Source of the DNA: Massalongia carnosa
Taxonomy: Eukaryota
Assembly (NCBI GenBank): GCA_965645245.1
Contig: OZ287069.1
Coordinates: 3,100,001 to 3,164,000, forward strand
Reading direction: 5' to 3'
DNA: 64,000 nucleotides
Of this stretch, positions 1 through 64,000 are shown piece after piece. Within the stretch, counting starts at the first letter, position 1. Every line of letters begins with the position of its first letter. Both the position numbers and the translations under genes were made by a program. The notes below the pieces were generated by a model that did not search any database, was not told the DNA's origin, and was given only the letters and a program-made list of their open reading frames with translations.

Positions 1-833
1 AAGGGAGAAAATGAAGAGATTGGAGAGACGAGACAGTCCATCGTACTGTCTGGTGGCGTTTGAATCTCGGATCGAATGAGAGACGCAGTGGAAGCGGAGG
101 TCAACGAAACACCTTGCTCAAGGCTTGGCTGTTCGTTGTCGCTGGCACGTCGATAAGTTGGAGACCGGAGCAACGGAAAACGGGACAAGTTCTCTGCCTG
201 CCTAGTCTTGAACTGAGGACGGTCTTGTTGACTTTGACCTTTAAACGGCTGACTAGTGAAAGCGTCGTAGTTGACAATCTCGGCGTCGCTGAAAGCCCTC
301 GATAGAGGCGATCTCGGCGATTGCCTCAATAGCTCCTGCAATCTCGAGCTTTTTTTCAGACTTGTATCTATCGCGAGCTTTGAGAGCGGTTCGTTTAATC
401 CACGTTGCTGTCCCGATTCCAAAGTGACGTGTGGGTGGAAAGTGATCGAGGGCCGTCGGTTGCGTATGAACTCTTCCAAAGGAGAGGGTTCATGATAATG
501 GGAATCGTGAACGAGTCCGTCCTTTAAGAAGGGCTGTAGATCGTCATGACCCGAGGCTGCCGGCACGTTAATGGGCGGCGTAGATGCATGGTTCTCCTGC
601 TCCTCGAACGCCGTCCATCTTGTTTCTGTATCAGCAGCCCTTATCGATAATGGATATTTCCGTGATAGCGAAACACGCCCAATGACATCAATCCCTTCGC
701 CGTGCAATTGCCCGAGGGTCCCATTATCTTCACTGCCGCGAGTGAGCAGCCCTTGGGGTGTAGGCGAGCTAGGGGCGGAGCCCGAGGTCGCTGTCCGCAG
801 CCTCTGGAATCGGGCCTGCAAATCATAGGCCAT
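1..833 (-). CDS. 5' part of a gene that runs off the window start; Ser/Pro-rich N-terminal region, possibly of a Pezizomycotina CAMK-like Ser/Thr kinase
   Basis: Not in the ORF track because it has no stop inside the window. The minus frame is open from ATG 833 to base 1: MAYDLQARFQRLRTATSGS...RRPSITFHPHVTLESGQQRGLNEPLSKL...RSPLSRAFSD...EIQTPPDSTMDCLVSPISSFSP. The kinase identity is only a recollection of similar N-termini; no catalytic domain is in the window. Confidence 0.65.
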   Translation of the reverse strand, partial: MAYDLQARFQRLRTATSGSAPSSPTPQGLLTRGSEDNGTLGQLHGEGIDVIGRVSLSRKYPLSIRAADTETRWTAFEEQENHASTPPINVPAASGHDDLQPFLKDGLVHDSHYHEPSPLEEFIRNRRPSITFHPHVTLESGQQRGLNEPLSKLAIDTSLKKSSRLQELLRQSPRSPLSRAFSDAEIVNYDAFTSQPFKGQSQQDRPQFKTRQAENLSRFPLLRSPTYRRASDNEQPSLEQGVSLTSASTASLIRSEIQTPPDSTMDCLVSPISSFSP

Positions 834-3041
834 CCCCCCAGGAAGCACAACCCAGAGAAATGGGGACTTGTGCAAGACGGGCTGAACTGCAGCAGCGGCG
901 GATTTGCGCTCCTCTCACACTTGGTTTGGGAAGGCGCCGATTTTGGAGGCGAGAGCATGCGTCTGCGTTGATTCGAAAAAGACGTTTGCTTGGTTTTAGA
1001 TGGCACTGATAGTGCTTTCGGACCGATTTCAGTTGCCTTGGATTGTTCGGGAATCGTGTTTGGGTTGTGATCACCGCCTCCGCCGAGTGTCTGGCAGAAA
1101 CTTTTTCTCATACACGAAAAAGCGATTGCGATAGCGTTTTTGAATGGAGCGAATAATGGTTGAATCTAGCGAACTGACAAGTACAAATACGTAAGAACGA
1201 GAAAGAAAGGAGAGGACTCGAAGGAGACGTATGGTTGAAGAGATTTCAAAAAATGAGGGGGGGGAGGATAATGGGCGAGTTAATCCATACGCCTTTGTGG
1301 TCGAATTGGGGGCGTTGTATGAATGATTATCTAAGACTTTTTCAATTGCGAAATGGAGCTACCTAAAAGTACGGCGTATTGTACCTAATGGCGAGTATGT
1401 ATGTACCGAGTACCACCAAACTAGATCGTTTTTAAGGGGGAAGGTTCCTGGGTTCCTCCGCTTCCCCACGCCCTATAAAGTCCGGGTGCGCACTAAAGCC
1501 CACACCGTGATACCTTATCCAGGTTCGCCGGATTTTACGCATATGATTCTACGCATCGCCTCTCCTCGTACGCATCCGCTGTTTTGCCGTTGACTTGCAC
1601 TGTTTCTTTCATCTTAGGTAACAGAAATCGCAATCGGGGGTCTCCGTCACTAGACATGAGTGTTTAGCTAACGTCAGAGATTGTACACTCACCGCTACGA
1701 GAAGAACGGAGGGATTGGTAATCACTAGTTACAAAAGGAATCTTACCCAGATACCGACAGTAAGAGCCTAATCACCTAACCCTATTCATAGGTACACACA
1801 CACCAACCCTAGAGTAGATACTCTCTGTACGGAGTACTTTAGTAGCCGATAATGAGCTCATACGAGCGGCTCAAAGTTCATTCTCCGAGCGGTCCCGACA
1901 ATCCCGACATCTAGCCGAATTTCGGAGGGCGAAGAGATCCCTGCAAGCCAGTTACAGTGCTGTTTAAGCATGATATTAAGCTTGTAACCTGACAGGCGAG
2001 GGCAAGGAAACACGTCTGATACTCTCCTTGACTGTAACACTCTCAGCATTACAAAACGTTGCGTTTTCACGGCAGCTGAGACGGTTCGATACACCATGAT
2101 CGAATCGCCCGTTTCCAGAATCCTCGTACCACCATTCTGATGTTGCAGGCGTAGACAGTTAGTGCTGATGTAAGCTGCTTGCATAACACATAACGTTAGG
2201 CCAAGACCACCATATGGAGTACGGAGTACAGTAGTAGGCAGGACCTCCACAACAGTTGGCGAACGCTATGATCATGTTCACACGCTACGGCTACAAAGGA
2301 ATCATAGATTGGGAGGAGCGGGCACAGCGTTGTTCTTCCTTTTGATGGTGTGAATTGGATACCGCTGCCTACAGAGTACATGGTGTATGTACATCGAAGG
2401 CTCCGGCCAAGAGCTGCAACCAAGCTCGGTCCAGAATAGACGATATAAAGCAAAGGTGGTGTTAACAAAACCTGCCAATTTGTACGAGTCGTAAAATGAC
2501 CCACAAGTTAACTTATTGGATCTAGAGTACATGAATAACAAGGATGCCACCTCTTCCCGGTAGGAATTCAGGTACCCGCACTGTATGCCGGCATGTTCGT
2601 GCTTCACATTGATAAGCAGCGATATACCATAGAGAATACAGAGTACAGAGTACTCTGTATAGGATACCTGCTCTAGATCACTCTGTACTGGCAATGGCTA
2701 TGAGAAATTTCTCCCTCCCTAACTTTAGTTATCGTACCGACGAGACCGTGCCATCTCAGAACCGAGATTTTGGAACCGGTTTCAAGTTTTTACGATCGAT
2801 ACAATTCGTAAAAGGTTGTAAATTTAAACCCACGTATGCAATACAAAATTATCTATTTAATTTCAGGATTGATATCGAAAAATTGAAAACTTTTCTTAAA
2901 TTTTCTAAAATTAATGACTTGCGAAATTAGCGGAAAATGTCACACTTGATGACCCGGACGATAAATTTTTGATAACACAATAAACTTGCTATCTATTTTG
3001 CAATTGAATACATTTTCTAAGTGACATGATACCCTATATCA

Positions 3042-5873
3042 TCATAAACTTACAGCAGGATTCGGAGGAACATGAGTTATCATGTCATGTTGCGATCGCA
3101 GAATTACTTCCGGATATACAATGTTATCCGTTTTCCAGTCATTTCGTTCCGGAAACAACATACACAATCGAGACACATCCATAACTCGAGATAATGCCAC
3201 ATATAACTGACCATGAGTAAAAGGAGGAGCTCGCAAATCGACTCCTATCGTGTCCAATGATTGACCCTGCGACTTGTTGACAGTCATAGCAAAGCACAAT
3301 CGTATCGGAAATTGTTTGCGACTTATGATCCAGGGCAACTCGCCTTCCGTGGTATTAAGAAGAATCCGGGGAATTAATCGCGTTTCACCGTTGAATTCTT
3401 ATCCCAAAATCTTTCCCTCTAGACAGGTCCGCGAAATGTGAGTAAGACGTAATCGGGTGCCGTTACAGAGACCAAGTTTGGGATACAAATTCCGCAAAAA
3501 AATGATTCGGGCTCCAAGTTTCAGTTGCAATTGTGAAGGTGGTATAGACGATGTTTGCAAGGGTTGTAAAAACTCGGGAGAAAGAAAGTTTCCTCGTTCC
3601 TGCGCCGTATCGTTCTCTATTTGATCAACGGAGTTCAAGGTGTGCGAACCGCCCTGCAATTTATTCAGTACTGCACCGTTTAACTCCGCGACGATATCGT
3701 TCCGCAAAGTCAAAATTGCTCGACTTGCGAAAGAATCCGCATCCAGATGAGCTTGATGCATGCGATCGGAAGGAAAAACGGTGTCCACGAAACTGTCTAA
3801 GTTGTTCAGTTGATTGACTTGTTCCGGTAGCTGAACACGACCGGAAAAAGCAGGATCATAAGACATTTTCCCGATCCAGTCCGCAAACGCCTCATTGGCG
3901 ACTTCGTTACGAATTCGCATGATTTGACGCAAAAACAGTTTTTGAAATCGCGGCCACAGAAGGTGTTTTGAATGTTCGCCGCAACGATGGCTTCCCGATT
4001 TCCACGGGGAACAACGGGCAAGATTTGAGCGAAATCTCCGCCTAACACCATCGGAATAACTCCGAAAGGTCGTCATTACCTAAAAGGTCCGTAAAAGTGC
4101 GATGTACGGCCATGAAGCATTGTTTGTGTTGCATCGGCACCTCATCCCCAATGATTAAGGCTGTGCGTTGCAAAAGACAGTGTAAATGCGTGTTGCGGGT
4201 GATATTACACATGCTGTCCTCATTTAAAATCAAAGGAATTTTCAACCGGGAATGTGAAGTCTGTCCGCTAGGAAGAAGTAAAGCCGCAATGCCGGGAGAC
4301 GCAACGCAAAGAATGATTTTATTCTCCGCCCGAATATCATTGCAAAGAGTCTAATATAAAAAAGTCTTACCTGTTCCTGCAGGTCCGTGAACAAAAAAAT
4401 GCGCCATTCTAGGATAATCTCTAACTCCCGCAACAATGGTATCAAAACAGTATTTTTGATCCAAATTCAATTGAGTATATCGTTCATTTCGTAACGTCGT
4501 TTCTTCGTTGAAATCGTAAGTCATTTCTGTAACGGTTCGACCATGCGTGGTGCGGACGGCAGGACCTACAGCGAACAAAGCAGGAGTCCCAGTTATAGTA
4601 GAATAGAGCTTGGTCTGCGGACTAAGTATTGTGCCTTTTGGTTGGGAGGACAGGTGGCGCAATGGTAGAAATCTATTTACTTCTCGCTTCGTCACAATTT
4701 CATTTGCGATCAACGGATTTCCAGTACTCCGACCCCAATCGTATGTAAACAGCGGCATATTCTAATCCTCTAATCGTTTTCCTAAATCCGAAAGACCTCC
4801 GTTTAACAAATAAAGGCCGTAATCTAAATGCGGACTCATTAAATCGTCAGGAACATCAGTCATTGATCGTAATCGATGCGGTAAATCGTCATATATATCA
4901 TTTGCGTATCGATTCCATAAGGCCGTAGGATCCGTAACACGACGATCATCGGTTGTGGCCGCATTCTCCCGCAAAGCCTCGCTGGCGGATTTGTAAAGCC
5001 TGATAAAGGGATTCATATTGTGCAACATCTCTGTTAAACGTCGTACAATATCGGGATCCAATTCTGTATGTTGTCGAGTACGAATCGCGGTTGCTTCGTC
5101 GAGATCGTAAAAAACAGTTGAGCAAAGCGAGGAGAATCGTCAACGGGATCCAAAGGACCTTGCAGGTGATACAGTTCTCCGTGATTTTGAAAACATACCG
5201 GTCCACGACCGTTGCGAGGAAGTCGGCGATCGAGTTTGTAGTTTACGGAGGTGAACGTCAACGTGGAATTATATTTTCGGAGGTTTTTGCGAAATGTGCG
5301 GGTTCTAATATCGTCACCAATTAACAGTTGCCGTAAATAATCAGGAGGAGGCTGAAACGGTGGCAACACGACACCACCTCGCTTGCAACAGGATTTGTAT
5401 ACTCGATCTCGTCTTCTGTCACTCTGAACAGCTTCCGTTTCCCAATGCCACGCACCGCAGTTTCTGCAATGATCTGTCATGTGTTGAATTCGTTGTATCG
5501 CGGATTCTAAAGTGTACTGACTTTTAAATGCGGCAGGAAAGTTACGATTTGCAGCCGCATGGTCACGGGCTTCAACAGTACGGTCGCGACGACGTGTTCG
5601 ACGATTTCCTCGTGACTCACGATGATTAACAGGTGGAGAAACAGGTCTGGAACTCGCAATGGATGGAGAAATATGTCCGAAACTCGACCTTACGAAACCG
5701 CGAGCTCGGTTGTGATTGTACTGACCCGCTTCTGCTTCGTTGAGCAGCATTTCTTCCCAAATGTTCGGATTTTCCAACTGCAAATCATTTCGATTTGGCG
5801 GGCTTGGCGAGTGGAAAGCCGACGATACGGGAGAAACGGAATTCGTTATTGAACTGTTAGGCGAACTCTGCAA
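3042..5873 (-). pseudogene. Helitron Rep/Pif1-helicase pseudogene (frameshifts, stops, Rep core missing)
   Basis: Collinear fragments in different frames: 5034-5873, 4946-5206, 4762-5061, 4351-4758, 4242-4445, 4042-4245, 3806-4051, 3399-4076 and 3042-3338. Confidence 0.9.
4528..4696. mobile_element. Solo LTR (169 bp) nested in the Helitron ORF
   Basis: Termini TGTAACG...CGTCACA; perfect 5-bp TSD ATTTC at 4523-4527 and 4697-4701. Removing it restores GNPLIANEMTYDF. Confidence 0.85.
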
Positions 5874-6366
5874 AGATGGAAGAGTGACAGGAGATACAAT
5901 CGAACTTCTTGGAGGAGCAGGCGGACGCAGGAAAAGACTAACAGAACGTTTTCGGTGGTCGTAAGATTAGACGAACGCGTTTTGCGGGAGGATTTTCCGG
6001 AGAATTCACTTTATTATGCGGTCTACGGAGAGAACACCATTGTCGTAACGGAATAGGAAGTCGAGAAACGATTTCTCGAGGAGAAGAGCTAGGCTGCAAA
6101 GATATAGATAATGCTTCAAATCCAAATCCTATAATTTATACTGCCCTTGCAATATATCAGCTATTCTCAAGGTCATCGATGTGCTCCTCATTACCTTCAG
6201 TGAATCGATAACGATGGGGACAGAGTGGAAAGCAACCTGCAGGGCATGATGTCATGACCTGGGACGCGGACGCGCCAGCACCGAATATGTCATCGTCATG
6301 ACCGCTTTAAGATGGCGCGCCCCGGAACTCGTATAGACTGTTCTGCCCCTAACACTCTTACTCTAT

Positions 6367-7242
6367 ATGGCATGTCTTGTCGTTAAAGCATCACGCTCAT
6401 CCTTGGCTTGCTTTCTTGCACCAACCACGACCACAAGCTCCAAGCTCCAAGCTTCACTCACTCTTCCGCGGCTCTATCAAATCAACCGCCACTTCAGCAC
6501 TACACCGAGCAGAATCATGGCACCTGCAAACGGGGACAATGGAGATGCTGGAGAATTGGAGGGAGAGCTTAACCAATGGAAGTTCCGCGCACCGTACAGC
6601 ATTCATGAAAGCGACAAGAATTTCAACGTCCGATACGAAGGAAGCTGCCATTGTGGCCGGGTGAAGTACCAGCTTAGCAGGGAAAAGCCGCTTGATGCGA
6701 AATTCTGCCATTGTGCTACTTGTCAGAAGATTCATGGTACGGAGCTTGGCTCATCGCTCAAAACATGGTGGCTGCTGCTAACCTATGTCTCAGGGGCTCC
6801 TTTCCAATGGGCTGCCATCTTTCACAAAGAAGATATTAACTTTACGCATGGGCATCATGATCTCGGTTGGTACGACAGCGCGGAGAAAACATGCAAACAT
6901 AAGCTACCGTGCAAGGTTAGCTGTGCATATTGTCGCACTCCTATCATGGACGAAGGGCGGAACATGATACTCCTTTTCCCAACACTGATCAATTTCAAGT
7001 CGGACGAAGATAAGAGGAACTTTTCACCATCGTATGTGGAGCACCTACCAAATCTATGACAATGATTTGAGCTTTGCTAATGTACCCTCACATGCAGGTG
7101 CCACATGTTCTACAACCGGAGAGTCGTTGACATTCCTGATGGCAAGCCAAAGTGGACGGGCCTGAACGATGAGAGTGAGTTGATTGAGGATAGCCCACCG
7201 GAGTTGAAGAAACGAAAGCGGGAAGAAAACGAAGAAAAATAA
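6367..7242 (+). CDS. GFA / CENP-V (Mss4-like) zinc-binding protein, 3 exons
   Basis: Motifs GSCHCGRV, CHCATCQK, CAYCRTP and HMFY. Introns ~6737-6793 and ~7032-7097; stop TAA ends at 7242; second in-frame ATG at 6517. Confidence 0.9.
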
Positions 7243-7541
7243 GATGTACCTGGATATGGTAATACGGTCGCTACGGTTACTTACAAAATGATACTTGGGG
7301 AGTTGTTCTAGGAGATGCTTTAGTTGGGCTGGGGTAGGTTAGCATGGGAAACAGAGTCGCTTGATTGCTGAGGATCTGATCACTTGAGCGTTCAACAAAA
7401 AAGCTACTGCTATGATTCTAGATTTGAAAAGAACAAAGAGCTGCAGCTTATCTAGATACGTACCTTTCATGGCATGTATGTACACTCGGTCTATGTTAGA
7501 CACAACTTCATATACCTAAGCTAGTATTTAAAGAATCTTAA

Positions 7542-7613
7542 GGTCTCAACCTCTAGCGATAAGCCTATAATGTTATAGGCTAGATTCGGGTTAGTCCATT
7601 AGGGCGTGAGACC
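7542..7613. mobile_element. Candidate 72-bp MITE relic (PIF/Harbinger-like TAA TSD)
   Basis: Termini GGTCTCA...TGAGACC with TAA on both sides (7539-7541, 7614-7616); internal hairpin AGCCTATAA-TG-TTATAGGCT. Confidence 0.4.
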
Positions 7614-7840
7614 TAATAGTTTGGCACGTGACTAGAAATATGCATTGAATGTACTTCGTACGTTCAATGTTTCCAATTCTCGTAATGTCTTGAATTAATT
7701 TGAATAAATACCTGCATTAGAAACCCCTTTTTGATGAACCTTTCTAGCGCTACGTCATATACATCATAACTGGTGGCTTCATGAGTCATGTCTAAAAGTG
7801 TTATCCCGCTCATTTAAGCCAGTTAATCCAGAATCTCCCG

Positions 7841-9539
7841 ATGATGGCACATGAAGATAGTGAGCAGTCTCCTCTGCTCCAGGGTGTTCAGGATGAGGAC
7901 TCCAGAGAAGTACGAGCAGCGCCTTTTCTATCATCTTATCTGAAGGTTAGGTCGTTGATATCACATAGGTTGTCGAATTCACCAAAGAGGATGAGGAAAA
8001 CCCTCGAAACTGGCCAAGGAGGAGGAAAATGGTGAATGTGGCCATTGTAGCCCTTATGGCTCGTCCGTGTCTGTCTCATCAACTTCGTAATCCCTTGCTG
8101 AGAGGAGCCCAGTGACAAGCCCCCTTGCAAGCTCTATGTTTACACCTGGTATTGATCAAATTGCAAGAGATTTGAATGTACCACCAACTTTTGTTATTGG
8201 GGCCACGACTGGATACGTGGTACTCTTAGGATTTGGCCCTTTAGTCCTTGCCCCGTTGTCTGAGACCTTTGGGAGAAGAAAACTTTATCTTGCCTGCTTT
8301 TCAATATTTTCGCTGCTGCAAGCTCCTACAGCTTCGAGTCCTAATATTCAAACGCTGCTTACGGTGAGAGCGATTTCGGGCTTCTTTGGCAGTAAGTACC
8401 TCCTACTTCTACGGGGTTGGTGATTTCTGATAATCTGAAAGGCGTCGGGATTGCAAATGGGGGCGGCACGATTAGTGATATGTTCCAACCAAGTGAGAGA
8501 GCGTAAGTTGAATTTCTTCGACTTCTGCGACTTTGATACGTTTTCCTACCCTAGATAGGAACCTTTCTTCTTGAGCACAATATTGATGATTTTTAGGAGC
8601 ATATTTGGATGGTATCTCTTAGGGCCTGTTCTCGGTCCTACAATCGGTCCTCTATTAGGCGGACTGGTTGTCGAACATCTAGGCTGGCGGTGGGTGTTTT
8701 GGTTCTTAACTATTATCAGCGCCTTCAACACAATCCTCGCCTTCTTTTTCCTCCACGAATCTTACGCCCCGGTTATCCTTGCAAACCGCAAGCAGAACCT
8801 TGAAAATGACACGGGAGATAAGTATCGAATCGCCAATGAGGATGCCCGCCCCTTCCGGACAAAACTAGCCTCATCCATGAAACGACCGATTCGGATCCTG
8901 TTCACGCAGCCAATTGTTCTCATTATGGCCATCTACCAAGCCATGATTTTCGGCACGAATTACAGCCTCTACACCAACTTTCAGAAAATATACGGTGATC
9001 TCTACGGCTTCTCAACCACTCAAGTTGGTCTTGTGTACATTGCCCCAGGAATTGGCTTCATCCTCGCTGTATGGCTCGTCGTGCCTAAAATTGATAAAAT
9101 CTACAACACCCTCACAGCGCGCAATGACGATGTGCCAAAACCGGAGTTTCGCCTTCCTCTGGCCAACATCGGTTCCATCTTGATTCCTATCTCTCTCTTC
9201 TGGCTAGCATGGAGCATCGAATTCCGTGTTCACTGGTTCATCACCATCCTCAGCACTGCATTCTTCGGCTTCGGCCAGATCACCATCTTCAATACAGTGC
9301 AAAACTACTACATCGACTCTTTCTCCAAATACGCGGCATCGGCGATCGCTTCCGGTGCTGTCTTTCGCTCTATCGTGGGAGGCCTGATGCCCCTGGCCAC
9401 GCCCTCGTTGCTCGAAAAGGTTGGTTACGGCTGGGGCTTTTCCATGTTTGGATTCCTAAATCTAGCGCTGTCGCCGTTTCCGCTACTATTTTACTACTAC
9501 GGTGAAAAGATTCGGGTACGGTTTGCAATTGAGTTATAG
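7841..9539 (+). CDS. MFS drug:H+ antiporter (DHA1 family), multi-exon
   Basis: ENPRNWPRRRK, APLSETFGRR, GPTIGPLLGG...LGWRWVFW, PEFRL, YYIDSFSKYAASA; GT-AG introns link the ORF pieces. Confidence 0.93.
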
Positions 9540-11189
9540 GGATGATCAGTTTGCTGAGCATGGTTATGGTTGTGGCATTTGCTTCATGCGACAGTGTCAC
9601 GGCCTATGGAAGCATTTGGGAGGAAAAATTACTTCCATAGGGTCGTCGACAAGCAGTACCGCAAAAACTTAATCTGATGCAAAAATAAGCACTAGCTTCG
9701 ATAGCCCTCTCTAAGACATGGCCAACGTATTTTGAACCTTCCAGACACCTGACCTTGCCTTGTCACTATTCTCCTCCCGTCTTCCAGCATTTCAAGACTA
9801 GATCTAACTTACATCATGAAACTCTCATCTCCCCCCCAGTTCTACTCTCTCGTTTTGGGGCCATGTGTATACCACCTTGACTGGTCAACTTCAACATTCC
9901 GCGCATCAGCCCCTCGTTAATCTGTGTATATATCTCAAGACTCCACATGTCCGTCTGCGCGACAGTTCCTTTCTCGCCATGTTTAGTGCCATAGCGTGCT
10001 TTTTTTCGCATCTTTCTCTACAATAATACCTCATCCAATCCGTTATCGGCTATCTCTCCGTAATTCTTCTTCTAACTAGGCTCTATGAGAACCGGCCGAA
10101 GCCAAGGGAAGGAAAGGCATGGAAAGAAGCTCTCTGAACATTTCAGGTATCGCCCATAGGGGGGTGAAAGCGACCGCCTTATCCAAGACGTCTTCCCCAG
10201 GTGCTAGGAGCTTAATAGGCCTCCTCCCCCAAAGCTGATAGTGGGTTATCCCTCCTCCTCCTCCTCTTCGTCCTCGTCCTTCACTACCACCATCCAGATT
10301 GCCCAGACGACGAGAGCATCACCACCAACAAGTTTAGGAATCCTCGCCTTCCACATCTTTAGCTATCCTGCCCTACCAACACTCCAAGAAGCTCAGAAAG
10401 CACAACCACGAGGGATTTTCCATTCCCGCGCCGAAATGGGCCTGGCTCTGGTGTCATTGTAGAGTAGATAGATGTATAACGACCAGCAATTATTCATCAC
10501 CCGGGGTTTAAGACTAGTTAGTTTCGGACGGGAAGGCACGCGAGGTTTTTTTTTTTTTTTTTTTTTAAAAAAAAAACTGGGAGGGGGAAGGGAGGTTGCC
10601 AAGAATGGCATGGTGTTTAGTTAAACTTGTTAGTTTTTTATAAAAAAAAAACTCTCCTCTCCTAAGGAGGTAATGGTATAGGAGTAGGAAAGCCACACAT
10701 AGACTAGAACTGGGGGCTGTTTGCTGGCTCTAGCATTAACACGCCCCCAAGGAACGCGCGGAAGCTGCTGCTACATAGCGCCGTTCGCACGCGTTATCTC
10801 GGAGGCAGGCATGCATGCAGCGGGGACGGGCGTCTTGGCAACCGAAAGGAGAACCGTTGAGGGGGCGCTGGTTTCTTCAAACCCCTTTTGTCCCCCCCCC
10901 CCAGATCTTTGCGTACCGTAGCGTACAGTACTGAGAGTCCCGCTTCTTCTTCTTCTTGTTCTTGTTCTTCTTCAGAAACCCGAACGAGAAACAGATATAG
11001 GAGAGGGTGTCTTAAGTTGAACGAGAAAGAGTGGGTGATTAAAAGAGATAGATAAGAAGGCGTAGGAATTAGAAAATTCCTGGCTTGTGAATAATTATGG
11101 ACCTGAGGGAAGGGGGGCCGGAAGTTCTCATACATACACAACTAGCGTCCTGTCTTCTTCCTTCTTCATCCATAATGGCATGCTTTATG

Positions 11190-11870
11190 TACATAGTTTC
11201 ATGGTTCCGAACCCCCCACCTCTCCCTTCCCCAAAATACCTGCCTCCCCACGCTGCAGTTAGGTAAAGGGATCGGTCCCAGCTTCAAACAAGCATTCTCC
11301 GAACCCCAGCTATTAGTCGCTGCAGCTGCCCGGCGTCGATGGTTCCTCTGTTCAGCGCGAGTCCAAAACGTGAGACGTTCATGCCGTCAAACGTCGTCTC
11401 GCTACTTCCCTCGTCGCTTCCGTTGCCTCCTTCGTCGCTCTCGTCACCGCCTGCATCACTTTCGCTTTCCCATTCGTCGTCTTCGCTTCCCTATTCGTCG
11501 TCTTCGCAGCCTTCTCCACGACTTGCATTGTCCCATTCGTCGATTTTATCGCTCCTTTCGTCGCTTACGCTGTTCCTTTCTTCGTTTTCGCTGCCCTGAC
11601 GAGCATCCGTGGCGATGCTTTCGTTGAAACGCTCTTGTCTGTCAATGATGCAGATTTCCTCGAAGATTCGCTGTACGATGTTGTATGTGGTATAAGAATC
11701 GTTAACCGCGGTATAGAGAAATTTGTAATGAGGGAGTTCTGGGTTACGGTGATAGACCCGTCAAGGGAGGAGGAGGAGGTGAGTTCTTCGGGGGAGTTAT
11801 CGTACTCCGTGATGGGGGAGGTTCTCTTGGGCTAGATGTGTCCGGGCATGAAAGGTGTAAATTGCTCCGT
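11190..11870 (-). pseudogene. Decayed gene with acidic 7-aa (21-bp) repeats
   Basis: The minus frame reads DKIDEWDNASRGEGCEDDE*GSEDDEWESESDAGGDESDEGG. The TAG at 11491-11493 aligns with TGG in the neighbouring repeat unit. Boundaries are approximate. Confidence 0.5.
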
Positions 11871-12554
11871 CCCGACATTCTTGGATGTTTTGAGATGTGC
11901 GAGCTTATGAGAAAAGTCGATCTATGAGGTGGTAAAAGGTGCTCTTTCCGAATGCAGGGCGAGTTTATGACGAGGCGATGAAGACGGCGTGAACAGCGTG
12001 AATCGTTCTTTTCCGACATTGCTGCTGGTTATAAGAAGTGGAGGTTTGCCAATGACTTTGGAGCGAGGTTATGGTATGCCAAGAAGAAAGGGCTGTAGAT
12101 GAATCTACTACCCTTCCCAAATACTAGTAGCTTGAAGAATTTGCGTGAATCTTGAAGAACTGTAGAATATGGCGACGAAAGTGCACGAAGGTGAACCTAT
12201 GCTTATTTAAAGGAAAGGGCTGTAGAATGCTTTGCTACCCTGACCAAGTATTTGCAGATAAAGGATTTGTGAGTCCCGGGAAAAGGCAGATCCGCTGAGC
12301 AAATGATTGCAAGATAAAGCGTAAGCGGAGAAAGGAAAAAGGCTGTAGAGAAGTCTGCTATCTTGTCTTGTCCGAACCTGCGTGGGCTTGAGGAATGTAT
12401 GTGTCCGAATGCTAAGAAGTGATGAACTGGAGAGAAAGTGTCATGCATGTTCATGCAAGATTAAGAGGCACCGAGTAAGAGGAAAGGTACCTCAAGGCTA
12501 GAAGATGTCATGAAGAGAAATGAACCTAAGAGTTCTTCTCAACGAGCCAAAGCT

Positions 12555-13367
12555 TCAATAAAGAACTCCAAGGGACGTCAGAAAAGGGGGAGGAGCCTCT
12601 AGCCCGAGGGTATCTTGAGGAACGAGGTCGTAATGTGCCTGAGACAGAAGAAACTCATCCAGAGACCATGCTTTTTCACTTGTTTCAACCAGGCGATCAC
12701 GAGACCCAGCCCAAATGTAAGTGTCTGCGTAAAGGCGCACTGGCAAATCTGAATGAAGGAGCCTAAGCTCTAATTCCACCTCTCGGCAAAACTGTCCGCT
12801 TTCAAAACGGTCCAGGGCCCCAATGTCAGCGGCACTGAGGCCAAAAATAAGGAAATCTTCTAGATCATCAGTCTCGCCCCCTTCCTCAATAACAGCCGGG
12901 AAGGGGGGGCCGCGACTTGCTAGCCGTTTGTGGTGCGTGGGGGTTGCTCTACACATGCGGCTAGCCAGCTTGGCTTCTTTGACGTCAGTTGGATGGGGGT
13001 CTAGGACGCGAAGGACGACACTGGGCATCATGAGGGACCCGTACACGAAAAGCACGGTTGGGAAGAGTGTCTTAAGGCGGGCGAGCCCTTCCGCGTCTTA
13101 GATGTTTTCATAGGCATCCTCCCAGGACCGAGGACGATGGACATGGTTCCTGTCAAAATAGACAAGGTTTGGATAAGGCTCGTAAGGTGAACTGTCCACT
13201 GTGCGAAGTGCTTGGGGATGTAGAGAGTGATTGGTCGTGGATGTCGAGAAGGTTAAATGTTCAGTAAATAGTGGGGCAACTGGGAAACAGAACAGAGCAC
13301 TTAAAGGAGGATTGGTTATTGTGATCGCGGGAAGATTTCGTGGAGGCGCGTCCTTGCTCGGTATCAA
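12555..13367 (-). pseudogene. AIG2-like / gamma-glutamylcyclotransferase family gene with an in-frame stop
   Basis: LFVYGSLM, FPAVI, GLSAADIGALDRFE and ADTYIW motifs. ORF 13098-13367 is in frame with 12555-13055 across a TAA at 13098-13100; no upstream ATG found. Confidence 0.75.
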
Positions 13368-14489
13368 GCCACCACGTAAGAGTTACAGTTTTGCCTGCAG
13401 GTAAGTGGGTTGGTGATGGTTCTCGACGCTGTCTAGATAATATAATATGGCCCGGTACTTAGCACTATTACACGATGCTCTTGAGGTTTTATCTCCGTTC
13501 AGGACTAGCTTGGGCTCGAACATAATCCTTGACGTATGTCATGATGGCATCCTCCGGGCAGGGGCATTGAGAACTGAAATGCTGAAGCTATCCACAAAAC
13601 TGCGCGTTGGAAAAAGGGTGAGGGCCGGTAGAACGAATGTGCACCCAACGCACTTTTCGAAAAAAGAAAACGAGAGTGCAAAGGATAGCTTGGACGCCTT
13701 TTGTAAGGCATGTTAATTATTTAGCACCAAAGAAGACAAAATGATACAAAAGTCGCAAGTTGGGAGGAGGAAATCGCATCCACGACCAAAATTGACCATC
13801 CACAACAGCGGTGGGAGTACAAAACAGGTCAAATTTTTATTCGATTACTACATACTCCATACCAACCCGCAAGAGAGATATCTCAATAGAGTAGCTGAAT
13901 TGACAAGGCCCGGAAAGTTGGAGGATTAAATTCGGCATCGCCAGTCAATCTAAGCGTCTATTACGCGTATACGGCCTGACGGATACTCTGCATCGAGCAC
14001 ATCGAATAGGGATGCACATTAGTCTTGGTGCATCAGGCTGTAACCGTCCTGCATCGTTCTTCAACTTTCGTCGTCGTGTCATTGTGTTGTTGATTCCAAC
14101 ACTCTCGGTTCATTGTGATTCAGTGTAAGCTCCAGCCGACTTGATCAGGCGTAGGCAGCGGTGGATGACGAGTTGGTTCTACGTCGGCATGTCTGGAGGC
14201 TTCTATGAAGTTCCTTGAGACGCGGATTATGTATCTGCCGTTACGCTAAACCTGTTCAAGCGACAATTCACAATTTGTTTCTGAAGCTCCAACTTACACT
14301 TTGTAACTCAACATCAACCCTTTTGACCTTTCTTTCCTCTCCCTCTGTTAACCATCCTCCTCACACATATTCTAGCGCTATTTCCTTCTTTACTGTGAAG
14401 AGATATCGTGTCTCGTGCCATCTCTCCACGACATTTACCCGTAGTTCTCAAAGCCACCTAGTTGTCTGCATATATTTACCCACATCACC

Positions 14490-17221
<2,732 letters not shown>

Positions 17222-17998
17222 ACACGGAGGATAGGTTCAGAATCTCACCGTTTGCCTGGGACGACAAAGTTGTTAGGCGAGTTAATGGAGGGTAAGGCTA
17301 GGTTAATTGATTGGTATGGTGCATGCATGCCGTCTGGGATCTCTCTTGTATTAGGGGGGATTTGTTTTTTTACCTTGATAGAATGAAGTTCGCCTCTTGC
17401 TTCTCGCATAGGGTTGCTAATGTACATTTGAATCGTTTCCCTACTCTTTTTGTGATGGGATATTAGGGATCCCCCTTTCTGCCTGACAACTCCTCTTTTT
17501 CAAACCCCAACCTCGTTTTGCTTGTAAGTCCTTCCCCCTCCCTCCCCCTCCCCCTCCCCCAACCAACCAAACATCTATCCCTCCCCCTCCCTGTTCAGGT
17601 TTTTTTCTCTCTCACGGGAAAAAAAAAACAACGAACAAACGATCAAACGAGACTAATCCCCGCCAAACAAACAAATAATAAGGGGAGGGAGGCGAGTGTT
17701 TCCTTTTTGGAAGGGAGAGAGAGTGTGTGAGTGAGTGAGTGAAGAGGGGATGGGGGGGGGAGGGGTATATAGAGAATATTTACATTCATAGAGTATATAG
17801 ATAGGATTGATTGGTTGGTTGGTTTGATGCCTACTCCACATAGCGAGTAACCCCCAAAATAACGATGTCGTAAAAGAGAAGAGAAAAGAAAGAAAGGAGC
17901 CAAACTCATACAGATACCATGTGCAGCTATATTGCGAAACACTAGGCTATGGATGGATGGATGAAACGAAACGAACGCAAAATAACGTACACGCTGCA

Positions 17999-19384
17999 TT
18001 ATACGTACCTCCCCCTGCCTTCTTCATCCCCCGCAAGCAACGGCCGCTCGTCATTGTTGCTATTGCTGTTGCCATTGCCGTCGCTCTCTCCCTCTCCATT
18101 CCCCTCTCCTTTTCCCAGCGGCCCAGGACTAGGCACCCACCCCCTCATCCACCCCTTCACCCCCCTCCACTTCCACCTTCCCCTCCGCCTCCCTCCCGTC
18201 TCCGTCTCCGTCTCCGTCTCCACGCTGATCTTCGTCCCAGCGCCGAACCGCAGAAACTGCATCCCGATCGTCGCGTCCAGGGCCAACACCCCGGCCGTGC
18301 CCAGCCAAAACGGCGCCGCCAGCACCACCCACGTCCAGCGGTCGTTTCCCTCGGCTCCGGCCCAGCCGTGCAGACCGTGCGGCGGGCAGGACGCCCAGGC
18401 TAAGGGGTTCATGACCACGGAGGTGCTATAGAGGGCGTTGCCCGTGAAGGCGGCGGCGAAGAGGCCGGGCGAGAGGCCGGAGGTGGAGCGGCGGGTGTGG
18501 TTTTTGAAGATTTGCGGCAGTCGGGAGACGAGGTAGAGGAGGCTGGAGGTCCAGGAGAGGAGGCGGCCGGCGAATTCGACCTTGTTGCTGAATTGGGAGG
18601 TGGTGGTGGTGGTGAAGGGATGGGTAGGGGATGCGTTGGCCAGGAGCGCGAAGAGGGCGGAGAGGAAGAGGAGGGTTCTTGGTGAGGCGCCGGCTGGGAG
18701 CGGAGAGGCTTGTACCCAGGTGGTTTTTGGACGGGAGGTTAACTTCTCGGTGATGTATAAATTATAGGAATTCTGCTTTCGAGAGTGGCGATGTTGCGTC
18801 GTTGGTTCGACGTCCTTTGCAGATTTGGTACTTGTTATGCTTTTCGGTCGTGTATTATACGTATCTTCTTCGGTTTCTATGCTTTCCGTCGGTGAAACTC
18901 CGATTAATACCTCCCCCGGACGGTCAAAATCTCTCTCGTCGTCCCTCAGTTTATCTTCCTCCACCCTCCCTTTCCGCGAGGATTGTATATACGAATACCA
19001 AATATATTGAGCAGCCATGATCAGATCCACACTAACATAATATGCCGCAAGCACCACTTGCCATGACGCCTGTCCCGTAAATAATGCGCCCAACATATTT
19101 GTGAGATCCCCAAAGAACCATTCTATCAAAAAGAACACCGACAGTCCGGACGCAGATTTAAGAACATAGTTTTTGTAGATTTGAGGAGGTAAAGCAAACA
19201 GCCAGGCCCCGATGCTAAGAATGCCAAGAGATGTAGAGAAGAAGGCCAACGGTGTGGGTATGCAGGTGTTGAAAGCCAAAGAGATGTTGAGCAGGAAAGA
19301 ATTCGTAGGTGTACAATATTCAGGAAGTCTTGACGATACGACGAGTGAGGAATAGGAAGTCATTGTTGCGATTGACTGTGACAT
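17999..19384 (-). CDS. PQ-loop repeat vacuolar amino acid transporter (Ypq/PQLC2-like)
   Basis: Two PQ-loop motifs (LPPQIYKNY...SASGLS; SRLPQIFKNH...STSGLS), hydrophobic helices and a C-terminal ERPLL dileucine signal. Confidence 0.9.
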   Translation of the reverse strand: MSQSIATMTSYSSLVVSSRLPEYCTPTNSFLLNISLAFNTCIPTPLAFFSTSLGILSIGAWLFALPPQIYKNYVLKSASGLSVFFLIEWFFGDLTNMLGALFTGQASWQVVLAAYYVSVDLIMAAQYIWYSYIQSSRKGRVEEDKLRDDERDFDRPGEVLIGVSPTESIETEEDTYNTRPKSITSTKSAKDVEPTTQHRHSRKQNSYNLYITEKLTSRPKTTWVQASPLPAGASPRTLLFLSALFALLANASPTHPFTTTTTSQFSNKVEFAGRLLSWTSSLLYLVSRLPQIFKNHTRRSTSGLSPGLFAAAFTGNALYSTSVVMNPLAWASCPPHGLHGWAGAEGNDRWTWVVLAAPFWLGTAGVLALDATIGMQFLRFGAGTKISVETETETETGGRRRGRWKWRGVKGWMRGWVPSPGPLGKGEGNGEGESDGNGNSNSNNDERPLLAGDEEGRGRYV

Positions 19385-20256
19385 AATCCGTCAAGCCGGT
19401 GATTACGTCGCGTCTATAGAAAAGCGTACTGCAGGAGCTATGATTTCGAAGTTGCTACCCTGGGCGTAAATGCAGTACCGAGACCTTGTTTGAACAACTT
19501 CCTGGGCTCCTCTGGCAGAAACGGGCTGGAACAAATGGGCTATCCCATCGTTCGCCACAGATGCTATCGGTCTGATAATCCACGCCCGCAGACGATTCAC
19601 GCTTCGAAAATTCCACACACAAGACCACCCACAAAGCTTCAGAGGCAAAAAGCCAGCACAAGAGCGACCCAAGCCCAACGACTCACACGCCGAGGCAGTG
19701 TAAGAACATAAGGTAGTCGAATATTGTTCAGGCAGCCAGACCTCGGAAAACTCGACAAGTGGAGCAGAAGAGGTGAAGAGCGAGGAGCGACGGAGGACTA
19801 AAGAAGAAGCCTGCCTAGGGGTCGCAGCAGAATCCACCTCGTGCGTCTAGACTTCTTTGTACAGAGTACTTCTGTAATCTCAGCTGCTCGGGGCGACGCC
19901 GCTGACTATGTCATGCGTGGCTAAAGCAGGCGCAATGCAACTCTACATATCGCAGAGCAGAGTAGAGTGATGTCTGGAGAGGTTTGTGACTGGCAGCTCT
20001 CCGTCTGGGTTCGGTCACGTCTCTGATTTGTTGGCACATGACGGATCAAGACTGATTGGACTACGGGGTATACCCGGAGATAAGATATGAATGCAACTCG
20101 CCTAAATCAATTGAATCTAGTAGCCAAGTCTAACGGGATTTAGTCAAGTCCTATCACATTAGAGTAACATACGCCGTACGGAGTGTGTATAGCGTAGAGT
20201 AGTATCACGGGACTACCATAAAAGGATTTTGTACGAAAGCGCCCGTGGCGTATAAC

Positions 20257-20538
20257 TGTCACGGTAGGAGTCCAATGATCCTATCCATATGGTGGAATAG
20301 TGTTTTGCTATTGGCTATACTACATGATAATCTGACGGAACGAACACAAGGAGGAAAACAGTAACTGCTCGCAGAGATTTCCTTTAACTCCTGAAAAGGG
20401 ACACTCACTAAGCCCAACTCGGTAAGCTCGCAGTCTAACCACAAACGATCATCCGCCGGCGCTAAACCTTAAAGTCCATCTATGGCCGTAGATGGACCTG
20501 TTCAATGAACCTCCACGTCTCATGTTCACACCATGACA
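20257..20538. mobile_element. Solo LTR-like element (282 bp)
   Basis: Termini TGTCACGG...CCATGACA; flanks ATAAC / TTAAC (4 of 5 TSD match); internal motif shared with the 21504 element. Confidence 0.65.
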
Positions 20539-20635
20539 TTAACGATTTTTTGAGCTTGCCTCATTGTCCTCATTGCTTTTTTTCAATCCGACACGTTCTG
20601 CTGCTACGAAAGCGGAAATCACTCCTGGAACGTCT

Positions 20636-22155
20636 ATGGCGAATTCCATTGTCTTAGACGATTCGCCCGAGATTCTTGAATCTCGTACGAACGAACCTAC
20701 TGAGAGCTCAGAATGTACAAACGGCTCAAGATCGGGGTAGAGTTCAGCATGCAAAAAGATCTGCCACGTATGGAGATGGAAAGGATGTGAATCTTCAACG
20801 ACTGGGAACCATTCCAAAGTCCAAAGTTTCTCTAAAACCTCATGCTGGATTGCCAGCCATGAGCGTACGGAAGACAGGATCTCAATCTCAAGTATCTTCT
20901 GGCATAGTGCATAAGATAATTGCACATTTGGTGATTCGAAAATATGATTTGTCTGATAACAGCAAGACTGTTAAATGGATCAAAGTTTGTAAGTGTTTAC
21001 ACTGTCGTTTCTTCCGTACGGAGTTGTTATATTAATATATTAGCCATGACAAACATAATTCTCATCGAGGACACGGAGTTCGAGAATCCTTCCATTTTCC
21101 TAAACAAATCAATCCTACTAGAGATGACATCGTACGATGACCTGAAATCCACTGCCATAGCAGTGTATTTAGCATGTGACTGATCAGACAAACATGGAGC
21201 CACAGATTTGGGTCGCAGTGCTAGAGATGTAACTTCGTTGATTGAATATCTGCAGTACTTTAAAAAGTCTGCAATCAATGAATACAACTGTTGGGTAACT
21301 GCGGAGAGACCGGATACCTCGTACAACTCGCATGACGCCTCGGACAAAGACACTGTGAAGACTCCTGTAAAACCCAAGATCAGAGTTCGATCTAATTCGA
21401 AATCTAAGATCAAGTTGGAAAGAAAAGACTCGGACGAATGTGTCAAGAAGAACAAAATCATCAAACAGGAAAAGATTTCTGATGCGCATGTCAAGGTATG
21501 ACTTGTCACGGTTCAACCACATCCACCCAAGGCGCATCTGCCGGCGCACTAACCGCTTCCGTTACTCACCCCTTTTAGCGGTGGATTGGACGGTCATAGG
21601 GACCGAAAGCTCCGGGACGCTAAACCTTATTTCCATCTACGGAAACCGTAGGTGGCCGGTCACTATCAAGCAATCATAGGGCAATCAACGGAGGTCTGAA
21701 AGGACTGAAAGGGACGCATCGGAACGACCTTCTAAAGCAAACACAAATGGATGAAAGGGACAAAGGGCAGAAAGACTGTTTGACCAAACTGATCACTTAT
21801 TGATGAAGACACAAGCAGCTGGATCGGGCCAAGCGATTATCTATATAGACTCCTAGAGAGGGCACACCCTTTGCTTGATTCCTTTCTGCATCTTTGATAT
21901 TTTCTAGTCCATAGCTTCCCAGTAGATAGTCAATTCCACATCCTGGTTGAACCGTCACATGACTCGTACGTGTTGTTGCATCCTCTTGTTAACAATTTAC
22001 AGGAAGAATTGGCCGATTCTTCTTTTCCTTCAGTGGAAAATCTCCGCAAAAGAACCATTACTGTCCGCTCTCCGCCAACTTCCATCTTGACAACGACATC
22101 ACCTCTTCGTACGTGGTCCAAGATGGACTTAAAATCGGAAGAACAGAGTCATTGA
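20636..22155 (+). pseudogene. Decayed intron-containing gene of unknown function (Lys/Ser-rich)
   Basis: The pieces join across GT-AG introns (~20989-21044, and 21496-22001, which contains the solo LTR). Apparent frameshift near 20690 and in-frame TGA at 21181-21183. Confidence 0.55.
21504..21959. mobile_element. Solo LTR (456 bp) inserted in an intron
   Basis: Inverted termini TGTCACGGTTCAACC...GGTTGAACCGTCACA (14 of 15 match); perfect TSD TGACT (21499-21503, 21960-21964); TATA-like TATATA near 21842. Confidence 0.9.
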
Positions 22156-22345
22156 AGCTCTGTTCGTAATAGGTTGATGAAGGAGTTGTTAGTTATGCGT
22201 TTCATTAAGTACACATGTTTTATGTTTCGTACGACTTGGGTCAGCCATCACTTTTATTTAAAGCGATCGAGTAACCCTAACTTCAAAATTTAAGCGAAAG
22301 CATTTGAAGTTCGGCGACATCGAGCCCCACATACATCATTCAACA

Positions 22346-23042
22346 ATGACCCGTACGAGCGGTAGGTTTCAAATGACATTGACATATTCTTGTAACAATA
22401 TAATGAATATTATCTTGTTTAAACCTCAACCTCAATTCTCTTTTGTGTTTTTCTTATTTCTCCATCCTTTTTCTTCTCGTCATCATGTACGTTGATTTAT
22501 TGTCAATTACCCGTACGAGCTGTATTAGACTGATTCTTGTGTTGTTTAGGACCTTAATTCTTTACAACGCCGCAGTCGCCGTTGCCGCCGTGCAGCAGAA
22601 TCCCGTCCTCATTGTAGGGCAACAGCAGCTGGCCTCCTTCGTACACAGCCCGCAGGGACGGGCGATTCTAGCCTTATCAGGTCAGAACGTGGAGTTCGTA
22701 CGCGGCAGTATAACTCCCGCTCAAATAGGATCGCATCGTCCCTCGTATCTCAATGACATTCTCATTCAATCTCGTGAAACAACGTTGAAGCAACCGTGTC
22801 TCGCGTGTCGCAACGTGTTTCCGGGCCTTCGTCCGTTTCCGAAGTGGCGCCGAGTGACCGGACACTTCGGCGGAGCATGCGCCAATTGCAAATGGCGCGA
22901 TCATGCCAGTCGCTGCTCCGTACGAGGGGATGAGGATGATGATGTCGTTGTGACTGGCCAGCGCCGTTTGAAGCCTTCTTCAGGGAATCATGTTGTGAAT
23001 GATGACGGAACGACTCGAGAAACTGCCGTTGTTCTTTATTAA
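22346..23042 (+). CDS. DUF3716-like Cys-cluster protein A
   Basis: A micro-exon (ATG ACC CGT ACG AGC G, donor GTAGGT) spliced to cag|TCGCC gives MTRTSVAVAAVQQ...RPSYLNDILIQSR...PCLACR...PFPKWRR...GGACANCKWRDHASRC. Confidence 0.7.
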
Positions 23043-23368
23043 AGTGAGTATGAAGATTTTTCTTTAAAGTTACAGCACAAGCACAAGCACAAGCACTACT
23101 TAATCGTACGGGATGTGTACGATACCTGAACAAGACTTGCACTTCTACGCAGTGTTCAGGACGAGTAACTCTTGTATGAAGAGTAAAACCAAGCAAGTCA
23201 ATTAGATTAAAATAGACATCGGGAGTGTAATATAATATGAAATTCTAATAATGAAACGTATGGGTGAATAACGCAAGCTCGTGTTGTGACAGTGAATATC
23301 ATCATGTGCAGTCTTCAAGCTCACTTCTTTTTTTCTTCTTTCTTTCTTTCATCATTGTCCTCATCACT

Positions 23369-24147
23369 ATGTCTTCCGGTATGTGATATCATTTATCTAT
23401 CTAACAGTAAGAGACTCGTACTAACTGATATATTATGTTCAGTGTCGTCTTTGCCTTCTGCCGCTGACCTTCTCATTCATTCTATGATGGTGCGGACTGC
23501 AGCTCTTGAGGTAAGTTCTTGTCTCATATTGTTATTCATGTTTCTAATTTGATTTAGTTACTTCCGTACGCCTTGCACGAAGAAATGCGTGTTGTCTTAT
23601 TGCGACGTCCCACGGGTCGCAATGTGCAATTAAGGCATGCGGAAGGGATCAAGGCACATCAGATTGAACGAGCCCGGTCTTCTTATATTCAAGCTCTAAT
23701 CATAGCATCTCGAGGGGCTCTTCGCCATCTTCCGTGCGAGCGCTGCGTACGAGGATTGGGGCCCTTCATTGGATGCTATGGTTTAGATGTCTTGAGAGAA
23801 GGCGCGTGTGCCAATTGCATTTGGGGAGATGCTTCGACTCAATGCCGATATTGTACGTAATGTCTAAAATATGTGAGAATCTTATTGCTTTATTTAATTA
23901 TGTTATAGACAGAGTATACGCGATCGTCAGAACTATTCCTCCCTTAACGCAACAGTTCTCTCATGTGGCAATTCCTCTTTCGTCGTCTGCGTCGGAGCCT
24001 CGTACAATTGAGACGATCGTCTCATTGTCTTCTGCAGAAGACAACGCTGACGTCCAATTGTCTCGAGAGTTAGCGGCAGCGCAGGTTGAAGAGTATGTTC
24101 TTAGATCGTACGAAGTCCCATCATTGAACTATACTAACTTTATATAA
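23369..24147 (+). CDS. DUF3716-like Cys-cluster protein B, 4 exons
   Basis: Three phase-consistent GT-AG introns give MSSVSSLPS...RSSYIQALIIASRG...PCERCVRGLGPFIGC...GACANCIWGDASTQC... Confidence 0.75.
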
Positions 24148-24753
24148 TAGAGAGGAAGAAATGGGAAGAGAAGAAAGCGTGGAATTATAAATATACGTTG
24201 TTGTTTCGTCGCAATGTCGCGATTCGAAACTGAAGAATTTCGTTATGGTGGTTTGGTATTTACCGTCCGCCGTAAGCATACTACGATTGTTACTGGTCGT
24301 CAAAAACCATGGGGGCATTCCCACGGAATTGGTTGATGTTAGTCGACAGAGTTGCTTACAAGTTCATTGCCAAGGTTAAATCTCATAGCGATGGTGACAG
24401 CGCATTGCGAACAGATAGATATTCTTCAAGTCCTTGGGTTCATCGTACGCTGCGTGCTCTCCGTCTTTAGCCAACATGAGGCTAAAGGAAATCTCGATGG
24501 ATGATTAACAGTACGAGGGCAAAATGAAGAACAACGACGACTAGCTACGAGAAACGTGTCGTGAGATTTTGCAATTTGTGCCTCGGTGACGTCCTGTGAA
24601 GGGTGCTTGGAGACACTACATTACGGGACTAAGAGCTTTATATAATATATTGCACGCTTGTCAAAACGAAAAACCCTGTTATGATTGTCTCGGTTATTGA
24701 AGCAAGTTTGGTTGATTGTATAAGAGTGAAACAAGATCCAAGCAAATCCCTAA

Positions 24754-25759
24754 TCAAACTTGAGCGTGGACATCTTCTGATCCAGCCGGCCGGTATCCAG
24801 AGTCATCGCGATTATAAGGTGGCCTTGATTGATTAGCCTCCATTACAATCTACACGAATCATGGGTATTCTTACCTACCTGGCGAGATTCTTCGCCGCGA
24901 CAATTCCCGCGCTACCGACAGCATACGCACCCAGCAATGTTCTCCAGCTACCACTTTGACCTACGGCGAGAGCAACTAGATCATATACAAGACATCCACC
25001 AAAGATCCAATCACTTGATGCACTGGCTAGCCCGAACCCAAGACCTGTTAACACCCTGACGGTTGTTGATGGCGTTTCTCCCTTGAAGAATGCGGCGCTA
25101 CCGTTGTGAAGCAGATCGAGAACACCGATGCCAGCGAAGGTTTTAGCAACGATGTGCGTGAGCACCGAGCTAGTGGAACTAGTGTTCATTGGCTGGATTT
25201 TGGCGACTAGGTAGTAAAGCTGGCTCAGGGTGTTGACGGTGACGAATGCATGGGAAATATCGAGACGCTCTGAATTCCAGAAGATCATCCAAGCTTCAAT
25301 GGTGTTAACTGAGTTGATATGTGATGATACAGACAAGAACGTACCGGCAATGCAAAAGTTCCCCAACGCGTAGTATGGCACGTAGTCAGCTAAAACAGAC
25401 ACGTCAGCGCTTTCCCTTGGCGAGTAGAGCCTTCCACTGACCTATCTGGTCTAACTCGGTGCGCTCAATTGGCCTCTTGGGGTCTAGCTTCCAGAGGCGA
25501 TAGAGCCAAGCAAGTTGGATGAGCTGCTGAGGGAAAAAGAAGCCTCCGATGAAATAGGGCTGAGGACTGAAGAACGAAATGTTCCTATCATTAATATCTT
25601 TCATGTTGGGCTTGGAAAGCAGTCCATATTGCTGAGCTGCAAAATCGATCAAGAAGGAGGCCGGCGCCTGGGTAACGCGAGCATGGTCAAAACGACTTTC
25701 ACCAGTTTTGGAGGAGCAAGACAGAGCATGACAGGAACTTGAAGCGACTTACCAGCCAT
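24754..25759 (-). CDS. Conserved fungal multi-pass membrane protein of unknown function
   Basis: Spliced exons IDFAAQQYG, FFFPQQLIQLAWLYRLW, YVPYYALGNFCIA, KTFAGIGVLDLLHNGS. ATG at 25759; last exon ends in TGA at 24754. Confidence 0.8.
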
Positions 25760-26992
25760 TTTGCGGTGGAGTATGAGACACCCATATTTATCAACGGTGT
25801 GTTGGATCTGATCTGGTGTGTATTAATCAAGAGGAAGGAATGTCAATTGTTCGGTTAAATCCACTCCAAGAACTGATACATAGAAGCTCATTGTTGAAGC
25901 CCGTCCACGATAATCGTGTCGTCATCGATCCTTTGAACCACAGCCCAAACAGCCAACAGCGGGATAGTATTCATTGCTACTAACCCAATGGCCTCCTCGA
26001 ATGACTTCATCACACCAAAGTTCAACTCGTGATCGTAGTCGCACATAGCATTCGCGCAACCAAGCCTCCCAGTCCTTAGAGTTCGTGACAGCACATTGTG
26101 ATGGAACTTGTGGGGAGTTACAGGGTACAAGACGTCATGACGAGGAGGTTTCTCTTTTACCCTCATTTTACATCAGCACTAAAACTAAAAAGGATCAGGA
26201 AGTTAAATCCAGTCTTAATGCAATTGTTTCAAATCGTCAGTATCAGCAACTCGTATTACTATCAGTTCAACTGCATATTCTTTTGAAAATTGAAATTTTT
26301 TTTCGTTATCATAATTGTTGTTGCAGCAGATTTTTTATTTGGTGTTTATTGACTCATGAAACCAATTTAGCGGCCCAATTTAGCGCTAATGCAAAAAGGG
26401 ACGAACATGAGTAGAATAGGTCTTCCGAAACCTTGAATATATATATTTGACATTTTTTGACAGAACGCCCTATCGATTACCGTTTTTCACAACTCCATTC
26501 GCTTGTCGTTCTTCGTCATTTTGAAGTCCAGCTCGAAAGGAATAGCTGCAGATCTTTAGTGAACAAACAGATTTATTGCTATTGTTGATGTTGATGCTGG
26601 AGCAAAAAGGTGGACAGGATTTTGATGTTCCTGCCTCCTAATGTGATGTAGCTAAATACTAGCGAGGAGTATATGCGGTGAAATGAATATAACAGGTTGC
26701 TTTGCGTTAACCATCCCCGGTCATTAAATGAGCCAACGGTGTTGGCAGCCCCGTCTTCGTACCCCTGTCATTTGAGAATGTCGGCATCCTTTTCACCGAC
26801 ATGCCGTGTGAGGTTGCAGGAGACGTAAATCCTCCATGGTGATTCAAAAGCTGGAACCTGTACTAAGGAAGGTAGTGAGTCACCCCGCTTGCGATCAGTC
26901 CGGTTGGGCCAATGCTGGCTATAAGGTAGCCGAGAACCCAAAAAGCTCTCAAATAACTTAAATCCATTAACTTCACCCAACAACTCATCCAC

Positions 26993-28245
26993 ATGTCTCC
27001 ATCACTCCCAAAGACCTTCAAAGTTGCCCTTTTCGAGAAAGTCAACGGCTCTCTCATATTCAAAGATGTAGACTTAAAGGAGCCCAAAGAGGGGGAGATC
27101 TTGATCAAAGTCCTGGCTACGGGCGTATGCCGTAGCGATGCTGACGTGCAAACAGGACGTTTCGGAAATCCTTTGTAAGTCTCCTGCACTTGGGCGCCGT
27201 CTAAGATCATCGCTTATACATTATATAGCCCTATGGTGCCCGGCCATGAAACAATCGGCGATATTGTGGCTGTGGGTCCTAGAGAAAATGTTTGGAAATT
27301 AGGTGACCGTGCTGGTGGAGGATGGCATGGAGGCCATGATGGTACGCCAATTCTTGAAGAAGGATGGGAAATGAGCTAATAAAAAATAGGGACATGCAGA
27401 TCGTGCCAACGAGGACTTTTTCAGGTCTGCGTGAATGAGGCTATCAACGGTGTTACCCGGTATGGAGGATGTATGTTTCCGAAATGCGTTGCCACCCTCA
27501 CAGCTTGTTTTCTTTTCTGATCGACGGCAGATGCCGAGTACTGTCTTCTCAGGTCTGAAGCTGCTGTTCGCATTCCGTTGGATGTTGACCCAGCCGCATT
27601 CTGTCCTCTTCTATGTGCCGGAGTGACGGTATTCAATGGAATGCGAAGGATGAAAATCACCCCCGGGGAGACGGTCGGAATCCAGGGACTTGGAGGACTC
27701 GGTCATCTTGCGTTGCAATATGCATCAAAGATGGGATATCGGGTTGTGGCGCTTTCAAGCAGCGCATCAAAGGAGAAGTTTGCAAAGGATCTCGGGGCTT
27801 CGGATTATGTGGACGGAAGTAAAACCGATCAGGCCGAGTTCTTGAAAAATCTAGGGGGTGCTGGCATGATTGTGACTACAGCTCCAAATCCAAATATTGT
27901 AGGACAGCTGGTCGGAGGCCTTGCTCCTGAAGGAAAGCTGTTGATACTGTCTCGTGAGTCTTTTATCTCTTAGCCTTGTCTTTTAAACTTCAATCCGAGA
28001 ACTGAATTATTTGTTCAGCATCGGGCGACATCACGGTCAACACAACGGCACTCATTTTAGCAGGTAATTCCGTGCATGGGTGGCCCTCAGGACATGCTCT
28101 TGACAGCGAGGAGGCGATCAGATTCGCCCAGATCCATGGAGTAAACTGCATGATTGAGAAGTTTCCCTTTTCTGATGCTCCAAAGGCGTTCGAGCACATG
28201 AAAAGCGGAAAGGCTAGGTTTAGAGCGGTCATTACCATGACCTAA
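26993..28245 (+). CDS. Zinc-dependent medium-chain alcohol dehydrogenase
   Basis: GVCRSD, PGHE, structural Cys cluster, PLLCAGVT, GLGGLGHL and GKARFRAV; several introns. Confidence 0.95.
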
Positions 28246-28926
28246 GGCTTTTGCAGTGTGGAGCCGTCGGAGAGGCATAGATAAACAAATACTCTGCCTG
28301 GATTTTAGGCAGGGATTAGCCATTGCTAAATATACTGAGAAAAGCATGTGAAGTCTGAAAGCAGGACAAAAGTGACGTTAACGTTCTCGTTGAAATTCCC
28401 ACGAGGACTACTCTGCCACACTTTGGTTCACTCATGTCATACTCAATATCAAAACTACATGGCGTCGTCCAGCCCTGTCCATCATGCAAATCAAGCCTCA
28501 ACCTTGTTTCAAAAAATTGAATTCAAATGTAAGAGTCTGATTCTTCTTTCATTAGGGAACATTTCTAGATCTTTCCTCGTTATTCTGGTTTGATGTACAA
28601 CGGAATATATAATATATTTTCTAGAAGAGAATCCGTGTTTTGGTTTCAGAAACGATTTAGCTCGGCTCATGCCGCAATACAGACTATTTTATTACGCTAT
28701 CGTATAAATCGTTTCCATCGTTCAAGCTCTCCATTGTTTCCTAGTCGATGTCATAATCTAATCCTAATTTTCAGAAACTCAGTCATACTCATCACTTAGT
28801 TACTTAGAAATCTCTACTTTTCCATTCAAACCACTTACACTTCTTCCGCGCCAATTGGCAACCATTGAATTCTAAAGCCTTATTAATAGTGCCCCGGGAA
28901 CACCAGTGCAAACCATCTCAACACGA

Positions 28927-29586
28927 ATGGCACCACGCTTACGTGTCTCTCGTTACCCGCCCTCCCCTCTCACTCCCGCTCTCCGAAACTCTCTCATTTC
29001 TACCCTCCTTTCTACCAACGCAATCCCAACTATCCACACTACTCTACTAGCATCGTGTCAATCGAACGGATGGAAGGAATCTGTCAGGGAGCGGGCACTA
29101 CAGTTGCTCCGAAGCGGCGAGTGCACTACGGCTGGGGAGGTGATGGAGGTGATGCTGCGAGAGTCGCGAGTAAAAGCGGCGGAGTGGGAAGGATCGGAGG
29201 AGCTGCGATTGGCGGAGAAGAAGCGAAGAAGAGCGGGAGATGAATCTGGGCGTGGTATCCTTGCCCAGGAGATAGAGGATCTCGATAACTGGAAGGAGAG
29301 TGAGGAGAGGAAGAAGGGGAATACCAACGGGGCTAGTAAAACTAATGGGGATGGAATTGAGAAAGTCGTCGAAAAAGGTAATGGGGTGGATGAGTATAGT
29401 GCCGGAAACGATAACGTGGAAGAAAATATCAAGGGCGGGAAGAGGAGGAAGATCGACATCAGGGTGCCGAAAAAGGTGCTTGAGGATGGCGCGCGGGCGG
29501 TGCGAGAAGCGCTGGAGCAAGTGATCGAAGTCGATGACGACGACGACGGTGACTGCGATGATGGGACCCGACGACGGCATGGGTAG
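28927..29586 (+). CDS. ENY2/Sus1-like domain protein
   Basis: LLASCQSNGWKESVRERALQLLRSG...DIRVPKKVLEDGARAVREAL resembles fungal EnY2-domain proteins, with a charged insertion. Confidence 0.6.
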   Translation: MAPRLRVSRYPPSPLTPALRNSLISTLLSTNAIPTIHTTLLASCQSNGWKESVRERALQLLRSGECTTAGEVMEVMLRESRVKAAEWEGSEELRLAEKKRRRAGDESGRGILAQEIEDLDNWKESEERKKGNTNGASKTNGDGIEKVVEKGNGVDEYSAGNDNVEENIKGGKRRKIDIRVPKKVLEDGARAVREALEQVIEVDDDDDGDCDDGTRRRHG

Positions 29587-32500
29587 AGAAAAGGTGGGCA
29601 CGGGATGCGATTTTTGTGCTGTATAAAGCAGTCTCTAAGGGCTTGGTTACATACTGGATCTACGAGGCGGTTGTGATGGGATACTCTCCTAGTAAGTTAG
29701 GCTGGTTTTTCACCTCCCCAAATCAGCTCAAAAGCGAGCTTTTAGCTAACACAAACCTAAGAGCGCAAATCAGGAAACTTAAAGACCTCACATTTACGTG
29801 AATACGACGCCTGGTTGTCGCAATGCGGAATATGTTCACCCCATAAATATACACCTTTGGTTGTGTTCGCTCCGATCCACCCCAGAGCTTCTGCATCCGA
29901 AACTCGGCTCCTGGGCATTTTTTTGGCCAGGGTTTTCGATGAACGAAAGGGCTTGAGAACCAGTTGAGTGACGGGAGAAAGGTTTACGATGCATGCCTGG
30001 GCTGTTTGTCAGTGCTGGCTGGAGATGGGGGAAGCGAATGGGAGGGGGAGTTTTTGATTTTGGGGCTTGAGAAGGAAAGTTTACCTGAACAATTAACGAG
30101 ATGATTCTTCTTCACGGGCTATTTGGGTGTCGTTGATGTGTCTGTCTCTCTCTTCATCACCTGTTTGCTCGCTGTGGATATGTAAGTCTGTGTTCAGCAA
30201 TTCCGTTCCTCCCCTCAACTGCCTGACCGGTTTCGAATAGGCATTCATCAACTGTGCAGCTCACACCTACATGCCTACTTACTCTCCGCAATTCCTTGAA
30301 GAGATTTGTCTGCAAGATGCCAAAGGCTAGATAATCTCCAATCTTGAAAGCCACATGAAATTTCACCCCGTTCTTGAATGCTAGCTTTGCTGGTAGTACC
30401 GCTACTGTGGGTTTACCCCAACTCGTGGCACCAGACGTATGACTACGTCAGTGCTTGAGTTGGATGGTAAAGTTTTTCTATTAGCTAGTAGCGAGCGTGG
30501 GCTATATAGGCGTGTGCCCCTTTTCGGGGTCACGTGGCTGGCTAGGCGTCCCGTGCCTAACAGTGACGAAGGCCTTAATAGCCTCTAGTCGTGCCCACAG
30601 CCCGTTCTATCTACTAGTGCTACTAACAGCTACTTCTAGTTATCTTATTCCTTTATTTCACCCCCTTCACCCCCTTCCGTTTGCAGTGCTCTATTGTGTT
30701 TCTTATGTTCAAGCGCCACTCTTTTTCCCAAAAAGAAAAACGACCTTACGAATGTAGATTGGAGAAAGCAACTGCTAGCCTATTTGGCAGAATTTTTACC
30801 GTCTCCTTTTCTCCGCGTGGTGGCATCGGATGAGGCGGCAAGGGGAGCTCTCATCTGGTTATTGTAAATGGGTTCTAGCGGCCCTGATAAAGGGTGGGAG
30901 GAGAATGAAGCTAGGGTTTGGGAGAGGGGTTTGTTTTTTTTCCTGACGATTTTGAAGGTGGTCTATTGTGGTGAGGCTTGAGAAAATTCATTCGTTCCGT
31001 AAAGGTTTAGCGCCAAAGCTACTATTTTCCAGGATCTTCGATTAGAGAGGCTGCAAACTCCTTCCTTACACTATCCCCATTCAATTCCACTCCCACCTTA
31101 GATATATCTTTCATCTATAAGATTCATATGCTCAAATCTAGGTAGAAGAGAGGCTCGTTCCAAGAGATCCTGGAGCAAGCCCGTGGCGTCCCATCTTTCG
31201 TCCTCTTTCCCAAGGCGCAGCTGCCCATTCTGATCGTGCTTCAAAGGTGAGACCAGTAACGAGGCGAGAAGGCGTACCTGGCCCCTTCCTTCTCCATGGT
31301 TAAGGCTCGTTTAGGCTGGAGCATTTGCGGCTCTAAAGAGCATCCATTCTCCAGGTCTTTTCTCTCCCTTCAATATGTTTCCCCCAGTACCAGAATACTC
31401 TATTTCTTTATTGTTAAGCTCCCACGTCGGTAGACATTTATATAACTTATGAAGCATGTTTCTTCCCTCTTCTGGGCTCCTTTTATATAAGCACCCTTAA
31501 CTCTCTCAACTCTTGCCTACCTGCTTGAAAGCTTGACATTAAGAACTTTGAGCCACGGCTTACTTATCTATCATACCTTTCGAATGGCTTCTCGCACTAT
31601 CGATGCTCCCTCCCAAGTCGATTTTAGCATATCAAAAATCGAACCCCAATTAAAGGGTATCTTCCGAGATTATCTCTCATCTGCCTTGGATATCATACTT
31701 CGTATATCACCCATCTTCTTATTCTTAGGGTACCGCTTTTAGTAAGGAATACATATTTAACTCGTAGCTCATCCTTCCTAGGAAGAATAAAATCAGCTCT
31801 TGGTACACCAAAAGGTCACTATATAAGTAACTACTAAACAGACTTTAACAGCATCACTTTTCTAGTTTGGTTGGGATGAGGTAAAATTGCACAAGAATCT
31901 CTCGCATAGAGCATTAGAAAGACAGCCTCGCATGAAGAAGGTACAGAGCACCGTTGGCTTTCCTATATCTAGAGGCAACACCTCAACCTATATTGTCAAG
32001 GCGATTCTTTCAATCAGTTAATAAACGATTTCAAAGGAAATAATTAGACAGCTAAAATAGCTTCTGCATGCCTCGATATGCTACTATTTTATAATGTCTA
32101 GACTTAATAGACCTGGTTCAGGTTTCAACGAGTTTAAAGATTAACATATTTACGCATACATAATGAAACGATTAAAAGATGTGAAGGACAATTAGAATGC
32201 TCATGAAGAGGACATCAACCAAGGCGATATTGTGAAAAAAACCACCATCGATGTCTCAATGACGAGTTGGATTTATTTTGTAAACGAAACTTCCTTTAAC
32301 GAACTCAGGAAAAACATTTAGAGGCAGATTACGAAGAAAACTTTTGATTAATCTTGGCAGGAACGACAGTACACTTTGGATGACGTAGTGTGTGCTGACA
32401 ATGATTGCTTACGAATCCGCGGCTGAAAGGAAGACCGATGCCGATTGCCAAACGGTCCACAACTAACCCTGATTGATCACGTCCCCGCCCAAGCCAATAT

Positions 32501-32673
32501 AGTCAGAGCGACTCTTTACAATCAGCAGGAACGATGAACTCGATATTTGCAACACCGTGGTTACCTCCGTCTGCAAACTCTTAGTATCGCCTTCTTCCAT
32601 TATACGAACGTGCTCGTTTCCTCATCCATCTGCATTCACTGCCGGAAAAGTTGGACTGTCGCCAACGATCAAG

Positions 32674-33656
32674 ATGTCGAGCAACTTGTATGAGGATGCC
32701 ACGCCTGAAGAAGTGAAGAATGCAAAGGTACAGCGCCTCCAGAGAGACTGACTGAGCTAGACTGTTCTAAATAATTCCGGGCTAGGGCATACATCTGATA
32801 ACGATGAATACCCCGAATGGCCAGAAAGTACAAATCTTGCTCGAGGAGCTCAAGGATCTATATGGCACGGAGTGGACCACGACCCTCCTGTAAAAGCTCC
32901 TTCCGACTCAAGTCCGCAACGTGCTGAGTAGCTGCTACAGTAACATCATGACAAACAAACAAAAGGAAGATTGGTTTCTTCGCCTCAATCCCAACGGTGT
33001 GCCTATTCCAACCCTTCTAAGCTATCCAGTTCTCTTTACGTTTCTCATTGTATACCAGGCCGCATACCTATTCTCATCGATAGCACTCAGTCGCCTCCCT
33101 TCCCCGTCATGGAAACTAGTGCTGAGCTTGTATATCTCCAGACGACGTACGACAAGGACAACAAGTTTGGTTTCACAGACCCGTTGGAACATAATCAAGA
33201 GTTGCAATGGCTTTTCTTTTGGCATGGAAGCGGTGCCCCGTACTTGGGACAAATGGGTCACTTCATCATATACGCCAAAGAGAAGGTTCCGTGTAGGCTT
33301 TCCTCTCATTTCCCCTATTATCTACCACTTGTTAGGACTTTATAACTGAGGCTGGAGTTAACTTAGACGCCATTGAACGCTACACGAACGAGACCTTACG
33401 CGTCTTCGGTGTACTCGAGATTCATTTATCGGGGAAGTACACCAATGAGCCTCGTGACTATCTCGTCGGCAAAGGTAAAGGCAAGTATTCTATTGCAGAC
33501 ATTGGAACCTGGCCGTGGGTCAGGCTTCTCAAATCCGACATGTTAGGCTTCACTCCTGAGCAAGTCAACCAGTTCCCGCATTTACTAAAGTACATTAATC
33601 GAATTGCCGAACGGCCTGCGGTGAAACGTGGTGTCGAGGAGAAGTATGATCTATAA
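32674..33656 (+). CDS. Glutathione S-transferase (Ure2p-like class)
   Basis: MNTPNGQKV, FLRLNPNGRIP, METSAEL, QWLFFWHG and YSIADIGTWPW; four introns. Confidence 0.95.
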
Positions 33657-34471
33657 GCTGCTTGCCTTCGCAGCGCCAGATAGGTCAATTGGCATGAGAA
33701 TTGACGATGATGTCTTCACCATTTACCTCCCTCCAGTATTTATGCTTGTCGACTCTAGTTGCACTGTGTAAGTCTTGGTGTTGACGGTGCCTTGCAATCC
33801 TGGGCATCTTCATGAGACCTCTTGCTAAGCATTTTATCCTTTGTTGCTTTAGCTTGCTCAAAGGACGATGTGCATTATTAACAGCATCATTTGTTATACA
33901 CGTTTCATTAAGACAAGATATGCACTCTCATCTTACGGACTTTCAAATGCGGTTGTTGTGCTTGTGAAAGCAAAAGACATTCATTAACACATACTCGCGT
34001 ACCTATGAAACGGATACCGAGCGAGATCCGAATATTATTAATTTGTGACATTTTTTGTGGATTGGGTTTTCATCTGCCTTGAAAGGTTCATTGTTTCTTC
34101 CTATGCGAACTTTATGCCTACTATTAATCATTCTACTGTTATTGCACAAAATGTGCAAAGCAAGTTTAAAGTCGTTAGAGCATCGAGCTATGGTTTCACT
34201 TCACGAATTAAGCAGTGCGATGAGAAAGTTATTCGCTGATTAATAAAATCTCGTAATTAAGTGCGGGAACCCCTAAAGCAAACTCTATCTATTGCAAGGA
34301 AAAGAAAAGAAAAGCTAAAAGTTGCCTATCCATCATAGTATAGGAGCGTGGCGCGATGTGTGAAATCCCACGGTACTCTCCACCTGTTCCATTCGTGATT
34401 CTGGAGTATTTTTCCCTCGTCCTGACAAAAGGATCGGGAATTTGTCGAAGGTTTGTTTGGCGATGTCCGCC

Positions 34472-34849
34472 TTATTCACGCCTTGTTTGTGGAGTGTTTG
34501 TATAAAAACGATGTGTTCTCGTTCGGGAGGATTGGGCTGCGCTTTGCGACCTGTTGATTTGTTTAGTTATGCTTTGATGCGGCGGAATGACTCTTGACTT
34601 ACTCGCATCGTAAAGGATGGTATCTCCTTTGGTCATATTAGCCGATGATATTGGCGTTGGTGGAATGATTGGTTTGCGCAGAGTCTTCGTCTCCGTTTCT
34701 GATGTTGGCGTTTGCGGTGTGGTTGGTTTGCGCAAAGTCTTTGTCTCCGTTTCCAACTCTCCAACGCGGACGGTTAGGTCCAGAACAATCTTCATGAGAT
34801 TTGCCATGGTCTCGGCTTGAGAAGGAGCATTCATGCTTTTTGCAGCCAT
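34472..34849 (-). CDS. Orphan ORF with an internal 54-bp tandem duplication (probable mobile-element relic)
   Basis: ETETKTLRKP occurs twice, 18 aa apart; coiled-coil-like N-terminus; AT-rich context. Confidence 0.4.
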   Translation of the reverse strand: MAAKSMNAPSQAETMANLMKIVLDLTVRVGELETETKTLRKPTTPQTPTSETETKTLRKPIIPPTPISSANMTKGDTILYDASKSRVIPPHQSITKQINRSQSAAQSSRTRTHRFYTNTPQTRRE

Positions 34850-34885
34850 TGCAAGGGGTGGTGAAGATTTAAGGTATAGTAGAGA

Positions 34886-35068
34886 TGTGAGCTGTTTGAA
34901 GTTTTCAAGTTTAGTGGAGAAGCAAGCTGTCCGAAGTTCTCAAGTTAGTGAAAAAGCAAGCTGTTCGAAGTTCTCAAGTGTAGTAGACAAGTTATGTATA
35001 AGAGAGAAGTAAGCTGTTCGAAGTGCTCAGGTATAGCAGAGAAGCAAGTTGTTCTGAGTTCTCAGAGT
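34886..35068. repeat. Five degenerate ~34-bp tandem repeats
   Basis: Core AGCAAGCTGTTCGAAGTTCTCAAG at ~34888, 34921, 34955, 35008 and 35044. Confidence 0.85.
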
Positions 35069-36378
35069 CCAGCGGTCGAGGAAGCAAACCCAAGGGCGAG
35101 GGAAACCGGCCTTCTTATACCAAATGGCCTACGGTGGTGATTTCGCATGGCCACGCTACTCAGCGCGATTCCACCTATTCTCGTTTGCCACTTCAAAACC
35201 GCGGAAGGTTTTGGGATATCCCGGATCCACGGTTGATGTTTAGGTTTTAATTTTTTCCCCCCCTTTAAAAAAAATATGCTTTTCGTCTGATTGCGATCGT
35301 ATGTTCTTCGTTCGTCTTATCTTTCCAGACGGTTCTTTGGGAATCGCTCAAACCGCCCTCATTTTCGACTAACCTTTCAAGTCTTATGCGGGATGTACTT
35401 TTGCAGTCGCTCGGTTTTTGCTACTAAATCTCCATCGCTTTTCTTTCTGCGCACGATCTAAGTCTTGCGCTGGCGATGTTGTGTATGTATGGTTTTTTTA
35501 TGATCATCTACCTACTCTTACAATCCCTACTTCTAAGAAGATCGTTAGAAGAAGACTTGTTCGGATGGTTCGTTTTTATTTTATTTTACACTTTGGAGCT
35601 TTAGGAAAGAGGAGAGGTGGTCGTAGCTTTTTGGGCGTTGTAGGACTAAAAGAAAGCGTTTGAGAAATGTGGCTTTTCTTTGCGAGAACTCCGACGTTGC
35701 GGATGATAATCTTATCACTCCGTACTCTGAAGCTTTTGGCTATTCTCGCATACTTTTCTTTTGATAACACTAAGGAATAGTTAGTTCCGTTGAAATAAAC
35801 TTTGACATTAGATTTAGCGCTATCTGGAACTTAATTAGCTTATTTTCGGGTTTGCTTGAAAAAGTAGGATTGAGAAACTCAATATTCAGGAAAACAAGAT
35901 TTGTCGAAATTCATTGTGGCATTATGCAGATCTCCCATATTCTGTCATATCTATCTCTTGAAAATTTCCTTAAGCACGATTCATGCAAACTTGACTTCTC
36001 GATGCGGTTTATTGACTTTCATCAAGTTTTTATTCTCCCAACACCTTAACAGATTGTAAGTAATTGAGACACAAAAACTCTTTAAAAGCGTATTTTAGAC
36101 TGCCTCGGTCAAATCCAACTCGTCGCTCCTTCCTCAATATATAAGTTTTCTACATCTTACGGTATAGTATTTAGTCTCGCGGGGTTCTGTGATGCTATGG
36201 ATCGCCAGCCTCTCTTCAATTCCACAAATCTGGGAGTTGGGAACCAATCTAGAGCAGGTTCTGATCTGTCGTTTGATAAGGAAATTTAGCCGTCAGCAAC
36301 TTTCCGGCGCGTCAGTTCTCTCAAGAGACGGACTCCATCGTTGATAACTGGAAACGACAGCCCTTGGCCACCCGCATC

Positions 36379-38384
36379 ATGGGGACAGGACGATGCAAAC
36401 ACATGAGTTCCGCAAAGCTACCGGCGCCATGTCCTTGTAAGCAGGGTATTTTTCTGTATGATCTCCAAACACAAACAGTAAAAGATCAATGCGAAACGTG
36501 CGACCACTCTCCAACACATCATGGAGACGTTGAGCTTCCTGATAAGGCATCTATTATATCATCTTCAAAACCGGCTGATAGCTCTGCTGTTCTGAGAGCA
36601 CTCAAGGTTGAATTCAAAATTTCGGCTAGTAAGTCTCTCTTATCCTATCCAAAGCTTCATTTACCAACCGTCATGGTAGGTTGGACGCCGCGACCTATTG
36701 TGGTGCAAAGGATCCTTCAACGTGCTTTCGATTATTCAATAGTCCTTGTACGAGGTACTCCTGCTTGCGGGAAGACCATCCTCATGTATCTCATAGCAGA
36801 GCATATAGCGAAAACATACCCGGGTTTAACATTTCACGGGTTGCGCGGCTGGCCCTCCGATCTCTCATTTGAAGGGAGCCAGGACTACCTTCAAAAGTGC
36901 GTAGGGATGTCCCAGCTACAAGTGATGAGTGCTAAAAATACTGTGATCTGTATAGATGATGCACAGTCATCTTATTATGATGATGAATTATGGTCCTTTT
37001 TAAAAATCCTAGACAGAGGCGGTGCTACATTCATTCTTTTTAGCTCTTACGGAAGCGCGGGACCATCACCGGTAGATGTGAAATCGGGGACGTCGCCTAT
37101 ATTCCACCTTGGTCAAAGGATTTCCCTTCAGTGGGAAAGCGATCTATCTGGTTCCCCCCCTGTAGGGCTTTTGTTACAGAGAAACGAGGCAGAAGATCTT
37201 ATAACCCGGTATTGCGCAGAAAACCCAACTCAACCTAACTTTCCCCCCGATGTCCGCAACATTGTTATCACCATTTCAGGAGGGCATGCTGGTGCCTTAG
37301 CGGGGCTAATAGAAACCGTCGCTACGAATTCTGTAAGTATCGCCTTCAATGTCGAAAAGCTGATCATGCTAATTGCATTACTATAGTCTGTCTTAACTAC
37401 CCATGCGCGAAACGCCAGTGGGTTTGTCATCAGCCTTGCTACTTTTAATGAAATCTTTTACCAAGACCCAAACTCATCGCATCTACTAGAGGGTTTATGC
37501 TCTAGGAGGTTTGGAAGAGGCTTGCCCCTGCGCTCTTCCCTACAAGGCAATGTAGGTTTGACAAAGTTCCTAACAATGTTATCAAGTAGAAGAACCATGG
37601 AAGTTGCCTCCGTGGAGCAATCAGAACACTCGCAGAGTGCCCTTGCCTGCTATCATCGAGGCTGGATACATAAAACTCTCGACGAGAATGAACAGGAATT
37701 GTTTGTATTCGCGTCCCCCATACATCTTTGGTAATCCTTTCTCAGTAACAGCTTGAGAATCTGCTAACCTATCCAGGCACTGTCAAGCACTTCTCCTTGA
37801 CAGCCAACCCTGTCATATTAATGCCCTCTCCCCTATCATGTTGGTAGTCGATATACTTAGATTCATAAAACCAAAGAAACTATCTCTTCCTCCTAAGAAG
37901 CCAGGACCGAATTTAAACGCCCCTTCGTGAGGATTGGTATGGTAAAGAATTTTACCGTGCGTCGGATAATATTTTGCAGGGTGCCGTTCTTTGGTCTCCT
38001 GAATTTGGCAATGGGGGTGTTAAGCAAGGAGGATCGTTAGATTTCTATTTGGCGGTTAAGAAGTGGGGATTCGAGTTCACGCGGGAAGGAGACCGTCTAC
38101 GAAGCCATTATATGCGATTTCAACCGGGTGGCAACTACTACAAATGGATCTCGGATGGCGATTTGCTTGCTTGGGTTCTGATCGACTTCCGCAGTACGAT
38201 CCCTGCTGTCTCTCATCCTGGTAAGCGCTCTAGATTTGATTCATCGCGCTGAGAAAGCTTAACCGCCTGTATAGAATTCCCTGGCCTTTACCACATCTGC
38301 TTTGGTCACAATTTTAGTACAGTCCAGGTTTTAAATCATACCCTGGAAATAGTCGTCCAAGAATTCTCTCTAATCACTGGATGA
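36379..38384 (+). pseudogene. Crinkler/CR-type P-loop NTPase + PD-(D/E)xK-like nuclease gene, one frameshift
   Basis: Walker A VRGTPACGKT, Walker B ICIDDAQ, FSSYGS, FASPIH; C-terminal EFYRA...GSLDFYL...WGFEFTREGDRL..H..RF. The spliced frame hits TGA at 37928-37930 and the conserved sequence continues in the +1 frame. Confidence 0.75.
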
Positions 38385-39973
38385 GAGTTGAGACCTTCTC
38401 CTTAGTCCCCGAAGACTATTAGAGTCATACCGAGATTTTTTGGCAACGAGGGATATCCGATTTGGTTGATACAGGACTGGGATGCATGTGGGTATATGCA
38501 TGAGGCAACGCTGGAAGGGAACGCTGAGCCGGAAGAAGAAGCTGCATAAAAGGAGCTAAATCAAAGGAATCAGAGCCAGGAAATCCCGACCATCTTCATC
38601 CCTCGTCATTGGTTTGCACCTTTGAGACATCAAATTATCCTCCAAGATTATCGGAAATTTTGGAAGAACGTCTCATCCTCGTCTCATCGACTGACTCCTT
38701 TTCATAGAATATCAGTATAACCTTTCTATGGTATCCCTGCGTGCCCACATAACTATAAGCTTTAGGTACAATCTCAATCTCAACCTCAGCTTACAAGAAG
38801 ATCCTAACATATCTGTCTTATAGCTGCGAATCCCAAGAGCACCATGGCCCCAATCCACAGTCTATTAGCAGGAAGGCTCAGCAAGCAGGATATCAGAAGA
38901 ACGCCGTCATCTTCCAAAGTGGTTCTTCGTCGGCATCAAAGATTTTTCACAATTCTTTTTTTAAATATTTTTATAGCACTTCCTCCACTAATTTCCCAGC
39001 AAACATGTTTCTCAGCAGCAATCTTCACCAGCCCTCAACTTCCCGCCTTAGATTCCATCACCCTTTATCATATCCTTTCCAAACAGCAATCTTCAGCACT
39101 ACTTCTTCACCAACTTCAAATCCCCCTTCCTTAGCATTTCCTCATCAAGAATCCCAACTAACATCCGCAACCACCACCATCCAGACATAGAAAATCGCCC
39201 ACAGCAACCGAAGGCTAACCCCCCAATCAGCCTGCGCGACTGCGCGTCATGGACGGACGGACAGACGGTTAGACAAGGGGTGGCTGGGGGGGTTTGGTTT
39301 AGGGAGGTTGTGCCTGGACCAAGATGGACATTCAACGAGAAATTGCGATTTTCCTTTCGTTCCCCTCCTTCTTGATGCATTAATACATGACATATAGCAA
39401 TGTTATTTTATCCCCAAAGAACCTGACTGCGAAATGGCTTGGTATTTTGAGGTGTGAGTGTGAGCCCTATGCGGTTTTTGTGTTTTTTTGGGGGGGTTGG
39501 TGATTCGAGGCAACACCTCCCCTCCCTAATCATTCCATTCATCATACTTCCTCTTTATTCCCCCCTCCCCCTGGGTATTTTTTTTTACTTTTCTTTTCCG
39601 TCCGTTTCCCCATATATAATTTACATCGGCAATGCACATGTAATTATTAACAGGACCAGGCAATTTCCGGTAGCCCTGGTTTATACCTAACCTAATTGGG
39701 CGGGCGGGAAATGTTGTTCTGCGGGGTTGTTAGGTTATGTAGATGGGATGGTGGTTGGTGGTTGGTGGTGGTGGTGGGGATTGAGGATTTTCTTGATAAG
39801 ATAAGATAGGGGAGCGAGGTAGGTTGGATGGTAAGAAAGAGAGAGAGAGAGCGCTTGCGGTATAAGTTCCGAAAACGTAATCTCTCTTTTCATAAAGAAA
39901 ATCGCTTGGTACAATCCCCCACCGACTTGCACCATCACCACCACCAACACCACCACCCCCCAAAAATCCATCC

Positions 39974-40947
39974 TCAATCACCAATCACCCCATCCGTCCC
40001 CGTCTCCCTCCACGCCCTTCTCAGCCCCACCCCGCCCGCCACCATCCCCAGCACCGCCACCGCCCGATCCCCCAACAAGCCCCGCTCCTCGAAACTCCAA
40101 TGCACCGTGAGCGGGAAATAGGCCAGGTTAGCGATGGCTTCGCGCCACCACCGGTCGTCGGATTCCATAGGTGTGGGTTTAGGGGGAATGGCGAGGGTGA
40201 GGGATTTTTCATTGGTGGATGGTGATGGTGGAGGTGGTAACGGGTGACTCTCAACCTCAGGTACGGCCGGCGGGAGCAGTCCCTGCTCTCGCTTCTTCAT
40301 TGCCGCCGCTTTTACTTCCTCTTCCTCCTCCTCCCTATTCCTAACCATCCACTCTCTCCCTAACCGCACTCCTTCCAGCCCCACATGCACCATCCACATC
40401 CTCCCGCTCCACGCCCATGCCGCCCGTCTCCGCTCGAACCCCCACCACCGCAACACCCCCCGGTCCGCCAAGAACGCCCCGTTCTCCAGCACCTGGTACG
40501 CCACATTCGCGAGCACCTGCGTCCAGGCGACGGCCCGCAGTATGGGGTCACGGGGTGGGCAGCGGACTAGAGAGACCGCCCAGGCGTGTAGCGGGAGGAG
40601 ACCGGTGAGGCGTAGGGAGAGGCGCAGGGTCGAGAGCAGAGAGAGTAGGGCCGTAGTGGAGATGTGGTCGGTGCTGAGGCGGGGAATGGTGCTGAGTAGG
40701 GAGAGCGTGTAGTAGATGGTGCTGAGGAGGGCGTCAAGGTGGGCGGTTGTGAGAGTTAGGCTGAGGGGGGAGGGGGGAAATTCAATCAGTCCCGTTGGTT
40801 TTGTGGGAGGATGGGGGTAGGGAAGGATAGATACCGGTGGAGGTGGGCTAAGTGGGCGTTTGTTTTTGAGAGAGAGGGGAGGAGGTTGAGGAGGCGGAGA
40901 GTGTTGGGTTTGGGGGAGGGGGCGGAGGAGGAGGAGTGGGAGGACAT
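39974..40947 (-). CDS. Peroxisomal membrane protein, PEX11 family
   Basis: LRLSLRLTGLLPL, YQVLENGAFLADRGV, WSGRMWMVHVGLE, NLAYFPLTVHWS; intron ~40761-40833. Confidence 0.8.
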
Positions 40948-41281
40948 TTTGAGGGAGTCTGAGACTTGAATTAAAGTCGATCGGGGGCGATGAGGGGGGA
41001 GGGGAAGGTTTGAGAGTGGGTAGAGGAGAGGAATGTTAGGTGAACAGGACCTCGGCTATTCTAGGATCACGTGGTGATTGGCGATAAGAAAAAGTAGAAA
41101 TTGAATACTGTTGATCGACTTTGATGCTTTATACGCTTCGGGGCAAATCCGACTTCCTATTTGTCTAATTAATACTTTATGTAGCTGATTCTAGCTTTTC
41201 GAGTACAGACCAGCAACATCCTCGGAGTGGCGATTCGTGTTGCTTGGGTTTGGTTCCCATATGCCTAGGGATTTGCAATCA

Positions 41282-42640
41282 TCATATCGACATGATGATA
41301 TCTGCCATTCCAAGATCCACTCCCTCTTCCGTAACCGCAACTCCTTCTTCCACCTCCACCTCCCCTTCTTCTCCTCCGAGGCCGTCCGTGCCATCGTGTC
41401 CCGGGAGAGGAACGTTGGATGCCTCATTCAACAGCTCATTATTGAGAATATGCCATAACCCCATATCAAACTCCACGCTATCGGCTTCCTTCGCTTTCAC
41501 TCTCTGGCTTGATCGAGCTGAGACTGAATCTCGTCGGCGAGATTTCAACATCCCCCGAAACGCACGTTTCACTCCATCCCGGAACCCTTTGCTCTCCGAC
41601 TCAGGGCCTTGATCTCCCTGCCCGGAAGAGCCAGTAAGGTTGGCAGAGCGTCGGTTGTACAGATTGTTGGAGATTAACTGCCTTGTAACGTTCAACGAGT
41701 AGCGTCTCGCGCTGTCCAGGTGCCGAAGCGAAGGGCGTGACGGTCGGACCTCCTGTAGACCTAGCTTGCGCATCACACTGACTTGACAGACTGGACGATT
41801 GTCCCGCTCAAAGTTTATCTTAGGGGACTGTTTAGACTCTGCAAAGACGTCACCAAACTTTACCCATGTACGATCGCGAAATGTGGGGCGACAGGTTTGG
41901 CAGTAATGGAATTGGCATTGAGGGAACATGGACGGCTTCGGCTGCACCTGGAGGGCAGAGGCTGTAGGAATCGGCTCGGGGTTTTTAATGTCATAGATCT
42001 TTGGAACGATAGGATCTGAGCATTTGGAATTGGTTTTAGCGGAAGGCGATGTAATTAGCGATATAGAGGGTAGGACGTCTGAAATATTCTCTGGATGGGA
42101 TTTGAAGTGTTCCTCAGCGGCCGCTATTGCATCTACTACCTTTTGTTTCTGTGCGCGCAATCTAACAACCTGTGCCGGAGTGTAATGGCCCCCTAGGATC
42201 GCCTTCTCTACCCAATGGTTCAGGGGTGTTTCCGGAGCGGGCACCTGCGATATGTTTTCATCCGGTATTACAAGCTGCTTGGCGCTCTTCTCCTGTTCAG
42301 TGCCGTCAGTCGCTGCCGGGGCTTTAGTCTTTGAACTGCCCTGCGCATCGTCTTGTGTGCAGGAATACAGCCAGCCGAAAGGAGAAGGCTGCTGGCACAC
42401 TGCACACTCGTAAGGGCCGTAGAGTCGGTTCATGGTGAGGTGGGTACAAGCAGCGCGTCGTGTTTGCACGGAAGGTATTATAAGTGGGATTCGCGCTGGA
42501 TCTGCAGACGAGGAGGAAGGCGAATTGGACATGGCACCGTCTTTTATTGCCAGCATGAATGAATGGATGGTATCCCAAATATAATCCGCAGTAGACTTCT
42601 CCGATATGGGCACATGTGAAGTTACATTTGACGTTTTCAT
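41282..42640 (-). CDS. Hypothetical protein with two Cys/His clusters
   Basis: 452-aa ORF with CTHLTM..YECAVCQQPSPFGWLYSCTQD and CQFHYCQTCRP, ending GVAVTEEGVDLGMADIIMSI. The true start may be an internal Met. Confidence 0.75.
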   Translation of the reverse strand: MKTSNVTSHVPISEKSTADYIWDTIHSFMLAIKDGAMSNSPSSSSADPARIPLIIPSVQTRRAACTHLTMNRLYGPYECAVCQQPSPFGWLYSCTQDDAQGSSKTKAPAATDGTEQEKSAKQLVIPDENISQVPAPETPLNHWVEKAILGGHYTPAQVVRLRAQKQKVVDAIAAAEEHFKSHPENISDVLPSISLITSPSAKTNSKCSDPIVPKIYDIKNPEPIPTASALQVQPKPSMFPQCQFHYCQTCRPTFRDRTWVKFGDVFAESKQSPKINFERDNRPVCQVSVMRKLGLQEVRPSRPSLRHLDSARRYSLNVTRQLISNNLYNRRSANLTGSSGQGDQGPESESKGFRDGVKRAFRGMLKSRRRDSVSARSSQRVKAKEADSVEFDMGLWHILNNELLNEASNVPLPGHDGTDGLGGEEGEVEVEEGVAVTEEGVDLGMADIIMSI

Positions 42641-43775
42641 CTTCTCGGTGAGCGGCGGATGAGAAAGGCTTCAAATAATACACATGTGAAGGAAAGTCAC
42701 GGATAAAGCTTAGGGCTTCGCTTCGCTTAAAGGAAATATAAAAAAATGTAGGGAAAATGCAGGGAAGCTTATAGGAAACATCGTCTGATGCACCAGCAGA
42801 AATGTGAAGCGAAGTAGTTATCCACGGTTTATTTGGTGCTTTGAAAAACCCAATCACTTGAGCAATCATATACTGACGGGATTGCAAACCGAATTGCGAT
42901 CATGAGATCCATGGAATCCATATTTTCGGCTGAGGATGGATATTATGAAAGCAATTTACACGATTAATAGGAGAGACCGTTGGTGAAGCCGAGGATGGCC
43001 GGACGTCTAGTTACCTGTCATGCCTTTCATGTCTCATACTTGAGGTTAGAAAGAATGACGATGAAGCAAGGGGAAATAATGGCATCCTGAAGAGTAATGA
43101 GAGTTACCAGATGCAAACTCAGCCTATCTGTTTGACCTCGATACTCCAAGCGAAACATGGGTAATGTGTTAATGAGTAATTGGATGGATGAAAGTTGAGA
43201 GTGACCAGTCAAAATAGCTTGTTTCATCAACCTCGTCACCTTCATGGAGATAACTATCATGAGGGCAGAATAGCTTGATAGGTACGGATACATAGGTACT
43301 CGTACTCTGTCTGTACAGAGGGTAACTAGTCACCCATTGCCACATTGCCACCCAACGCTCTAACCAAGAGGAGAATAGTCAGTTGTCCTCTCCGCAATCG
43401 CTTTGTTGAGCGCGAGTCGTGGCGTTCGCGGTGTTGATACGCGAGCAAACATGGCTAAAATGTGCGTGGCTGCCTATGACAGATTATCGTATCACTTCTC
43501 GACCTCTTCTGTAAAGTTGAAACTCTTTCGTGGCTGTTGATTGATTGGGTCACACACTGGCTGTTTTTCGTTCATTACTGGCAGTGAGAGGCACGCCAGT
43601 TCTCCCTCCTCCCACGCTCTCGCCATTTCCCTTTCCCTGTCGACGGCTAGCACTGTCACGCACCATCAGCACCTCCCGTACACTTTCCTTAGCCGATGTT
43701 ATGCTAGGTAAAGCATTGCAGGACCACAGTCCGAAACCAGGGCGTAAAATCCCCCATCCCTCCTAGCAGTCTTGC

Positions 43776-46303
43776 ATGAAAGGCAATACATTGAAGCCAA
43801 GCGCAGGTGCGGTGCTAAATGCACGGTCATGGCCCACAACGACCAATCCTCTGAAACGTACTGCATCCCAGGTCAATACGATAAGCCCTTCCTTGAGCCG
43901 GCAAGGCTCAGCATCGAGCAATCGTACTTTCATAAGACAAGACTCGGTAGCGAGCGGCAATACTTTCGGAGGGTTTTCACAAGCGAGTGTTGATGGAGGG
44001 CGGCTTGGGAAGCTACATGAGGGTGTTTGGTTTGATGAGAATGACTTTGAAGATGATGCCGATATCGATCTGGATGCGGATGATCAACAATTGGCAAAGA
44101 CATCTTTTGGTGCTCAAGTATCATATCCCTCGCTCCAAGGCCCGGCCGCCTCCCAAAAATCACCTCCACAACCCCCAAATCCGGCCGGCTCTCAAATTCC
44201 TTATCCAACCTTACCTCTTCCTGCACCAATTGCACTACCTATCCAGCCGAGAGAAAGTAATGCGACACTTTCATGGTCATCTTCCCCCCCTTACCACAAG
44301 CTTTCTCCCCCACCAAAGGAGATGCCTCCGGCCAACCGAGGTAAACGAAGAACTATACCTTGGCAGAATGTAGAGGGCTCGCAGCCTAAGGTTCCCGTTG
44401 TTGCCCAAGCCGCCGTACAACAGATTTTAGACCGGAACAACGCAAATAAAGGTAAGCAAGGCTCCGATCAAGCTTTATTCTCTCCAATCTTGAAAGATAA
44501 GCCTCATTCTCCATACCCATGGAATAAGACCGCAAGTGCCCTGAAAGAGGAACAGAAAAGATTACGACAAGGAAATAAGAAGCTGGTTCGAAACAATGAG
44601 GCAGACGAAGATACAAAAAAGAATGCTTCTACCAAGAAAAAAGCAGGTATCGCTCGGGTGTATCTCAGCGATGAACAGAGAATGGTCTTGAATTTGGTCA
44701 CGGAGGAGAGGAAAAGTGTTTTCTTCACAGGCTCTGCTGGTACAGGAAAGTCGGTTCTTTTGAGAGAAATCATCAAAACCTTGCGGGTCAAACACAGGAC
44801 GCAGCCGGATCGAGTTGCGGTTACAGCGTCCACCGGATTGGCTGCCTGCAACGTCGGAGGTGTCACGCTTCACAGCTTTGCAGGGATAGGTCTAGGGAAG
44901 GAAGATATTCCAGAGCTGGTAAAGAAAATCAAGCGAAATCAAAAGGCTAAGAACCGATGGATGCGCACGAAAATCCTCATTGTTGATGAAATTTCCATGG
45001 TGGATGGCGAGCTGTTTGATAAACTGGAGGGCATCGCTCGTATCATAAGGAACAATGGCAGGCCGTTTGGTGGTATCCAACTCGTGATAACGGGTGACTT
45101 CTTTCAATTACCGCCAGTGCCGGACTATGGAAAGATCTCCAAGTTTGCATTTGATGCTGCGACCTGGAATACTTCCATTGAGCATACTATAGGCTTAACG
45201 CAAGTTTTTCGCCAAAAAGATCCAGGTAGGCTGCTTTCCTAGCATACCTAGCATCCGGCTAACAAAAAAGTCTTCGCAAACATGCTTAATGAAATGCGAC
45301 TTGGAAAGCTTTCGCCTCAATCGATCGAGACGTTCCGAAGTCTAAGTCGTCCATTGGCATTTGGAGATGATTTCGAAGCCACTGAGCTGTAGGTGACTCC
45401 TCGATTCGCATATCTAAGTTATGAACTAACGTCTGCAGATTCCCCACACGGCAAGAAGTCGACAATGCAAATAGCAATCGCATGCGGAATTTAACCGGTA
45501 AATCATGGGATTTCCGAGCAGATGATGGGGGATCGATTCAGGACCGCTCCCAACGCGACAAGCTGTTATCAAATTGCATGGCAGCACCCTTAATAACGCT
45601 TAAGCAAGGTTCCCAGGTGATGCTGATCAAAAACATCGACGAAACCTTGGTGAATGGATCGGTTGGAAAGGTGGTGGCGTTCATGGACGAGAAGACCTTT
45701 GACATCTACCATGAAGATGAGGACGAATTTCAAGCAGTAGAGACTATGGACCTGAATGATGAAGACATGACACAATCTCGCAAGAAGCTCAAAGCAGCGA
45801 TCAATGGCGACACTAGTCAGAAGTGGCCTCTTGTTCGCTTTGGCCTTTCAGATGGTAGTTCCAGAGACCTCCTATGCCAGAAAGAGTCTTGGAAAATCGA
45901 GCTGCCAAACGGCGAGGTTCAGGCATCCCGGTCGCAAGTACCATTAATCCTGGCATGGGCTCTATCTATCCACAAGGCACAAGGACAGACCCTGGAACGG
46001 GTGAAGGTGGATCTAGGGAAAATTTTCGAAAAGGGTCAGGCTTATGTGGCGCTCAGTCGTGCTACATGTCAAGAGGGATTGCAGATTACGAGATTTGATC
46101 CTAAAAAGGTCATGGCTCACGATAAAGTCCGAGCGTTTTATAACAGCTTATACAGCATTGAAGAGGCCAGAGTTTCGGCCACTTCTGGATTTGGAGGCGC
46201 ATCTAAGAAGGTTGAGACTGTAAAGAATTTCAACCCGGATTTAATGCATAGAGGTCATGCTTCCGACGATGACAATGATGCCTTACAGGAATTGTTTATG
46301 TAA
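43776..46303 (+). CDS. PIF1: ATP-dependent DNA helicase Pif1
   Basis: [67 protein letters not shown]; two introns. The start is ambiguous (see findings). Confidence 0.97.
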
Positions 46304-46591
46304 TGTCTACATGGGGATATCTGACTTGCTTGGGCTTCGGTGGATTGAAGGCGGATTAGCTGCATCTTTAAGTTCATCACTTTTCATCGTGACCATGTAT
46401 TAACTGCCCGTAAAAAGAACGTGACGTCGAAGGTCGTGAGCTGCTGATTGGGATACTTAATTTACGTCCACTTTTGGTGAATTGCACAAATAGGATTTCA
46501 CTAACCGCGCTTATGAAGTCAAAAACTTTGCGCAGTTGTGCTATAAAGTCCTTGTAGGCCAGTTGATTACCGCTCGTCCGACTAATCAACA

Positions 46592-48949
46592 ATGGCCGAG
46601 TTTGTTGGTTTGACTGTTCTCGTCACTGTCAAGGATCCGCCAGGTGAAAAGTATCGGGGCATCGTATTGAAGGTCGTCGAGCGCCACTTATCCCTCCATC
46701 AAGGCATGTGTCGATGGCCGTCAGGACGATTGCTGGAAGATGCTGATTGGCAACTCTAGTCACTACCCTATCTTCCGGCACCCAATGTAGTTCCTTGGTT
46801 ATTGAAGGGTTGAACATCTTGGAGCTGGAAATCGAGCGAGATGCGATCTCTTCCGCATCTGCAGCCACGCCTGTGATTGATCCTGCTATTGTTAGTTACT
46901 ATAGACCATCTACTAAACCCGAAATTGCGTCGCCCAATACCTCGCCAGACCGCCATCGACCAAGCCCACCTACCAGCGAATCTCCTGATGTCTCAGCTCT
47001 AGCTTCTCGAACGGTACTACTGAGGCCGCTCTCCAAACCCATAGTGCCCATCGACACCAAGTCACAGGAAACTACGCTTCAATCTCCGATCTTTGGCGAC
47101 AATGTTGCGTCCGCCACCCTTACTGCTCCATTCAACGAGCTTTCCCTAGATGGAGATCCTCGGGGACAGGAATATGCAGAGGAAAGCACCACCTTCCCCC
47201 AAGATGATGTCTCACACGAGCCGGAGCAACTGCTTCCGACGCAGCCAACCGTGAAATCCAAATCGAGGCGAATTAGGACGAGGAGACGTACTGCCAGGGC
47301 GAGAGCAGGAGATCTGGGTGACGCCTCGACGGAGCCGCAAACAATACAACTGGAACCCACCCTTTCTGTAGCAAATGCCGGGGGCAGGAGACCCAACGGC
47401 TGGAGGCAAACGCCATTGACTGAACCAGCCTCCCATGCAACTTTAAGACAAACACCGGATCCGCATTCTTCTCCGAAACAAGACTTGACGGAGAAGAGGG
47501 TTCGGCGTCAACGTTTGAAAACAAGCGAAGACCAGAATGGGTGGATTACTGGAGAGGCTACGGATATACAGGATATGGGAGACTTCGATTTCGAAGGTAA
47601 TCTGTCGAAATTCGATAAGCGTGGAGTCTTTGATAAGATCCGACTAGAGGATACTACTGCGGATGAAGACCGACTGGTTAGCTTCAATCGCCTTCCGGCG
47701 CGACCAGGTACGGCTGGAGGGAAGAACCTACACCACACAGAGAACGTTCTCGACTCGCCGACAGCCCATGGGCGTATAGTTTGGAACAGTGAGGACAGCG
47801 AGAAAGATATGAGTGAAGCCAAAGCCAGCAGCGGTCGAAGTTCGCGCCGGAACATTTCTCGCGTTTCAGTCAGGAATCCGTCGTCACGAAAGGGGAGCGC
47901 CATCCTTGGCAATGACCACAACACAGGCTCTAGACTATTATCAGACCCGGTGGCCAGAGCCAGATATTCTTCCCATGAGCAGGCAGCGAGTCCCAAGCTG
48001 CCTAATCACTCCACATTACGCTTTTCGAAACCAGGCGCCCGCTCAGGAGCAAGCTTGCGCATCACCCCATCCGATCATATATGTCCTTGTGTCTCTCCTC
48101 TCCAAATGGCTGAACTTGAACAGCTTGCGATTTCGGAGCTTGGCTTGTCAGAAGATGTCATTGCCGAGAACGCATCTCGCGGGATTGCTGAGGCTGCGAT
48201 AAAAGTCGTCATGAAGAAGCGAGAGGAAGCCCCATCACAACTAATCTCTGGATCCCCGCTAATTATCATCTTGTCGGGAAATAACAAGAGCGGTGCTCGA
48301 GCGATTGCTGCCGCGCGGCATCTTCGGAATCATAACTCAAAGGTCGTTGTGTGCATGTTAGGACTAGAAAGGGAAGGTGATTTGCTCGAAAGCGTCCGTC
48401 GGCAGTTGAATACCTACCGCAAATGCGGCGGTCTGATAACTACAGCAGAGGGACTTGACAAGTCTTTACGAGCCCTAAAGGCACCCACAGAATTGATTGT
48501 CGATGCCTTGCTAGGCATGCATTTATCATTGGAAGATCTGGGAACCGACGATCAGGCAGCGTATATTCAGCTAACAAACTGGGCCAACAACAACGAAGCC
48601 AGTGTACTCGCTGTCGAAGTACCCTCCGGATTAGACGCTTCAAGTGGTATATCTATTATCGCCTATATAACGGTCCAGCGCTAATCAATCTTCAGGTTTG
48701 CCCACCATTATTGACGAACCCGAACTTGTCATCCGGGCTGAGTCCGTGCTCTCTCTCGGTGCCCCGAAGTCAGGTCTCCTCAAGGCTTTGGACAGAAGCG
48801 CCGTGGGCGAGAAATGGAAGCTTTTTGTGGCTGATATTGGGATTAACAATATGGCTTGGAGGAAGTTTGGGACCAGACGGGGCAAATACGGCGTTGAGTT
48901 TGGGAGCGAATGGGTGGCAACTCTGCAATTCCATGGAGGTGTAATATGA
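46592..48949 (+). CDS. EDC3: Enhancer of mRNA decapping Edc3 (LSm, FDF, YjeF-N)
   Basis: MAEFVGLTVLVT start, DFDFEGNLSKFDKRGVF (FDF domain), YjeF-N motifs GNNKSGA, LIVDALLG and EVPSG. Confidence 0.95.
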
Positions 48950-49229
48950 GATGCTCTGTAGGGGGAAATCACCGCAAGTTTTGAAGGAGCCTAGCTGTTC
49001 TGTGCTCCAGAGCTGAGGCTTCGGTATGTGGATAGATAAAATAAGCAACGATAATATAAGATTAGAAATTACTACCACAATATTTTAGTAATGAATACGT
49101 GTGATTGTACTTTAAATCCGTTCAAATCACATTGACCCTGATACGCACTCTGTATCAAACTTCAGCATATTTTAGGACTAGCGTGTTGATGTTTCGATAT
49201 CTGTTTTTTATCGATTACATACCTACACG

Positions 49230-51095
49230 ATGGGAAAAGGTAAGGCCAATATAAGTCGGTCTCTAACACACTGGATACTGATACGGGATCGTTCTAGGCA
49301 CTGACAAGCTATATGTGAGCTTTAGCAATGTTTCTTCTCAAACCATTGCACTCGCTAAATCCAAGTCTAGATCACTCATAGCGAGTGGGCTTCCGAGGAT
49401 GCTTACTCCGCCAGTGCTGGCTCTGGCATTGCAAAAGGAGGCGCACCAGATGGTTCTTTCAAAAGGCTTCCATTTAACTTCTGTGCTGTCTCGCTCCAGC
49501 CATTTTCCCATCCAGTCTGCACCGCCGACGGGACAATCTTCGACATCACGAATATTCTTCCATGGCTGAAAAAGCATGGCACCAACCCAGTCACTGGGAA
49601 ACCATTAAAGTCGACTGAGCTTATAAAGCTGCACTTTGCGAAGAACGATGAGGGGGAAATGGTGGATCCGGTGACCTTCAAGGTCTTCACGGATAATACG
49701 CATATCATAGCTCTCGGCAACTCCGGCAATGTCTTCGCCTACGACACGGTCGAAAGGCTTAACATAAAAGCCAAGATGTGGCGGGATCTGGTCAGTGACG
49801 AGGAGTTTGGCCGGAAAGATATCATCACTCTTCAAGACCCGCAGAATGTGGAAGCGAGGAACCTCAGCTCGTTCAAATATCTCCAAGACGGCGTGAGTAC
49901 GTTGACCCAAGAGCAACAGAAGGAGCGGAAAGATCCAAGTCGCAACGTTAATAAAGGAGCCTTGGGAAATGCTGCGATAGTTCTTGAATCTAAAGATCTT
50001 CCAAAAGCCCCCGGTCCGAAAACCAAACCAGAACCCGACCGAAAACGGACTCTCTCCTCCACTAAACCTTCCCTTCCATCCACCACCGCTTCCAACTCAT
50101 CCTCTTCGATTCACGCCTTTATCCCTCCCTCAACCCGTATCGCAAAATCCCTCCCATACAACGCAGCGCAGCACACGACCGGCCGCGCCGCTGCCTCATT
50201 TACCTCCACGGGCCTCACCCCCCACACCTCCAATGAGCGCGCTCTGCTCTCTGACGAAGAATACCTCCTCCACCCTCGTCGTGTTAAACAAAAAGGCTAC
50301 GCGCGGATACAAACCTCTCACGGCGACCTCAATATTGAGCTGCACCCTGAATTCGCCCCGCGCGCCGTGTGGAACTTTGTCCATCTGGCTCAGACGGGAT
50401 ACTACAAAAACGTCCCGTTCCACCGTAGTATTCGCCATTTCATGCTTCAAGGTGGGGATCCCACCGGTACGGGGAAAGGGGGTGCCAGCATATGGGGTCG
50501 GAACTTCAAGGACGAGTTCGATGGCCCCCTGGTGCACGACGCAAGAGGCATCGTCAGCATGGCTAACAAGGGAAAAGACACCAACGGCTCCCAGTTCTTC
50601 ATCCTCTACCGGCCCGCGCGACATTTGGATCGTAAGCATACAGTGTTCGGCAAAGTGGTCGGCGGCCTGGACACCCTGACGCTCATCGAAAACGTCCCCA
50701 CGGGGGAGGGCGATCGGCCGATGGAGGAGGTGGAGATCACCGACGTCGTCGTGTTCGTCGATCCGTTCGAGGAGGCACGCCGGGAGCGCCGGGAGAAGGA
50801 GGAGAGGGAGGTGGAGATGGCGGAAGCGCGGCAGATGGGAGGGAAAGATGACGAGCGCACGACCTGGACGGGAAAGAGGGTGGAAGTGGCCCATGGCCCG
50901 GGCAGAGGGAGGGCTGGTGATGGTGGTGGTGGTGTGGCAAGTGCCGAGGGGTCGGGCGGAGTAGGCAAATACTTACGCGCTATGGATACTACTTCTTCTT
51001 CGGCGGCAATGGTGGAGGAATGGGACGCGCCTGAGGAACCGGTCAAGAAACGGCCCAAAACGAGCGCGGGGTTTGGGAACTTTGATAGTTGGTGA
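49230..51095 (+). CDS. U-box / cyclophilin peptidyl-prolyl isomerase (PPIL2/Cyp8-like)
   Basis: MGKGTDKLYITHSEW from spliced exons, U-box (LPFNFC..SLQPF), FHRSIRHFMLQGGDPTGTG, SMANKG..TNGSQFF and C-terminal FGNFDSW. Confidence 0.95.
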
Positions 51096-51342
51096 ATTGA
51101 TTTGCCCCTGTTCCTGGTTGTTATTGTTGTTATCACCATCCGCTTCTTCATCGTCGTATTCGTATTTCCTGCCTTGCTGTCTCGTCTATTTCGGCAATGG
51201 CTACGTAAAGTAAGTACTTCGTAAATAAGTAGAAAGGTAGGTAGGTAGGTAGGACTCACTCACCCAACTCACCCTACTCACCTACTCCATCTCTCTACAC
51301 ACTATCACTCTCATTCTCACAAAATCACCCAAAGCCAGCACT

Positions 51343-51388
51343 AACCAACCAACCAACCAACCAACCAACCAACCAACCAACCAACCAA
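51343..51388. repeat. (AACC)n microsatellite
   Basis: About 11 tandem AACC units between convergent genes. Confidence 0.95.
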
Positions 51389-51845
51389 TCGAAAAAATTT
51401 TATTTTTTTTATTTCGATTCATCTCATACTAAAACCCCTTCCTCCCCCTAGCCTTGCGCTTATCCCTATCCTTGTTTGTGCCTTTGAAAGAGCCCCCCCA
51501 CCCGGACCCGGGGGGGGTAAGTTTGTTTGTGCGCGCCCATTTCGATAAGAAAAAAAAATTGAATAGAAAGAAGAAAGAAGATTGATGATGGGGGAGGGGG
51601 AGGGAAGGGGAAAATAAAATAAAAAAGACAATATTCATTCGATCGTTGTCGGGCAAAAAAACAAAGAAAGAAAGAACCCCCCTCTCAAATCAGCCTTTTG
51701 TGTCCCCCCCAAAAACCCCCCGGCCCCCCGGTTGAAAACCCCCCGCCCCTCTTGGCCACGCCATCGCATGCAGGTAGGCAGGTACCTATGGCAATATCGA
51801 CGACCAATCCCATGCATCGGCTAAAACCGCCCGGAAAACACCATC

Positions 51846-53594
51846 TCACAGCACCCCTCCAGGTAATTGGATGCCCCCGCCCGTGTGACCCCTTGCACCC
51901 ACTCCGTCGAAATCCCTCTGTCCGCCACTGCCTCCACCCAGTCCCGCTGACCCGCTACCGCCTGCGCCCCCAGTCCCAGCGCTACTGGGGCCCGAATGGC
52001 CCTCCACGGGCGCGGCGTGCCTCCGGAGCATGAACATGGGTTTCCTCCCCTCCCGATCCAGCTGCTTGAACAGAATAAGCGGTTTCTCGTCCAAGCCAAG
52101 GCAGCGCTCCTGGTCCCCATACACAATATACAGCGCGTATTGCCGCCAATCGGCGTGGATTTGGTATTTTTTCAGCGCGGCGGGGAGCACTTTGTGACAT
52201 GGATCCTCCATGCTGACACGGAAGGACTTGAAAATTTCCACGCTGTGCGGATCACCGCGGCTGCTGCTGCCGCCGGAGGAAGGCATCGCGTCGTCTAGGC
52301 CGTTGTTGTCCCGGGTGGGTTGGCGGGTTCGAGCGGTACTGGAAACGACTGGGGTTGGAGTTGGGTTGCGGGGGTCGCGGTCGCGGTCGTTCACCAAGGT
52401 CGATGCGCCCGAGGGGTAGGCAACGTGGGGAAGTTGATCATCGGGGTAATAGGGTCGCGAGGTGCTGGGAGTATGAACTTCGCGAAAGGTGCGCGGATTG
52501 AGTTTCGGCTGTTGCTGTTGCTGTTGGGCATAATTGTTGGGGGAGGTGGGCGAAGGGATGTTGACCTGGTTGGGCGAGGTGGCCGGCTGCGATCCGCCGT
52601 TGATGGAAGGGATAAGATGCGATGCCGCGGCGGCCGCTGCTGCAGAGGGGTCGAGATTCGAAGCGTCAGCCATCGGTTTCCCTTCCGGTATCGATGGGGG
52701 CATGTGGGTTGGGGAGTTGTTCTTCGGCGTCGAGCCGAGGAACAGCCTTTTGGTGGAGAACTTGCGAGATAGTCCGCCGCTCGGCTTCTCTTGCGGCACC
52801 TGTGACACCATCGAGGGCACCATGTCTTCGGGCCCGTTGTTTTGGAGGCTCGGACTCGCGCTGGGTGGGGGGTAGGGCAGCGGCTGCGGCTCTTTTGCCA
52901 TGCGGAACACGGGCAGCAGATCATCGCGCAGTTTGCGGTACTCTTCCGTGATTTTGCGCAGTTCGTTTTCAGCAAACTGAATTCGACGGTCTCGAATCTC
53001 GATCGACTTGATGATACGGGAAATGTCTTCTTGCGTCGCCATTTGGTCATGCAGGCTTGCGTCGGCGGCTGAAACAATTAGCGAATAGATTGAACAAGTC
53101 AGAGGCCAAACCCACAGGGTGGGATATAGTGATCGGATTCAACAAGTATTTCTTGCTTCACTTTGAAGTCGTACACCCCTTTCAGTATCGTGAGTCGATG
53201 CCCCACGCTTATAATCCCCATCTCTTTCAATTCTTCGTGCCTCAAGGCGATTAAAGCTTCCCCCACAATTTCGTTCTCTAGGTCATTCGATCAGCATCAC
53301 CTTCGGTCTACCCAGTCGTAGCGACGTACCTAGAAACTTTTCGCAATATTGAGGTAAACCCAAACTCGAGACATAATCTGCACACTGCCCTGCTGTCCAT
53401 TCCAGAATCAGGTTCACCGGAGAGAGCTTGTCCGTATCGTTATGGCCAAATGTTGGCGTGGGTTCTGTCGAAGGGGGATCGGAATCGGTCGGGGAAGTAT
53501 CATCGTCGGTAGGGAGGCGGGGTGAAGCCAGGACGCTTCGTTCGTATTCGTCGTCAGCATCTGAATCGGCGTAGTGCGCGGTAGGAATCGCCAT
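51846..53594 (-). CDS. STE50: MAPK adaptor Ste50 (SAM + Ras-association domains), 3 exons
   Basis: SAM domain (WTAGQCADYV..LGLPQY..ENEIVGEALIAL..GHRLTILK) and RA domain (FKSFRVSMEDPC..YALYIVYGDQERCL); ends PGGVL. Confidence 0.95.
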
Positions 53595-55588
53595 TTCCGT
53601 AAAGAGCTAGTTCATGGCAAACCGAAAGCGTGCTCGTCGCTCACGCTCCTAGGGATGAGCGACGCCAGCCAGCCTCGAAGGTTAAAACCAACTCGCAATG
53701 GCCCAGCTGCAAGGATTTTGCGTTTTGAGTGATGGAATGTAGTGTTGAATGTGTGGTGTGGAGGTCGAGACTGATCACAAGCGATTGCGGCAAGGAGAAC
53801 GACAAACGGCGGGTCTTATTGGACTCGATCAACTTGGCCGACTCGGGTGGACGAGAGGTTAGTTAGTTACCTTGACAGCGGATGGAGCAGACTGAATGGG
53901 AATGTTTGATGAGAGCTTAAGGGAAGAGGTTGAGATAGCAGCTGGCAAGATGTCTGTTCGAGGGGGTATCGTGTGAAGTGTGAAGTTGAACGTGTACGCT
54001 ATAGGGTGTAGGCTGTACTTCGGTAGTGGTGTTGTGATGGTGATTGACTAGCTTATTGATTCTCTATCGTATCCGTATGTTGGTGAGGTACAGAGTTACT
54101 TCGCATCCTTGACCGACGCCTGTCATCCCGAAATAGCTAGCCGTGGCCGCAAAGACCCTAGCGTGAACGGCCCGCAGGATTAGCGCGTATTGCTCAGGGT
54201 GGGTGACTAAGCTCATGAGCGCATGGCGGCGTCTGTGCGTCTTGGCCGTCTTGGCGTCTTGGCGTACGAAGTACTTCGTACACAGTAGTTACTCGGTACG
54301 TCGACTGCTCGATACTCGGTTACCCATCCACGCCCATCTATGCCCTAACTACCTACCTACTCGGTCCTCGTATACCCGTGTCTAGGCTACAGCTCGTTTG
54401 TGCCCAGTTATTCTGTGCATGTGTCAAAGATAGCGAGGATTTTATGTTCTGAATGAGGTAGGTGATATCAATAAGAACACTGCACGCGGAGAAAGATATG
54501 TACAAATAAATCCCTGGCACTCGTGCCTGGGCTGTCATCTGTTCTAAATCCGTCTTAGCGCCGGCAGCAAGAATTCTCCGAAAGTTCGCAGAAAATACTC
54601 GGTACTTCGCGAGCACCTCCTACTCCGAGTCTCCCTCCGTCTCTCTAGCACCGGAATCTCCGAGTTGGAGTCGGATATCAACAGCTCACCCGCGTCCATA
54701 GCCGTAAGCCCTGGAGTGATATTGTTCCCACCCAAAAGTTGGATATCTCCTCGTCGCTATCGTATGGTAGCGACGGCGGTGGTGATGATGATGAGTCCAA
54801 CACTAACCAGGTACCGCAACCAAACCAGAAGAGCGATGTGGACGCTTAACAGAATTAGCGCTCTACTGAGCGTAATTATGATGACGAAGCTGCTATCAAG
54901 ACCTGTATTAAGGGCTACCTGTTGGACGGTGCGGAAGAGTTGGTGGACAAGGATATGGTCCGTAGTTAGCGTGACTGGTCGTATACCGATTGGATTTCCT
55001 ATTGACGAGTGTGTTATATATTGATAGGTAGGAGTAGGTTGAAGTTTTTGCTATGGATAGAGAGCTGGAAAACCCGCTGTTGTAATGATATCCAGATGGC
55101 CTTGGTCCACGTTCTGGTATATATAATGGCAGACTCAGACACAAATGCGCCAGTCAAACTAGCGCTGCCAGGATGACACAGGAACGCTCTGAGATCCGTA
55201 AAGCTGAATCATACCTGACTATAGACACTGATAGAGCACTTAGTATTTGATGGGGACCATTTGATCCATTAAACGTATTTCAATATTAAGATTCGCTAAT
55301 CCAGCGAAGCAGCCGATGCAAGCACTGGCTGATCGAATCGGGGACGATAGCATTTCATCCGACTAAGCAACGGCCGCGATTCACATCCAGCTTCGAGATT
55401 GTCGCATGCCTAAAAGGCTCTACCGGCCCCGCTCCGCAGCACCAGGCTGTTCAAATCCGGAGCAATTCCGGTATCGACGCTCTTTTCAGGAGCCTTCGTT
55501 CACTCCTCCTCCCACTAAAACTTACAGATACCTCACAGGCTCTTCGACGCACCATGCCAAGTTTGGAGAGGCTGGCTCTTCGCAATAC

Positions 55589-56437
55589 TCACACCAAACA
55601 CGCAAGCAGAAGAATCATAACAGGAACCGATGCAGCCCACCACGTGGCACGGGAGGTGCGGGAAGACGAGGAGGCGATATCTAAGATGGTACCTCCACCA
55701 CCCTTTCTGCTTGTATCTTTTCCTTTTGGGCCCGATGATGTGGATTCCGCAATCGCTTTGGTGGTGGTTGAAGGGACCGCGGTAAGTACTGATAAGGGAA
55801 TTGTGGAATCGGAGGCTAAATTCGTTGGTATTGGTTCTGGCTCTAATGATGACAAAGTTATGAAAACAGTCATGTAGGTATCGATGGACGTCAGAGGTGA
55901 CAAAGTTGTAGAGGTAGTCGAAGGAGTAGGCGTAGAAACGAAGCTAGTGAAGTCTGTTTTTGTCGCTTTCTGAGAGATAGGGGATTGCGCCTCTGAAGTT
56001 TGTAGGTCCGCCGTAGAAGAAGAACACGGGGAAGATTTAGTGGTAAAAGTCCTAGCCGTTCCCTCTCCTTCAACACCAGTATCACTTTGTGTTTCGGAAC
56101 CAGTTGACTCCAATGGACCTGGACAGAGAGCTGCGACAGCTTGCTTTGAGAGAATCATGCCAATCAAAGTTTTAGGTAAAGCCGTTGTCCCTTTGCAAGC
56201 CTCGTTGATAGAAATCGTGAGTTTTCCGAGGAACTGTATGCAGCCGGCAGAGCATGGCTGCAAATAGGACAACTCCGCCGGTGTGCACGCCGTGATAGGA
56301 GTGTTGTAAGCATTAGTGCAAGTTCTTGAAAAGCCAGAGATTAGCTGGAGATCTGAGAGCGTGAGCGCGCTGGAGGCTGGAATAAGCAGTGTGAGGGTCA
56401 GGTAAAGCGAAAGAAAGGCTCGGCGAGGGTGGCCCAT
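55589..56437 (-). CDS. Secreted Cys-domain, Ser/Thr-rich, probably GPI-anchored protein
   Basis: Signal peptide (MGHPRRAFLSLYLTLTLLIPASSA), Cys-rich N-domain, S/T stalk and hydrophobic C-terminal tail. Confidence 0.85.
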   Translation of the reverse strand: MGHPRRAFLSLYLTLTLLIPASSALTLSDLQLISGFSRTCTNAYNTPITACTPAELSYLQPCSAGCIQFLGKLTISINEACKGTTALPKTLIGMILSKQAVAALCPGPLESTGSETQSDTGVEGEGTARTFTTKSSPCSSSTADLQTSEAQSPISQKATKTDFTSFVSTPTPSTTSTTLSPLTSIDTYMTVFITLSSLEPEPIPTNLASDSTIPLSVLTAVPSTTTKAIAESTSSGPKGKDTSRKGGGGTILDIASSSSRTSRATWWAASVPVMILLLACLV

Positions 56438-57890
56438 CTTGAAGACCTTGGGATCCTTGAGTCTCGTGTTGGCAGCGTAAGAAACCAGCATAAAATTTCG
56501 AATGAGCAGATATACGGAACAGAGTCGGGTTCAGAAAATCTCAATGCGATCAACCTCGCTGGTAAGGATGGGGTTCCGGATCTGTTACAATATGCGTTCG
56601 AGATCTTATAAAGGTAGATATTACGTCGTAAGCGCCCGGCGACACGACAAACGTTGAATTGTATACCAGATACAATTGCTTAAGTACGAAGAGCTGAATC
56701 GTTGGGAGGGGGAAGGGGTAAAGATTATTGACGGAGCAAAGAGGCAAGGACCATGGGTTATAATGCTGGAGATGATATAGTAGGGATGCACGCACAGCGT
56801 TGCATGTAGATGGCCAACAAATGAAGTTGTTCGATTAGTCCCTTACCTGCAACCCCGACGTCATTAGAGAAAGAAACAATTCTTTGTTGGCTCACGATGA
56901 CCGCTGTGGGAGAGAGGATGAAAGAAAGCAAATGGAAATGGACGAAGGGAGTAGAAAGCGCGACGAAAGAACAACGAGAGAAGTGAGAGAGCGGGTTTCC
57001 TTCTTTAGACACCACAGCGGGGGCATCTCAACCACCTCAACCGTCTCAACCGTCCAGGCAGCCAGCAGTCGCTGCCCATCCTCCCTTCCAATGTCCAATC
57101 AAGGAGCGAGGGATGCATGGGGGCAGGCCGATGTCCAAAGGATGTTGGTTTGACGATGCGAGATGAAACGCCCGGAGACATGTGCCGAGGCATGGGAGAT
57201 CTTTTTATTGGCTATAAATACATCCTGGCATTGGATAAGACGTATCAGGTCAACGCTAGATACTGACACGGTGCCAGAGTCAGATACACTCCGCATGCCA
57301 CCGAAGACTTATAATGATGCATCCAAAAGCTTCAGTGAGTGTTGTTCAAGTTGCGCGGCAACTCAACTGCTTTATTTGGCTTGATACTTGTAATGCTTAG
57401 TTGTGCTGTCACCACTGCACTCGTCATCCGCATGAGTAACCGCATCACTTTGTCCATAAAACAAATTTAGAACAGAAAAGGGAGATAATTCATCCAAGAA
57501 GGACTTCTTCCTACGGAGGACAGAGAACGGTGTGGGCACAGAGGGGAGTACGCACCGTCTGGAGATGCGTTGGAATGCATCAGCCACACTGGCATTCATT
57601 CATCTGTACGGAGAACTCCGTACAGAGTAGCCCTTGCTGCGCCTCTGAAATAAGTTATTCACGTACTCTTTGTACTCGTACCGATGGCGTGGCCGCCCCT
57701 CACAAGCCACCTATGCGCGGGGTATGTATCCGTAAGCAAACGAGCGAAAACACATAAGGAAGCTAACTGCCATTTCATCGATCCTCATCTTCAAAATAAA
57801 AGTTCATTCTTAACCGAACTAGTATTCTCCATTCCATCCAACCACGCTCAAAGTAACTAGGCATCACTTATTATCATACGAATCACCGAG

Positions 57891-58648
57891 ATGTCGGATC
57901 CCTACAATCAATACCCCTCTACCTACGGGTCTCCAGCTCCCGGTTACCCGCCCCAAGGCCAGCACTACGATCAGTCCCAGGGTTATGCACAGGGACACCA
58001 AGGTTATATCCCTCCTACGCCGCAGTACGGCGAGGCACCTGCGGGCTATGGCCCACCAGATCGAGCGAACTCATATGGCCCTCCACAGCATGGTGGGTTC
58101 CAGCATGGTCAAGAAGGCGGCCAATTTGGTGCCTATGACGCAAGTAATCCGCAAGGCCACATGGGTTATTAGTAGGGGCTCTAGCAACACTTGGCTCATG
58201 GAAACTGAATGCTGATATGAAATTTAGTGGTACCCCTGGAGCACAGCAGCAACATACTCAAGCATATGGTGGTCAACCGAATCCCTCGGGGCAATATCCT
58301 CAAGAAGGCTCTTACAATCAGCAAGCATACCCACATGATCCCAATCATCCTCAGCAACAGCAGCATGAAGGATATCAAGATCCGAACTTACCACCTCGTG
58401 ATCCAAACGCACCATATGACCCCAACGCTCCAGAGGGTGAGCGTGGACTAGGTGGCGCTATCGCGGGCGGACTGGCAGGCCATTTTGCAGGAAACAGGAT
58501 GGGCAACCACGGACTGCTTGGAACCCTTGGTGGAGCTATCTTAGGTAGCAAGCTGCAAGACAAGTACAAGCAGAAACCTCAAGGTAGCAGCCAACATGGC
58601 TCTTCACACCACTCGGGTAGTGGGAGCAGCTGGGGAGGGAAGTGGTAG
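57891..58648 (+). CDS. Gln/Gly/Tyr/Pro-rich protein with a glycine-zipper 2TM motif
   Basis: Two exons (intron ~58172-58227); EGERGLGGAIAGGLAG...HGLLGTLGGAILGSKLQD. Confidence 0.85.
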
Positions 58649-59386
58649 GGCTTGGATTCTGCTTTTGCGTTTTCGGCGTGATGCAGGCGCTTAACGAACC
58701 TTTTAATTTCATGATATAAAGGCCGTGTTGGGTCAACGAGAATTCTGTCACTAAAGTTGGTGCTTTTAGATCTCTATCTGGAGATGCTCTTTGGAAGACA
58801 CGTTTGCATGTCCTTATAAAACACGTAGTCCTACAAGCACTTATATATTTGACCACAAACGTCGCAATTTGATGATCGTGTATGGTACTCGTACGCATGT
58901 GAAGGAACCCCGGGCGAGTTGAGTTGAGGAGACAATTATACATTGATTAGATGTATCTAGCCAGTTTGATGAGAGGATGACGAGACATTGACATGTAGAC
59001 ATGCGGGGTTTGATAGCGCGGCGAAGCTCCCTAATCGTGCTATGTATAGACCCTGATTCGGTTGGGGTTTAATGTTTTGGCACAATTAGAGTCCAAATGT
59101 GTCGCTAAACAATCGACCTTCTGTTGATCAAGCTGATTGTATTTACATCCTGTGAATCTAGTCGCGCAAAAGATCGTGTTTCTGAAGTCTTTGTGTTACC
59201 GAAATGTTGTTGATGCAGGGCTCCTGTCGTACTGTCCATTGAGCGTTTGCCTTATATATTCTGCAAAGCTGCATACCAAGTCGTCTATTCATAAACCTTC
59301 CCTCTTTCACATCCATCTGTTCACCGTCGGTGAAATATCTCTATCATCATCTCCATTGCTATCTATCGTTTCTTCTTTCAGTCATA

Positions 59387-62300
59387 ATGGAGATCGTTGT
59401 ACGGAATCTGCCAGATTCGATAACAGAGAAGCAAGTTGAGACATTTTTTCGCCCTGTTCTGACTAACCTTTCTATCAACTCTTTTCATTGCCGAAAGCTC
59501 AAGAATAGAAGCTTTGCGACCATTACTATTGTCGATATCTACAAGGCTCAGAAATTCCTTCAGCTCCATGGGCAGATGGCACCAGGTCGAGAGCATTTCG
59601 AGCAAGTCAAACAGAAATTATATCATATGAAAAGGCCCATCAGCTGCAGCAAAAGCACGGGGACTCCCGATAAATTCCTCCTTCAGAGCCTGGAAAGAGA
59701 AGAAAGCGAGAAGCTAACCGTGAAAGCTCGAAAGGCTAAGCCTTCGTCGAGCCGGGTGCAAGACCTTCAGCGGAAATTTGATATTGTCAGTCTGCATTGC
59801 GGTCACTGGGACTATCTTCAGGGGCGCCTAGTCTTCATGACGCACTTTCAAGAGCAGAGGGCAGGGACCATGATATTTAGGAAACAGGCGGTGACCATCG
59901 ATCTTCATCCAATAAATGACATTCAACCAGGCCATCGAGTGGAGGTGCCCTACGCTACTATTGAGTCATTTACCATAGGGAACCGAGCAATCCCTGCTGT
60001 GACTTATTCTCTTAGCGCACCTCCCAAACTCTTGGAGCATCTTGCGTTCTCCACCGTTGAAAGTATGCTGACTGAGAACATGAGGATCCTTGGTTTCCAA
60101 AAACAGCAGCCCACGTTCAAAAGAAAGAGGATCACGGCGCTCAGGAAGGGACACGAGGTGGTAGTGTCAAGCTGCCTGTGTTATCGCGTGATGCTGCAAC
60201 AGCCTCACGATATCCCATTTCTGCAAGCTTTAAAAAGGGCTACTGAGATCCCCGAGAGTATTTCCTGGGACACAACTCATATCCTAAAGTTCGACTTTCC
60301 CGCTCAGCTAAGTCGTTTAAACACTGTGCTGGGCGGGAGCCAATATGATAACGTTGCATTTGAAGTGAAATTTCAATTTCAGAGACTAGCTCAGATGGGA
60401 TATCTTCCTCCTGCCATTATTGTGGATCTCTTCAGAACCGTCTACCGCACCCCCTCTAAAATCGATCATGCTACGATGATTGCAGCAATTCGAAAACTCT
60501 CCAACCACATCCCATTCGCAGGTCCTGAAACAGAAGCCTCTGACCTCAGCGTGAAAACCCTGTCGAACTTACTAACTCAATATCAGGAATTAGCGGCAAG
60601 AGAATTATTGTACTCCAATCTGGCCGAAAAATACGAGCACATCGCCTTGATCCACAAAGTCAGCGTAACCCCAGTGGGGCTGATGCTCTCAGGGCCGGAA
60701 CCGGAGGTCATTAACAGGGTGCTCCGAAAGTTGGTTTATACACGTAGCCTTCCTGGACAAGGCTAGATACACTGACTTTCATCCCAGGTACTCTACATTT
60801 TCGAACTACTTCATTCAAGTCTCGTTTCAGGACGAAGACGGAGAGCCAATTAGGTACAACCGCGAAGTTTCGAACCAGGAGATTTATCGTGGGCGTTTTA
60901 AGAAGGTGCTTGAAGGCGTCATCAATATTGCTGGTCGTGGTTATGAGGTACGTCAAGTGATACATATACCCCCAGCTTACCCCGAGAAGATTAACGAGAT
61001 AGTTTCTTGGATTTTCTCATTCCTCCCTACGATCTCAAACCTGTTGGTTCATGGCACCCTTCACCCTTGACGGAGAACTCCTTCATGCCAGACTAGTGAT
61101 TTCTCGTCTTGGAAAATTTGATATGATTCGGTCGCCCGCAAAATGCGCAGCACGGATTGGGCAGGCATTTTCGCAAACCTTCAGCTCAATCAACCTTCCT
61201 CCTGAAGCTATTCAAGGAATCCCGGATATCAAGAGAAATGGCCGAGTATTTAGCGATGGGGTTGGAACCTGCTCTGTGTCGGTCATGGAGATGATATGGA
61301 AAGAATACACCCAGTCTCAAAACCTGAAGCCGACCGTTTTTCAAGTTCGTTTCCGAGGTAAATAGTTACCGTTCCATGAGTTCCATGAATATCAACATAA
61401 CAGGTGACGTAGGGGCCAAGGGTATGATATCTCTAGATAGCACCCTGAAGGGTGATGTTCTTCGTTTAAGACCGTCCATGATCAAATTCGAGGGACCCGG
61501 TGAAAGCATCGAAATATGCGGTGCTGGGCTCAAACCTTTGCCAATGTATTTGAACCGTCAAATCATCAAAATCCTGGAAGATCTTGGTGTATCAGAAAAT
61601 GCCTTTCTGGATCTTCAAGCGACTGCGGTGGAGAAACTACGCGTCACAACCGAGTCCCCTATTAACGCTGCAAACTTTCTGCAGCGGAATCATATTGGAA
61701 AGGCCGCAAGACTGCCTTGGTTGATTCGAAAACTTTTGGACCTTGATATTTTTTTCAATGACGACGATTTCCTTCGCAATACTCTTGAGCTCGCTGTGCT
61801 GATTCAGCTTCGAGAGCTGAAGCATCGTAAGTCATTATTTCAGATTTGTTAATAAGGTTGGATGGAAGGAATCAGGGTTTGAACTATGCTAATATCTGTT
61901 ATGCCGCAGGCTCCCGCATACTTGTTGAACAGGGTCTGACATTATATGGTGTGACCTTACAACTCTCTCGAAGAGGAAATGTGCTGACAGAAATATTAGG
62001 AATTATGGATGAAACAGGTTTCCTACAAGAAGGCCAAGTATACTGCCCAGTCCAAGATGAAAAAGAGAGTAATGTTCTTACAGGAAGTGTCGTGGTGACA
62101 AGATCTCCCGCTTTACATCCGGGGGACATTCAGGTGGCGGACGCAGTTGAAGTACCAATAGACTCCCCATTAAGAGCTCTACACAACTGCTTAGTCTTTA
62201 GCAGTAAAGGCGAACGTGATCTCCCGTCTCAACTCAGTGGGGGTGATCTAGATGGAGATTTATATAACATAATCTACCTCGATAGTCTCTATCCACGGAA

Positions 62301-63393
62301 GCCAGCAGATCCTGCCGACTACCCTATTGCCCCCCCGCTTGACATTAGACGGGAGGTGGTCCGCGCGGACATGACGACCTTTTTTATATCCTTCATGGAG
62401 AACGACCAGCTAGGTCGAATCGCAACGATGCATCAGACAGTTGCAGACCAGCAGGATCGGGGCACCTTCCATCCTGACTGTATCCTACTTGCCAGCCTGC
62501 ACTCTGCAGCGGTGGACTTTTCCAAAACCGGAATTCCCGTGAGTCGTCTCTATTGGTGAAACGACATTCATTGCTAAGATAATGCATAGGTCGATTTATC
62601 AAAAATGCCGCGCCATTCAAATGTCCGACCAGACTTTCAAGCACCGGGGCCCCGAGTCTTGATCGACGAAGAAATTACTCTGCAAGATGAGGATAAGGAT
62701 GAGTTTGAGGACAAGGATGACATTGCCGAGACCTCGATGCCCAGAATCCGATACTATGCAAGCAAGAAAGTGCTCGGGAAACTGTACCGAGCGATCGACG
62801 AGCAGCAGATCTTCGATCAAATTCAGCGGCAATCGAGAGCTCCTCGCGGCAGCTTGAGAGCCACCCAGAATGCCCTCGACGTGATCTGGAAGTATGTAGA
62901 GAAAGCGACGGCATTAATTCAATGGCATCATTACGAGGAGTTTGCAAAAGACGTCAAGGAAGCGTAAGCTATGATATCTCCATGAAAACTCTACTATTCT
63001 TTGGCTGATCATAACGGTCACCCCTGCAGCTACGAAGAAAATCTCACGGACACGATGATTAACTACTCAACCAACCCTCCCAATTTCATCTCCGAAATCG
63101 AGGTCTTTTGCGGCAACATCCTCGGCAAAAACGGCGTTCAAAACAAGCGGCAGCGGGAATTTTCTGTCAGCATGAAAGACAAGCACGAGCGTGACGTCAA
63201 TTACACAGTGGCGTGTATTATGCAAGGCAACGAGAAAGACGGCCGCGTGGAGGCGCTGGAGCGCTCGATTGCGTGCTTGGCCATTGCGTGTCGCACGTCG
63301 CGCGTACGGAGAAAGGTAGGTACGCTGGTGAGCTTTGGGTGGATCGCGGCGGCGGTGTGTTTGAAAGAGGTGGAGAAGTTCCAAGGAATTTAA
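59387..63393 (+). CDS. RNA-dependent RNA polymerase of the RNAi pathway (SAD-1/RRP-3-like), 8 exons
   Basis: N-terminal RRM-like region, FLGFSHSSLR, ARIGQAFS, FSDGVG, QVRFRGAKG, TRSPALHPGD and catalytic LSGGDLDGD. All seven introns are phase-consistent. Confidence 0.97.
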
Positions 63394-63489
63394 TAGGGAG
63401 TGTTTTCTGAACTTTTCCTTATCTTTTTCCTTCTATTTTCATTTCTTTATGATGTTCATCCATAGCGAGTGGGAAGGAGAATATTTAGT

Positions 63490-64000
63490 CCTCACCAGAT
63501 GAACTGGAGAAAGCAAACGGGATCGGTAGGTTCTCATCATGTCGACCACAATTCTCTTTGGAACGATCATGCCCATGTTTGACGAGACCACTTGGCATTA
63601 TGTACCTAAAGTCAATCCCCCGTGCCAAACTCCCTTTTTCTTTCCTTGCCCCAATAGGTAGTTGTCAGTCACAAGACCACAAACGATCACGAGCCGCTTT
63701 TCCCGAACCCTTATTCCACGTGACAACCCCCCCAGCTGATCGCTTTTAATCACCACCTCCCCCTACTTATCTTATCATCCACAACTGCAAAAACAACTCA
63801 TCGCAATCCCAAAATTCAACCACCTTACCCCGATCTCTTCCCCTCTCATCTTGTCCATCACCCTAGCTATTATCAAAACCGGCCTGAAACCCTCAGAATC
63901 CTTCAGAACTGCACGGAGGATGGAAGACGCACGACTTGAAAACCATTCCTCGTGCCCGAAATGTGGCGCGGGCATTAGCGAGGGGAAAACGTGCGGAAGT
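63490..64000 (-). CDS. Possible 3' end of a gene entering from beyond the window
   Basis: Open minus frame at the window end with a candidate GTAAGG donor after EEIG; no recognisable motif. Confidence 0.25.

Follow-up and report, generated by a model that had tools for sequence, protein, structure and literature searches.

The question raised by this locus is why one palindromic hexamer, CGTACG, should be written again and again through a short island of DNA and only rarely around it. A preliminary description attributed the island to an element, or a genome, that accumulates a single palindrome, by analogy with cyanobacterial HIP1, and proposed that other CGTACG peaks be sought at genes encoding DUF3716 proteins.

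The CGTACG Island

Within the window (the whole stretch of DNA analysed, 64 kb), 17 of the 23 CGTACG sites were found between positions 20175 and 24449, each an exact match at the coordinate first reported, with a density of 4.0 sites per kb, or 4.8 per kb without the two inserts. The remaining 59.7 kb contained six sites, at 1567, 7657, 33146, 54263, 58890 and 63303 (0.10 per kb); about five had been counted earlier, and the scarcity stands with the number corrected. None of these six is a full TCGTACGA, the 8-bp palindrome of which CGTACG is the core. The window total of 23 compares with 6.87 ± 2.32 sites, and never more than 14, in 100 dinucleotide-preserving shuffles. When the densest 4.3-kb stretch of every strand-merged 6-mer was compared with the rate of the same word outside it, CGTACG ranked first among the outliers (17 of 23, Poisson p = 1.2e-21), followed by the overlapping word GTACGA, by poly-A and then by unrelated words, the last with p values of 6.6e-8 or weaker. 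The decay forms TGTACG and CGTACA, of which all seven listed earlier were present, amounted to 1.6 per kb in the island (7) vs 0.32 per kb outside it (19). With strands merged, the base at −1 of the island's sites was most often T (50%), followed by C (29%). The CpG observed/expected ratio was 1.12 in the island vs 0.92 outside, so that the composition of the island does not explain the excess.

The sites occupy three phases of the island's ORFs, namely RT (20684, 22108 and 22352), VR (20864, 22697, 22919 and 23746) and xCG-TAC-Gxx (21131, 23565 and 24107), and also lie beyond ORFs (20175, 22228 and 23105), in agreement with the frames and intergenic positions described before. The G+C content of the island is lower than that of its left neighbour.

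Table 1. Positions of the features of the island within the window.
Feature	Position	Strand	Remarks
CGTACG array	20175..24449	.	17 exact sites, core of TCGTACGA; 7 single-transition decay forms also present
Repeated part in the host genome	approx. 20537..24280	.	From summed contig depth
Insert 1 (first solo LTR of the preliminary description)	20257..20536	.	280 bp, high-copy; from sequence and depth
Gene A	20636..22155	+	ORF run interrupted by stops, frame changes and LTR 2
Solo LTR 2	21504..21959	.	456 bp; 16-nt inverted ends; target duplication TGACT
Gene B, DUF3716 protein	22485..23042	+	Basic folded core, acidic tail
Two-hairpin element	23098..23163	+	Conserved, 66 nt, 56 nt past the gene B stop codon
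Gene C main exon, second divergent DUF3716 gene	23558..23860	+	CGTACG at 23565 and 23746

The island represents a single copy of an element that is repeated in the genome of a lichen-associated ascomycete, and the proposed origin from an element is upheld by its multi-copy state in that host, in the runs that hold the island, and by its relatives, which are bounded transposons. Leaving out the two LTR-like inserts, the repeated part had a summed contig depth, which is not a copy number, of about 2–19 times that of the flanks. Contigs entering from the flanks stop at 20283–20286, within insert 1, and contigs leaving to the right flank start at 24202–24233. No TIR or TSD was found at the island ends, which are placed by depth to about 100 bp; the sole inverted repeat with a duplication belongs to the inserted solo LTR 2. 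Insert 1 has TGTCA...TGACA ends, an imperfect 5-bp duplication (ATAAC/TTAAC) and a depth about 100 times that of the flank, and the depth of LTR 2 is 140–480 times that of the flank. Neither insert contains CGTACG, as first noted. Contigs joining 21491 to 21959 without LTR 2 reveal copies free of the insert, so that LTR 2 must have entered one element copy; the earlier view that the array predates the solo LTRs is thereby borne out. None of the RNA sequencing runs holds the island.

Genes and Structured Element

No transposase, recombinase or reverse-transcriptase gene was found within the island, where the ORFs other than genes B and C have no Pfam family, and a Crypton-like recombinase used as a tblastn query gave no match in the window. 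Gene A also lacks a Pfam family and is an orphan or decayed gene, since the only relatives found come from close kin. Genes B and C match DUF3716 (PF12511) with 46.4 and 49.5 bits, respectively, against a cut-off of 22, and are 35% identical over 81 residues. The family alignment of gene B begins near 22551, which makes its true start uncertain, and two CGTACG sites fall within its conserved FVR (22697) and SVR (22919) codons. With its introns, gene C probably spans about 23370–24147.

Downstream of gene B lies an RNA-like element of two hairpins, the first (23103–23123) carrying the CGTACG at 23105 in its stem and the second at 23125–23160. The same 66-nt structure was found downstream of the DUF3716 ORF in 49 of 64 sources. 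The model built from it, for which the copy in the window was one training sequence, matched 44 of 59 non-training sources at E ≤ 0.01. No Rfam family was found for the element, which is added as a new conserved RNA structure.

The 80 homologues of gene B, the best of them 90% identical and one of them from Botrytis hyacinthi, are similar over the full length, including the conserved N-terminal 100 residues, and the nearly invariant columns of the subfamily include a C/H cluster. Searches with the gene B profile gave 133 clusters at E ≤ 1e-30, 407 at E ≤ 1e-10 and 1102 at E ≤ 1e-3, and relatives of the island's protein are patchily distributed among fungi. The protein combines a basic core, with a median pI of 10.0 and a net charge of +9, and an acidic tail. 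AlphaFold gave a confident model (pLDDT 81.4), which had no PDB match, hence no DNA-binding fold was recognised. A Fusarium graminearum DUF3716 protein has been reported as an orthologue of NCU05718 (PMC10776026), the recombinant form of which directly binds double-stranded TTAGGG repeats (PMC4650311).

Arrays at Other DUF3716 Loci

The association was evaluated at 80 metagenome loci encoding DUF3716 relatives, chosen by protein patterns independent of CGTACG; since the loci were selected for DUF3716, it is measured in the direction from DUF3716 to array only. Fifty-seven of the 80 loci were strongly enriched (at least five CGTACG at five or more times the dinucleotide expectation), typically with 4–8 sites per kb, and in most dense loci the commonest 6-mer was CGTACG or the overlapping GTACGA. 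Among the 14 loci without CGTACG, 13 contained transition-decayed fossils of the form T[CT][GA]TA[CT][GA]A above all 200 shuffles. The expected peaks at other DUF3716 loci were thus found. In long contigs, 158 sites lie in 27.6 kb of clusters (5.7 per kb) vs 11 in the 123 kb outside (0.09 per kb), which, with the similar figure for the rest of the window, meets the early concern that CGTACG might be as dense in unrelated DNA; the arrays terminate at element ends. One exception to the pairing is an array-dense Crypton-like unit (locus L037, 2404–5425) with no DUF3716 match of its own, and array-bearing units adjoin one another in that locus. Whether T or C is favoured next to the core varies by locus and does not track the protein tree, itself poorly resolved, so that protein and motif show no sign of having co-evolved. 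Among the literature matches listed, none was found that links DUF3716 to CGTACG or TCGTACGA.

Among the carriers are hAT, Crypton-like tyrosine recombinase, copia, gypsy and rva_4 integrase elements, as well as a helicase-bearing unit. The hAT carrier has TIRs, with 8-bp target duplications that are perfect in three of the four copies with both flanks, and the ends of the Crypton-like unit meet unrelated flanks in different contigs; in both, the bounded unit contains the DUF3716 gene as well as the array. In the copia and gypsy loci DUF3716 is convergent with pol, and the arrangement as an extra antisense ORF in the interval from pol to the 3′ LTR was seen in L053, L038, L027, L024 and L035. 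In decayed copies, C-to-T changes follow the RIP pattern, affecting 33–65% of CpA and 26–45% of CpG sites vs 3–6% at CpC/CpT, and nearly all CGTACG are lost.

Form, Spacing and Conservation of the Motif

TCGTACGA is perfect in about 48% of 608 sites, and a palindrome of 8 bp fits a dimeric reader of double-stranded DNA. The sites are evenly spaced, with a median gap of 135 bp and about one site per 135–150 bp across the element; gaps below 40 bp make up 5.7% vs 22.8% expected at random, and the coefficient of variation of the gaps is as low as 0.29 in hAT copies. The 13 large ORFs carry 6–41 sites, using all three frames, vs means of 0.6–6.2 in 1000 synonymous-codon shuffles, and 12 of them exceed every shuffle, which confirms that codon usage does not explain the array. 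Taken with the dinucleotide shuffles, the 6-mer scan and the protein controls, the excess reported at first survives correction for composition.

Site positions are conserved over 36–46% sequence divergence. Between copies at 64% identity, 12 of 17 CGTACG kept their position vs 10.5% for other 6-mers, and between copies at 62% identity 21 of 46 did so vs 7.4%, counts that may be inflated at such low identity by MAFFT anchoring on shared 8-mers. Among gene B relatives, 21 of 25 loci spell FVR as TTC-GTA-CGx, and SVR carries a site in all 19. Judging from these comparisons, the array is apparently maintained by selection on the DNA itself.

Comparison with Known Systems

HIP1 (GCGATCGC) of cyanobacteria shares the 8-bp palindromic form and the CG-rich core, and is likewise vastly over-represented and runs through genes. 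The analogy drawn at the outset holds for the iterated palindrome and fails for its extent, HIP1 being a property of whole genomes and the CGTACG array ending with the element, as the six sites in the rest of the window and the 11 in 123 kb outside clusters indicate. Short words that recur within an element and are recognised by a protein of that same element are also known from the Ac/Ds hexamers and the En/Spm 12-mers. Such subterminal transposase-binding repeats stay close to the ends, at distances of up to a few hundred bp, and belong to one family each. This identity was rejected for CGTACG, which in a 3338-bp hAT copy (L009) is confined to positions 500–3185; the hAT termini carry CAATATT, so CGTACG is not the site of the hAT transposase. 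The array is, moreover, common to retrotransposons.

A close resemblance is to VANC and the VANDAL elements (Hosaka et al. 2017, PMC5735166), where an accessory protein that is encoded by the element and is not the transposase goes with a short word amassed many times in its own element, marking whole multi-kb elements. The same combination of a non-transposase protein and a motif accumulated in the same element was found in the hAT and Crypton-like units. The VANC motifs, YAGTATTAY and AGTTGTCC or AGTTGTAC, are non-palindromic and are described in non-coding tandem repeats of one (Mutator-like) superfamily (PMC5735166), whereas the array at DUF3716 loci is an 8-bp palindrome, arising by point changes in coding and non-coding DNA, evenly spaced and present, with the same kind of protein, in at least five unrelated element types. 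VANC has been demonstrated to bind its motif and to cause loss of methylation (PMC5735166), and docking of DUF3716 is the presumed counterpart.

Two fungal cases, compared by description only, involve similar genes. The extra gene brtn of Boty-like Ty3/gypsy elements in Botrytis and Sclerotinia (Zhao et al. 2011, cited in PMC8365987 and PMC7264820) is placed after pol and before the 3′ LTR, in the opposite sense to gag-pol, as the DUF3716 genes of copia and gypsy loci are convergent with pol; in the descriptions available, no motif array is mentioned for it. The island itself is no such antisense gene, as the window contains no pol or LTR pair. In Zymoseptoria tritici, the class II transposon REP9, of IS3EU type, contains an integrase-like gene along with two genes for DUF3716 proteins (PMC8232023). 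REP9 resembles the island in having two DUF3716 genes on one multi-copy element, and locus L030 in combining DUF3716 with an integrase (rva_4/rve). It differs from the island in the presence of the integrase, and no iterated palindrome is reported in the available description (PMC8232023).

The 19-bp repeat of the Pfcyp51 promoter in Pseudocercospora fijiensis (TAAATCTCGTACGATAGCA) shares the perfect 8-bp palindrome, and more copies give more transcription: in a promoter swap, six copies raised Pfcyp51 expression at least three-fold (PMC6637983). Unlike the array, this repeat is present in a host promoter in one to six copies arranged in tandem, and not on the scale of kilobases, and a link to transposons or DUF3716 is only raised as a question by its authors in the text available (PMC6637983).

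Interpretation

On balance, we lean towards a portable module, consisting of a DUF3716 zinc-protein gene, the structured 66-nt downstream element and a TCGTACGA array over the whole element. Dimers of the element-encoded protein would use the palindromes as docking sites and form a coat over the chromosomal copy; by analogy with VANC for VANDAL in Arabidopsis, the coating may keep the copy transcribed or shield it from host silencing or RIP. DUF3716 would thus be the putative reader of the array, with activation or anti-silencing as the presumed effect. A bolder version, which is possible and is put forward tentatively, is that of a self-marking cassette passed among at least five unrelated superfamilies in filamentous ascomycetes, with a structured 3′ RNA, an array that runs through all of the element's coding content at intervals close to those of nucleosomes, and a DUF3716 protein that coats the element in trans and so keeps it active or guards it against silencing or RIP; the same pair of protein and motif might then explain the boost in transcription from multiplied TCGTACGA in a host promoter.

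The native element of P. fijiensis is a single copy in a host promoter, which a host factor as reader would fit equally well. A host protein, such as an activator of host promoters, might accordingly read the array, with transposons gathering sites and DUF3716 as a passenger or cofactor. The rise in Pfcyp51 expression with extra copies (PMC6637983), the Crypton-like unit without DUF3716 and the lack of covariation between protein and flanking base are consistent with this explanation. We nevertheless consider it unlikely: an activator needs a site in the promoter and not one every 135 bp through coding DNA with short gaps avoided, the array goes with the DUF3716 gene across at least five unrelated enzymes, and none of the window's sites outside the island is a full TCGTACGA. 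It appears improbable that the array is a mark for self-recognition or copy control, by which DUF3716 or the host would silence, methylate or hide the element, or guide insertions into existing copies. Such a mark would suit the two CpGs per site, the loss of nearly all sites in RIP-patterned copies and the array-bearing units lying side by side, but intact copies with open ORFs hold their sites under purifying selection, which is hard to reconcile with a harmful mark. The single published functional test of the motif gave activation (PMC6637983), and a single targeting cofactor is unlikely to serve enzymes as diverse as retroviral-type integrases, hAT transposases and tyrosine recombinases.

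Reading of CGUACG in transcripts, which might serve their export, their stability or the evasion of RNA silencing, is given very little credence. The structured element 3′ of the DUF3716 ORF has the motif in one stem, and a palindrome is present in both sense and antisense transcripts; against this, an RNA word needs no 8-bp palindrome, sites also occur between convergent genes and outside ORFs, and the even spacing of 135–150 bp suggests chromatin or double-stranded DNA. The idea of a functionless trace of a CGTACG-rich, HIP1-like donor genome or of biased repair is largely refuted and hardly tenable. It could draw on the lower G+C of the island relative to its left neighbour and on the patchy occurrence of relatives among fungi, but all long contigs have few CGTACG beyond the elements, and the word recurs in many metagenome contigs and unrelated element classes, keeps its positions across diverged copies and is not reproduced by synonymous shuffles.

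If the module is real, DUF3716, a family of more than 1000 sequence clusters, would gain its first testable function, sequence-specific docking on TCGTACGA, and the published Pfcyp51 promoter element a candidate reader. Unrelated fungal transposons would then share a single accessory system, for which the only parallel, to our knowledge, is plant VANC, in a single superfamily. As TCGTACGA is short, exact and easily scored, its arrays could flag live and fossil elements in any fungal genome.

Site Cluster and Genes of the Island

The 17 CGTACG positions assigned to the island (20175-24449) in the preliminary description were all found to be exact matches, and the word proved as rare elsewhere as had been stated, the exact count in the rest of the window (59.7 kb) being 6 instead of about 5. 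The total of 23 sites in the window compares with 6.87 ± 2.32 (largest value, 14) in 100 dinucleotide-preserving shuffles. When each strand-merged 6-mer was scored on its densest 4.3-kb stretch of the window, CGTACG was the lone top outlier (p = 1.2e-21), followed by the overlapping GTACGA, poly-A and unrelated words at 6.6e-8 or weaker. The seven single-transition forms reported earlier were recovered in the island, at a density five times that outside, and both inserts were indeed devoid of CGTACG, as claimed. Once these inserts are removed, the island carries 4.8 sites per kb, with gaps of mostly 116-224 bp. A degenerate tandem repeat was considered as the origin of the sites and rejected, since only short two-copy repeats were found around individual sites and other copies share sites by position, not by repeat unit. 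A 21-nt direct repeat, 90% identical and with each copy centred on CGTACG, 160 bp apart, is the sole trace of local duplication among the island sites.

Genes B and C both belong to DUF3716 (PF12511), and a search for gene C among longer proteins gave nothing. Gene A contains one ORF with just three matches, all close kin, and has no relative in the 80 metagenome loci described below. No transposase, recombinase or reverse transcriptase was found in the island, and Rfam gave no match at E ≤ 1 across 19900-24700. Ordinary genes border the island: to its left one for a PQ-loop protein, to its right an unnamed ORF.

Location of the features discussed (window coordinates unless a metagenome locus is named)
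Feature	Position	Strand	Remarks
Insert, 280-bp unit	20257-20536		no CGTACG
Gene A, broken ORF run	20636-22155		no Pfam family
Insert, 456-bp solo LTR (LTR 2)	21504-21959		inverted ends, duplication TGACT; no CGTACG
21-nt direct repeat	22344-22364 / 22504-22524
Gene B, DUF3716	22407-23042	+	above Pfam threshold
Two-hairpin element, 66 nt	23098-23163	+	56 nt past gene B stop codon
Gene C, DUF3716	23558-23860	+	above Pfam threshold
PIF1-type helicase ORF piece	3402-4079	-
PIF1-type helicase ORF piece	43767-45239	+
PIF1-type helicase ORF piece	45425-46300	+
RNA-dependent RNA polymerase gene	59243-62556	+	RRM, PH_fung_RdRP and RdRP domains
Two-hairpin element	L009 6510-6575
Two-hairpin element	L024 576-641
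Two-hairpin element	L027 1084-1150
Two-hairpin element	L023 2148-2215
First Crypton-like unit	L037 5426-9242		NDC10_II match
Second Crypton-like unit	L037 2404-5425		NDC10_II and GCR1_C ORFs

The Island as a Repeat

Between one third and more than half of the sampled words of the island were present in five coded sequencing runs, one labelled as a lichen metagenome and none on record as RNA. Contigs from four runs were mapped on window 19400-25000. The flanks showed a single summed-depth level (850 in run X1, 26 in X2 and 125 in X3), and summed depth, which is no copy number, was about 2-19 times that of the flanks for the island outside the inserts and 100-480 times for the two inserts. Contigs entering from the flanks end at 20283-20286, and those leaving into the right flank start at 24202-24233. 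Other contigs, about four times as deep as the flanks, lack LTR 2 and connect 21491 with 21959, and in a deletion form 22411 is joined directly to 22983; the contig ends, LTR 2-free joins and deletion form agree with a multi-copy family. Because contigs occur without LTR 2, the LTR came later than the array, in line with the claim that the sites predate it. Contigs from public runs also join across 20636-21504. The joins over this interval and over 22411-22983 show that island copies with deletions, one of them without most of gene B, occur in the same genome or in related ones.

DUF3716 Relatives and Their Sites

At E ≤ 1e-3, 80 homologues of the gene-B protein were found; many are metagenomic, and those with a name belong to Onygenales, Dothideomycetes, lichen fungi, Botrytis and Xylariales. 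A profile search for the family gave 133 clusters (at 50% identity) at E ≤ 1e-30, rising to 407 at 1e-10 and 1102 at 1e-3. JGI metagenome contigs were scanned with three peptide patterns unrelated to the DNA word, taken from an alignment of 26 homologues, and the best 80 of the 290 stretches encoding a gene-B relative were analysed as loci (designated by L numbers). The coincidence of CGTACG peaks with DUF3716 genes, proposed in the preliminary description, was borne out by 57 of the 80 loci, which had at least 5 sites and at least five times the dinucleotide expectation. Density in these loci was typically 4-8 sites per kb, with 41 sites in 5.0 kb of L027, 51 in 6.6 kb of L053 and 46 in 6.4 kb of L038. 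An intermediate class comprised 9 of the 80 loci, mostly RIP-mutated hAT copies, and 14 had no CGTACG. Even in six weaker loci (L074, L032, L020, L002, L062 and L046), CGTACG led all palindromic hexamers around the gene in over-representation. Across contigs of at least 9 kb and the window, the clusters held 158 sites in 27.6 kb versus 11 in the remaining 123 kb. The array is very probably a cis-feature under selection and linked to the DUF3716 module.

Form, Spacing and Selection of the Sites

Motif statistics were obtained from 608 sites in 27 non-redundant loci. At -1, 69% of the sites had T and 19% had C, and from this preference for T the unit was taken to be the 8-bp palindrome TCGTACGA, of which about 48% of the sites are perfect copies. 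CCGTACGG was preferred in two loci, L024 and L015. Co-variation of the flanking T or C with protein clade was rejected, as these C-type loci do not group in a tree of 25 DUF3716 proteins that is itself mostly unresolved (good support for 5 of 22 inner branches). Over 560 gaps, the median was 135 bp and the mode 120-160 bp, and gaps below 40 bp made up 5.7% versus 22.8% under random placement; the coefficient of variation, 0.75 for the whole set, fell to 0.29-0.31 in two loci of hAT type.

The sites are under selection at the level of the DNA. Thirteen large ORFs carry 6-41 sites each, spread over all three codon phases. When synonymous codons were reshuffled 1000 times with protein and codon usage preserved, the means were 0.6-6.2 sites per ORF, and the observed number exceeded every shuffle in 12 of the 13 ORFs and equalled the maximum in L015. 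Between L009 and L012 (86% identity), 15 of 17 sites were kept, versus 40% of other 6-mers. The corresponding figures at low identity, perhaps inflated by alignment anchoring on shared 8-mers, were 12 of 17 versus 10.5% for L009 and L008 (64%), 21 of 46 versus 7.4% for L038 and L053 (62%), and 17 of 51 versus 8.7% for L053 and L035 (62.5%). Within the DUF3716 gene, FVR was encoded as TTC-GTA-CGx in 21 of the 25 loci having it, and the site was present in the SVR codons of all 19.

Carrier Elements

The hAT family of L009 measures 3.34 kb, with the terminal inverted repeat CAGCGTGGTTTTCAATA and a transposase containing BED and hAT-dimerisation domains. CAATATT lies within about 100 bp of the termini in 13 of its 14 occurrences, and CGTACG is spread over 500-3185 of the 3338 bp, so the array is not the subterminal repeat of the transposase. 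Perfect 8-bp target duplications flank the copies in L017, L018 and L059. The flanks of the L009 copy (5589-5596 and 8935-8942) have no matching 8-bp duplication, which suggests a chimeric assembly or rearrangement. The first Crypton-like unit of L037 and its relatives in L040, L025 and L078 are 94-96% alike inside, with flanks unrelated between contigs and no inverted ends; its recombinase gene is convergent with the DUF3716 gene. The second unit adjoins the first.

Retroelement and other carriers comprise Ty1/copia elements with RVT_2 matches (L053, L038, L035, L064 and L066), Ty3/gypsy elements (L027, with RVT_1, RNase H, integrase and chromodomain, and L024, with a similar set minus the chromodomain), an rva_4/rve integrase carrier (L030) and helicase-bearing carriers of unknown class (a DEAD-helicase and OrsD protein in L023, OrsD in L015), these assignments resting on 17 of 27 ORFs with a family, two being ordinary host genes. 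Among the retroelement carriers, element ends are visible for L035 only, the remaining contigs being too short. The L035 contig closes on itself through an identical 127-nt overlap (1-127 and 7140-7266), and the resulting 7139-bp unit therefore holds both pol and an antisense DUF3716 gene; such closure is typical of an LTR element whose assembly drew on many copies. Two predicted proteins have a composite domain content: P0123 (469 aa) has a DDE_1 transposase domain and DUF3716 in one gene call, and P0177 (520 aa) has NDC10_II and GCR1_C joined to the N-terminal part of the family. These may be true fusions or merged adjacent genes, and P0123 hints at a pogo-type carrier also.

Decay of the Arrays

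Most differences from L009 in the low-GC hAT copies of L017, L018, L059 and L070 are C-to-T and G-to-A changes, with hit rates of 33-65% at CpA, 26-45% at CpG and 3-6% at CpC and CpT, and TCGTACGA is turned into forms like TTATATAA. This CpA- and CpG-biased change is the pattern of RIP, and RIP is therefore active in the hosts. Live arrays were observed solely in copies that had escaped it. The decayed pattern T[CT][GA]TA[CT][GA]A occurred in 13 of the 13 site-less loci covered (L029, a 1-kb contig, was left out of the 14) at 3-10 times the shuffle mean and above all 200 shuffles. Fully CpG-free fossil arrays are found in L058, L061, L071, L075, L076, L079 and L080, among others, their commonest forms being TCATACAA, TTGTATGA and TTGTACAA.

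The DUF3716 Protein and a Two-Hairpin Element

An AlphaFold model of the gene-B protein, built with 80 sequences, is confident, at pLDDT 81.4 (about 90 from residue 11 to residue 120) and pTM 0.71. A basic folded core (median pI 10.0, net charge +9 in 75 sequences) is combined with an acidic disordered tail (median net charge -5). SBP, a zinc domain of plants, binds GTAC cores; the idea of an SBP domain in DUF3716 was left unsupported, with no PDB match to the model by Foldseek or by VIA-align, the latter independent of Foldseek. The best score in a protein atlas search excluding DUF3716 clusters was 0.80, below lead level. A Fusarium graminearum DUF3716 protein is stated to be orthologous to Neurospora NCU05718 in one report (PMC10776026), and recombinant NCU05718, by that orthology a putative DUF3716 protein, directly binds double-stranded TTAGGG repeats according to another (PMC4650311).

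Downstream of gene B lies an element that folds as RNA into two hairpins (-22.6 kcal/mol, z = -3.6). When 64 sources were searched with a covariance model built on five sequences, 17 near-duplicate loci having been left out, 49 contained the element, and among the 59 non-training sources the number was 44. All but one of the 50 matches are located past the protein match, on the strand that encodes DUF3716, and the carriers include hAT, gypsy, copia, helicase and integrase types and, weakly, Crypton-like ones. In the alignment, 95.5% of cells pair, versus 74.5% when shuffled and 29-42% with partners slid, and compensatory change occurs in 17 of the 18 pairs. Frequent G-U pairing points to a sense-strand RNA. 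Splice-like signals, GTRWGT directly past the stop codon and YAG just ahead of hairpin 1, suggest a putative short 3'-UTR intron before the element.

Possible Readers of the Array

A dimeric protein would read double-stranded DNA and cover the chromosomal copy of the element; the 8-bp palindrome, the even spacing with few short gaps and the coverage of the whole unit, irrespective of its coding content, fit such a protein. DUF3716 is the natural candidate because it is the sole gene common to the carriers, and on balance we lean towards its protein being the reader. The main rival, that a host protein reads the array, is considered unlikely, although a native promoter copy of the motif in Pseudocercospora fijiensis speaks for it. 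There, a 19-bp promoter element containing TCGTACGA occurs once in the wild type, and six copies raised Pfcyp51 expression at least three-fold, which a promoter swap confirmed (PMC6637983); this is the sole functional datum on the word. The second Crypton-like unit of L037, array-dense and with no DUF3716 match of its own, also favours a host reader but equally fits a trans-acting protein, and the unit may use a DUF3716 protein in trans or be truncated. Activation or anti-silencing is offered as a tentative, rather doubtful, effect of the array.

Relation to Known Systems

Extra antisense genes are known in fungal LTR elements, as with brtn of Boty (cited in PMC8365987 and PMC7264820), and a DUF3716-bearing IS3EU-type transposon (PMC8232023) and the plant VANC system (PMC5735166) have been published. 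What is new is the link between DUF3716 and CGTACG, quantified across element classes, together with the evidence of selection on the sites and the structured element that follows the DUF3716 ORF; in the main texts searched, no paper linking DUF3716 to this word was found.

Other Features of the Window

The PIF1-type helicase ORF pieces of the window are possibly remains of Helitron-like elements, and CGTACG enrichment was absent at them. The window also contains a fungal RNA-dependent RNA polymerase gene, so that an RNA-silencing pathway is present in the host at least in part.
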